64,000 nt of DNA, taken from NCBI GenBank assembly GCA_002189035.1, contig NEEC01000007.1:2604001-2668000 (forward strand), read 5' to 3'. The position numbers and the translations under genes were made by a program. Positions 1-64,000 of this stretch are shown in pieces; position 1 is the stretch's first letter; every line of letters begins with the position of its first letter. The notes under the pieces were generated by a model. It saw only the letters and a program-made list of their open reading frames with translations, had not been told where the DNA came from and made no database searches. The DNA is from Utricularia gibba. Its lineage: Eukaryota > Plantae > Magnoliophyta.

Positions 1-511
1 GAGCCCTTCTAGTCTTGATGATCAGCAGTGGCTCACATACTGGGTGCTCTACTCCCTGATCACGCTGTTCGAACTTACCAGTTGGAAGATCCTTCAATGG
101 TATGTATGGTTTTGCATCCAAAGATGATCTAAAAGGGATTAACAGCAGGGGTCCTGTTTCTCCTGCAGGCTACCATTCTGGCCTTACCTGAAGCTCCTCA
201 TCTGTCTGTGGCTGGTCCTGCCCATGTTCAATGGGGCAGCTTATGTGTATGACTGTGTAGTCAGGAAGTACTTGAAGTTCAGGATTGAAGAACGGCCGAA
301 TCAGCCGGGAGATCAACGACGAATCCTTCAGATGATAAACCCTGATGCCAGGAAGTCTGTTGAGAGATACATAGAGAATTATGGCCAAGAATCATTTGAC
401 AGGGTTGTCAAAGCGGTAAGGGGGTTATTATCTGAACATTCAGACCATGAGACACATGTAAATTGAATGAAAATGCTGCAGGCTGAGAGAGAAGCAAGGA
501 AACAGCACTAG
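1..511 (+). CDS. HVA22F: HVA22-like protein f, 3' part (gene starts before the window); introns 100-168 and 416-481
   Basis: Spliced translation SPSSLDDQQWLTYWVLYSLITLFEL...W|LPFWPYLKLLICLWLVLPMFNGAAYVY...QRRILQMINPDARKSVERY...VVKA|AEREARKQH*. TB2/DP1/HVA22 motif and GT-AG introns keep the frame. Confidence 0.9.
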
Positions 512-839
512 GAGCATAATGGCTTCCGCACATGGAGAATACAAAGAATTTAGTTGATGTGGATCCTGTGTCTAGTCCTTGCTACCGTGACTGAATGGAT
601 ATGAACTTCACTTTCTTTGTACAGCTTTATAGATATTATATGCTTTAATGCACTGGTTTCGTAGTTTTAAGGAAAACCAACGAAAGCAACAACAAATTTC
701 AACTGATGGACCTCAGCAAGATTTCAACACAACTTCAAGAAGGTTATAGTAAGTAGCAGAAACAAAGATGGAATTCATAATTCATGAGAGTGAATAGAGC
801 TAGCTCTTCAACCACCTATCTAAGGTAATACAAATCATA

Positions 840-3824
840 CTATCCTTGGATGTATTCCAGCACGTCGCACTGATTATCGAATTCCCATACAACTATTTTG
901 CCATCCAAGCCTGTTATTAGGTGTTCTGATGAAGCGCATGTGCAGAGTGATTTGCAAAACTATATGGGTGTATACAGTTACGGACCTGAAGTGCTGAAGC
1001 GGCGGATAGTGGCGTCCCCCACTCTTTTCAAGGGCTCAACACAACTAAGATCAAAAGAGAAGAAAAGTAGCATGCAAGTAAGTGATGATCCATGGCTCCA
1101 ACACAGAGCAGTGTCGGCATTTTGTGTCTAAAGTCATAACTCTAAGCTGAGTATTTGTTTCGTACGTGATACAGTTCTCGTGTGTAGCTGAACCCGTTTT
1201 AGCAGTTCCATTGCCATTATTGCTCCCCAATTTTGGTTGACCATAGAGTTTTCCAAATTTTTCTGATAACTGAGAAAAAACCAGGTCATGTTTGCATGGA
1301 ATAAGAAAGAAAAGCATGTCATTGGAAAATGTCTGCAGCCTGTTTATGAAACAGAAGGCTTAAATAAGGAGACCATGTACCTGACTGCTATATCTTGGAT
1401 TTGGAGATACTTTTTCATCAGCCTCAAGAAATCTTAAGAAACTCCTGAAAGAACACAAGGTTAAAGTTTTCTCCGCAGGAATCATAACTTTTACCACATC
1501 CTACCAATGGAAAATAAAATGAACACTCGAGATACAGAAATACAGGTATTCAGAAAATAAAATGTGACTTCTGTTAAGCACAAACTGAACATAGAAACTT
1601 TCATTACCATAGCCCCCTATCGTCAGCTGCAAATATCATGGGATTACAGTCATACCCCACACCAACAACCAGCCTCTCAGAAATGAAGAGAATCTGACCC
1701 AAAAACATCATCATTATTTTCACCATAAATAATGCCAGAAAAATTATAATGCTTCTGAAGGTGGATGCTGACCCACATCACGAAGAGGCAAATCACGGAA
1801 TGCTACACTCTGGGCAGATGGGGAAGGACCAACATCATCAACAAAGTAAATCATTGAATTATGGCCTGAAGATTGTATTTCCATGAGCAGAAGCATGAAA
1901 AGGTGCGAGTTGTCAAACTCATTTACAATTGATATTCCAACAAAAATAATCTCAGGTAAGCGAAAATAAAATGCACGTTTATATTGACTCCGACACTAGA
2001 AATAGTACTCCAGGATGAAGTTCCAGGTAAGCTACTCTTGTTCGTATATGCTGCCTACATGAAGGCTAAACCAGCATGCAGAATGTGGTGAAGAAATTTA
2101 CCTACATAAGCAAGGGTATTGCCACTTGGTGACCAGTTAATACCAAATGCCCAACTGAACGAGAGATCAAGTTGCATGAGTTGCTGAAAGGCAACAAGGA
2201 AAACCAATGGATCAAGTTGCATGAGTTGCACAGACAAAAACCACTTTACTGGTTATCCTTTAGCAGATACTTATGCATGAACAAAGGAACACATTCAAAC
2301 CTCTCCAAACTTGGTATCAGATGACGTATCCGTAGGGTTCCTGCACAATATTTTACCAAAAAGTAAATGGGAAGAGTTTGGCGAAAATAAAGCAGCAACC
2401 CAGTATATCTCCAATACGACTCACTTGGTATCTACACCTTTAATGAAAGTGGAAAATACTCGACACTTCCCATCTGTTGATGTGGTTGCAAGGAGTATCT
2501 GGATAGTTATACAAGAGTAAGTACCACTGAACATTGGGAAAAAAAAATAACAACTAAAAAAAAAACTACTTTGAACCTGCAGTCTTAAATACTACTAGAT
2601 AGACTCCATCTACTAGAAACCTCATACTGGGAAATTGATTGAACTTCAATTTGGAAAATCCTCCAGATAAAGCAAAAGCTTCTTTTTTTCGAAAAGATAT
2701 AGAAGAAATCTGCCAGATCTTTATAACTCACATTATTTGGATGCCAGGCAACACTTGTCACTGAAGAATCATGGCGCTTCCTTATAACTTTACTAACCCA
2801 CCTACCAAAAACTCAGTTGAGATAATAAACATGATATCAGGAGGCAGACAACATATCTACAAGAATTCTCATTCCATAAAAACAGTAAATGCGAAATGCA
2901 AAACTAATGGAGATCTCACCAATTGTTCTCTACTTCATAATAGCATACACAAACAGTTTTAGCCCCACTTCCAACAGCGAATTTATTTTCTGCAGCATCA
3001 AAATCACCCATTATGACTTCTAACATGAACAGTAATCAGAGTAAAGTTTCATACTTCACCACACTAAAATACACAAATCCATAGGCGATGATGACAATAA
3101 CAAAGTCTATTTGGGCATCACACCTTTTGGACTCCATTCGACACATAATGCGGCTCGATTTAACCTTAAAATAACAAGGGTTGGCACCCAATTAGCTGCT
3201 TCTAATGACCAAACGTATCTGAATCAAGAAACTGGTATCAGCAACTGCTATTGTAACGAGCATCAGAAACTTCAATAGAAGAAGAACATTGACACTGAAG
3301 GATGTCCCAACAGGCTCCCGTATAGGCCACTTACGAGTTCCGATCATGAGAAACGGTGACTATTCTGTTCGAATTTTTCCCCCAGTCAACCCCTGAAACA
3401 ATTTGATCATGCTGCGATCATAAGAAAGGAAGGTTCAGAAAAGAAATGGAAGGTCTTTCTCGTTAAAGATCATCAATTACAGAGTCACTAGACATTTTGC
3501 AGCTACATAAAACTGGAAAATCCTTCCACGATCCTTCTTTACTTCGGTATCTCACATTCCAGCTTTCGAGATTACCTTTTGAAGAACATGGATCTTCTCC
3601 CATTTGCCGTCTAACTGTTTATATATGTGAAGTTCGTTGTTATTCGGACAAAAAGCTACCACTGTAACACGAAAATCAACAAGATCAATTCACCGCAACC
3701 CAGACTACAGGATTACAGAAAAAAAAAGACCGAATATTCAGGGAAGAAGATTACTGGAGAGATCTGGGCTCCAGGCGTGGCAAGTGACGCACTGAGCGAA
3801 CTGATGAAACGAAACCGCAGCCAT
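840..3824 (-). CDS. ARPC1: Actin-related protein 2/3 complex subunit 1 (WD40), multi-exon
   Basis: Exons read [46 protein letters not shown]...[79 protein letters not shown]|[12 protein letters not shown] at 3824, TAG at 840-842. Confidence 0.93.
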
Positions 3825-4091
3825 CGTTACCTCGAGGAGGAATTGAGATCCGAAAGCTCAATTTTCAAATGTATATTCTGATCGATTTAACACCAAACTT
3901 CACCATTTCATCGCTCCCTCCCTCCCCCCCCCCCAAATGCAGTGAAACGACGACGTATGGATGCAATTGCAATATGGCGATATTAAACAAAATTATAAAT
4001 ACTAATTAATTAAATCACCCGTAAAATCATTTGGGTTTCATTTACGTTTCATTTAGGACGTCATTACAACACAATTTCACTTTACATTCAC

Positions 4092-5564
4092 TCAGAAGAG
4101 TTGCTCCTTGATATGTTTATCCAGTTTAAAGCCCACCCTTTCTGCTTCACGGCAGATTCGCCTGCACTTTGCCAGTCTTCCAGAAGCCATATACATTCCA
4201 ATGACACTTCTGTAAATATCCCAAGTAGGAGAGAAACCACATTCTTCAAGTTTGGAGAAGTATCTGGAAACTCTTGGCAGATCATTCAATGCCACAAAAA
4301 GCTTGATCAAAACCTGGTAAGCCGGGAGATCGAGCAGACAATCCGACGCCTCCATCTCCCATACGGCGGCCATAGCCTCTCGATATTTTCCTTCTGTGTA
4401 TCGACTGTGAATGAGGGTCGTGTACATTACAACACTAGGAGGGATACCGGAGTTTTTGAACCAATTGTACAGGGCTTCCACGATGTCGAATTTGCCCATC
4501 CTGATGCAGACTTTCATTATAGCTGTGCAGTCTTGCTGAGTTAATTGGAGATCATCTCTGTTGGCCAACTCTTCCAATAAGAGGAGAACGCAATCATGTT
4601 TGTCTGGGGTTTTCCCGAGTGCGAGGATAAGTTTGGCGTAGACACTGGGGTCTAGTGTTCTCTTACCTTCAATGGCAGCTGAGATAAGCCTCCAAGCAAG
4701 TCCCAAGTTTCCTCCCTTGATTGATCCTTTTACCACAGCCTCATAAACACTCCTGCTACTCAAAGTGACAAACTTGTCGAGATCAGAAGGCATTTTCAAT
4801 TCACCGGCCGCAGCCAAGACTTCGACGGTGGAAGCAAGGATTCGATCATCTGGGAACAAATGTGGATGGCTCTGAGCCCAACAGAAGACATGTAAAGCAC
4901 GGGCCGGAAGTCCCATATCACCCAGCTCCCTGATGGTGAGCGACAAAGACCCTTTTCTTAGGTAATGACTCCATTGATTGAGAACTGTAGATACATTGGA
5001 TTCGGTGGGGAGGCTTCTGATTTCCCTGGCTAACTTGATCAAAAACTCCGGATTCTTGTAAATGAGATTGCATAATGGCTGTCGCAAGGAACGAGAGATA
5101 TGAGTCCTGACCAGTTTCTTCGAAGTGGGAAATCCCAAAGGACGAATTTTGTGAGGAAGAGGCAAGGGAAGGGGTCTCTCCCTGCTCAAGTTACCGGGCT
5201 TCTGAGGGATTCTTCCCTGAAAAAGCGATGAAATAGCCTCTATTTCATCAGGTTCCCAAAGAATATTCCCACCATCATCACCCTGTTCAGCAAAAGAGTC
5301 GAAATCGGAACCAGAATCAAGATGATGAACTTGCCCTTCTTCAGGATTCGTCTCTTCAACGGGATGAAGCACTGGGAAAGAATCAGGTACAATCTCGGTG
5401 CGCCGACGATAACGTAGGTTCTTGGGAAGCGGCTCTACTTTTTTCTTTTTCCCAGTTTTCTTTCTTCCAGACCCCGCATCACGCACTACTCCAAGCGAAG
5501 ATCGGGAAACACCGGAGTAAAGAGGCCCGTACAAAAGCACTGAACAGGTCGAAAAACAGGCCAT
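4092..5564 (-). CDS. EMB975: P-class pentatricopeptide repeat protein, At2g01860/EMB975-like, intronless
   Basis: 490-aa ORF with WEPDEIEAISSLFQGRIPQKP, RKGSLSLTIRELG, QQDCTAIMKVC and PSVVMYTTLIHSRY, characteristic of this orthogroup; transit-peptide-like N-terminus. Confidence 0.85.
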   Translation of the reverse strand: MACFSTCSVLLYGPLYSGVSRSSLGVVRDAGSGRKKTGKKKKVEPLPKNLRYRRRTEIVPDSFPVLHPVEETNPEEGQVHHLDSGSDFDSFAEQGDDGGNILWEPDEIEAISSLFQGRIPQKPGNLSRERPLPLPLPHKIRPLGFPTSKKLVRTHISRSLRQPLCNLIYKNPEFLIKLAREIRSLPTESNVSTVLNQWSHYLRKGSLSLTIRELGDMGLPARALHVFCWAQSHPHLFPDDRILASTVEVLAAAGELKMPSDLDKFVTLSSRSVYEAVVKGSIKGGNLGLAWRLISAAIEGKRTLDPSVYAKLILALGKTPDKHDCVLLLLEELANRDDLQLTQQDCTAIMKVCIRMGKFDIVEALYNWFKNSGIPPSVVMYTTLIHSRYTEGKYREAMAAVWEMEASDCLLDLPAYQVLIKLFVALNDLPRVSRYFSKLEECGFSPTWDIYRSVIGMYMASGRLAKCRRICREAERVGFKLDKHIKEQLF

Positions 5565-6489
5565 GGATGCATCTGAAAACAGAGCAACACTTTAGCTCGT
5601 AACCCAGTATATCTTCAAATCAAAACCTCTCACGGGCAATTCGTCGAACATGGGTGTGAACATGAAACTCCATTCCCACACCCAGAGAATCCTCCCCGAC
5701 GGTTCTCACAAATTGCGTAACAGGATATCAGTAAACCTAATTCTCTCTCAAGGCTATCCCCCAATCCCACAGGAAGATAGATAGGATACTAAACGGTGAT
5801 GCAGAGGGAAAATGTGTACGTCATTATCAATTCAAAGACTCTGAAGCTTCTGTTCTCCAAACGACGAGTGTAATATTACAATCATCTGAGTATCCACAAT
5901 TGCGTAAATGCTGACATGGTATTTTAGTAAATTGAGTTATTTAATTTATTTAATTTTTTTTAAAAAAATTTGTATTCATTGCTAAAAATCCTAATATCAA
6001 AATAAAAATTACAAACTATACTTTAATTTTAAACATTGATATTTATAAATGATATTACAAAATTATAGAGTAAAACTATTCAAAATATCATAAAGAATCT
6101 AGAAATTAATTAAAATTTACCTAAATATGCTCAATAAGTGAATTTTGATGAATTTAACTTCAAGTATAAACCTTGGATATCCTAACTCTTCAACCATAAT
6201 TCAAAACGAGAGAGAAAAACACACATCCGTCTATCTCGCAAGAAAAATCACATCTTTGACATCCTATTTTTAAATCATTTACTTTTGAAAATGAGACTTC
6301 CTCACTTCCATTTCCATAAGAAATAAGAAAAAAATTTAATCATTTTCAGAAACATTTATCTTATTTATGTAAATAGTACTTCACCATTTTTGAAAATATG
6401 TAAAGATTATTTTAGTACTGGAGTTATTTTGCATGATTATAATTGATTATAATTTATATAAACATTTTTTACTGCTTATAATTAATGTT

Positions 6490-6730
6490 AAAGTAATGTT
6501 TTAAAGTTATTTATAAGTTAATTTATTTATAAGTTAAGTTTATAAGTAAAAAAATAAAATTATTTTTTTCTTATAAATTAAGTTATTTGTAAATTAAATT
6601 TATAAATTAATTTATTTATAAGTTAATTTTATAAATAGACAAAACATATTTTTTTATTATAAATGAAGTTATTTATAAATTAAATATACTAAATCAAACA
6701 ATAGGTACTTATAATTGACTTATAAGTTCA
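6490..6730. repeat. AT-rich array of AAGTTATTTATAA / TTATAAG units, possibly a decayed MITE
   Basis: The short motif recurs many times in both orientations; no clear TSD found. Confidence 0.4.
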
Positions 6731-9143
6731 AAATCTAAAAATCAATAATAATAATAATAATTGAAAATGTTAACATGGTTTTCCAGAAATGTTTATTAAA
6801 TTTGTAGAAATTTTTAATTTAGTAAAAATTGAATATGCAAAAACAGAAAGGAGGAAGTTAAAAGGAAAAGATATTAAAAAAACTTGTAATAATATTGATA
6901 TCTCACTTTCTTTTCAACTCCTAGTTGCTACTTCTCTTATATTTTTTCCTGGCTTGTCTCCAAACTCCTTTCAAGTATATTTTATCTATTCTCTAATCAT
7001 TTTCCATTTTTCTAGTTATTTAGTTTCTTTGGTTCCATTTTATGATTTTTAAAATCTTAATTATAAAAATATTAGAATGAATATATAAAATTATATATGG
7101 TTGAATGAAGCATTCTAATAATAATAGGATCTATCATTGTTTTAAAAAAGATTTAATTGAACATTTTTAGACAAATTTAAATTGATGCATTATATAAAAA
7201 AATATTATGTTTTTTGTTTGAAATAATTTAATATTATGATATTTATGTTTTAAATTATAAAAAATATTTTTGAAAATTCAAAAAGAAAATTAAGAAACTT
7301 AATAAAGTAAATTCAATAAAAAAAGACAATCAATGTTTTCAAAACCACTAATGATGTTGTGATAGGTCTCTCTTTTGCTTCAAATTCAATTCAGTCTAAT
7401 TTAAGATGTATTCTATAACCATCAAATAGACTTTATTCATCTTATGAAAATTGAGAAATCACATTTCTCAAAAGTTGTTCCTATAAGATGAGATGACCCT
7501 TTTTGTAATATATGACTTTAATAACTGGAATAACTAATCAAAGGCTGATTGGAAGTAATTTTAGGATATCAAATTATCGAACCTATGATTTCAATTCCTT
7601 CTTTTGTTCACTATTGCTTTTTATTTTTTCCAAACATATTCAACAATTGGAAGTTCGGACAAAACATGTCATTATGATAAACATTAATAATCAAATGTAT
7701 CATTCTAAATTATGAATGCATAATGTCACTTGAATTAGAAAATAGTAAGATAATACATGTATGATATTAACAATGTAAATCAATAATCTTCAGTACTCAA
7801 ACAATATGAACTAATAATATTTGACACAACAAATATTAGAAGATTAAATATATTTGACACGACAAGCAGTACATACTTATTATATTAATGGATAGTAAAC
7901 ACACAATTTATAGCAGACAAGAGAAACAAGATTTGCATGTAAAATAGTTTTAAATTCTTGCTTATTGAGTCAATATTTGAAACCCAATTTAATTCTTCAA
8001 AATCAATTCTATTCTCGTAAAATTATTTTTATCTTTCAAATATATAATAAATTATTTTCTACAAGATTATATTTGATAATCATTCAAATTCTATCAGAAT
8101 TATAAGATGATTATTTTTCAGTGGGGATTTAATTTTTAAAAGGTGATTTAAGATTAAATTTATAATTATTAATCATTCTTTTATGAATAATTATAATTAA
8201 TATTATTTTAACTTATTAAAAATACTTTAATTTTGGAATTATAATTGTAATATAAATCTATTTAAATCAAATTTATGACATAAAATATAGTTTATAAGTT
8301 TTATATTCTAGTATTATAATATTTTATTTATTAAATACAATTTTTAATTTATGAATTTATAATATATTACTATTAATAAATATGTTATTTAATTATACAA
8401 CATATTTTTAATTTTATAATAATCATTTTAAAAATTAATTTAAAAATATATAAATTTTTATTCTATCAAAAATTTTAATTTTGCTACAATTGGTTAGCAT
8501 AAACCTTTGGATATCCCCCATTTGTTGGGTGGGAAATGTAAATAGAGAGAAATTAGAGGTGTCAACTGTCAAGTGGACCGGACCACCGTATCCTTTCTAC
8601 CTCCCATACGCCAATCAATGACAGGCGGCGAATCAACGACGACCGATTTTCCACTCCAGCGTTTACTCTTTCTTCTCGTTGCCAACGTTGAATTCAAAGG
8701 GATGCAGCCAAACAACCAATGAAAAGCGAAGAGCATTTTCAACAATAAACTAATGCAACAGTGTCAAGATTCTGTACCCTCAATCCCCCACAATGCCGAT
8801 CACCACCGAAATGACTTCAATTCTTCATCATTGCCCACTTTGGTAGGCGCCCGAGTCGTCAAAACTCAGTTTTTGACCATCGAAAACCCCATATCCGTTT
8901 TCACTACCCTCTTGATATCTTCGTCTCCCTGGTTTTGATGATATAGCTCCAGACCCAGATAGCAGGGGGAAGAAATTGCTCCTTTGTTTGAAGCTATCTT
9001 TTTATGGGGTTAGATACTGCAAAGATTGCATCTTGCATACTTTTCCTGTTGTCAATCTCATTAATCTTGTTGGGGTTATAGATAATGAGATCCTTAGCAG
9101 CTTTGCTTCTCATATATCCATCGTAGAGTTTAAATTGTTCGGG

Positions 9144-10322
9144 ATGGAGGCGTCATCTGGCAGTTCCGGTTCCCCTGCTCCCTTTCTCTTGAAGACATAT
9201 GAGATGGTGGATGACCCTTTGACAAGTTCTGTTGTTTCTTGGAGCCATACGGGTCATAGTTTTATTGTTTGGAATCCTCCTGCGTTTGCCAGAGATTTAC
9301 TCCCCAAGTACTTCAAGCACAGCAATTTCTCTAGCTTCATCAGGCAGCTGAATACATACGTGAGCTTTTTAATCATTTCTCTTGAGCTTACATCCAAATT
9401 TGCGCCCCTGTTGTGCTCTGTAACTCGTGCCTAGTTTATCGATTGATTCAATAAAAGGGAACTTTACCTTCATAACATTGCTTTTCACACATCTTAGTGT
9501 TCTGGGGCTTAAATTTGAGTAGTTGTATGATGGTTTGATAGCTTTTTGCAGGGTTTTAGAAAGGTTGATCCTGATCAATGGGAGTTTGCCAACTTGGAGT
9601 TTATTCGAGGGCAAAAGCATCTTCTTAAGAATATCCATAGGCGAAAACCGATACATAGTCATTCAGTAAGCCAGCTGAGTTCTTCTCCGGTTAATGATTC
9701 TGAGAGAGCTGAGTTTGAGGAAGAGATTGAGCGACTGAAACAAGACAAGATCTCACTTGAATCACAGCTTGAGAAGTATAAAATTGAGAATCAAGGCTAC
9801 CGGAACCAACTCCGGTTATTGGCACAAGCATTGCTGAATACTGATCAGGGGCAGCCATATTTCATGGAACAGCCTGAAGGTCCAAGCAAAAAGAGAAGAT
9901 TAATAGGTTACGATCAGGTGAATCCCCTGCAAGATAGTACCATTTTATCATCTTTTGGCGTCGAAGATGTCTATAAAGCAGATAGTCTATTGGAGAAATT
10001 CTTCCCTGGGATCATCCACCACATTCCACCAGGAGCCAAGAATCGAGAAATGGCTGCAGAATTAGCAGTATCATCTGGAGATTCTGATCTGAATGTTAAA
10101 CCATGCACTCCTGAGTGCCACAGCTTAGTGTTGGCTTCCCATTCCTGTCCCAGCATTCATAGCCCTGAAATTTCTTCCATAAAACCTGCAGAAAATGGAA
10201 GCATTCCACCATTGCAACCTGGGGCAAATGATGTTTTCTGGGAACAGTTCCTGAGTGAGGCTCCAGTTTCATCTCTATCACAAGTAGTAGTGCATTCCCA
10301 CGTGAAGACTAGTACGACATGA
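9144..10322 (+). CDS. HSFA4: Heat shock transcription factor, class A4-like; intron 9360-9551
   Basis: DNA-binding domain [14 protein letters not shown]...[16 protein letters not shown]|[14 protein letters not shown] with the conserved HSF intron position; NLS KKRRL; C-terminal AHA motif [13 protein letters not shown]. Confidence 0.85.
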
Positions 10323-10595
10323 CTTGAAAGGAGACAAGTTACAGCTGCAAAATCTTCTCTTGATGCTTAGCTTGAAAGTCTCTGAATGTACAGCGAATAA
10401 GAATAGTGTAAAGCATTGCATATAGCTTATGTTTTGTAGAAAAGATGCTACCGTTTGCCGAGCCATCCCTTGCCCGTTTCCGGATACAACGGCAGATCGA
10501 TCATAAGCTTCAGTGAGTATTTTTCCGGATTCTTCTGTGTTCAACGCAGTTGTTACTCTCTATTATGTTGAAAATTGAATCGAATACTTACGTGT

Positions 10596-12545
10596 ATGGC
10601 AAAAATACGCTCAATTTCTGTGCTTCGGACCAAATGTGCCCGTTCGTTTTCTACGGCGGCCGCCGGCGATCCGTCGGAATCGTTCATCGCTTTGCACATT
10701 CGCGATCGGCTCCAGGAAGTTGATGTTTTGTCGGGTCTTCTAAAAGAATGTGCGGGTCTCCGCTCTATTTCACTGGTTCAGCAGATTCACTCCACCATCG
10801 TCACGGGAGGACAGTCGAAGCGCAAGTTCGTGATGAATCACTTGATGAATGCGTACGCTAAATTAGGAGAGGATGAGCAGGCCATGAAGGTGTTCGACAA
10901 AATGCCGGATCGAAATATCATGTCCTACAATATAGTGGTTGGTGGGCTGATACGAAACGAGAAATTAGGCGCCGCAGTAGATGTCTTTAACGCAATGCTG
11001 GAGAAGAACACAGCCTCATGGAATGCGATTATCGCAGGTCTTATCAACTTTCAGTACAATGACTATGGTTTGAAACTGTTCACTGAAATGCACACAAGTG
11101 GTTTTTTGCTTGATGAGTACACTCTGGGGAGCGCATTAAAGGGCTGTGCAGGTTTGAAAGATCTGAGAAGGGGAAAACAGGTGCATTGCTTCTCTATAAA
11201 ATCCGGGTTGCAGCTCAATTTGGTGGTCGGAAGCTCATTGTCCCACATGTACATGAGATGCAGCTGTCTGAAAGATGGTGAGAAAGTGATTCATTCGATG
11301 CCCCTTCACAATGTTGTTGCGTTTAACACGCTGATCGCCGGCTTGGTGCAGAATGGGGACCCGGAGGGTTCCTTGGATCAGTACAGGGCAATGAAAGCAG
11401 CTGGATTCAGGCCGGACAAGATAACTTTTGCTAGTGCTATAACTTCGTGCACCGATCTATCTACTCTAGGACTGGGGCGACAGATTCATGCTGAGGCTTT
11501 GAAAGCAGGATCATTATCTGTTTCTGCAGTGACTAGTTCTCTTATCAGCATGTATGCACGGTGCGGCTGCCTAACCGATGCAGACTTAGTTTTTCTCCAA
11601 AGAGAAGAAACTGGTGATGACCATGTTCTTTGGACTTCGATGATTGCTGCATACGGCCTACATGGAAGAGGAGAAGAAGCTATTGAGATGTTCAGAAGAA
11701 TGGAGATGAGGGGAATGGAAGCTAATGACATAACTTTCTTAAGCATACTCTATGCTTGTAGTCATTCAGGTCTGAAAGATCAGGGCCTTGAATTCTTCAA
11801 CATGATGGTGAATAAGTATGGTCTGGAGCCAAAGGTTAAACACTACACATGTGTGGTTGATCTCCTTGGAAGAGCAGGGCGCATAGAGGAAGCCGAATGC
11901 ATCATCGAATCCATGCCAATGAAACCAGATCCAGTCATTTGGAAAACCCTGCTGTCAGCTTGTAAAACTCACAGAAACACAGCAAAAGCTGAATCAATAG
12001 CTAACAGGATCCTCTCCATGGACCCGCAAGACACGGCAGCTTATGTCCTCCTCTCAAACTCCCAAGCCTCTGCTAAGAACTGGGAACACACAGAAAACGT
12101 AAGGCGAACAATGAAGTCTCAGATGATCACAAAGGAGCCTGGAATGAGCTGGTTCGAGTCGAAAAACAAGGTCCATCGTTTCATCGTGGGAGATAACTCC
12201 CACCCTCAATGGGAGATGATCATCTCTTATTTGCAGGAACTGATATTGGAACTCAGATCACATGGCTATGTACCTGAAACGTCTGCCGTTTTGCACGACA
12301 TGGATTTGGAGGAGCAGGAAGATAGTCTGGGAAACCACACAGAGAAGTTAGCGGTGGCTTGTGCTCTGCTATTGCTGCCCCATGGTGCTCCCATCAGGAT
12401 CATGAAGAACTTGAGAGTGTGTGATGACTGCCACGCTGCAATGAAGTGCATTTCTAAGGTCAGAAACAGAGAAATAGTCATCCGTGACTCCACCAGATTC
12501 CATCATTTTAAAGAAGGCATCTGTTCCTGTAGAGATTACTGGTAA
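10596..12545 (+). CDS. PLS-class PPR protein with E/E+/DYW domain (RNA editing factor type), At2g41080-like, intronless
   Basis: PLS repeats, PGMSW box, HTEKLA (HxE), CDDCH (CxxC) and terminal DYW. First ATG at 10596. Confidence 0.92.
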   Translation: MAKIRSISVLRTKCARSFSTAAAGDPSESFIALHIRDRLQEVDVLSGLLKECAGLRSISLVQQIHSTIVTGGQSKRKFVMNHLMNAYAKLGEDEQAMKVFDKMPDRNIMSYNIVVGGLIRNEKLGAAVDVFNAMLEKNTASWNAIIAGLINFQYNDYGLKLFTEMHTSGFLLDEYTLGSALKGCAGLKDLRRGKQVHCFSIKSGLQLNLVVGSSLSHMYMRCSCLKDGEKVIHSMPLHNVVAFNTLIAGLVQNGDPEGSLDQYRAMKAAGFRPDKITFASAITSCTDLSTLGLGRQIHAEALKAGSLSVSAVTSSLISMYARCGCLTDADLVFLQREETGDDHVLWTSMIAAYGLHGRGEEAIEMFRRMEMRGMEANDITFLSILYACSHSGLKDQGLEFFNMMVNKYGLEPKVKHYTCVVDLLGRAGRIEEAECIIESMPMKPDPVIWKTLLSACKTHRNTAKAESIANRILSMDPQDTAAYVLLSNSQASAKNWEHTENVRRTMKSQMITKEPGMSWFESKNKVHRFIVGDNSHPQWEMIISYLQELILELRSHGYVPETSAVLHDMDLEEQEDSLGNHTEKLAVACALLLLPHGAPIRIMKNLRVCDDCHAAMKCISKVRNREIVIRDSTRFHHFKEGICSCRDYW

Positions 12546-13138
12546 CCCCCTGTTTGATCCATAGTTTAAGACTTTTGCAAATTTAAATTATTTAGATTTA
12601 AATAAACAGGAATACATAAATTTAAATTTATAGGAGGAATAACACTTGATGATCCAGTCCAAGGAATTGTATACAAATTTTAAGCGAATTTGACATCATT
12701 TATGAATGGGATAAATGAATAGTTTATATAAAAAAAAATTTTATTAAAAAATATATAATCATAAAAATTAAATATTTAAAATGAATAATATCGTATAAAT
12801 AAAAATATATATGTTTAATTTATGTAAATAATATAATAATTTATAATTTATATTTGTATTTAATATCATTGTATTTATAAAAAAAAATTATTTCTATATG
12901 TTAAATTTGAATTGTTTATAAATGTATCGTAAAACAATATTAATAGATTTCAATTTGGTGTCGACGGATGAAAAGAACTCGGGCGGTAGAGTTAAATAGG
13001 GTGGGCACTGGGCACACACCGCACTCAATTGAAAGGCCCAAGCGACGTCGTTTCAGTTGAAAGGAATCCTTGCCAAAAACATCCCCCCAACGAAGCTTTG
13101 GTGTCTTTCTCCCGCTTCCTGTGAGATTTCTGCGCTGA

Positions 13139-14138
<1,000 letters not shown>

Positions 14139-14656
14139 GCCACATTTGGTAATGGCTTCATCTTAACTATCATCTCATGTTCTCTTCCATTAAACCTGGA
14201 AGCTTAGATTCTTGTTTTTGCAACCTCAAGTTAGTTGGAAGTGAACATCAGAAGAAGCTTTTGTGTTACATTGGGTAGGGGCACTGCAGTGTGAGGTCTT
14301 TGTTCATCTGCTTTTGTGGTATCAGACAATGGTTTGCCAGAAATGTCATCACCTGTTTTCTTCCAGCATCTTGTCTGGAGGCTACTGTAGCAACAATGCC
14401 GCAGGTAGAAATTTCACTACAGGGGAAGTGAAAACACTTTTGGATGTTTCCCAAACGAAGCCATCAATTACCACAACTTTGCCTATTCTGGGCCTTGCGC
14501 ATCAGGCCCAACTGAAAGTCAGGCCCATTCAAATAATTACGAAATATATTTATTTATATTTATTAACAAAACAATAAAAAGGTTGAGTCAAATATTTATT
14601 TGCAATATATGTAAAAAAAGTTAAATACAATACTACTCCTATTAATGAATTCCATA

Positions 14657-15166
14657 TGTTATGGGTGAAATCGGTATCCGGTGAGAGGCCGATTTTAGGT
14701 GATAGGCGCGGTCGGGAATGCCACACTTAGTCACCTTCTTCACGGTTAGTACAATTAAAATAAGAGTGAACATGAATCTTTTACGTAGAAACCGTCGGAG
14801 AGCGGAAAAACCACGGAGCTGCCGGAGCTCGTCGGAAAAGAGTTTCACTAGGTGGAGGTCGTAAAAAAAAGGAGAATACAACTTGAAGAAATCTTTTTTT
14901 TGAGTCCAACCTCTTTCTTGTCATCATTTCGTCTATTTATAGGAGAGCTCACTCTGACCGAATTCTGGTGTTTGCAAACATCGGTTGGTTTCTGCTCCTG
15001 CTATACGATCTCGCTTTTCAGATATCGGCCGCCTGTTATGCCGTAATTCGGCCGCTTTTCAGGCTGTGTCATCACCTGTCGATCTATCGTCTGGCGTTAT
15101 CCCTTCGGGATCTCTTTTGGCAGCCTTTTAGGAACCGATTACCCTTGGACGATTTTTCCCTTATCA
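14657..15166 (-). repeat. 3' LTR (510 bp)
   Basis: Direct repeat of 18013-18546; about 26 substitutions by hand count (mostly transitions), one 1-bp and one ~24-bp indel. Purine-rich AGAGGGG (minus strand) adjoins its inner edge. Confidence 0.9.
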
Positions 15167-15377
15167 TTCAGCCCCTCTGATTCACCGATACTAGCCCTTT
15201 TCGGGGTAAATCGAGGGATCAGAACTACTGCGATACCGATTCTTGAGTTGCCGCTTCCCCCGAATAGGCCACATGCCATTCTCTACCACGCGTCGGCTCG
15301 TTGGCACGCCACGTTTTTTCCCGCTCATTCTGGGTACTTCAAACGTCACGACGCTTCGTCTCCCTAACCTTTCCCGT

Positions 15378-15385
15378 ATAAATAA
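15378..15385 (+). promoter_or_regulatory. TATA box for the antisense gene inside the retroelement
   Basis: TATAAATA followed by a pyrimidine-rich leader, a GT-AG leader intron (15515-15620) and ATG at 15641. Confidence 0.5.
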
Positions 15386-15640
15386 GCGCCCTTCGCGTCA
15401 GTTCTTTCCTTTGCCCTTTCTGTTGCATGCAAGAGTTTTGTGCCCTCCGTGCTCCGTCACACTTGTCCGCCGCTCGATCGTCGCGATATCTGTCGGAAAA
15501 CGTCAATTTTCCAGGTATCATTCGGCTCTTCGTCTTTTCCGTTCGGTCTTCTGGGATTTTTGACGGGTCCCCCTTGTCGTTCTAAGTCCTTCCCTCGTCC
15601 TAACTCCTGCCTCGTTCTAGGGTTTTGGGCTTCTTTGAAA

Positions 15641-17705
15641 ATGGGTAAGAGATCTAGTGAACTAAACATTCCTTCCCTTCGCATTCGATACTCGATCCCT
15701 GATGAGTTCCAGCTTTCTCATGCTCGAGATACTGAAATCCCTTGGGGGGTTGGTAAGGACCCCCTGCCTCCGTTCAGTCTCCCAATTCCACTTGCCTATT
15801 TTGAAAGCGGTTTACGCTTCCCTCTTCACCCTTTAATAGTCTGTTTTCTCTATACTTTTGCAATTCCGATTTAATGTCTTGCCCCGAATTCCATATTCTG
15901 CTTTACCACTTTCCTTTTCTATTCGGCCGGTATGGATCCGGCTATGACTTTGGTAGACTTCTGTCATCTCTTCAAGATAGCCGTTCGTAAAGCTAAGTCC
16001 CCGATGGATGGCCGATCTCACTTTCAATTCCGCCAATTTGAAGATAACCCCAACTTTGTTGTTAAAGCCCCCAATACCCACCACGATTGGCGGTCTTCTT
16101 TCGTTTGGATAGCTCCCCCTTTGGGTTCTCGGTGGAACTTCCCAATCGATCCCCCAACTCCTTTCAGGATCAAGATCTTGGGTGTGTATCGGTCTTCTCT
16201 CGAATCTCGCGAAAGTCCTTTATGAGAGGCTTAGTCGGGGCTCAGTTCGGTATGAGTCTCGTGCCTTGATGTTCTCGGGTGAGTCGTTGAAAAGATCATG
16301 TATTATCGATCGTTCCCGAGACCTCCATTGGCCCGATATCATTCCTTTCGATGGCATCGATCCGAGGAGCCTTCCTCTTAGCCCCTCTTCACCCTTCCCT
16401 CTTGTTCCGGCTTCACCTCCAATTCCCCCACCTGTTCAAACTGGGGCCCCAAGAAAAAGAAGAGGGTTAAGACAGTTGCGCACAAACCCTCAAAGAGGCA
16501 GAGAGGTAGTCGGGTTCAGCTTTCCCGAGTCTCAGAATCGGCACTATGCCTTATTGCTTTTCCTTCTTTCGTTTTCAGCTGAAGATATGGTTCGGAGAAG
16601 CTCTCTGGAAGATTCGGTGATGGCGCGGTTCTCCGCCGAGATGCAGAGGGCGCAAGAACCCGAGGATCCCTCCCCTGCACCAGTTTGTCTCCTATTTAAC
16701 AGCTACCGCGAATTCCCGATTATAACCCCCCCCTCCCCTTTTTTTTGGTTTTTCTTTCAGGTTGATACGATTGGAGCTCAGTTGGACGCCGCTGATCCTT
16801 CCTCGGGGGAAGATCAAGTAGTGGAAGTCTCCGAGACCCGAGAGTTGACTTCCCGTCCTTCAGCCGGGAAAGGGAAAGAGAAACTTCCTTCATCACCCGA
16901 TCTCAGCGATACTCCTATTCTTGATGCAAGATTCTTTTTGGCTGGTGCTTCAACATCGGCTCTTCCAATCGAGTTACAGAGGGATTCTGCCCTCGTAGAA
17001 GTAAGGGACAACCCGGTGCTTCCTCTACCCTCAGTTCCAGCTGAACTAAGGGGAATCCTGGATAGAGCTATGTCTAGTACCTCGGGTGTTCAGCCGGAGA
17101 CGGTACTTGAAGGGATCTGGCAGGTACGTATCCCGTTTCCTCTTCGAAATTCTAATTAGTCGGTCCATGACTAGGGATATTCTTTTAGGCTCTGACTCTT
17201 GGGTGGGGAATGGTTAGAGAGATTGACTCTCAATCGGAGGAAGTCTCTCGGCTTCGGGCCCAAGTTGTGGCTCAGAGCGCCCAGATAAAGTTGTTGGAGG
17301 AGGAGGGGAGTTCGTTGAAAATCGTTTTAGGGAAGCGTAGCCGCCAGGAGGAAGAACTGCGAAATGTGATCGAGGAAATGGGAAAGACGGTTGACGACGC
17401 TCAATCAGAGAGAGAGGGCTTCAAAGTCCGATTTGAGGAGGCAGAAGCGGAGTTAGAGCATGCCAGAGGCCGCATTTCAGCATTGGAGGCCGAATTACTT
17501 GATCAACAAGCATCTCGACAGGGTCTTCTGGATGACTTTGTCAATTCGGCCTGTTTTGCCGAACTCTCCGATATCTATGCAGGAGATTTAATCGGCTTAC
17601 TTCTATACCGTCAGAGATGACAGTTCTATAGGCTCGTACATCCGTCTCCTTGAGATCTAAAGAGACGAAGACCAAATCTGGATGATGAAATATGGCTGCT
17701 AGATC
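15641..17705 (+). pseudogene. Antisense extra gene of the retroelement (Transposase_28-like N-terminus, basic NLS, coiled-coil C-terminus); spliced and degenerate
   Basis: YFESGLRFPLHPLIVCFL...LAPNS and HDWRSSFVWI resemble the putative gypsy-type transposon domain. GT-AG introns at 16506-16578, 16683-16760 and 17124-17188. One in-frame TAA (15872-15874) and frameshifts near 16180, 16445 and 17615. Confidence 0.75.
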
Positions 17706-17934
17706 AGAGCGTGATATACAGCTCCCCAGCCGGTTGAATCTCGCGTTGTGGGCGGCGGTTGAGGATCGTTCTCTCTTGGGCGTTGGAGTTGAGACCTGAA
17801 GGTGCTCGGAGGTCGGTAAGGATTTCCGTTAGCAGGGCCTTCAGTTGCTCCCTGCTAGTGATCATAAGGCCGAGATCTTGAGCGTCGGCACTTCCGTCAT
17901 GAGTCGGGTCGGTGGCTGTGCTATTTTCCGCCAT
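17704..17934 (-). pseudogene. Probable 5' stub of gag, cut off by the internal deletion
   Basis: 76-aa ORF starting about 55 nt after the PBS in the retroelement sense orientation. The assignment is positional only. Confidence 0.45.
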
Positions 17935-17990
17935 GACTCGTGATTAGTGAGTGACTCCTGTGGGTTTCTCAAATGGGACTGTGGAACGTA

Positions 17991-18008
17991 GCACCACGGT
18001 GGGCGTCA
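17991..18008 (-). promoter_or_regulatory. Primer-binding site complementary to the tRNA-Lys 3' end
   Basis: Minus strand TGACGCCCACCGTGGTGC, 4 nt inside the 5' LTR; 16/18 match to TGGCGCCCACCGTGGGGC (recalled plant tRNA-Lys 3' end complement). Confidence 0.8.
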
Positions 18009-18012
18009 ATTA

Positions 18013-18546
18013 TGTTATGGGTGAAATCGGTATCCGGTGAGAGGCCGATTTTAGGTGATAGGTGCGGTCGGGAATGCCACACTTAGTCACCTTCTTCACG
18101 GCTAGTACGATTAAAATAAGAGTGAACATGGATTTTTTACGTGGAAACCGCCGGAGAGCGGAAAAACCACGAAGCTGCCGGAGCTCGCCAGAAAAGAGTT
18201 TCACTAGGTGGAGGTCGGAAAAAAAAGGAGAATACAACTTGAATAAATCTTTTTTTGAGTCCAACCTCTTTCTTGTCATCATTCCGTCTATTTATAGGAG
18301 AGCTCACTCTAATCGAATTTTGGTGTCTGCAAACATCGGTTGTTTTCTGCTCCTGTTATACGATCTCGCTTTTTAGATATCGTCCGCCTGTTATGCCGTA
18401 ATTCGGCCGCTTTTCAGGCTGTGTCATATGGCCATACCTGTTAGATTTTTGACAGATGTCGATCTGTCGTCTGACGTTATCCCTTTAGGATCTCTTTTGG
18501 CAGCCTTTTAGGAACCGATTACCCTTGGCCGATTTTTCCCTTATCA
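18013..18546 (-). repeat. 5' LTR (534 bp)
   Basis: Starts TGATAAGGG and ends CCCATAACA on the minus strand; minus-strand TATAAATAG at 18288-18296. Confidence 0.9.
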
Positions 18547-18872
18547 CCATATAAAACTGATTCATTTATATCACATTTATCTAAATTAAAAAAATGATTT
18601 TTAATAAGATATTTTGGTTTTGATTCTAAGAGGATTGGAATGAAAGGTGGCCTACTCCACTATTTAGGATATGGGAAAAGAAAAGTTATTGGATCCAATT
18701 GATAAATATTAAATATTTCTTAATTCTGATTGGCTGCTAAATATTAAATATATCTGAATGCTGATTGGCTGCTTCGTCTTCTTCAGCTTCACAACTACCC
18801 CATTTTGACCCGAGACCTCCGTGTCTGATCTTTTGCTTTCCCTGCTTTTCCCTCTACTCCCTGTCGCCGGCG

Positions 18873-20117
18873 ATGGAAATCCCTCAGACGGACGCCACCT
18901 GGGAGGAGATCCTGGGAAAAAATAATTGGGAGGGCCTTCTGGACCCTCTGGACGACGGTCTGCGCCACCTGATCCTGCGCTGCGGCGACCTCTGCCAAGC
19001 CACTTACGACTCCTTCAACAACGACGAGAACTCCAAGTACGCCGGCAGCTGCCGCTACGGAAAAGAGAACTTCTTCTACAAAGTCATGTTCCCCGCCGCG
19101 GACGATTACCGGGTCTTCGCGTATCTGTACGCGGCGGCGCGTGTCAGCCATATCGAGGCTATGTTTTTCTCTTCCAAATCGAGGGAGTCGTGGGATAGGG
19201 AGTCCAATTGGATTGGGTACATTGCTGTGACTTCCGATGAGGTCAGTGCCGCCCTCGGCCGCCGCGAGATCTACGTCCCCTGGCGTGGGACTACCAGAGA
19301 TTACGAATGGATTAACGTTTTAGGGGCCAAATCTGAAGAGGCCAACATTCTGCTCAAACCCAAGTCCTGGGTTAAAAAATCCGCCAACGACAAAGACGAT
19401 GACGACGACGGCGACGAAGTACCCAGAGTTATGAGGGGCTGGCTGTCGATTTACACCACCAGCGACCCCCGCTCTGAGTTCACGAATCACAGCGCCAGAG
19501 ATCAGCTTCAATCGAAGATTCACCAGCTACTGCGGAAATACAAGGACGAGAATGTTAGCATCATCACCACCGGGCACAGCCTCGGCGCTTCCTTAGCGAT
19601 CCTTTGCGCTTTCGATTTAGTCGAAAACGGGATTACGGAGATCCCCGTCACGGCGATCGTCTTCGGAAGTCCGCAAGTGGGGAACAAGGAATTCAACGAG
19701 AGACTCCACAAGTTCCCAAATCTCAACGTTCTGCACGTTCGAAACAAAACCGACACGATCCCTCTTTACCCTAGCTGGCTTCTCGGGTACAGAGACACAG
19801 GGGTTCAATTCGAGATCGATAATCGGAAATCGCCGTTTCTGAGGCCGGACAGCAGCATCGGAGATCGGCATAACTTGCAGGCCATGCTTCATGTGGTGGC
19901 CGGATGGAATGGGGCGCACGGGGAGTTCAAGATGAGGGTGAAGAGGAGCTTGGCGCTGGTGAATAAATCCGCGGAGATTATAAGGGAGGATTACAGGATT
20001 CCGGGAGCTTGGTGGGTGGAGAAGAACAAAGGCATGGTTCGTGACGCCGACGGCGAATGGATATTGGCGCCGCCGGCCGATGAGGATCAGCCGGTGCCGG
20101 AGGAGTTCGACGATTGA
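18873..20117 (+). CDS. Phospholipase A1-IIdelta-like (class 3 lipase), intronless
   Basis: TWEEILGKNNWEGLLDPLD, ESNWIGYIAV, GHSLG nucleophile motif, HNLQAMLHVVAGWNG and WWVEKNKGM; At2g42690-like. Confidence 0.92.
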   Translation: MEIPQTDATWEEILGKNNWEGLLDPLDDGLRHLILRCGDLCQATYDSFNNDENSKYAGSCRYGKENFFYKVMFPAADDYRVFAYLYAAARVSHIEAMFFSSKSRESWDRESNWIGYIAVTSDEVSAALGRREIYVPWRGTTRDYEWINVLGAKSEEANILLKPKSWVKKSANDKDDDDDGDEVPRVMRGWLSIYTTSDPRSEFTNHSARDQLQSKIHQLLRKYKDENVSIITTGHSLGASLAILCAFDLVENGITEIPVTAIVFGSPQVGNKEFNERLHKFPNLNVLHVRNKTDTIPLYPSWLLGYRDTGVQFEIDNRKSPFLRPDSSIGDRHNLQAMLHVVAGWNGAHGEFKMRVKRSLALVNKSAEIIREDYRIPGAWWVEKNKGMVRDADGEWILAPPADEDQPVPEEFDD

Positions 20118-21277
20118 ATTTCCATTTGCGTTCTCTTCATCCTCCGCGTGTGGTGTGAATAAAGATCACAGATCGAGAACCTGACCTGTGGTCTCATGTG
20201 TGAATTTCCATTTTTACCCTTCCTCACCGTGCTCTGTACCACTTTTGCTGCGAGTTTATGGTAAATGTAATTGGGTTTCTAAATATAGATATTTCATGCC
20301 ATATCCAGAACAGGTACCGGGTACGCGAACCCCCCGAAGGGTTCATTTGGTAGTAGCCCTTCTTCTTCCTCCTGGAGGACTTCAGCTGTAGCTCTGAACC
20401 AGAAACACATACACATATCGCCATTGTTTAGATGGGTGCTGAACCGTTTTGAGAGAAAGGGCCACCAGATGAATCCCACAGCAGACACACTGATGAATGA
20501 GCAAGCGGGAGTGCTGATTGGCTCGCTGATCCAGAGACAACAACAGAGTAAACTGAGGAAATGGGAGCACTGGGAGGTTGCGCAGTTCTGCCGATCAGAT
20601 GATCATCTGAAACTTTCCATGGAAACATCTATGTGAATAGTTTCTAAACATCACAGAAGAGCGAGAGCTACATAAGAGGTTTAGCAAACACAGAGCTTGG
20701 CTTCCCTTCCCTGCACTAACGGGATATCGCCTATAAAGAGTATCTGACTAAGTTCCTTTCACAGTTGCAAGGGTTCCCTTTCCATCTACAGTTAGTTCCT
20801 GCTGCCTGGAACAAAGTAAAGACATCATCATTTCGAAACAAGTCAAAAAATGAAACCGGGAACAACCAAAGAACGCATCACTCTTGGCCACACTGTTGTT
20901 TATCAGCTGATCGAATCAGGGTGCAATGAATAATTTCAAGGACCAAACTATGTGTGTGTTATAGGTCAGTCACATCACTGTGGAGTCATTAACAATCTGA
21001 GGAGGCCAAAGTATCAGCATTGGAAACAAATTAGGCGGCAAGTTGGCAAACGAATGAACAGAGGCAGCAAAAGTTCATGTAATCATTCGCATCCAAATAC
21101 CCTTCATTGAGAATGAATTCAGGATGCTCTTAGCTCATAAACAGAGTCAAGTTTGGCATGGCATTAGGTAATAGTAAAGCAAGATCTAGCAGACTGATAG
21201 GTAGCTTAAACAAAAATATATATCAGGAGCAGATGTATAAAGCCAGAGTAGAGAGATTTGTTAAATTCTCACCATTT

Positions 21278-22348
21278 TTAGGAGTTGGGTCTAGCACGCT
21301 TTAGCTTCTCAAGCCGGACTTGGGATTCCACAAACATCTGCATTCTCTGCAACTCCAGATCTTTGGTGAATTGAATCCTCTGTTTCTCCAACTCCACCAA
21401 CTGCCGCTGCTTGGCTTCTTCAACCTTTTCATATATCTGCGCCAATTTCGATATCGCATCCGCTAATTTAGCGTACCCTTCACCGACCAAAGGCCTTGAT
21501 CTTTTCATTCCTGTAGCAGCCGCCGGCGGCTGAGGAATACGACGCCAGGAGACGGAATTGTTCTCTTCCTCCTCCTCCTCCTCCTCATCCTCGTAATATT
21601 CGTCTTCCTCTCCAGCCTCCATCGCTGCCGCCGCCGCTGCCATGACAGAGAAATTTCTTTCTGTGACAATTCCAGGACCAGTCCTCTTTGACCTTGGCCC
21701 AACCGGCACTGACCAGTTAGGCAGATGGGTCGCGACCGGATCTCTCCCCCGGTGATTACTAATCGGAGACTTAGGGTAGTGAGGAGCCCCCGTGGAAGGG
21801 GATGATGATTTTTCAGACGACGATGAGTCTCTCCGGCGACGTTTCCCGGAATGACCATTGGCGTCGGCGTTCTTGCCGTTGGCCTTTGAGAAGGAGTGGC
21901 CGATGAAGGAGTCAAGGCTCTGAAAGTGGGGCCACGTGGAGACGTACCGGCCGTTGGATTGGGCGACCTTAGACTTCTCGATCTTGTACTTCTTCTTGAT
22001 TGTGTCGATTCGATTTTTGCACTGAACATCGGTGCGTTTAAGCTTCGCCGTCACGGCGTGCCGAGCGTTGACGGCTTCGGAAACCGCTTCCCAGTGCTTC
22101 TGCCGGAGGTTTCCCCGGTTGAGTTGCAGATAGTGCGAGCCCCATGCATCAATCAGTGTTCTGGTAGCGTCTTCCGACCAGCAATCTTCCCGGTTAGGAA
22201 AACCAGGATTCCGTAAGGATGCCGGCTGATTTTCCGGCGAAACGTCGTTTTCCGGTGGAGACTCAGGCGGCGAGGGTACCGTCTTCCCTTCGCCAAAGAA
22301 TTGGCTGTCCGGTGGCGGAGATGGAGTCTCTAGGGCTCGAGAAGACAT
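21278..22348 (-). CDS. Trihelix transcription factor, SIP1/ASIL clade
   Basis: REDCWSEDATRTLIDAWG...GNLRQKHW...RTDVQCKNRIDTIKKKYKIEK Myb/SANT-like trihelix domain, acidic run and C-terminal coiled coil (ELEKQRIQFTKDLELQRMQ). First ATG at 22348. Confidence 0.9.
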   Translation of the reverse strand: MSSRALETPSPPPDSQFFGEGKTVPSPPESPPENDVSPENQPASLRNPGFPNREDCWSEDATRTLIDAWGSHYLQLNRGNLRQKHWEAVSEAVNARHAVTAKLKRTDVQCKNRIDTIKKKYKIEKSKVAQSNGRYVSTWPHFQSLDSFIGHSFSKANGKNADANGHSGKRRRRDSSSSEKSSSPSTGAPHYPKSPISNHRGRDPVATHLPNWSVPVGPRSKRTGPGIVTERNFSVMAAAAAAMEAGEEDEYYEDEEEEEEEENNSVSWRRIPQPPAAATGMKRSRPLVGEGYAKLADAISKLAQIYEKVEEAKQRQLVELEKQRIQFTKDLELQRMQMFVESQVRLEKLKRARPNS

Positions 22349-23576
22349 GTCGGTGGCTTGCGGTGGCGGTGACGGCTGTGCAGATTGGAGGACCGGCTTC
22401 AGGCATCGACACCGGCGAAGGGTTAATTGAATCAACGATTCGAATTGTTTGCGTTTGCCCCTTTGGGTTCTAACATATTCATTTCAAGTACTCCTTCTTT
22501 GGGAAATTATCACTTTCGCCACATATCGATGCCCATGTTTCCGTTCCCCCCTTTATTCTTTCCTTTTTCTTTTCTAGTCCCCGTCATTTGAAAAACAAAC
22601 AAAATCAATCATTGCCCCATGTGCAAATGCAACTTAAATCTTGGATGCGTTTTGTGGCCCAATTGAAAAATTAATTTCATCTAGTTCAAATAAAATAGAT
22701 TTTAGTGTTATTTTCCATCTCATCATAATTAATTTTAGTATCAAAATATTAAATAAATAAACTTTATCAATGCTAAATCTAACAAATAGTTTAAATATTA
22801 AATGTTAGTATTCATGTAGGATATAATATTTGATAATAAAAAAGAGAGCTCAAGACTTTCATGTCTAACAAAACAAAGCTAAACTATTATTGAGTATAAG
22901 ATATCTTAAGATTGATGATGAATGACATAATCACGGAATTAAGTTATAGGAAATAAAAATACAAGTTGAATGAAAATCACTTGATGTGAATGATCATCAA
23001 GTGAGGGACTTAGGTAATGGTCTCAAATGAGCAAAAGATTGAGAATGATAATATGAATTGTCCACATTTGATAATTATAATGAACAAACAATTTTTGAAT
23101 GTTATATTATAAGTTTTATTATGTTTAATTGATATCATTAATATGAAAAGTATTTTATGTATGAGTCTCATAGAGAGTGTTTGAATTGTACTTCTCGAAT
23201 ATTGCTTATGTTTGTGCTCGATCGAAAGAGGCTAATTGAAGGCTTATTTCTCTTGAAAGTATTTTGAAAAATTCTTTATCTTCTAAAATATGAATTTCTG
23301 CCCCGGAAAGTACTTTGAATAATATCCTCTGGGTCCCTGTACTTTCCAAACCTTGTGGCCAAGCCCTGAACTTCAGAAAACTATGGGGTCCAACTTCTGA
23401 ATTTACTTTTGTGCCCCAAACATTCACAAATTGCCTCGGTGGGTAAGACTCGAGACACTTGCCGGGTGTGGCCTTTTTCTCCTTCTCGGTTTCATTTCTT
23501 TCCTTTTTTTTTTTTTTGAAGTATCAGCAACTGATACCATCCGGATTTCCGCGATTTCCAGTCTCTTGGATCGGCT

Positions 23577-24695
23577 ATGGCAGCTTCTTTGGATCGTGAA
23601 AGCGCGTCTGCCTCGCTAGGCGCTCCGCGCATGCGGAACGCTGTGATGGTGAAAAATTGTGCTTTTGTTTGTTTGTCAGCCTTTTCGTGTTATTTTTATT
23701 TTATTTTGATCTTTTCGAAGCTCTGAATGAGCGGAGTCGGTTGGATCGAGTTGTTGTGTTTTAGCTTGTGTATGTAGTTGGTTCTGAAGACAAACGATTC
23801 CAGGTCCAGGTTACTTTGAATTCAGTATTTAATTGATTTTTTGTAGGAATCTATCCAAACGAGTGATCTAGAAATCTGGCCATCCTGTGTTATTTCTTAG
23901 ATCAACTGAAGAGCATTATGCAGTATGTGTTAAGATGCTTTCGTTCCAGTGAACCGATTCTCGAACCAGGTTACTGTTTTGGCTCCATGGGTACTTCTTA
24001 TTGAGTTGTAGTGCCACTGATTAGACTGTGCTTACCTGCGCCATGTCTAAATTGGCCTTCCGATTCCATGAGATTTGGATTTAATGTTGCATAAATGGTT
24101 GAGTCCATGAAATGGTAGCTCATATCGGTGTGGAGTTGGCAGTAGAAGAGAGGAACTTCCTTTCAGTAGAGTACAAGAACGTACTTGGCTCTAGAAGAGT
24201 TTCTTGGAGAGTATTATCTTCAATAGAACACAAAAAGGAAACAAGAGAAAATGAAGAAAATTCCCAGGGGATCATGGAGTAGGTTGAATCCACTGTATTT
24301 TATTACAAGATGTGAGAATTCTCCACCAACTTCACATGTAACTATAAAATGTTATGTAAAATTTTTGTAATCCGGTTTTATTTTTTAAAAATAATTTTAA
24401 AAAATAGAAGTAAAAAGTAAAAAGTAAAAGTAATCAAATATTTAATTTTCCAAAAATAAGTTTTATAGTTATAATTTTAAAAGTATTTTTTGATAGAATT
24501 ACTTTTACAATTAAAAATGTTTTAGAATAAAAGTATTTTTACTTCTAAAAAATAGGAAATAAATTTTAAAAAATTTTCAAAACACTGATTATGAAGCAGC
24601 ACCTCCTAAATTGGTACCTTACTATTCAGGAAAGGGGGTTACTATAGGTACCTTGCTGAATTTAAGGCCCGCAATGACAGGATGGATATTATGGG
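23577..24695 (+). pseudogene. 14-3-3 (epsilon group) pseudogene A, exons 1-3 only
   Basis: Exon 1 MAASLDRES/xVCLARRSAHAERCD (frameshifted EFVYLAxLxEQAERYD motif). Exon 2 [44 protein letters not shown]. Exon 3 KGGYYRYLAEFK. Acceptor mutated CAG>CAT at 24090-24092; ~90-bp deletion in exon 2. Confidence 0.88.
24346..24588. mobile_element. AT-rich MITE-like insertion in intron 2 of 14-3-3 pseudogene A
   Basis: ~240 bp present in copy A and absent at the homologous site of copy B. Degenerate ~8-bp TSD (GTAACTAT/CTGATTAT against CTGACTAT in B) and weak terminal inverted similarity. Confidence 0.55.
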
Positions 24696-27600
24696 GTATG
24701 CACTGCACCCATTTACAAAAAGTTTTAAGGTTTAGACCGTTCGCATTCTGAAGCCCAATGGCCCAATGGAACGCGAGCCCGTTTTCGTGGAAGCCCAGGG
24801 GAATTTTAAAGAGAAAATCACCAAATTGACCCCAATTGTTGGAAAGTGATTATATTTAATGCATGTTCTATACATCTTATTATCAAATAAACTCTAATTT
24901 TACTTTAAAAAAAAGAAAAGTAATTTGTTTACAGAACAATATTTCATCTCCCTTCTATTTTTACTTTCCAATCTTCTTTTTCTTCTCTTTATTTCTTTAA
25001 GAAATAAGAAGTAATATTTCCCTTCTTTTTAATAAATTTTCATTTTAGGAGAAATAGAATTTATTATAAGAAATCATGCAAAACAAGTCCTTAGTCTCTT
25101 TTTTAATGTGGATCTAATTGAATTTTTTTTCTTTTATTCTTGCGTAGACTTTAATTGAATTGACCGATCGACTCATATGTGTTCTATAACTACAATTCCT
25201 ATTGTAGTTATAATTGTCCCCCAAATTATCGAACTATAATCAAAGAATATCAAATGTCGAGCGGCCAGTCTCCATGCGGTGCGGCTTTGAATTTATGGCT
25301 AATTTTAGTTCCCCATATGTTTTCGTAGAAATATTCACATTTTTTGTAATGAGAATAATCATCATACCCTGCCTTGTTACACCTGGCTTTAAATAGAAAA
25401 GGATATTAAAAAATGATAGAAAAATCCATTAATTACAAATTCCATATAAAAAATGGAATACTTGCATGCTAGTGTCCATTATTTATCTAAATTATACAAC
25501 TATTCTTTAAAATATTATTATTCATGTTTATTGTTTTAATTTCAATAAAAATTTTAAAATTAATAAATTTGGCTGTCATAATCAAATTTCGGGACGTGGG
25601 TCCCATTGGACTATCGCCGCTCCACGGTCCCCACTGTCATCACCATGGTCCCACTTGTTACATGCCCGTTGCCCTACCGCAATGTTGCTTTCGTCATGCA
25701 GTAGTCATTAGTGAAATTTGAGATGAAAATTAGGATTAGATTATGAGCACCATTTTTGGCATTTTTTGAAAATAGTGAAGAATGCAGGCAGCATTGAATA
25801 AATTTAATTTGAAGTCAAATAGTAAAATATTATAATAAATATATACAGTTTTCAAATAATAGTTTTCGATTATGTGCAAATTACAATACAATGAAGACCA
25901 ATTATGCTAGTCGGAATTAAATATTATCATTATTTCAAATAATATTATGCCAACTGGGATTAAAATGCTATTTTAAAAAATAATAAAGATTAAACTTGCT
26001 GTTTTTATAAACATTATTGATTTTTTTATCTAAAAATCCCATTAAAAAACCATACAAAAACCACCGTCCACACAACAATTGTCAACCAATGGGATCCCAT
26101 CCCAAGGAGGGAACAGTGGGGACACGGGAGGACGGGGATGGGACACCGATGCCTCACATGGGGAATAAAAAAATCAGGTATTTCCTTTTCTAAATAAATA
26201 ATATTAAACATTTTTAAAATATATTTTTTTGTTGGCTATCACATCGGACTGCCATTTTATATGTTTTATGTTTTTAATATATTTGGGATAAATAATTATT
26301 CTACTCCCATGAACAGACTTTTGATAGTGTGAGACATTAATGTAAAAAGTAAGAAACCAAGATTTTTGATAAGAAAAACAAAAATAAAAAATAATTTTAA
26401 TTATAGGTTATTTATGGATAATAGTTTTATGATTACATACTGTTAAGCCTGAAAATCGGCACTGAGGTCAAAACCAATTTTTGGGTTATGAAGTTCGTCA
26501 GAGATGTCGGACCCGGGGGTATGGGTTTTATGCTTTGTTTGGTACGTTTTATGAGAATAAATAGGGATTAAAATTTTTTACGTGTAAACCGTTGGAGAAC
26601 AGAAAAATCATGGAACCCAAAATTTTAATAATTTTAATATTTTTGTCAATTTTAATGTAGAAAAATAGGTATCTAAAATTTTTTTGTCAATTTTAATATT
26701 TTTAATTAATAATTTTAATAATTATTAATTAATTAATTAATTAATTAATCAAAATCCTAACTCATTCACTTGATTATCTAATATTTTTGTATTTTTAATC
26801 TCGACGTTTATCAATCATCGATTGAAATTGTTGTCCACTATTCAAAGTCCGACGGCCACTGTATTGTTTTAATTTTGATTTTTTTTTGTGAATGATGCAT
26901 TTTTAATTTAGGATTTATATTCGTAGATTTTTGAATTTAGTATATGTAAATTATTAATTTTAACTCTATTCATTTATTATTTGATTAAGATAATAGAAAT
27001 ATCTTCTGATTCTTGTAATAATGACATAAATAGTATATGAAAATTTGTTTCCAAAACTTTAATTGGATTTATCTTACTAAAAAATATACATATTAATTGC
27101 AATATGTTTCATTTAAATTTTTATTTAAAAATTAATTTATTTTTAATATTTTTAAAATTATTTAATATAATTAAAATTACTACGACGTATCCATAATTTC
27201 TAAAATAAAGAGTCGATATACCCGAACTACTCAATCGAAGAATCCATGCAACATACAGTAGATCGCAAATACTTTGAATATAGTTAATACCGACAAAGCA
27301 AATGAAAACGAGACACGACGCATCGCTGTCTTTTGGAGAGCACATGGACAGGTTTTCTTTTCTTTTTTTATTATTAAAAACCACAACTAAAAACTATTTG
27401 GACCATCATAAATCATTCATATTATTGAATTCAACTGATGTTGGGTTGAATCGATTTGTGTCATAATGTATAATGTAACGAGTTTGTTTTGTTAAAATAA
27501 CATTAGATACTTGTTTGCTTCACATAAGGTCATTCTGTAATAAAAAATATAATCTTGAAGAATACCATTTTGTTAAGAAATAGAGTACATTACAGTTGCT

Positions 27601-28097
27601 TTTCAAAAAGAGTTTTTTAAATAATGAAATAGGTTATGATAATGTGTTTATATGTTTATCTTTCTTCTCTTACAATGTAAACCTAAATAAATAAATAATA
27701 CTCGTATCAAACACAAATTAATTTTGTAACATTCAAAACATACTTATATAAATGAAAATTAAAATATGATGAATCTATCCTAAGAGTAGTAAATAGAATG
27801 TTGAAATTAAGAATCCAATGAAATGTATATCTTCTCATAAATCACGAATAATAAATGTATATCATATTGAATAAACATTGTCCATCCACGTGTACTGGTG
27901 AAATGCATGGGTGTTTTTTAGGGTGGTGTTGGTCGGCAAGACACATGTTTGACATCCAGTCCAATATGCCCCAAAAAAGCAGACTGCTTGGTGGGTTTTT
28001 GAAGGAATGTGGGCCCGTGGATTAAAATATTATATATTGAAAAAATATTAACTTTTTGTATGTGTGTTTGTGAAAGAGAAGATAGAATGGTTATTTT

Positions 28098-28511
28098 TTA
28101 AAAAAATGAAATTTTAAATAATAAATTAATGACCAGGCGTGGCAGAATGGTTGTGGTGAAATAATGAATTATTGTTATTATGATAAGATATGAGCAGAAT
28201 GAAGCAGCGTGGTCGCCGGCATCTGCTGCGGCACGACGCAGTGGGGGCGTTGCCCTAGAGGATGGCCGGGGTTCCACCCGGAGGCACGCCGAGAGGGGAG
28301 CCAAGCGTTCGAAGGCGTAGACGCAGGCATAGGCGAGGAGGAGGAGGGAGGCGAAGAGGAGAACCAGCAGCTCTAAGCAAATCTGGCTCAAACGCATCAC
28401 CACTGAAAGGGGATCCCAAATCCGGCGCAGCGATGTCAGGAGCAAGGAAAGGACCAGCTTCAGGGTCTCCCAACGCGCGCCGCCGTGGAGCAATGCCTTC
28501 GCCGGCTCCAT
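28098..28511 (-). CDS. Unknown small hydrophobic protein, family U copy 1 (stop-loss extension)
   Basis: ATG in good context (GCGATGG) after a pyrimidine-rich leader; minus-strand TATAAA at 28598-28603; GC-rich third codon positions; TM-like segment ICLELLVLLFASLLLLAYACVYAF. Confidence 0.6.
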   Translation of the reverse strand: MEPAKALLHGGARWETLKLVLSLLLTSLRRIWDPLSVVMRLSQICLELLVLLFASLLLLAYACVYAFERLAPLSACLRVEPRPSSRATPPLRRAAADAGDHAASFCSYLIIITIIHYFTTTILPRLVINLLFKISFF

Positions 28512-30333
28512 CGCTGCAGCACTCGCCTTGAAGAAGAGAGAAGAAAATGAAGGAGCGTTCCTGATCCCCGAGTTTAAAAAATGGGGTTTCTGAATAGTTT
28601 ATAGGAGAAAAGCAATAGTTTAAAAAAATGGGGTTGGTTGTATTGTCTTGGAGGATAGCACCGGGCGCCCAACACATCTCCTGCATGTGAATAATCAAAC
28701 GTGTGTTTTGAGCAGTGTCGGTCCGGAAGCTCGCTAAAAATCGATCGTAATGATCTATAAAAATACGGGACCAATGCAACCGGCTATGAATATGTTTCCA
28801 AACAAATTAGTACTATTAGAATTTACAATCGCAGGTTGAAAAATAAAATTAGAATAGTCAATTATATAAAAAACTAAAAATCACAATTAATTAATTTGAT
28901 GTATCTTTTTCATTGTGATTCATGTTTCTTATATATTTGAATTTCACGTATACGTTCGTTTAACCCATCATATCTTAAATTTCAACATGATATCGGAGCG
29001 TTTGCCTCACGGCATGATTTAGGTGACCAAGATGGGTTTCGTTCAAAACAAATCTTAACCGGATCAAATACTAATTTGACTTGAGAACAGTTATTAGAAT
29101 ACACAATACCAAATCAGAAAATAAAAGTAATATAATAAAATATATGAAAAATTACATATCACAATTAATTGTTTGAACATAATTTTTTTTATTGTGATTC
29201 ACGTTTATTATATATTTTGACTTTACGTATGCGTTCGCATAACTCATCTGATCCTGAATTTCAATACATACACCCCAGATAGGCAGTTGTCGTCATTGCG
29301 GTTTCATTTGGGGTGACTTTTTTGGCATTGGTATTGGCTCCGCCGGGATCAAACATTCGGAATGCCGGCCGCCGGCGAACAAAGCAGATGCTCGTGCTCG
29401 CTCCTTTTCTGCGTAGTGAGTTCCCCTAAAACGCCTTATGACGTGGAAGCAATCAGTGGGAGGAGGGGTTGGTGGATCACTCGTCAGGCAAAGCTGGCCA
29501 AACAGTAAATTACTATTAAATTATGTTTAAATCCACAATCAATCATTATCTTCCAACCCACTCCCTAACTAATCGCAAGAGAACAAAAAGTTTTTTTTTT
29601 TTTTTCATTAGGCATTCCATTTTATCCCAAATTTCATCATTGACCCACCCAATGCCGTTCTGTTTGTCGGGTGCCCGTCGTGACGATCAAAAAAGAAATT
29701 TGGAATAAAATTTAGGTTTCATTATACGGACCAATTTTATTGTTTTTCAAAACAATGAAAATATATGACGTCAATTTAATTTGGAAACCAAACTCGTCAT
29801 ATATCAAAACAATGGAAATATATTTAGAAAAATACATTTTATTTCCAAATATGGAAAACCTTGGTGGTTAGATGCAGGGAAATCAATTATGTTAATTTAT
29901 ATAATTTGTACAGTAATTATCATTAATTGAGTATCGTTAATAGTTACAATAATCTCCAGTAGTAAACTATGTAAAGGTTGTTTGATAGTATGGTTAAGTA
30001 CAACGTAACTGAGTATATATACTCAATTGTATATAATATTTGATATCCGAAAATAGAAATCTTAATATATGATTAGTATAAATATAATTAGGTCACCCAC
30101 TCGAATGGTGCATACCACCTACATTATAAAAAAATGAATATATGAATTATATAGTTATACAAAGTTAAAATACATATATTAGTTAATCAAATAACAGTTT
30201 ATGTGTAAACTTCTATACTATACTATCAGTCATTCCCATAATCTAATAGATGTTGTTAGAAAATTGTTTACAGGTGAAAAGTAACCCTGTTTGCAAACTC
30301 ATTTTGGTTATATTGCAACACTATCATCGTTGA

Positions 30334-31452
30334 GAATATAGTTAATGAGAAGGGGTAGCAGAATCATTCCTAATTGATTCTCCAAAACAACATACAATAA
30401 TAATGCATTATTATAATGATAAGATAATGCATTGATATCAGCAGGGTGAGGCGTGTTCACCGGCATCCGCTGCCCTCCAACGCACATGCCACACCGGGAA
30501 CACGCAGTGCGGCGTTGCCCTACAGGATCGCGGGGGCTTCCGCCCGGAGGCACGCCGAGAGAGGAGCCAGGCGTTCGAAGGCGTAGACGCAGGCATCGGC
30601 CAGGAGGAGGAGGGAGGCCAAGAGGAGAACCAGCAGCTCTAAGAAAATCTGGCTCAAACACATCACCACTGAAAGGGGGGCCCAAATCCCGCGCAGCGAC
30701 GTGAGGACCAAGGAAGGGACCAGCTTCAGCGTCTCCCAACGCGCGCCGCCGTCGAGCACCGCCTTCGCCGGCTCCTCCTGGGTCGTCTTCACGGGGGAGG
30801 ACTCCATTGCTGCACTCGCCTTGAAGAAGAGAGAAGAAAATGGAGGGTGCCTGATCCCCGAGCTTTAAAAAATGGGGTTTCTGAACAGTAAAAGAAAAGC
30901 AATAGTTTAAAAAAAGGGGGGGGGGGGTTCTTATTGTCCAGAAGGACCAGCGCCGCACCCCAGCACCTTCCCACAAAATGGATAACCAGCATGTGTGTGT
31001 TGAGGTGCGTCGGTCGGATTAAACCCGACGGATCGGGTCTGGGTTCCCAAGAACCCATGTACCACCGTATTACATCAGAATTGCTTTTGTTCCGAGATGG
31101 GTTTTGCATTGCAGGTGCAGTACACATATTTTATATGTACGTCGCGCTGTACCCTACGAGCATTGAATACAACTTGTCGTCATTGTGTTAGAGTCTGGTG
31201 GTTTCATGTGGCGACTTCATATTTGGCAGAGGCAATGGATCCGCCGAGATCACACATTTGGAATACCTCCTGCCGGCCAACAAAACAGATGCCTGTGCTC
31301 GCTCCTTGTTTGTGTAGTGAGTAAATTAATGTTTGGTTTGATTAGGGTTGGCTGCACCCAAGAACTATTTTTGAATCCACCATTAATGATCACCATTCCA
31401 ACCCTACTCCCTAATTAATGGGAAGAGGACAAAGAGTTTATTTTTGTTAGGC
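30334..31452 (+). repeat. Duplication block U copy 2; near-identical to 34914-36078, more distant from 28150-29620
   Basis: Long identical stretches with copy 3; lacks a ~50-bp segment whose homologue is present in copies 1 and 3. Confidence 0.92.
30438..30807 (-). CDS. Unknown small hydrophobic protein, family U copy 2 (+1 frameshift in G run 30532-30536)
   Basis: Near-identical to copy 3; 370 nt from ATG to the stop shared with copy 3. Confidence 0.55.
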
Positions 31453-31710
31453 TGGATGGAGAAAGGAAGGGTAATTATGTTAAAACGGAAGAACAAAAAT
31501 GAGAAAAATATCAAAACTTTATACGCATTGTCGTATGTCTCGATTTGAGATTACTTGTTCTAATATCCGTCCCAAATCGAACTTACATTTGATTCAATTA
31601 ATACTTGTTTTTTTTTTTTACAAATTGTAGATAATGATCCGTGTATAAATCGATTTAATTTTTATCGTTTAAAATCAATATATTTCTTTGTTTTTTTAAC
31701 CGAATCTCAG

Positions 31711-33628
31711 ATCATTACCCCATGTACAAATGCAACTTAAATCTTGGATGCATTCTGTGGCACAATTGAAAAGTTAATTTCATCTAGTCTAAACAAAATA
31801 TATTTTAGTGTTATTTTTCATCATTCATCATAATTAATTTAGAATAAAAAGATCAAATAAAGAAACTTTATCGATAATAAGTGTAAAAAACAATTTAGAT
31901 ATCAAATTTTAGTATCCATATAAGATGTGATATTTGTTGGAAAAGAGAGCTGAAGACTTTCATGTCTAACAAAACAAAGCTAAGCTTCTATGAGTGTGAA
32001 GTATCATTGAGATTGATGATGAATAACACAAGCAAAAAATTAATTGAAAGGGGGGGGGGGGGGGGGGGGTAAAAGTGCAAGCTGAATGAAGATCACTTGA
32101 TGAGTGTGATCATCAAGTGAGGGTGGATTAGGTAATGGTCTCAAATGAGCAAAAGATGTAGAATGATAACATGAATTATCCACATTTGATAATTAAAATA
32201 AACAGGCAATTCTTGAATGTTGTATTATCAATTGAATTATGTTGAATTGATATCATTAGTATGAAAGTGATCTTGCATATGAGTCTCAAAGAGGTGTTTG
32301 AATTGTACTTCTCGAATACTTATAACTTATTATGTTTGTGTGCAAACCAAAGAGACTAATAGAAGGCTTATTTGTGTTTATTGAAATTATTTTGAATAAT
32401 TCTTTATCTTTAAAATATGAATTTCTGCCCCGGAAAGTACTTTGAATAGTATCCTCTGGGTACCTGTGCCTTCCAAATCTTGTAATCAAACCTATCAACT
32501 TCGAGAAACTATGGAATTCCATCAACTTTGGAATTTACTGTTTTGCCCCAAACATTGGTGACGGTGAGTAAGACACTTGCCGGGTGCGGGCTTTTTCTCC
32601 TTTTTGGCTTCATTTCTTTTCCTTCCTTTTTTTTTTTGGAAGTATCAGCAACTGCTACAATCCGGATTTCCGCGATTTCCAGTCTCTTGGATCGGCTATG
32701 GCAGCTTCTGTGTATTTAGTTGGTTCTGAACACAAAAGATTGCAGCTCCAGGTTGGTTTGAATTCAGTATTTAATTGATTTTTTGTAGGAATCTATGCAA
32801 ACGAGTGATTTAGAAATCTGGAGAGCATTATGCAGTATTTGTTAAGATGCGCTTTTTTCGTTCCAGTGAACCGATTCCCGAACCAGGATTCTGTTTTGGC
32901 TACATGGGTACTTCTTATTGAGCTGTGGTGTCACTAATTAGACTGTGCTTACCTGCGCCATGTCTAAATTGGCCTTGAGATTCCATGAGAATTGGATTTC
33001 ATGTTGCAGAAATGGTTGAGTCCATGAAAGTGGTGGCTCATATGGAATTGACAGTAGAAGAGAGGAACTTCCTTTGAGTAGGCTAGAAGAACGTACTTGG
33101 CTCTAGACGATATTCTTGGAGAATATAGAACACACAGAGGAATCAAGAGGAAATGAAGAAAATGTTCCAACAGATCAAGGAGTAACGCCACATTATTGAA
33201 GCAGAGTTTGCAGTGAAATAATGGAAGTCATTGATGGACATCTGATCCCTGCTTGCACTACTGCTGAATCCACTGTATTTTACTACAAGATGTGAGAATC
33301 CTTCACCAACTTCACATCTGACTATGAAGCGGCAGCTCTTGAATGGGTACCTTACTATTCAGGAAAGAGGATTACTATAGTTACCTTGCTGAATTTAAAA
33401 CCCTTAATGACAGGAAGGATATCACATGCAGCATACGGGGTATGCACTGCACCCATTTACAGAAAGTTTGAAGGTTTAGACCGTTCGCATTCTGAAGCCT
33501 CTCAGAATTGGTTTTGTCATTTGTGGTTGGTGATACACCGCCCGAAAGCAGATCCGGTTGGGTGGGTGACGTAGACCCAATGGCCCAATGGAACGCGAGC
33601 CTGTTTTCATGGAAGCCCAAGGGGAATT
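31711..33628 (+). repeat. Segmental duplication block X, copy B
   Basis: Colinear with 22608-24805. Confidence 0.9.
32698..33439 (+). pseudogene. 14-3-3 (epsilon group) pseudogene B
   Basis: Exon 1 mostly deleted. Exon 2 (33010-33291) [36 protein letters not shown]...[25 protein letters not shown]| with several stops. Exon 3 KEDYYSYLAEFKTLNDRKD. Confidence 0.9.
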
Positions 33629-33642
33629 ATAAAACTATCAAG

Positions 33643-33960
33643 TAGGACTGCAAACGAGTTGAGCTGAGCCGAGTTTTCTGGAAAATTTCGACCTCGACCC
33701 CGAGCTCGAGCTCATCGAGCCTAGGAAAACTTGGCTCGAGCTTGGGCTCGATTTGACCCCAAAAAGATGCCTTTAGCTCTAAAAACGTGCTTTCGAGCCC
33801 AAAAATGTGCCTTCTCGATCCTCAAGCCTTGGAATACTAAGCTCGAGTTCGGCTCGACAGCTGGCTCGAGCCGAAGCTTGATATTGGCCCAGCTCCAACT
33901 CGATCAAGCCGAGTTGTAGTCGAGTCAAGTTCAAGCCGGCTCGACTCGTTTACACCTTTA
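33643..33960. mobile_element. hAT-type MITE (318 bp)
   Basis: Perfect 8-bp TSD CTATCAAG (33635-33642 and 33961-33968); imperfect TIRs TAGGACTGCAAACGAG / CTCGTTTACACCTTTA; internal GAGCTCGAGC/CTCGAG sub-repeats. Confidence 0.85.
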
Positions 33961-34913
33961 CTATCAAGTAATATTTGATTGATAGGCATGAGATAAATTT
34001 AATTTATTTGGATTTAAATAAAATTGATATAGTACTATTAATTTTCTAAACAATATTTAATTATTAGTATTACAAATAGGATTAAATGATTTAAGTAAAG
34101 TAACTGAGTATATGATTTTAAATAAGTTTATGATTCATATATTTCATATACTATAATTTATAATTCTATTTTTAAATTCATATAATCTTATCAATCAAAC
34201 ACACACTCGATGACAAACCGCAATGGCCTTGCATTTCTGGGTAATTCTCCTATCATCACATATACTCCTTGTGTGGATATCGGAGTTGCTATGACTTTCA
34301 ATTTGTTTAGTGTGCGCTTCAAGTAGAAGTAGTTTCATGTTTGTTCATTCTCTTATTTTATTTATGATTTCTTTGTATAAATATAAGACTTGCCTTTCTT
34401 TTTTTGTGAGAAAAAAAAAGCTTATTTCACCTCTATTTCTTGATGATTTCCTCCAATAATTGTCCACTCGACGGTTTCAATAATTGCACATGGTGCAATG
34501 AGCATGGAGGGTCGCATATAGTCATCATCATCAAATTTCCAATCAATTCAAGATCAATGGGATTTAGATGAAAACGATTTCAAAGAACAAGAATATGGAA
34601 AAAAAATGTTGCGAATTTGTTCAAAAGAAGTCAATAGGAATAATCCACTGCAAGTGAGTAGCTCAAACAATCCGACTATTTGCTTGGTAAATGATCTATT
34701 AACAATCAGAAATTATTTTAATTAGAGACCTCAAGTGATATTAGCATTGGGAGTTAAAAAAATTGGGTTTCATCTATGAGAATATTTCAAAACTAGCAAC
34801 TATTGATTCAAATTATGGATTATGGATTCGTAATGATTATATGATCATATCATGTCTATTACATTCTATATGACAATTAAAATGATCCCGACCGACAAAC
34901 TCCAACTGTTATC

Positions 34914-36078
34914 GAATATAGTTAATGAGAAGGGGTAGCAGAATCATTCCTAATTGATTCTCCAAAACAACATACAATAATAATGCATTATTATAATGAT
35001 AAGATAATGCATTGATATCAGCAGGGTGAGGCGTGTTCACCGGCATCCGCTGCCCTCCAACGCACATGCCACACCGGGAACACGCAGTGCGGCGTTGCCC
35101 TACAGGATCGCGGGGCTTCCGCCCGGAGGCACGCCGAGAGAGGAGCCAGGCGTTCGAAGGCGTAGACGCAGGCATCGGCCAGGAGGAGGAGGGAGGCCAA
35201 GAGGAGAACCAGCAGCTCTAAGAAAATCTGGCTCAAGCACATCACCACTGACAGGGGGGCCCAAATCCGGCGCAGCGACGTGAGGACCAAGGAAGGGACC
35301 AGCTTCAGCGTCTCCCAACGCGCGCCGCCGTTGAGCACCGCCTTCGCCGGCTCCTCCTGGGTCGTCTTCACGGGGAGGACTCCATTGCTGCACTCGCCTT
35401 GAAGAAGAGAGAAGAAAATGAAGGAGGGTGCCTGATCCCCGAGCTTTAAAAAATGGGGTTTCTGAACAGTAAAAGAAAAGCAATAGTTTTAAAAAAGGGG
35501 GTTCTTATTGTCCAGAAGGACCAGCGCCGCACCCCAGCACCTTCCCACAAAATGGATAACCAGCATGTGTGTGTTGAGGTGCGTCGGTCGGATTAAACCC
35601 GACGGATCGGGTCTGGGTTCCCAAGAACCCATGTACCACCGTATTACATCAGAATTGCTTTTGTTCCGAGATGGGTTTTGCATTGCAGGTGCAGTACACA
35701 TATTTTATGTGTACGTCGCGCTGGTACCCTACGAGCATTGAATACAACTTGTCGTCATTGTGTTAGAGTCTGGTGGTTTCATGTGGCGATGGCATATTTG
35801 GCAGAGGCAATGGATCCGCCGAGATCACACATTTGGAATACTCCCCGCCGGCCAACAAAGCAGACTCCTGTGCTGGCTCCTTGTTTGTGTAGTGAGTGGA
35901 AGAAAGAAGTGGGTGGGGGGGATCACTTGTTCTGTACAAAGAGTAGAGTAAATTAGTGTTTGGTTTGATTAGGGTATGCTGCACCCAAGAACTATTTTCG
36001 AATCCACCATTAATGGTCACCATCCAACCCCACTCCCTAATTAATGGGAAGAGGACAAAGAGTTCATTTTTGTTAGGC
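34914..36078 (+). repeat. Duplication block U copy 3
   Basis: Near-identical to 30334-31452 at an offset of about 4580. Confidence 0.92.
35018..35385 (-). CDS. Unknown small hydrophobic protein, family U copy 3 (-1 frameshift in G run 35372-35375)
   Basis: 368 nt from ATG to TGA; one extra base restores a 122-aa ORF MESSPVKTTQEEPAK...HASPC*. Confidence 0.55.
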
Positions 36079-36221
36079 ATTCCATTATATTCAACTCAAA
36101 TTGCAGGCTGGGTGCAGAAACGAGGGGGAATTCCATTCGGAGTTAATTTGAAAAATACACACTGTATTTTACTATGTTTAGAAAACTATACACCCTATGT
36201 GTATTTTTTTGTGCTTAGTGT

Positions 36222-36545
36222 TTATGAGAGAAATGGACAGTGGGTACATTTCAAAATGACCCATTCCATTCCAGCAAAAGGCTTGAGCTCTGGATGATGA
36301 TGAAACTGAGGCAGGCAGGCAGCACCCATGGAGACGTGAGCACGATAGCTGAGAGCCATGAGCGGCATCCAAGAAAAGCTCCCCCATATCCCACAACAAC
36401 TGACAAGGAGCTGGAGGCCTCCAGGAGCAGCCAGAGTGTGAGCCCACCAATGGAAGCGAGTGCCTCCGCGCAGGGGCTTCTTTATTCTTCCGGGCAACAG
36501 AAGAGGCTCTTCCAGCGCAATGGCGTTTCAGAGTGGTGGGGCATC
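36222..36545 (-). pseudogene. Possible fourth, strongly diverged relative of family U
   Basis: LEEPLLLPGRIKKPLRGGTRF...LLVSCCGIWGSFSWMPLMALS...GAACLPQF aligns loosely with QEEPAKAVLDGGARW...LVLTSLRGIWAPLSVVMCLS...ADACVYAF; same strand and adjacent. Confidence 0.3.
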
Positions 36546-36659
36546 ACAGCGGTGTGGATGTGGGAGGGAAGGAGACACGGGGCTTTTCCTTCTGCTACGA
36601 TAAAATAAAACTACAGAAACAGCATTAAAAAATAAATAATTTAAGTGCAGTGTACTTGA

Positions 36660-36835
36660 CATAGACTGGGATAGAAGTGGGTTACGTCCGTTCAGGTTTA
36701 GATTAGGTTCCAACGGATGGATGACACTACAGTTTAGGTTAGGTTCACCATAATTGAAACTGTGGAACTAACAGTTCCAACTCGTGTGTGAATCGTATTG
36801 TTTATGGTTCAGAACCTTAAACCATGCGGTTCTGA
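36660..36835. mobile_element. Decayed hAT-like MITE remnant (GGTTC/GAACC sub-repeats)
   Basis: Repeated GGTTC/AACC motifs; no TSD confirmed. Confidence 0.3.
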
Positions 36836-36879
36836 TTTAAAAAAAAAATTAAACAATTAAAAATAAATTACAAACAATT

Positions 36880-37030
36880 AAAAAAAATTTAAAAAAATTA
36901 AAAAAATTTAAAAAAATTTAAAAAAATTTAAAAAAATTTAAAAAAATTTAAAAAAATTTAAAAAAATTTAAAAAAATTAAAAAAATTTAAAAAAAATTTA
37001 AAAATTTTAAAGAAATTTAAAAAAATTAAA
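36880..37030. repeat. (A7T3)n minisatellite, about 15 units
   Basis: Visible 10-bp periodicity AAAAAAATTT. Confidence 0.9.
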
Positions 37031-37259
37031 ATTAAAATAAAAAAATGTAAATTATTTTTTACATTTTTCTCAGTTATGCATACAAAGGAAGTGGTTGCCT
37101 GAAAAATCTTCTCAAACACTGATGAGGCTGTGAAAAAAAATCAAACCTTATCCTCAAGTTCAACTGAAGATGAAGTTGAAAACTCCTAATTTGGAAACAT
37201 TTAGTGTTTCATGAAATAATATTAATTTGTAAAAAAATGTTGTATTCATGTTTTTAATT

Positions 37260-37760
37260 AAAAGTGGGTGCCTTGAATTTGGTCGCAGACTCGCAAACAT
37301 CCTCCCGAGGCACCCACATGAGGGAAGATGGTGTCTGGAAAAGAGTCTCAAATACTCCTTCCCAGGCACCCATATAACAGAAGTGGGTGACTGGAAATCA
37401 TTCTTTCCAGACACCAATACAATGCATTATTTTGTAGGTGCCGTCCAACTCTCTTTCCTGGACACCCTCTTAAGGCACCCATATGAGGGAAGAGGGTGTC
37501 TGGAAAAGAGTCTCAAATACTCATTCCTAAGCACCCATATAACAGAAGTGGGTGCCTAAAAATCACTCTTCCCAGACACCTACACAATGCAATATTTTGT
37601 AGGTGCCGTCCAACTATCTTTCTTGTACACTCTCGAGAGGCACTCAAATGAGGGAATAGGGTGTCTGGAAAACTGTCTCAAATATTCCTTCCCAAGCACT
37701 CATATAACAGTTGTAGGTACCTGGAAATGGCCTGACCCACTTTTTCTAGACATCCACACA
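37260..37760. repeat. 165-bp tandem array (about 3 units) with inverted sub-motifs
   Basis: GTGTCTGGAA at 37331, 37496 and 37661 (period 165); units also contain TTCCAGACACC and GGTGCC/GGCACC in both orientations. Confidence 0.85.
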
Positions 37761-38412
37761 AGCCCATGTAAGTGCTTGGAAAAGGATATCTGACTCTCTT
37801 TCCAGACACTCACACGAGGCAATGTGGGTGTCTGGAAAATGGTATAAGTAATAGATAAATATTGCTTATTTATTGAAATTGATTTGTAGTAATTAGGATA
37901 TATAAAATCATTTCATTTTCAGATTTTTATATTCCAATTAATGCACCAACAAATTTTTATATTTATGAAAATTAAGAATACTTTCAAAGATTGCGCAGTC
38001 TCCAAATTTCGGGTACGGATGCCTAATTTTGCATTTCTTGTGCCAGTCGCCCACATTAGTGATTCTGGGTGCCTCAAAATTGGAGTATTTATTAAACGAT
38101 GGGTTCGCATCGATTCAAACAAGCGGCACACACTTTGTCTAACAACAACGAAAGCTATTACCGACAACCTACGAAAGTAGGGATATCATTGCACGTAATC
38201 ATTAGTTTATGATTTGGTATATTAAACCAAATCCCCAAGCACCCATACACAGCGCTACACATCACCACCTCACTCCCCACGTTGTCAATTAAGACAACCC
38301 TAAAAAGATATATAAATGAAGACATCATCCCGAAGTCTGCTCAAATTCGATGTAAGTCTTGTTAATGTACATTATTTTTCCAATATGTTATTTTACTTAT
38401 TTATTTAACACT

Positions 38413-39202
38413 ATGACAGCACTTCAAAACATTCATGGTGTTGTTGAGTGGCGGTTTGCACCAACATCAAAGCGAAATCGTCATCAGCTTGTTGTTTATG
38501 AACAACACATTCCGCTAAACATCGATAGCAATGAACAACAGGTAAATAAAGTAGGAATATTATTTAAATTTTTAATTTTCTCTTCAAATAAATAAGGTTT
38601 GCAATATAAAAAATTTTTTGTGTAGGAGAATTCTGAACAAGAAAATGGAGATGAGGAGAATGAAGTGTATATTCATGAGGAGGATGAATTGTATATTAAT
38701 GAGGACCTCTCGGTTGCACGTAAACATGACAACAAACTCATTTTAAACCAATATAAACACATTCAACGGATGGAAAATGAGTTTATAAAAATTGAACTTA
38801 TTTTGCTAATACATGTGATAGTTGTTTTTTTTATGTTTTCTAATTTAGTTTTTTTTTATTCTTTAGATAACAGATATGAAGTTTCAGATTCAGAAAAACA
38901 AAAATAGAATGGATGATTTGGTAGTACATCAATCTGTATACAAGGTTGAATTGAAGATGAAAGGCGATGAATTGATTGCTGGACAACAAAAATTTATCAA
39001 CTTTCAATTGGAAATAATAAAGCTGAATGAAAAAATACAGGTGTTAGAGGAATAATTACAACTTCATAGATTGCAAGATCAATTGAATGAAAACGATGTT
39101 ATAGCAATGGCTCAACAAAGAGACATACCTTCTACAAGTGCGGGCACAAGCAAAGATAAAGGAAAAGGTAGAGGCAGATCCAAAGGAAGTGGAAGAAAAT
39201 GA
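38413..39202 (+). pseudogene. Orphan 3-exon gene (acidic region, coiled coil, basic tail), probably a transposon accessory gene; one internal stop
   Basis: Exons 38413-38541, 38626-~38781 and 38867-39202 with phase-0 acceptors. TAA at 39053-39055. Ends STSAGTSKDKGKGRGRSKGSGRK*. TATA-like TATATAAA near 38309 and a GTAAGT leader donor at 38351. Confidence 0.55.
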
Positions 39203-40049
39203 AAAGAGTTATTAACAATGTTGTGTTTTTTTTTTCAAAAGATTTGACTTATTTTGTAGCATTATATTTCAATCGTGACAATCTAATTATTTCGCAAATG
39301 TCGCTTGATTTTCTAATAACTAATTGACATTTTTTATGAAAATTATAAAATTAAACATAAAAGCAAATATACAAATTACAAAATAGATAACAACAATATT
39401 TGTTTTTTCTAGTAAAATTGAATTATTTTGTATTATTATGGCTGGCTCCTACCAAAGTACTTATTTAGTAGTTGCCGTTACTAGAAAATTATTTCGTATC
39501 ATTTTTGTATACGTACTACGAAATCCTCTAATGCGTAGATATCGCTTCAAATTTTTAATAACTGAATCATGTTTTTTTTATTAATTATAAAATTGAACAT
39601 AAAAAACAATCATACGAATTACAAAATGGACGATAACAATATTTATTAATTTTTAGTGAAATTAACTTCTTTTGTATTATATTATATATTGAACATATAT
39701 CAAATTATTTATTATATATTGAACTTATATCAAATTTATTTATTTCAATTATTATATTAAACTCTCAACAAATTACTTATTTTACAGATGATGTTAATAT
39801 AATATTGTTGTGTTTCATTTTTATATGAAACTGTAAGACTAAGTTATTTAAATGTATTCATTCTTTAATAATAAAAAAATATTTTCTCAGAAATATTAAA
39901 GATTTAAACTAAAAATAATTTATTAAAAATATAGTTGAAAAAATAATTTTTCGTATATATATATTAATTTTATTTAAAATAAAAATCAATTCTTTAAATA
40001 TTTAATATTTATTAAAAATTTAAGTTACACACACTTATAAAGATTCATA

Positions 40050-40283
40050 TAGGTTCATGGAAAGCACATACGAACAGTAACCGCGGTTCTGGTTATCGTT
40101 CACTTTCATAAATCTCGGTTTCGGTTTTGAACCGAAACCGTCCGTACAGTTCCGGTTTCGATTCGGTTCAAGCCTTCCGGATACAGTTTCAAACCAAAAC
40201 CGGAACTGTTGCCCACGGCAAACCACGATTTTGGAACCGACGGTTCGCTGGAACCAAACGGTTCGGAACCGAACGCACCTCTA
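40050..40283. mobile_element. Truncated hAT-type MITE (GGTTC/GAACCG sub-repeats, end ...GCACCTCTA)
   Basis: Dense inverted AACCG/CGGTT repeats and a hAT-like right terminus; left TIR missing. Confidence 0.55.
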
Positions 40284-40433
40284 GATTGGGAGGTACCTTC
40301 ATTTCGGCGTCATTTGGTGCTCATTTATTGGCGTTTGGCGGGATGCACGGCATATTGCATTATAAAATAAATCAGATAATAAAATTTATTTTTTAAAATA
40401 TTTTAAAATGTAAGGAAATTCACTTTTAATTTA

Positions 40434-41143
40434 TTATAAAAAGTAAAATGAGTAAATAGTAATGTGAGGGTGAGGGAGAGAGAGACTTCCGATACGTATC
40501 GCTGTTACCGGCCGGAAATTCGGACGAATTTCAAGATCTACTGATGCTGGCCGCCGGAGCACACCGTCAACCCATCCTTTCACGCTTCTGTCGCCGGGGG
40601 CTAAGGCTGCTGGATATCTAATCCGTAAGATCGATGGACAGAGCATCTAATTCGGAACCAAATCGTCTCATCTCCATGGGAATCTGCAATGTTTGTGATC
40701 TAAATCGAGACGCAGATCCGTCAATCGAACAAATCGAATCAGAAATTGGAATTGATTAGGGTCGGAAATTGGGATAACTAGGCTCGGCAGACAGTGAGCG
40801 CCGTGCGTCTGCGAAATTGTGATTTTCGTTTGAGTTCGTGCTTGAAGAGGTAATCGTCGAAGACGAACGGACGATGCTGTACGGCAGATGCCGGAGGAGT
40901 CGTAGCAGGCGCCCCCGCGTTGCATGGGTAAGCAATCGGCTCTGCCAACGGTGCAGCCCCAGACGATCGCTGACTGGAGAGTGACATCATCGGCGTTGTT
41001 CTAAGCCCTCCTTCCGCTGCCGCTGGGTAAACGAGCGCCAGAAGAAGAGGAAAAAGCAACCACCGGCGAAGGAGTGAGCAGAGTAGAGATCCTATTCACT
41101 ACGGAGGTAATCCACTGAACGAGGAAAAAAACTGACAGCCCAT
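40434..41143 (-). pseudogene. PDCB5: PDCB5-like X8-domain (plasmodesmata callose-binding) pseudogene
   Basis: MGCQ|ISTLL...GRRA*NNADDVTLQSAIVWGCTVGRADCLPMQRGGACYD...TAS / FVFDDYLFKH...TALT, HKHCRFP, RPASVDL. TAG at 41001-41003, loss of the WCV motif and a frameshift inside X8. Confidence 0.72.
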
Positions 41144-41373
41144 GAAGTGACGGAGTTGCCGTCAGAAGATGTAGTACACGCAGCTGACACGTCTAGTTAA
41201 AATCCATAGTCTTGCTGAAAGCAGAACAGAAGCATTGCAGTGTACCTTGAATGCGAGCAAATGGGAACAAGTCTACACTCAACCACAGGCGGCCCGGAAG
41301 ACAGCTACAGAAAGGGTGGACGTATCGAATGAGTTCGGAGATGGTCCGCAGGCGCCCGAGGGTGGGTGATTGA

Positions 41374-43173
41374 TCAGTCACGCTCGCTGATGGCTGTCAG
41401 GTGTTCGTCGATTTCATCGGTCGATAGAACTTTGAAAGTAGGATCATCCTTCCTCACGACGCCAACCTGAACATGATGACCAAATGGTTTGGATGAATGC
41501 CACACCGGTGAAAAAGGAGAGTAATGCGACAGGGACCAAGTACCTCAATTTCACTGGCCTTGAAATCCTCTTGTAAAACTGATTGCAATGCTGATATTGC
41601 TGTCTGAAATTAGGAAATTGTGATTCAACTAAGAGTGTAAAACAGCAGACATTACCATCTAACATTCACGGGTTCAGTGAAGGAACAGAGATTGGTGGTG
41701 CATTCTTGCTCAAGCATAATGAACAGCACATTACTTCATTAAATCTCACCTGCACCGTTTCCTCGTATGTGAATGCAGGATCATTTTTCATCTTCTTCTC
41801 CAAGAAGTTGATGGCCTCTTGGTCTTTTGACCCAGCACTTGTGGCCTACAAGAGAGTAATTCACATGAAGTTGACATAAAAACAAAAAAAGCTACTGCCA
41901 GCTACAAAAGCTCTCTTTTCTACACATGTGGTATATTTCTGCTTTGTTTAAGTTAATTGAAGTTGATAACAAGGATCAGCTGGGAAAAAAGTTGTGTAGA
42001 AAGACTGCCTCCTGATTACCTTATGGCCAAAAAAATGACCCGCAGGATCACACTTGAAGAGCTGAGGCCCTTTCTCCTCATCAATGCCAAGGACCATAGC
42101 AACTTTATGGAGACAGAGTCAAATTTGGGACATCTGGAGAAAATAATGCAAATACAGCCACCCCGTATCTGGGGAAAATTGCAACTAACCTATGCCAAGT
42201 GGCCTCATGTAAGCATGCTGCGTGTAAACCTGGGATTTATCTGCAATCCTGAACATGAGAATGGAAGCATCATGTAACAATGGCATTGCTCTTTCTAGAA
42301 TGGGTTTGGTTTCATGCATTTTGCATTGTGGTAAGATTCTAAGCTTACCATCTCGCCAACACATCAACAGGCATCTCATAACCATATCTAAAACGGAACT
42401 CAGCTGCTTCATTCCTCGCTTGCTGAACTAAGGTCCTTGCATCAGCTAGAATCAAGAACAAAATGAAGGTCAACTATACACGATCTTAATCTGATCTTTG
42501 ACATCCTACAACAGTCCTATGCATATAAAGACAGAACAAAAGCTCTCATCTTCCATCATCCACAAAAATAGCAGCTACATTCAACATGCAAAAGAAAAGT
42601 CATACTAAATAACCATACCCGTCATGCCTGTAGCCAGCAAACCAAGGTATTTAGTAATTCGAAACAAATGGGAAACGCTGGTTTGATCCAAAAGCTTGTC
42701 CTGTCAACAAATAACCGAATCCGGCACGCCAAGCACAGAAGAATTAAAATCCCATCATAAGGATAGTCCTAAATATCAAACGCAGTAAGCAACAACAGCT
42801 GGTAAACACCTACCGGGACTTTCTTCTGTGTAACAACACAGACTGAATCCGCCCCGCGTACCCCAATCGAGGTGATTCCAGCAGCCTTAACCGCCTTGAA
42901 AGCATATTCTGCATCAATCAACCAAAAGTAACGCTAACCCTAATTTCGCCAGGAAACCCACATTGCCAGCAAATTAACGGCCACCAAACAGACGTAAAGC
43001 AGCAGCCCACCACAAAAATTAAACAACAAACCAAAAATCATCGCACTAATTAGGGAATGATTGGGAAAGCAGGATCAACTGACGGCAAAATCCTTACCCA
43101 CTTGATAGAGACGACCTTCAGGTGAAAAGATCGTTATGTGCCGATCGTAGCCACCTCCGCTCCCTCGACTCAT
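41374..43173 (-). CDS. PAA1: Proteasome subunit alpha type-6, multi-exon
   Basis: [25 protein letters not shown]|EYAFKAVK...[18 protein letters not shown]...[12 protein letters not shown]|[18 protein letters not shown]...[12 protein letters not shown]. Confidence 0.96.
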
Positions 43174-43340
43174 CCTTAAAATCTCCCGTAACAAAAACTC
43201 TCGCCTTTCACCCGCGGGACACCGACCTCTTAACGGAGGAAGAAGCTTTACGCCCAAGTCAGGAAGGCGGAGGGGAGAAAATTGAAAAAAAAGTGATTTT
43301 AAAAAATAAAAACTTAAAAAAAAAAACTAAAAAAGAAAGA

Positions 43341-43388
43341 TGCCCAATATAGCCCACGACCTACGTGACCTAAGGCCCATTAGCCCAT
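43341..43388. promoter_or_regulatory. Cluster of four GCCCA/TGGGC (site II / PRCE-type) motifs in the PAA-RLT divergent promoter
   Basis: GCCCA at 43342, 43352, 43375 and 43383. Confidence 0.6.
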
Positions 43389-44497
43389 CAAGACTGTAGC
43401 TTTAATTTTCTCCTTTTTCTATAAAAATAATATTATTCCAAAGTTATTATGAGCTCTTTAATTATTTATTTTTGGGTTTTTTGATAAAATAACTTATCTG
43501 TACACTTTCGCGGGAGAAAAAGAACGCTCATTCGCGAGAGAGGCGCGTGGTGGTCAATTCACCAGCACCCCGCGCGCGTGTCATGCCACCGCACGTGGAG
43601 AAATCTGATTCAATAGGACCCGAACCGAACCCGACATCGAATCGTACAGAAACTAACGGAAAAGCGAATCATTGAAAATGACGTGACGGCAATGGCGGTC
43701 CGAGGTGATTGATAGCTGGGGAGCTCATGCGGGGCCGGCGCTGGGCCTTCGACGGCGCTCCAGTTTCACTTCGAATCCCAAAACAGCATCTTGTTCCAGA
43801 GAGGAAGAAATATTTGATTTCAACGGGAAAAGGAAAAAAGGAAAAAGAAAACTGGTAGCAATAAAGAAAGGAAGAAATGATGAGTAGGAACGGAAAGGGA
43901 ATTAATTTCTTGGTTTCGCGTTTGTGGGTTTTCATCTGTTGGTTGTATTTTAGAAAAGCAAATGTACTACTGTTTACACTCGTTGGTTCAGAGCGAACAG
44001 CAGCGTAATCGCTACTTTAATGCGGGTGATTATTGTTCTTCTACTAGGCGTACTTCATCTTTTCTTTTTGTTTTTAGTATTCGTAGCTGCTGTCCTTATT
44101 GTATTTTATTGTGGGTTTTCTCTAGATCTTCACCGCACATCTTTGTCAAAGTTGAAGAGGATTCTCGGCTGTGAGCCAACAATCCATAGATTATGTAGAG
44201 AGAGAAAGGAAATTGGAAATTGCTCACACTACACTCTCCTTTTTATTCTTTGTGGTTTCTTTTCGGTGTTGTGTTAGTCAGAGAGAGGGGGCGGACGTAA
44301 TGGCCCTTTTTAGCTAATTTCGCAAGCCCTAGTTCCTTTTTTTTTGAGTTTGGGAGATGGGTTTTGGAATTCTTGCCTTTCTGCTGTGCAGGAGTGGGCT
44401 TCGGATTTATGATGTTTTTGTGCTAAAATTTTGTTTTGTAACTTGCTTTTCCTTTAGTTTGGGAGGGGGTGTTTGATTGCTAACTTAGGGGAGTGAA

Positions 44498-47400
44498 ATG
44501 GAAGTTGTCAGTGGGACAATAGGAGAAACTGGTGATCGGGATGGTGGCGGCATTGATGGTACTGAAAATGTGGAGGTGCAGAGAAAGGATACTCCTGAGA
44601 GAGAGCCCAAGGTGAAGCGAAAAATGAAGACTCCAACCCAATTGGAGCTTCTTGAGAAAACATATGCTGGTAAACTTTTGTGTTTTACTCAAGATTCGGA
44701 TTATCGTCTTCTGTGAAGGGTTGGTGGGTATGGGCGTTGCATAGGATTAGGCGTTACTTTCTTATTCGTTGTTCTGATTCATAATTATAATTGAATTAAA
44801 TTTATTTTTTTGAAATTGTCTCCAGTGGAAGCTTATCCATCGGAGGCATTGAGAGCAGAGCTCTCTGTGAAATTAGGCCTATCCGACCGGCAGCTGCAGA
44901 TGTGGTTTTGTCATCGAAGGCTAAAAGACAGAAAACCGCCAAAGGAAAAACAGAGAAAGAAGGCTCCTTCCAACTCTGCAGTTGAAGCACACAGTGGTGG
45001 GAGTGCACCTGAAATTGCAGTTAAAAATGCTGTTGTACCAAATGACTTTAGCGCTGGTTTATTCCTTTTTGAAAATGTGGACCTCCAGAATCAGCAGCGA
45101 TTGCATCGAGTTGTTCATAATGTTGGGGCTCCTGTTCCCAAATATGAGCCACCTCTGGCAATATCAGAACAGAGAGCAATTAGATATGTTGAGGCACAGT
45201 TAGGGGAACAGTTGAGGGAAGATGGCCCAATTTTAGGGATGGAGTTCGATCCACTACCCCCTGGTGCATTTGGTGCTCCTATTGGTAAAGATTTTAATGT
45301 ATATTTAAATTTTTCATTGCTTCTAGTTGTGCAATATTAGTTCTCTAGGGAGCTGCCATTTATGCTGATGAACTCATTTAGTTAACTGCGGTACTTTTAC
45401 AGTTATTTTCTTTCTTTACGTGACATTCAGCTTTTTCTCACAGTGTTTTAAGTGATCTGCAGATTTTGTTTTTAATTAATCTGACCATTCCTTGTTTCCA
45501 GTTCCATCAGAGAATAAGAATTCTTCTGGCAGGCCGTATGATGCTCAACCAATTCAGGTTACTCTTCTGTTCAATATCTTTCTCAGCTTCATGTCATCCT
45601 GCGCGGTTATCATCTCACATTGATATATCTGTAATCAACACCTTAATTTTTCTGTCGTAATCCCTTTTCATCTTATAAAAAGTGGTTAGAATTAGATGTG
45701 TGAATCTATGTGACAAGTGCGTGACTTCAAAAAAAGAAAAAAGTGACCGCTTGTGCTTTGTGAGAGAAGATGTAATTGTTTTCTGATAGGGAAGCTAACA
45801 TCTGGCTTATCAGGCTGCCTCCAGAGCTGTGCACGAGTTTCAATTTCTTCCAGAGAAGCCAGTAGCCGGAAATGATCTCCATGAGAGATTTTCATCTCCA
45901 CAGATTTATCACTCATCGATTGATGTTGCAAGTGCTCGATTTTCATTACAAAGTGGGGCGTCCTTTTCACATTGCAATGATCAAGTTCCTTCAGGATTTA
46001 TTGTCAGCCAATTACAAATACCCAAGATCAGTGGTTTGGCTCAGCATCTTGATACTGTTCTTACAGTAGCCCCTGCTGTAAGTACTGGTATTGGTTCTCC
46101 TCATCCAATACATTCTGTCACTGGGGCTGATGTTCAGATCACTACACCAGAGAAGCACATGGTCCGTGATTCTGAGCGGTCAGAGAGGAAACGGAAGGTA
46201 AAATTTATCTTTATGTCACTTCTGTTCTCTAGCCTGCTCTTGTTTACTTGTCCATATCATTTATCCAGATGAAAACAATGTTCTGTCTGATGGCTCACTA
46301 CATCTCTATTCTGTTTGTGCGTGTGGATGGCTTTTAATGAAACTGCTGCGTTTTCAGGAATTGTATTTTCATAAATCTTCCATGCATCTTTGTATCCAGG
46401 CTGAAGTTGCTCGAATAGCCAAAGAAGTTGAATCGCATGAGAAAAGGATCAGAAAAGAGCTAGAGAAACAGAATTTGTTGATGAAAAAGGTATGCATTGC
46501 TTCCACCATTTTGTTGGGATCTAGTATATTTCTCTACCCGTTACCAGTTATTTTAACTTTGAGTAGGCATCGCTTAAAGATTATATTTTCCTGTTCTGTA
46601 GAGAGAAGAGCAGATGAAGAAAGAGATGGAAAGGCAGATTCGTGAGCAGCGGAAAGAAGAAGAGAAATTGCTGCGTGAAAAGCAGCGAGAAGAAGAGAGA
46701 TACCAGAGAGAGCAAAGACGTGAATTGGAAAGGCGGGAGAAATTTTTGCAGAAAGAGTACATAAGAGTTAGTTCAAATTTATTCATTGCCTAAAACATTT
46801 TTAAGATACATCAGGAGCATTTTTTTCTGTTTAGGCGGAGAAGAGGAGGCTCAAGGAAGAAATGCGCAGAGAAAAGGAAGCTGCAAAGCTGAAAGCTGCT
46901 AATGATAGAGCTGCTGCTCGCAGAGTTGCCAAGGAATCCATAGAATTGTTTGACGATGAAAGGTTGGAGCTGATGGAGCTTGCAGGGAAAACTTGGAATT
47001 TGCCTTTTTCTCTTGGCAGTCGGGATTTCGATGCCCTCAACTCGTATAAAGGTGGGAAGCTGCTTTTGATCTTTTGTTGCTTTTCGTTCCTTTTATCATA
47101 AAACATCATAAAACTGATCCCAAATCATATATATTTTTTTTTAGTTTCTCATCCTGAAAGCTCTTTGTTCGATTTTCTGTGATTTTTCTTTTTTAGATAA
47201 ACTAATGGAGTTTCCACCAAGGTCGGTGCCTCTGAAGAGACCCTTTCAGTCACAACCGTGGAGTGATTCTGAGGAGAATGTTGGTAACCTTCTAATGGTG
47301 AGATTACTTTCTTTATGTTTGTGCTGCTTTTTGTTGCATTGCATGGTTTCTACATGTTATTCATGTAACTGCGTTGGAATATGATAAGTCCATTCAAGAT

Positions 47401-50400
47401 TCGCTTTTTTCTTGCACCTCCTCTGCTGAAGTCTTTCCAATGGTTACATGTTCATAGCATTGCAAGTAGCTATTCCCTCTGTTTTTACTGTGCATTCAGG
47501 AGATACACATCAAATCTCATAATCCCGGGTATGTTGTGTTGGATAATCGGCCATCTGCTGCATTATGTGATATATTGGTTAATCTATAGAAATAATTCCA
47601 CACATTGTTGGGTGATATATTTAATTTCCTTTTTCCACTTTTCTCACCTTGAATTTAGGTTTGGAGATTCCTGATTGCTTTCGCTGATGTTCTTGGTCTG
47701 TGGCCGTTCACCCTAGATGAGTTTGTGCAATCATTGCATGACTTCGTAAGTCTAAAGCTGTGTTTCCTTTCTGCATCGCTTCATTTCATTCATTGATGTG
47801 GCTGATCCATTCTCTGGTCTCAGGATTCCAGGTTGTTAGGAGAGCTCCACATGGCCCTTTTGAGATGCATCATTAACGACATTGAAGAGGTTGCAAGAGC
47901 ATCAATTGCTTCAATGACAGCAAATCAAACTTCGGCTGCCATCTCTGCTGGTGGGCATCCAAAGATTGTGGAAGGGGTACGCTTTTAGCCATTTGTTTTA
48001 ACACGTGCAATGCCTTGAAAAGTTACTTACTCCTAGCACTTAGCAGGCTTATGCTTGGGGTTTGACTTGCTGAGTTGGCAGCGCCTCCTAACTCCATTAA
48101 CTTGGCCCGAAGTTTTGCGCCAGTTTGCTCTCTCAGCAGGTTTTGGGCCGAAGTTGAAGAAATCTAGTGCTAAATCTGCTTGTTTTGATGATGAGAACGA
48201 GGTATGGGACTTGATCATTATAAATAACGTGCATGGTTTCCATTGTATTTTCTGTGATGTCTGTTTTTTATTTGTGCAGGGTGACAATTGTGCGGATAAT
48301 ATATCAAACATACGAAGTGGAGCAGCTGCTGAGAATGCTTTTGCCATCATGCAAGAAAAAGGTTTTTCTAGACCTCGAAGATCCAGGCACCGGTTGACTC
48401 CAGGAACTGTGAAATTTGCAGCATTCCATGTACTTTCGGTGGAGGGGAGTACAGGACTTTCAATCCTGGAAGTTGCTGAAAAAATTCAGGTGGATTGGTT
48501 GTACTTTATCTACACCTTTTAACATATCGCTGACAAGTATCACCTTTTCTTCAAAGAGGTCTGGTCTTAGGGATCTGACAACGAGCAAAACGCCTGAAGC
48601 ATCAATTTCTGCTGCTTTGTCAAGGGATACAAAACTCTTTGAGAGAACAGCTCCTTCAACATACTGTGTACGCTCACCTTATCGAAAAGACCCATCTGAT
48701 GCAGAGCTGGTTCTGTCTGCTGCAAGGGAGAGAGTTCGATTATTCATGAATGGGAACACAGATGATGAAGTGGCAGAAGATGTTGAGAAGGATGAAGCTG
48801 AGAGGGATCCAGACTCAGAAAGTGATGTTGCTGATGATGCTGATGTTGATAATATTAGCTCTGGTGCAAAACTAGCAGGAGCTTCTTGTTCTAGGGAAAC
48901 AAACATGTATGAAAATGGCTTCGAATGTGCCGAGGATAATTGTCAGGAGCAATTATCAGGTTCTGTTACCGATGCCACTGGAGGTTCCAGCAGTAGATCA
49001 ACTTTGAAGCAGCCCATAGATACGATCACTCTCAATGGAGGACCAGCTGTTCAGCATCTGCAAAACACTGTGGCTGATGAGTGTGACTCTGGAGAGCATT
49101 GGGTCCGAGGGCTTACTGAAGGGGAGTATGGAACACTTTCAGTTGAAGAGCGTCTCAGTGCTCTGGTTGCCCTTGTTGAAACAGCAAATGAAGGAAATGC
49201 TGTCCGTATTGCTTTGGAGGTACAATTGAGTTCACTGAATAATGCACTGGTTTTTGCAGTATTATAATAATTTTTTGTCTTCTAGGATCGACTTGAGGCA
49301 GCAAATGCTCTAAAAAAGCAAATGTGGGCTGAGGCGCAACTTGATAAACGTCGATCAAAAGATGATCAGATGAGGTTGCCCTGCTCAACTATGGCAAGTG
49401 AAGGAGCAGAAAAAAATTTGGTTAGCGACTATGGGAGGAGCTCACAACTGAGAGTAGATACAAAATGTGATTCGCAGTTGGGATCTCCCAGAATGCCGCT
49501 TATAGATTTAAATGATCAGCAATGTGATGACATTTTTTTCAGCGACAGAATGGAAGCCAAGGAAGAATGCTCCTTTGTTAATGAAAACTTGTTTGAGCCT
49601 TCTGGATATGCCACAGAAAGGACACGATCAGATTTGAGAGTTCTGATTAATCACCAGGCTGAGGGGTGTACACATACCGGTCATTACCACTTGGACTAGA
49701 TCGCAGATATAACAGATATTGGCAGTTTATTGCATCTTCTTCTTGCAGTGATACTGGGTCAGGCAGGATATTTGTCGAGTTGTGCAACAATTCTTGGAGA
49801 ATGATTGATTCTGAAGAGGTTACTGAAATTTGTTTTTCTGTATTGTTGTGTGCATTACACAAAACTTTATTACTAATGAGGACTCGCATGCTACCCTGTG
49901 TAGGCTTTCCATGGTCTGTTATCTTCATTAGATGTCCGTGGGATCAGAGAGTCTCATCTGCATTCAATGCTGCGAAGCATTGAGCCATCTTTTAGGGACT
50001 CTGTTCGAAGAGGCCTGCTTCACTTCAATTCTGGTGCACAAATCCATCAAGAAACTAGAAAAAGTTTTCTTGAGGTAAGACAGCATTTTTACTAGTTCAG
50101 GTATCTCATAGAATGCAGCATCAACTTTATGTTCTTTTGTAAGGGGTTTTCTACATCACATACAATTGCAACTGAGCATGGAGGAACTGAAGCTACCGAT
50201 AAAATGGGTAAACATGAGGCGTTTGAATCATGGATGTGGAAGGAATGCTTCAACTGCAACACATTAGCTGCACTGAAGTATGGAACACTAAGGCGCCCAC
50301 GGTTGCTTGAAATTTGCAAGAGTTGCTATGCCTTGGTATGCCCATCTTTTGGCTGGGTATGCAGCTGTCCGGATAAAGGTTTTGATATCTCCAGCCATGA

Positions 50401-51849
50401 TTCTCAATCTGAAGGCAAAGTGGAACACAGAGAGTCCAGTGCTGCGTTCACTCCCAGTCTGTCTCTTCCTCCAAGGCTCAAGTTTTTGAAAGCTCAGTTG
50501 TCTACAATTGAGGTTCTCCACCGCCCAAAGCCTGGTTTTGTGACACTAGCCACTTTCTTTTCAACTTGTTTCACGAGTGTGTATTCTTTGCAGGCATATG
50601 TCCCATCCGAATCTTTCAATGTTTGTTGGTCGGATGATGTCCGGAGGTCATTTGCTCTGAAGCTGCTTATGGCTTCCACAGCTGAGGAGCTCCTTCAGGT
50701 TTGTCAATGCAATGACATTCAAAGTGGCTTCGTTCTGCTTTGGCTAATTGATTTCTGGGGTGTTCAGATTATCACGATGCTCGAATGTAGCATCAAGAGA
50801 GACTTCTTTTCTCCAAACTTCACACCAACCACCGAGCTGTTGAGTTCCACGAAATTTGGAGAAATCAGTTACAGCTATAGTTCTTCCTCTTCTGAAGTGG
50901 TGCCAGTCATCCCATGGGTTCCTCTGACTGCTGCTGCTGTCAGCTTAAGGCTAATGGAGATAGATTCAGCCCTTTACTATGCACCGGAGCAGAAAGATGG
51001 TCGTCAAACGGACAACGAAGCCGGGTTTTTTTCTGTGAGAACACTTGCATCTGTGTACTTGTGTTTCATTTGATTGTTTCACCTGAATCCTGATTCCGTA
51101 TCATTTGCAGAAATACTCCTCCATGTGTTCGTCCCTGGGGATTCATGTGAACGAGGCTTCACAAGATGGAAATTTGCGGCAAAGCAGTGGTACGCACGAT
51201 CCTGGAAACCAGGCTTTTGGATTGAGACGAGGGCGGGGACGGCCACGCGGGGCAGCCGCACACGAGGTGGTAAAACTAACAGATTGGACCGATTCCCTCC
51301 ACGGAAGGGCAGCAGCCTGCCCCAGTCGGCGGCCGGAAGGGTCGTTTCTCCAACCGAGGCCGGTGGAGAGGTGCTCGTACTGCAGCCAAATATTATGTTG
51401 AGGAATCAGAGAAAAAGGAGGACACCGAAGCTCAGGAGGACCAACCAGAACCGAAGGAAATGCTCGGCCGAATCGAAGGAGCTGAAAATGCCGCAACCAG
51501 TTCTGGAAGATCGGAATTCGATGAAGAAAATGTTCAAGCATCGGGTGATGAGTATCATGAAGTCAAGGGTGGCTTCTCTGGTTCGAAGTCAGGGGAGTTT
51601 GCAGAAGGATGTGAAATTGGTGGCGAGCGCCGTGTGCAAGCTGATGATAACGACGAGGAATACGACAACGATGATGATGACGGTAAAGGTTCTGAGGATC
51701 TGGGTGACGGCGAGGAATACTACACCCGCGGATACGAAGAGGGAAACCAGTCCCACCATCAACAGCAAGCTCAAAAGCTCGATGAAGATGAAGCTTACTC
51801 TCCCGACTCCTCCCCTGACTCGCCCTCCTCCTCCGAGTATAGTTACTGA
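44498..51849 (+). CDS. RLT2: Homeobox-DDT domain protein RINGLET (RLT1/RLT2-like), about 19 exons
   Basis: Homeodomain KRKMKTPTQLELLEKTYA|VEAYPSEALRAELSVKLGLSDRQLQMWFCHRRLKD; EDGPILGMEFDPLPPGAFG; DDT domain (LGLWPFTLDEFVQ); HARE-HTH (LTPGTVKFAAFHVLS); WHIM (WVRGLTEGEYGTLSVEERL; YRSLPLGLDRRYNRYWQF). 1-bp frameshifts at ~49663, ~51248 and ~51321. Confidence 0.9.
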
Positions 51850-52140
51850 TACTAACTTCAACACAAGTTCGATTCAAGCATTTTCGCTCTCGTCAAGATG
51901 AAGATACCCGCATCTTTGACCTGAGGAACTGCATCAACCTGATTTAACAAGTTAGTAGGTTTCCTTATGTCTTGCTCCTGTTGCATTGTTGATGCAAATG
52001 GTGAGGTTGAGGAGATGAATGTGATTAGTAAATGGATGGGAGGCCTGACTCTCCCCTTACTCTGCAGTTCAGCTTGTCCCAACAGATGGCCAGAATCAGT
52101 TAATATATTTGAAATGTTCAAACTGCAATTGTCTTCACTT

Positions 52141-53913
52141 TCAGGCATGCAAACCAACCTTTGAGTACCTCTTGCAGAAGGCTTTCATTCTTCGTAAACC
52201 CACCTCAAGCAACGATGGCTCGACTGCAAATGTGATCCGTACCCAGTTCTTGAGCCCCACAGCAATCCCTGTGGCAGCAACAAATGCTGATTATGTTGGC
52301 ACATTGGATTATCTGCGGTTTTAAATGATGCAGCATCAGTATGAAATGCTGTCTTGAAAATGTTACCTGGTAAGATGACAACAGATTCTTCCTTTGCCAG
52401 CTTCACGCAGAAGTCTAAATCATCCTCAATGCCATTAAGAAGAGATGGCTCAAGCTTAACCTGAGAAAGTAGAAATGGATTTACTGCAAGTCGTGTGACA
52501 GATCACAGGTGTGTGTTTTGCTTTGTTTACCATTGCAGACATGGATGCTTCCGGTTTATGGAAGCAAGTTACACAAGGTGTGTCCTTGATGTGATTGTAG
52601 CATATCTCTGCGCACACTCGAAGATTGTTTACAATTTTGGACAAGAAATCACCTTGTGTGTCACTTAGAATTCGTGGAAGTGCCCCCTTCAGGGATATGA
52701 ATCAGAATATCAGAATGCTATGGATGATACAAATATCTTGAAACAGAGCAGATTTAAGAACCTGAACGAAGGTTGTAGGATCAGGGCTGATATCAGCGAA
52801 GCCTTTGATGCTCTCAATGACCTGCAGACAAGAAAAACTCTTGATGACACCGGGAAGAAACAAAATCAAGACAGGCTCAGAGGGTACCCCTTGTTCTGCA
52901 AGAACACCATCCGGATCATATGCCACAATCCAGCCGATTCTCCAACCAGGAACAGCCCATCTCTTAGATATCGACCCAATTGTTACAATTGGAGTGATGG
53001 ATCCGAATACCCCCAATGGAACAAAAGGAGTGTTTCCAAAGGTCAGGTGTCCATAAACTTCATCAGAAATCAATAAAATTCCAAGCTTCCTTGCCATCTC
53101 TGCAACCTATAGAAACAATCATCATAACCATCTACCAAATCAATTCAGAGAGTTGGCATGCATTAATTTAGTCCAGAAACCTTCCTCAAGTGTTCATATT
53201 TGTAAGTATTTCCACAAGGATTCCCAGGATTGATAATAACCATAGCTACGGTGTTGTCATCTGCCAAAGCTTCAACCCCAGCTAAATCCACTTCCCAGCC
53301 ATTCTCTGGAAGCAAGTTGTAATGACGAGTCTTGATGTGACCGTAGGCGCAACGGGCTTCATAGTAAGGGTAGCCTGGCCTCGGAAGCAATATATTTGCT
53401 TTAGGACGAGCAAGTGCAGTTAGAATCCCTTCCATTGCTTGACTGCAGCCAATTGTCAGGTAAACATCATCTGCTGATAATTTGTACGGAAGGTCCTTAG
53501 ACAAATACTCTGCCACCGCCCTGCACATGAAGAAGAACATCCCGTTAACTGTGATGAATCCATCGATGATCCGAAACGAAAATCTGCCATTGAAAGCACT
53601 GGATTTCTGAAAAAAAAAAAAAAAAACACCTGCGGGCCTCAGGAATCCCGGCGGAGGGAGGGTAGCCGTTGAAGTCGGCGCAGCGAAGGGCGTCGCAAAT
53701 GGCGTCTTCCGCGAGGTGGGTAATCGCGTAGGATGGGTGAGAGGAAGGGTCCCCATAACCCAGGACAACTACGGGTTTGTCGTCATCAGCAACGAGATTA
53801 TCGGTCAGCGTTACGAGTATACTTCTAATAGTTGACGGAGAAGCCTGTTGAAGATCCTCGTTTCCCAGGAAACGCCATTTTCCGACCGGTGATCCTCCCG
53901 TCTCCTTCTCCAT
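52141..53913 (-). CDS. TAT: Tyrosine aminotransferase (TAT/nicotianamine aminotransferase family), 7 exons
   Basis: [36 protein letters not shown] lysine in SISKRW and [10 protein letters not shown]. Confidence 0.92.
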
Positions 53914-54374
53914 CGCTAGCTCCCAAGGTGCACAGTCAGTGACAACGAGGCACTGCAGCAGTGACACATTATTTTTATATATAAAAATTAAGGTACACAT
54001 TTTTTAATCAATTTTTAAAATAGTAAATCATAACGTTTCTATAGCATGCGTTTCAGACTAATTTAATTCCCGTTTAATACAAAATCCAAATTTAATAATT
54101 GCGGAATATACGTGTTTTGTTTTACACATTTAATGAAAATTTATATGTGGGGCCAGAGTGATAACGACGCCGTATTAGACCACTGGCTCACAGGGAGTTT
54201 ACCCGGCAACTTTAGCGATGGAATTTTCAATTTCAGTTGTTTCGACCGTTGAAACCAAGACTTTATTACTAGATTTTCACGTTCTCCCTCTCCTCCTAGG
54301 AAGACGCTCGATTTCCGCCGGTCGAACTACTTTCTTGGTTTCTTTCCCAGAGTTTGTCCTGATCGCTCTTGGGA

Positions 54375-57300
54375 TATGCCTTCGCTGGATTGAGGTTCAT
54401 GGCTGGGGAAGCGATGGGGGAATCTGCGTACAGTTTGCTGGATTGGATGGGCTACTGATTTCTAGGGTATTTTAATTTCTGTCGAGAACGTTGGTGTTTA
54501 GAGTTGTCCTCTATTTTTGCTTGATCGTATGCCTGACACAAAGGTGTGAGTATGCTATCTGCTGTTGCGCAAGAAAATTCAGTTCTTATGATTGATGTTT
54601 CATCATCTTGTCTTGTCAGCATTTATGCTCTGGATAAAGGCGACAAGAGCGTTTCAGCCGCAGATTCTATGCTGTTTTGATGACGATGATGAGCAAACGT
54701 TGCCCGAGACACTCCGGGAAGTGCCTGCTGCATCAAATTCTTTGCAAGTATCACGATCTAAAACACTGTTGCAAGCCATGTTGGTGTTAGTTAATTCACA
54801 TCAGAAGACTGAAAAACACAACCGTTTATGATAAATAGTAATCGATGCTTCGCATATTGCATGCCTGGAAAAGAAGTGCTTCCACTGGAAACCACCTTGA
54901 TAAATGCTGTTGAAGCGGGAAAATTCCTTGTAAGAATGAGCTGAAGGTGTGAGAATATGGGGTTCCAATCAGAACCTTTCTCTGTTCTTCTTTGCTTTTT
55001 TCGGTTTTTTAGTCATGATGCTTTATTGCATTTGCAGAATAAGGAAGTCACCAACTCTGAGGTGACTTCCAGAGAAAATGGAAAGTATGCCCTCATTTCA
55101 CTAACACTCTGTTCTTGATGAATATGTAAACCATTTCAAGATGAATCACCTTCATTCTGCATTCTCAATTGTGGTAACCAAGGTATCCTCTACGGAAGCT
55201 GCTCAAGGTCAAATTCCTTTTTGTGCTCTTACTTGGAACATGCCCTAACTGCAATTGCATTGACATTTGAAACTCACATCTGCAAAATTTGTGCCTCAAA
55301 GTCCGCACCCCAGTCCAATAGAGAGTTGAGGCAACTGAAGAGATGGCTAGCATGCCCCTAAACAAGTCTGAAGATGCACAAATCACAAGCCAGGGAATAT
55401 CAAGTGGCCCAAACGTGCATCCATTTTCTATTAAGGAATCAAAATACCTTGCTCATTGTAAAAACGCTCCTAATTCTTCTCAGAGTATGCCGGTCTTTCA
55501 AACTTTGCCCATGTAAATCAAGCCATCAAGAGAAAAGCTGGAAGGGAAGAAAATCTCATCCGGTGCATTTCATTCTCATTTTTTTCTTACATTAATATCA
55601 TTTCTATATGTTGCTATTTCTCATATTTGATGGCTCCGTTGACTATTTGTTTTCCTCACATTCTTACAGTTACTAAAGCTCCTAATCTACGTCACAAAAC
55701 GAATGGGGGAATCATCAACAGCAGTACAAACTTCAGCTTCACAAATATACAAATCTTTAAAGAAGAAAGAAAGGTAAATTAGGAAATGAAGGGTATTATT
55801 TTAGTTACTGTCTGTGTCCAAACTAACTCCAATTTTCACGCAGTAGATTTATGTACGAGAAGCACCTGCAGCACCATTTGCTTCTGCTGCAGAAATCATG
55901 AGGAAGTTCCAATCAGGAGCACGAGACCTGTCGTTCATCGCATTGGCTTTCTTTCACAGGCTCTCCAGTTCCGCATTGGCTACAATACCAAAATTTAAGG
56001 CTCGCCCCTTAAATAATAAGGTAGGCATATCCCTTCCAGTTTTTTTCCTATAAAATTCTGTACTTTTATTGCCCAAATTGTCCCAGATTTTACAGGCGCC
56101 TACTCTTCCTCCCTTACCAAGGAGTACACCACATATCCCTGAATTTAAAGTATGTTCTCATTGTCTTATATTTCTCTTTTTGTTCAGTTGGTTGGATAAA
56201 ATTTGTTACTTGTACAGGAGTTCCATTTGCAGACAATGGCCAAGGCCAATTACAATTCTGAAACATCGACTGCAGCCTCGAGCGAATCTACTGAGGTTAA
56301 GGTATATATTCCCGCAGCTAAGATGATAACGTTTGGATCATTTTGGAACACGCACCAGCTTGTGGAGAGATACTTGTGGTCATTTTCGGAGCTCTCAGTG
56401 GACACCTCACCTAACAGTACCAATATCACCTGCTCTTCAAACATCTCTCCGTGCAGAGCATATCAAAATCAAGAGTTCCAATGAACTAGAGAACGAGGAA
56501 CTTGAAAATATTCCACAGTTCAAGGCAAGACCATTGAATAGAAAGGTATGATGCTGCACAAGGTGATGACCCTCTGATGTGGCAGAACATTCCCATGTCT
56601 CCTTTCGACATGACTGCCACATGAGGAAACAGTTTACCATACTTCACGAAGTTAATTTTTCCATCAATAAGAGAATCCCACCTCCGTCTGCTGTTATTAA
56701 TAAATTTGACAAGGTTTGGAAAGCAACATTCCATGAAATCATGACTGCAATGCATTCCGCACTCTGCAACACAGTTCTAATGTATTTTTTTATTCCTCTC
56801 CTAATCTTTGTTTAGCTCTCAATATGTTCGGAAACACAACAGTATAAGAAGAATCTCCCTAGGAATACTACTTCAAACCCGTTCCATCTCTACACGGAGG
56901 TATCAATCTTTATTCTTTATCCGTTTTCCAGATTCATGTTCCTATTTTCTCTTTTTTTTTTCAGGAAAGAGGATCTGAGAAAGACAGAAGATTGGCTGGA
57001 GGAGTCAAGCATAAGCAAATGGAAGAGGAGCTGGCCAGGGTACCAAAAGGCAATCCATATCCTTAAACAACTGATTTCCCTGACCTTCCTATAACAAAAC
57101 TAGAAACTGGAAGGAGACTATTTAAGGCAGTTATAAACGAAGGGTTTGAATGTAAAGCAGTTATAAATGTTAGAATGCTTCTCTACATTGTTTCTGTATG
57201 TACACTGCTTATATACAATGACTCTTGGGTAGCTGTGCACAGCGGTCACATTTCTGTTAGCCTGAGCCGAAGCCTTGCACCAAACCAGAACCCCAAATGA

Positions 57301-57945
57301 GACTATTTAAGGCGCAGCCTATCTTGGAGTATGACTCTGCTTGTGTCTCATCGTATCTGCTGCTCTGTTATCATGCCGGCTGATTATACAATTTTTTGTC
57401 TTAACGGTAGACCCTATTCCAGAAACCTTTGAGAGAAGTTGAAGAGTTCAATCCACACGTGCCGCGCAGAGCAGTTGATAGAGCAGAATTCGAGAAGAAG
57501 GTAGATGAACTTTCTTGTCATCAACTTTTGTTCCACGATCGTTGAGCTTGTCTGAATATTTCTATGCACAGATCAAGGAGAAGGAAATGGTATACTTAAC
57601 CTATGAAAGAGAAAATTTTTCCACATGGCACATATGCTCCAGATGGAAGAAGAGAAGGCGCTGAAACAACTTAGAAGAACACTAGTTCCAAAAGCAAGAC
57701 CAGTCCCTAACTTTGAATGTGTTTTCTTACCCCAGAAGTGAGTTGTCGGATAGGATTACCTTCCGTTGAAAGGTCTAGGAAATATATTTGACAAAAATCT
57801 TATCCTCATTAACAGATCATCAAAGAAACATACGAAGGCCAAGTCCCCCAGACTTCTGGTTCATCGGAGAAACCAGAGTAGAAGAATAGGATACCCTGTA
57901 GTAGCTACTCCCACAACAGCAGCTGCACCATTTATTATGACGTGA
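54375..57945 (+). pseudogene. TPX2: TPX2 pseudogene or heavily degenerate copy
   Basis: IKATRAF..LC, IYVRE..PF..AEIMRKFQS, IPKFKARPLN (twice), PEFK|EFHLQT, NPFHLYTE|ERG and a C-terminal TPX2 domain (RAVDRAEFEKK, EEEKALKQLRRTLVPKARPVP). TAA at 57064-57066 and frame breaks near 55534, 56580 and 57420. Confidence 0.8.
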
Positions 57946-58238
57946 TGAATGGTAGGTTTTTGGTTACTTCTTATTGAACTTAGTACCATTTGTTAAATAT
58001 GTTGATTGTTATGCAACAAGTAGGTTGTAGAAATACGTGAAACTTTGTACATCTTCACTTAGTAGAGGCACCTTATTTCACTGTTTCAATTAATGGTAGA
58101 AACTTGAGTTTCAATTACAGAGGAATGTCATAGAAGCTTGAAAAGCAAACTTATTAAACATCGGACTTGGATTGAAACGCTGATGATTCAGATGAGTGAT
58201 GGGGAAGCTGACACAGGAGATTTGCAATAAACATGATT

Positions 58239-59227
58239 CTACAGTGCTGGTGCCGGCGAAGGTATGCGAATCACCGGTTTCGCCGCAGGAGGAGTGGCTT
58301 TGGCCTGAGAATCAGAGGAGCCACATGGTGGCGTGGGAGGAGTTTCTTTAGTTTCTGGTGATGGTGCAAGAACAGGGGCATTGTGTGTGGCAACCCACGT
58401 GGCCGGAGCAGGCGACGGGGAAGGAGGATGTGGGTTTGACTTTACCGGGGGCGGACTTGTGGCCGCCGGTGGGTGAGGAGGATCATATGGACATACAGTC
58501 GGAGGTGGCTGCATCGTTGCTCCCGGAGATGGCGATGGCGCGTGCAACGGGGTTGGTTTTCCTGCATGAGAAGGCGACGGCGCTTGCACTGGGGTCACAC
58601 CTATTCCTGCATGAGCAGGCGACGGCGAGTGCACGGGGCCTGCTCGCGAAGGAGACGGTGCGCGAGCAGGGCCTGCTCTCAAAGGAGACGGCGCGTGGTG
58701 AGGCGCTGCTGTTCCCGTTCCTACAGGCGATGGAGCTGGCGGCGACGGGTTACAACCCATCGGCGGAGCCGCCGGCGGCATCACATCAACAGCAAATTTC
58801 TGGCCTTTTTCACAGTTCTCATCATGCCCACTTATGAAGTACATCTTCCCCAGCACGGTGAGCTTATACCTGGAATCCCCATTCCTCATGATCCTCAACG
58901 GATTATCCCTGTTGCATCTGGCGTAATCATCTCCGCTCACGACCAGCACAGAGTCACGCCCTTTCTCATACTCGAAAACTGCACCAACCCATCAGAAATG
59001 TCAAATTCAAGACAATCTCCACACAAAAATCGGGTTTTGGACATACCCAGTTCATCGTTGAGTCGAAAACGATGAGTTTTAGCCCAATATTCGTAGCTCC
59101 GGCAGGTGTTCGGCGTCCAACCATCTTCTTCTCCGACGTAGAACGTGTGAGCATCAGCTGAGACAAACAACGCCATTGCAATGAAGACACAAATGCAGTA
59201 GTAGTAGTAGTAGTTGTTTCCCGCCAT
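58239..59227 (-). CDS. Early nodulin-like phytocyanin with Pro-rich AGP-like tail; intron 58979-59046
   Basis: Signal peptide, then FYVGEEDGW...WAKTHRFRLNDEL|VFEY...DSVLVV...YFISG...NCEKGQK (copper ligands absent), followed by APSP repeats. Confidence 0.88.
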
Positions 59228-59481
59228 GACAAAAACTTGGGTTGATGGCTTAACCTCGCAAACCAGGTCATATATAAAGGTGCGATCTTTGATGCTTTTA
59301 GAGAGTTACTCTGGGTGTTGGTTCAAAGAGGCTTTATGATACTTGACCGGAGTTAAGTCCTTTCTTCTAACGTTTGATTCTTGAATGCTTTGTGTGATAC
59401 GGTCAGTTGTGAAGGATGGATTTTCTTTTGTTGGTGACTGACTGTGTACTAAATCCTGTTCTTTTATTGGCATTACCTGAG

Positions 59482-61364
59482 GGGTTAATTAGTATTTTAC
59501 ATGTGTCAGAGTTTTTTATTTGCAATTTATCGGAACTTTTTTACTAATTTGTAAATTACCTTACTTTTTTATTTGTATTTGCAAAATGCCTTAGATTTTA
59601 GGTCTAAATTTGATAAATACATGTAATGGATTAGAGAGTTTGACAATATACCTTAACTTTTTGTTTTATTGGTATTTTACATAGGTTATAATTTTTCATT
59701 TGCAATTTATCATAACTTTTTGTTCTAATTTATAAATTACTTATTTTTTTTTATTTTTCTTTATAAAATGACTTAGATCTAGAAATTCATTTATACAATA
59801 ATACGAAAATAAGTTTAATATTACAAATTACATATTTTGTTTTATAAAATTTCATATTTTTTTATATTTATATAATACCCTAATTTTTATTTTTGATTTA
59901 TAAAATATCATATTTTAATTAAATTCTAATTACTATTTACATTACAATTATTATATAATAATAAAAACCTACTTTAAATTAATATTGAATTCCTAATTTA
60001 ATAGAATTATAAAATATTTATTAATTCACTTTTAAAAAAATGTTTCCAGCATCGTGTGCTACCAGTGTCCGAACATTTCAAGCTCTGCAACTACCCGATG
60101 TAGTGTCTGGAAATAATATGTAACCATATTAAAAAAAATTTCTAGACATTTTCCAGACATTGCTAGCACACCATGCAATATTTGGAAATAATATGTAATC
60201 ATATTAAAAAATGTTTCCAAACACTACATCGCGTGCTAGCAGTGTCCGGAAATTTCCAGGATCTGCAACCACGCGATGCAATGCCTGGAAATAATATGTA
60301 ACCATATTAAAAAAAATTTCTAGACATTACAATCACGCCAACTAGCCGTGCCTGGAATTTTCAGACACTGATAAGAAACGAAATAGTGTCTGGAAGGACT
60401 TATTTTTTATTTTATTTTTTGCATAGTTATCATAATTTATAATAGTATATTTATTTATTTATAAAACACTATTAAGCTTTATATGAGTTATAAAAATTAT
60501 TATTAAATTATGTGATTTATATATAAAAAAATCTATACAAATAGTTGTTATATTCAATAAAAGAGTAGTTGAATGTACAACTATTCAATTCATCATTCTT
60601 ATGTTTGAGTAGAATTATCAACGAATTTTTTTTTTCATATATTTAAATATTGGAATACTTTGTTTAACTTATATTTGTTAAAAAATTTATATAGGTGTAT
60701 GAAAATATATGAAATTGGTTAAAACCTAATTTAGAATACCCTAAACCCTATTCCCTAATTTGATAACCATAAATTTATTTTAAGCAAGAAAATCATTTTG
60801 CAAATATATATTAATTAAAAAAATGTTAACATGTAATATTTCAAAATAATATACATACAAGTAATACAATAGTTTTATCATATTTTTGATTATGTAATAC
60901 AATGATTATAATCATAAAATATTATATTATTTCGTAAATAACTTATATCATTTATTATATTACATTTTTGTAAAAATTTTTAAATAGTTTAATAGTATAG
61001 GTTTCTTAATATCATTATTAATAATAAATTTTAGTATTTAATATAATTTTAAAAACATTATACTTCATATTCTTTTGTTTTTGTGTAAAAATCATTTTAT
61101 TCAACATTTCAACATAAAAGAATATATCCATCATGAGTTTCTTTTATTTAAAAAATAAAAAGTCCGGTATTTTGCAAATGAAAACTAAGATTATATGTAA
61201 TTTTACAAAAAAAAAAGCTTTCAGTATTTTGCAAATAAATGTAGTCTGACACAAGTATTTATCAAATTTTGACTTGTAATACATGTAAAATACTAATAAA
61301 ATGAAAAGTTCGGGTATTTTGCAAACATATTTATTCTTGACACATGTATTTAACAAATTTAGCC
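59482..61364. mobile_element. Non-autonomous Mutator-like element (1883 bp)
   Basis: Perfect 9-bp TSD TTACCTGAG (59473-59481 and 61365-61373); GG-starting imperfect TIRs sharing TACATGTGTCA; AT-rich interior with no ORF. Confidence 0.85.
60040..60400. repeat. Internal array of (C/T)TGGAAATAATATGTAA(C/T)CATATTAAAAAA...TTTC(T/C)A(G/A)ACA units
   Basis: Three copies near 60107, 60182 and 60285, plus GTGTCTGGAA/TTCCAGACA inverted motifs. Confidence 0.8.
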
Positions 61365-61477
61365 TTACCTGAGGTGGGTGGCCCATGCTTACTCCGGGTG
61401 ACGTGTCACGTGAGGGCTTGGTGGATAAAAGCCACCGGCGATTTCCGTCCACTGAGCAGAGCCCCCTGCAGGATTCC

Positions 61478-62787
61478 ATGGAGCCACTGATGGATGATCG
61501 CGTGCGGCGTCGTTTATCTTGCGTGTCATCGCACATCTTCCCTCGCCCAGAAAACTCGCAGCCCACTTGCATCGCCCGGTCTTCTTGCTCTTCTACCGAT
61601 TCCAGTTTTGTAAAGGAAGTGGATGCTGAACTGGGTGGGTGTGTTTTTTGCAAGATCACTCGCGGCGAAGCTTCTGCGTCCAAGGTTCATCTTTTTTCGG
61701 TTCGGATTAGGGTCTTCGATTGTTTTATTCAGATGGGAAGTTCGCCTTTTCCGTTGCTTCAGACTTTTGTATCGTTTCATCATGATTTTTTATGCTATAA
61801 TCTTTGAATCGATGGATGTGAGAGTCAGAATGAAACCCTCTGAACTGATTTATCTCAAGTCATTTGTGTTCTGTGTAAAGATGTTCTGATTCCTTGGTTG
61901 GTTTCTTTGAGCACAGGTATATGAAGATGATACCTGTATGTGCATTTTGGATACATACCCTTTATGCTATGGGTAAGGTATCATCACCCCAAACACTGTT
62001 TCATGTTTTTCTATGCATAATGATTTGTATAGTATGAGGTGAGCATTTTCTGGAATGAAGAAGCTTGTGGGGTTTTTGTTTTTCATACTTGGACATCTGT
62101 TTCTTTCATGAATACTTCCAGGCACTCGCTTATTATCCCCAAAAGGCACTTCCCTTCACTAGATGCCACTCCTCCTCCGGTATCTTTTCTCTGCCATGGT
62201 TCTCTCTCAATGATATCAGAACCTTCCTGATGAATCTGTGCATACTTCGCTCTGTAGATGATCGCAGCAATGTTTTCGAAAGTCCCTTTGATTAGCAACG
62301 CCATCATGAAAGCCACTGGCTGCGGTATGTTTGCCTACATCTACTGCTTTCCTCCTCCCCCTCTCCACTGATGTTTACCCCCATGATGCAGATTCATTCA
62401 ACTTGCTCGTCAACAATGGCGTTGCTTCTGGGCAAGTTGTATTCCATGTAATCTCCATCAAACTCTTTCCAGAAAGATGCAAAGAAGCTATATAAATATA
62501 CCCCACCTGCTTTACTGATTCTGGTTTCAACTCTTTCCAAGTTCAGACTCACATTCACATAATTCCCAGAAAGGCAGGGGACTGTCTATGGACTTCCGCG
62601 GTAGGTGCACCAACCAGACTCTGCAACTTGAAAGACTCAAAAGTTGCTGACTTTGTGATGCATCCTGTAGAGTCTACGGAGGCGGCAGCTGAGGCTGGAG
62701 CCTCAAGGCTCGCAGCTTGCAAGATCCATTCGGGAGAATCTGTCCACCTTAGAGGAGTGTGAAGATGGAAAGAATCAAAGCATCTAG
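61478..62787 (+). CDS. HINT3: Histidine triad nucleotide-binding protein HINT3 (adenylylsulfatase), 7 exons
   Basis: RRL..VSSH, CVFCKITRGE, YEDD.CMCILDT.PL..G|HSLIIPK, DSFNLLVNNG..SGQVVFH|THIHIIPRK (HIT motif) and last exon SLRRRQLRL...*; all junctions GT-AG and in frame. Confidence 0.92.
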
Positions 62788-63156
62788 CGTCATGAGCAGA
62801 GATCAAGAGTCTGTCTTGTAGATAAGGAAGGGGCTTTATTTTCTGTCATATGAAGCTGTTCTTCTTCGCCATGTTGATGATCATGAGCGGCAGTTGTACA
62901 CTGAAACTGAAAGCACTTCTGCTCTTTTACGTGAGTTGCTGTGATCATTTTCTCATGATCTACGATGACCTCCCAGGGGCACGTTCCAAGAGATGGAACC
63001 AGCAACCAGCTAAAGGATCCATCTAGTGTATATCATCAGAAAAGGTTGGAAGGGCAATAACGTCATCTCACAACATATGAGCAAAGGGTGTAAGGGTAAA
63101 ATGGTCCATAGAGCAAAAGGTGCTTGTCATTTTATAATTCTATATATTTCTAATCA

Positions 63157-63510
63157 TGATAATTCACACTAATGTATAATATATTGTTTCGAAACTCATT
63201 TCGAGTCAATTGTATTGATCCATAAAAGCGCGTTCATTGAATGAAAACTTGGTATTAGAAAACTCGAGATGATGTGATTTGAGATTTGAATTTTTATATA
63301 AATTTCATTTTCGAATTGTGATAATTCACGCGATGTATAATATATTGTTTAGAAACTTGAGTCAATCATACATAAAAGTCCATCTATTTGATGAAGACTT
63401 GATATTTGAAAGATGAGTTTATTTTAGTCTACTCTTATCATAAAATAGTTAAAAAACTCGAGATAATGTGATTTGAGACTCAAATTTTGATATAAACCTC
63501 ATTTTCGGTT
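63157..63510. repeat. Imperfect tandem duplication (about 165-190 bp units)
   Basis: TGATAATTCAC...TGTATAATATATTGTTT and AAACTCGAGAT(G/A)ATGTGATTTGAGA each occur twice. Confidence 0.7.
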
Positions 63511-63791
63511 TCTAACACACATTTTAGGGTTAATATATGGACTTTTACCTAATAGATTTATTAAATTAATAAAAATATGTATAAAAAAATCGTCAACCGT
63601 TTTCAAGTTCAATTGTGATTAAATTTAATGAGAATTATTTTTAATAACGATTTTTTTAGATGTGATAAAAAAATTTAAAATTAAGTCGTCGGCAGTTCAA
63701 TCCTGTTGTTTTTCAGGCGGTTTTGAATCTTCACCTCGGCCTCCTCCCTGGGGATTCTTGATCTTGAATCAAGCGGTAGAGCACAGCGATC

Positions 63792-64000
63792 ATGGGCGGC
63801 GATGGTATAAGTGCATCTTCTTTAGCTGGTAGTGGCGTTTTTTTTAACTTCATAAGAAGCTTTATTTTCCTAGACTTGTGTTGTGTGGACGTACTTTATA
63901 CAAAAATTCGTCATTTTGTGATCACGAGAATGAGTTCTTTGTCTTGCAGTTAACTACGCACTTGATAGCGATGTTTCCAGGTGCTTTTATGTAGTTCACG
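63792..64000 (+). CDS. Possible first exons of a gene running off the window
   Basis: ATG at 63792, exon to 63828 (phase 1), acceptor at 63949; spliced MGGDGISASSLAVNYALDSDVS. Not recognised. Confidence 0.3.

Follow-up and report, generated by a model that had tools for sequence, protein, structure and literature searches.

Structure and orientation of the element

We analysed a 64-kb window (the whole stretch of Utricularia gibba DNA, 64,000 nt), in which an LTR element of 3,890 bp was located at 14657-18546 on the minus strand. The following parts were delimited:

14652-14656: left target-site duplication, CCATA
14657-15166, minus strand: 3' LTR, 510 bp, TG...CA ends, TATA-like motif at 14934-14941
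15167-15178, minus strand: PPT-like purine-rich run adjoining the 3' LTR, short and imperfect, read from the sequence
17621-17706: unassigned stretch of 86 nt, from the end of the plus-strand gene to the 76-codon ORF
17704-17934, minus strand: 76-codon ORF (17707-17934) with its stop (17704-17706), at the gag-start position, just past the primer binding site
17991-18008, minus strand: primer binding site (PBS), tRNA-Lys type, 16/18 match with a 12-nt perfect core
18013-18546, minus strand: 5' LTR, 534 bp, TG...CA ends, TATA-like motif at 18289-18296, 25-bp indel at 18428-18452
18547-18551: right target-site duplication, CCATA, perfect copy of the left one

The element lies about 325 bp upstream of the start codon of a lipase gene, and its position may matter to the regulation of this gene.

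The alignment of the two LTRs gave 481 matches, 28 mismatches (21 of them transitions), one 1-bp and one 25-bp indel, corresponding to 94.5% identity and a K2P distance of 0.058. The PBS, which reads TGACGCCCACCGTGGTGC on the minus strand (18008-17991) and begins 4 nt past the LTR, agreed with tRNA-Lys at 16 of 18 positions when TGG was counted, with two mismatches, and its 12-nt core was identical to an antisense probe for Arabidopsis cytosolic tRNA-Lys (PMC7226135). The TATA motif of the LTRs is TATAAATA on the minus strand and TATTTATA on the plus strand; being readable on both, it leaves the strand unfixed when taken alone, and it is the PBS and the PPT-like run that fix the minus strand. 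The sequence-only reading of this DNA had already called the minus strand from the LTRs, the perfect CCATA duplication, the tRNA-Lys PBS and the LTR TATA, and this call stands once the last of these is withdrawn as strand evidence.

The element retains the cis parts on which reverse transcription and integration depend: both LTRs, the tRNA-Lys PBS, about 300 nt of leader with a first ORF, and the PPT-like run. In the 2,846-bp interior between the LTRs (15167-18012), no gag, protease, RT, RNase H or integrase was detected, domain searches with the minus-strand pieces of at least 47 aa revealed no retroelement domain, and no tandem array was present. Remnants of RT or integrase, named by the earlier reading among the observations that would speak against it, were searched for inside the element and none was found. 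Since a plus-strand gene occupies 15378-17620 of this interior, there is no room for pol, and an element lacking all five functions could be mobile only through the proteins of full-length Retand elements acting in trans. The 76-codon ORF showed no relatives and no domains in word-based protein, domain and Atlas searches, and can be called the start of gag by its position only. The interior had been described from the letters as a gag-position stub joined near 17705 to the plus-strand gene: both parts are present, and the deletion junction can only be bracketed, as it would lie somewhere between 17621 and about 17934.

Neither a second LTR or interior copy nor an autonomous partner sharing the LTR ends and PBS was found within the 64-kb window. 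The LTR pattern had no match in the genome contigs collection, the PBS/LTR pattern none in metagenome contigs, and the viral contigs gave nothing for two protein pieces and one LTR pattern. Four ORFs of the window had no exact entry in the protein collection; the lipase was queried as a TTG-started ORF, so its result is uninformative. A sigma-70 and terminator scan was set aside as irrelevant, the host being a plant.

The antisense accessory gene

Next to the 3' LTR, and in reverse to the sense of the element, we found a plus-strand gene of four exons with its own TATA box, extending from 15378 (TATA) to a TGA at 17618-17620. Its predicted parts, all on the plus strand, are:

15378-15385: TATAAATA box of the accessory gene, read from the sequence
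15515-15620: putative 5'-UTR (leader) intron, GT...AG, 106 nt, from the splice model
15641-16505: exon 1, broken, from the splice model and the open frames
15809-15913: TRP28 (PF04195-type) core, six conserved positions with exact spacing
16448-16468: basic NLS-like stretch PKKKKRV, exon 1 frame 2
16506-16578: intron 1-2, GT-AG, from the splice model
16579-16682: exon 2, from the splice model
16683-16760: intron 2-3, GT-AG, from the splice model
16761-17123: exon 3, from the splice model
17124-17188: intron 3-4, GT-AG, from the splice model
17189-17620: exon 4, coiled-coil tail ending at the TGA 17618-17620, from the splice model and domain searches

In this predicted splice model the GT-AG introns span 65-106 nt, and the frame shifts that they impose agree with the open frames.

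The core in exon 1 carries G21, P25, L34, P46, N47 and F55, the positions given as conserved in TRP28 by Vicient 2025, all with exact spacing; with all six frames of the 64-kb window read, the pattern is found here alone, and it occurred in none of 200 shuffles. Among the protein-language-model neighbours in the Atlas, the first and third hits carry PF04195 (scores 0.97 and 0.96); these neighbours are from Streptophyta and have 204 of 256 features in common, which makes them a lead and not an alignment. The Pfam PF04195 HMM, which the sequence-only reading had proposed for recognition of the gene together with Smc, matched neither half of the domain at E <= 1; the stop codon described below splits it, and the pieces were scanned separately. 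As to Smc, the tail of exon 4 matched the TIGR02168 SMC arm over 95 residues at E = 1e-4, scoring 20 bits where the cut-off is 567. The match covers the coiled-coil arm only, and the SMC ATPase head and hinge domains are absent from it, so that the weak SMC/Rad50-arm similarity of exon 4 is a coiled-coil resemblance only.

When the exons were queried one by one, no relatives were found in any of the collections searched (protein, viral and metagenome), and word-based protein searches gave no matches for the 325-aa ORF or the N-terminal piece of TRP28. Three full HMMER hits of the 116-aa second half of TRP28 were rejected as spurious, since the proteins hit (RRM and others) are unrelated and have internal repeats, and a metagenome locus obtained with the TRP28 piece (L001) was bacterial, with a chance match of 18 residues.

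Two changes of reading frame within exon 1, together with a stop codon inside the TRP28 core, inactivate the accessory gene in this copy. The stop, at 15872-15874 (position 42 of the TRP28 motif), interrupts frame 2 of the exon, as do five further stops within 16223-16381; in this last segment frame 0 alone is open, and the splice to exon 2 demands frame 2 again. An extra intron at 16184-16381 in place of the two frameshifts is less likely, as frame 0 is open and protein-like there and the donor is weak. The breakage of the gene was absent from the earlier reading of the element.

Lineage of the element and origin of its short form

According to Additional file 5 of Neumann 2019, 99% of Retand elements have a 5-bp target-site duplication, 57% have a tRNA-Lys PBS and 86% carry a 3' reverse ORF; PF04195 is confined to these Retand 3'R ORFs, and SMC-type hits like that of exon 4 are reported for them. 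TRP28 is described as the hallmark of the antisense gene of the lineage (Vicient 2025, PMC11963269; Neumann 2019). The present element shows a 5-bp duplication, a tRNA-Lys PBS and a reverse ORF beside the 3' LTR. From the TRP28 motif spacing, the Atlas PF04195 neighbours, the SMC-type coiled-coil tail, the duplication and the PBS, the proposal made from the letters is borne out as to structure: the element is Retand-like (Ty3/gypsy, non-chromovirus OTA/Tat/Retand, REXdb), lies on the minus strand, lacks gag-pol and has kept the antisense accessory gene of its lineage.

The reading that we favour, and consider rather probable, is that of a 3,890-bp deletion derivative of the Retand lineage that was inserted already shortened, its accessory gene hitch-hiking and since decayed. 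The LTR divergence (K2P 0.058) places the insertion, into a gene-dense region, roughly 2-4 My ago, and the copy has decayed since. The copy was most likely shortened before its arrival and not trimmed after insertion, as judged from the small indels, which are few (two in the LTR pair and about two in the interior), whereas several kb were lost as a single clean block with all cis parts spared. It may have been copied from an already deleted master, that is from a non-autonomous family, or it may have been shortened by a template jump of the reverse transcriptase. The retained 3' part is one contiguous block with the spliced antisense gene, which was probably kept because it adjoins the PPT and the 3' LTR rather than through selection as cargo. 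Points against the favoured reading are the unmatched Pfam PF04195 model, the absence of relatives of any exon from the collections searched, the shortness of the PPT-like run and the two mismatches of the PBS.

The foremost alternative, which we regard as possible and clearly less likely, is that a full-length Retand was inserted and that this one locus later lost its gag-pol by illegitimate recombination, so that no non-autonomous class would exist. The copy is old by its LTR divergence and visibly decaying: its gene has a stop and frame changes, its LTRs differ by a 25-bp indel, and its PBS is mutated; no further LTR or interior copy lies within the 64-kb window, and an intact target-site duplication is predicted just as much by this course of events. 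Fast DNA loss is expected in the bladderwort family, which raises its prior. It would nevertheless require a single clean multi-kb loss sparing the PBS, the leader, the PPT and the whole accessory gene, in a copy whose other indels measure 1-25 bp.

We hold it to be doubtful that the short form spreads as a non-autonomous class and retains its antisense TRP28 region either for a need in cis (packaging or replication) or for help in trans (for example, regulating or shielding the family). Vicient 2025 (PMC11963269) gives antisense TRP28 genes for 97% of the Retand clusters with recent activity, which makes some function of the gene likely. Against such selection stands the inactivated gene of this copy, and the retained 5' leader has no unusual RNA structure, its fold being no more stable than those of shuffled sequences (z = 0.08). 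As far as the account available through PMC12477314 goes, the non-autonomous Retand of Silene consists of LTRs and tandem repeats only, so that the gene would not generally be needed in cis. Hitch-hiking beside the PPT accounts for the retention of the gene equally well as cargo does. A family propagating in a very small plant genome with the TRP28 gene as its sole cargo, the gene or its DNA being kept as beneficial to the family, is a conjecture to which we give little credence; if it were true, TRP28 would be a portable helper module able to outlive gag-pol.

It is quite improbable that gag-pol was lost by splicing, as an intron taken out of the sense transcript ahead of its packaging and reverse transcription. 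The loss is indeed a single clean block, and some plant Ty3/gypsy elements make spliced subgenomic RNAs; against this, we know of no report of such splicing of the sense transcript in Retand. Finally, we see hardly any chance that the element lies outside Retand, either as unrelated LTRs around a host gene captured by transduction or as a LARD from a different lineage: there is no RT by which to place it and the Pfam PF04195 model was unmatched, but a 5-bp duplication with a tRNA-Lys PBS and a reverse TRP28/coiled-coil gene beside the 3' LTR fits Retand and no other REXdb lineage, and TRP28 is reported from transposons only.

Related elements and meaning for the Retand lineage

The short form of Retand in Silene latifolia is said to measure about 3.7 kb. 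It belongs to the same lineage, with Retand LTRs, no gag-pol and mobilisation by an autonomous partner, and it differs, in the account of Kejnovsky et al. 2006 given via PMC12477314, by expanded tandem repeats between the LTRs, where the present element has an antisense gene and no tandem array. Defective clusters of recently active Retand (Vicient 2025, PMC11963269) resemble the present element in missing some domains while keeping the antisense TRP28; they lack only GAG, AP, or RH and INT, and their interiors measure 7.4-12.9 kb against 2,846 bp here. That survey was mined through RT, so that a pol-less form could not appear in it. The wheat RLG_Sabrina and RLG_WHAM, with RLG_Wilma as partner (PMC9744471), are long-lived gypsy elements without RT and INT that depend on their partner and keep some coding sequence; what they retain is GAG, in sense orientation, whereas the present element has lost gag and retained the antisense gene.

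LARD and TRIM elements have LTRs, PBS and PPT without gag-pol, as here; their interiors are non-coding, and the 3.9-kb element falls between the two size classes and bears a recognisable gene. Dasheng of rice, a non-autonomous LTR element sharing the transposition machinery of its Retand-lineage partner RIRE2, is reportedly without coding capacity. In maize, gene23 of Grande is likewise antisense and lies between pol and the 3' LTR; it has a promoter of its own and a signal of nuclear type, and like other Retand 3' antisense ORFs it is found in full-length elements, in contrast to the gag-pol-less element described here. Non-autonomous LTR elements are well known; the retention of the antisense gene alone is, structurally, at most a little unusual.

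A single decayed copy shows the existence of such a structure only. The role of TRP28 in Retand is a question raised by Vicient 2025, for which a family without gag-pol that keeps the gene would be a natural experiment: the constraint on the gene in deleted versus full-length copies would separate action in trans, a need in cis, and hitch-hiking.

LTRs, strand and age of the element

The element is bounded by two LTRs in direct repeat, each with a TG start and a CA end, and the pentamer CCATA was found on either side of the pair (14652-14656 and 18547-18551).

Main parts of the element (window coordinates)
14657-15166: left LTR, 510 bp, the 3' LTR in element sense
15167-18012: interior, 2,846 bp
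17707-17934, minus strand: 76-codon ORF, starting 57 nt past the PBS end, where gag would begin
18013-18546: right LTR, 534 bp, the 5' LTR in element sense

The LTR-LTR alignment comprised 481 matches, 28 mismatches (21 transitions) and two indels, of 1 bp and 25 bp, with an identity of 94.5% and a Kimura distance of 0.058. Rates of 1.3e-8 and 7e-9 substitutions per site per year would place the insertion about 2.2 and about 4 My ago, respectively. The 25-bp stretch, located at 18428-18452 in the right LTR and missing from the left, is the sole sizeable indel between them. No further copy of the LTR or of the interior was detected within the 64-kb window at the DNA or protein level.

The minus-strand orientation proposed in the sequence-only reading was borne out. 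The minus strand carries a PBS at 18008-17991, 4 nt interior to the right LTR, with the sequence TGACGCCCACCGTGGTGC, whose TGG pairs with the CCA end of the tRNA. Compared with a published oligonucleotide antisense to Arabidopsis cytosolic tRNA-Lys, which starts CGCCCACCGTGGGGC (PMC7226135), the 12-nt core was identical and 16 of the 18 positions matched, including the TGG; the two mismatches are compatible with a copy that is old and decaying. On the minus strand, a short PPT-like stretch rich in purines (15167-15178) adjoins the left LTR, and no TGG-type site, as the opposite orientation would need, was present beside that LTR. Taken together, these three observations indicate a minus-strand element. 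The LTR TATA, also put forward as a strand cue, did not hold as such, being a TATA box read on either strand and not decisive alone.

The interior and the missing gag-pol

The six frames of the interior were split into stop-to-stop pieces, and every minus-strand piece of at least 47 aa, together with the long plus-strand pieces, was scanned against Pfam at E <= 1. The pieces scanned gave no family match for gag, protease, RT, RNase H, integrase or chromodomain, and the proposed loss of gag-pol, against which RT or integrase remnants would have spoken, was upheld. The interior is occupied by the plus-strand gene with its promoter (15378-17620) and by the PBS, leader and small ORF (17704-18012), with 86 nt left (17621-17706), so that there is no room for pol. 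The 76-codon ORF had no relatives or domains in Pfam, NCBIfam, a word search or the Atlas, and its gag identity is by position only. A stub at the gag position is thus present as first described, whereas the junction placed near 17705 is the stop of this ORF. Word searches and a full HMMER search, with viral, metagenome and prokaryote collections scanned, found no genuine relatives. The only metagenome match to the piece with the TRP28 (PF04195-type) domain, on the bacterial contig Ga0299906_10038105, was rejected as a chance 18-residue stretch and no homologue.

Structure, domains and decay of the antisense accessory gene

The rest of the interior holds a predicted four-exon gene, antisense to the element.

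Features of the accessory gene (plus strand)
15378: TATAAATA box, promoter
15515-15620: putative leader intron, GT-AG
15641: ATG
16448-16468: basic stretch PKKKKRV
16506-16578: intron, GT-AG, pyrimidine tract
16683-16760: intron, GT-AG, pyrimidine tract
17124-17188: intron, GT-AG, pyrimidine tract
17618-17620: TGA stop

The four-exon model is supported because the frames demanded by the predicted splicing, 2 to 0 at the first splice and 0 to 2 at the third, are exactly those found open. The 325-aa ORF (16182-17159) was rejected as the accessory protein, as it continues uninterrupted across two predicted introns, and this may explain why it found no relatives as a query. Annotating accessory genes of this kind from their ORFs would yield the wrong protein. 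The putative leader intron contains 2.5 repeats of an 18-bp unit (15577-15619); no larger tandem array, of the type common in Retand pol-to-3' LTR regions, was seen in the element.

The exons were used singly as queries. The six best-conserved Retand TRP28 positions, G21, P25, L34, P46, N47 and F55 (PMC11963269), are all present with exact spacing in exon 1 (15809-15913), a pattern with one occurrence in the six-frame translation of the window and 0 in 200 shuffles. For the first 77 residues, the protein-language-model neighbours were plant clusters with PF04195 (score 0.97, 204/256 features). The Pfam check for PF04195 itself failed, with no match to either half of the TRP28 region, and membership of the TRP28 family is therefore likely, not proven. 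The coiled coil of exon 4 weakly matched the arms of SMC and Rad50; against TIGR02168 it reached E = 1e-4 and 20 bits, where the cut-off is 567. The suspected Smc likeness was thereby reduced to a coiled-coil arm, and an SMC protein was rejected. Matches of this type are known for Retand reverse ORFs (Neumann et al. 2019; Vicient 2025, PMC11963269).

The accessory gene is dead at this locus. A stop codon (15872-15874) falls at TRP28 core position 42, conserved residues resuming beyond it in the same frame. Frame 2 of exon 1 holds five further stops between 16223 and 16381, where frame 0 alone is open, and the first splice once more requires frame 2. Two changes of frame within exon 1 are the simplest reading; an extra intron at 16184-16381 in their place is possible but less likely.

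Origin of the short form and its surroundings

Among the Retand elements of Neumann et al. 2019, 99% had a TSD of 5 bp, 57% a PBS for tRNA-Lys and 86% a 3' reverse ORF; PF04195 was confined to these ORFs, and lengths were 6.4-21.6 kb. An antisense TRP28 gene was found in 97% of recently active clusters (Vicient 2025, PMC11963269). Our element shares all the non-pol traits (5-bp TSD, tRNA-Lys PBS, antisense TRP28-type gene), the lineage itself being defined by RT phylogeny. Its length of 3.9 kb is far below that of every element in both surveys. Defective Retands and LTR elements of the non-autonomous kind are already well described; no description of a Retand derivative retaining the TRP28 gene alone was found in the searchable literature.

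The chances of there being a family that shares this junction are about even. Deletion of gag-pol after insertion is rather unlikely, the other indels measuring 1-25 bp against one clean multi-kb loss, and a one-off copy that was shortened while being reverse-transcribed is quite improbable. The family and the one-off copy have in common that the element arrived already shortened, which we infer and prefer, because all the cis-acting parts and the whole 3' block were spared by one clean multi-kb loss.

The window is gene-dense (4092-12545, 21278-22435, 48416-49267, 53163-53768 and 58239-58949), with genes for two PPR proteins (one DYW-type), a trihelix (Myb/SANT) factor, a WHIM/HARE-HTH protein, an aminotransferase (fragment) and a phytocyanin (plastocyanin-like), and no other retroelement ORF of at least 140 aa was seen in it. 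An intronless class-3 lipase gene (region 18547-20117; PF01764, E = 5.5e-29) has its first ATG at 18873, about 325 bp downstream of the element end. The dead accessory gene points at it, so that the promoter of the lipase could conceivably be affected by read-through or by the LTR. Upstream of the lipase (18703-18773) a 35-bp unit occurs twice in tandem (91% match), each unit with ATTGG, a reverse CCAAT box.

The antisense gene had been proposed, should the short form be multicopy, as the cargo of a non-autonomous class, needed in cis or favoured in trans. Nothing at this locus supports selection for the region; the broken gene counts against the idea, and the leader RNA fold showed no unusual stability beyond shuffles (z = 0.08). 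Non-autonomous Retand elements of Silene, as described in PMC12477314, consist of LTRs and tandem repeats only, which argues that the antisense gene is no general cis requirement. Hitch-hiking beside the PPT and the 3' LTR is the economical explanation for its being kept.
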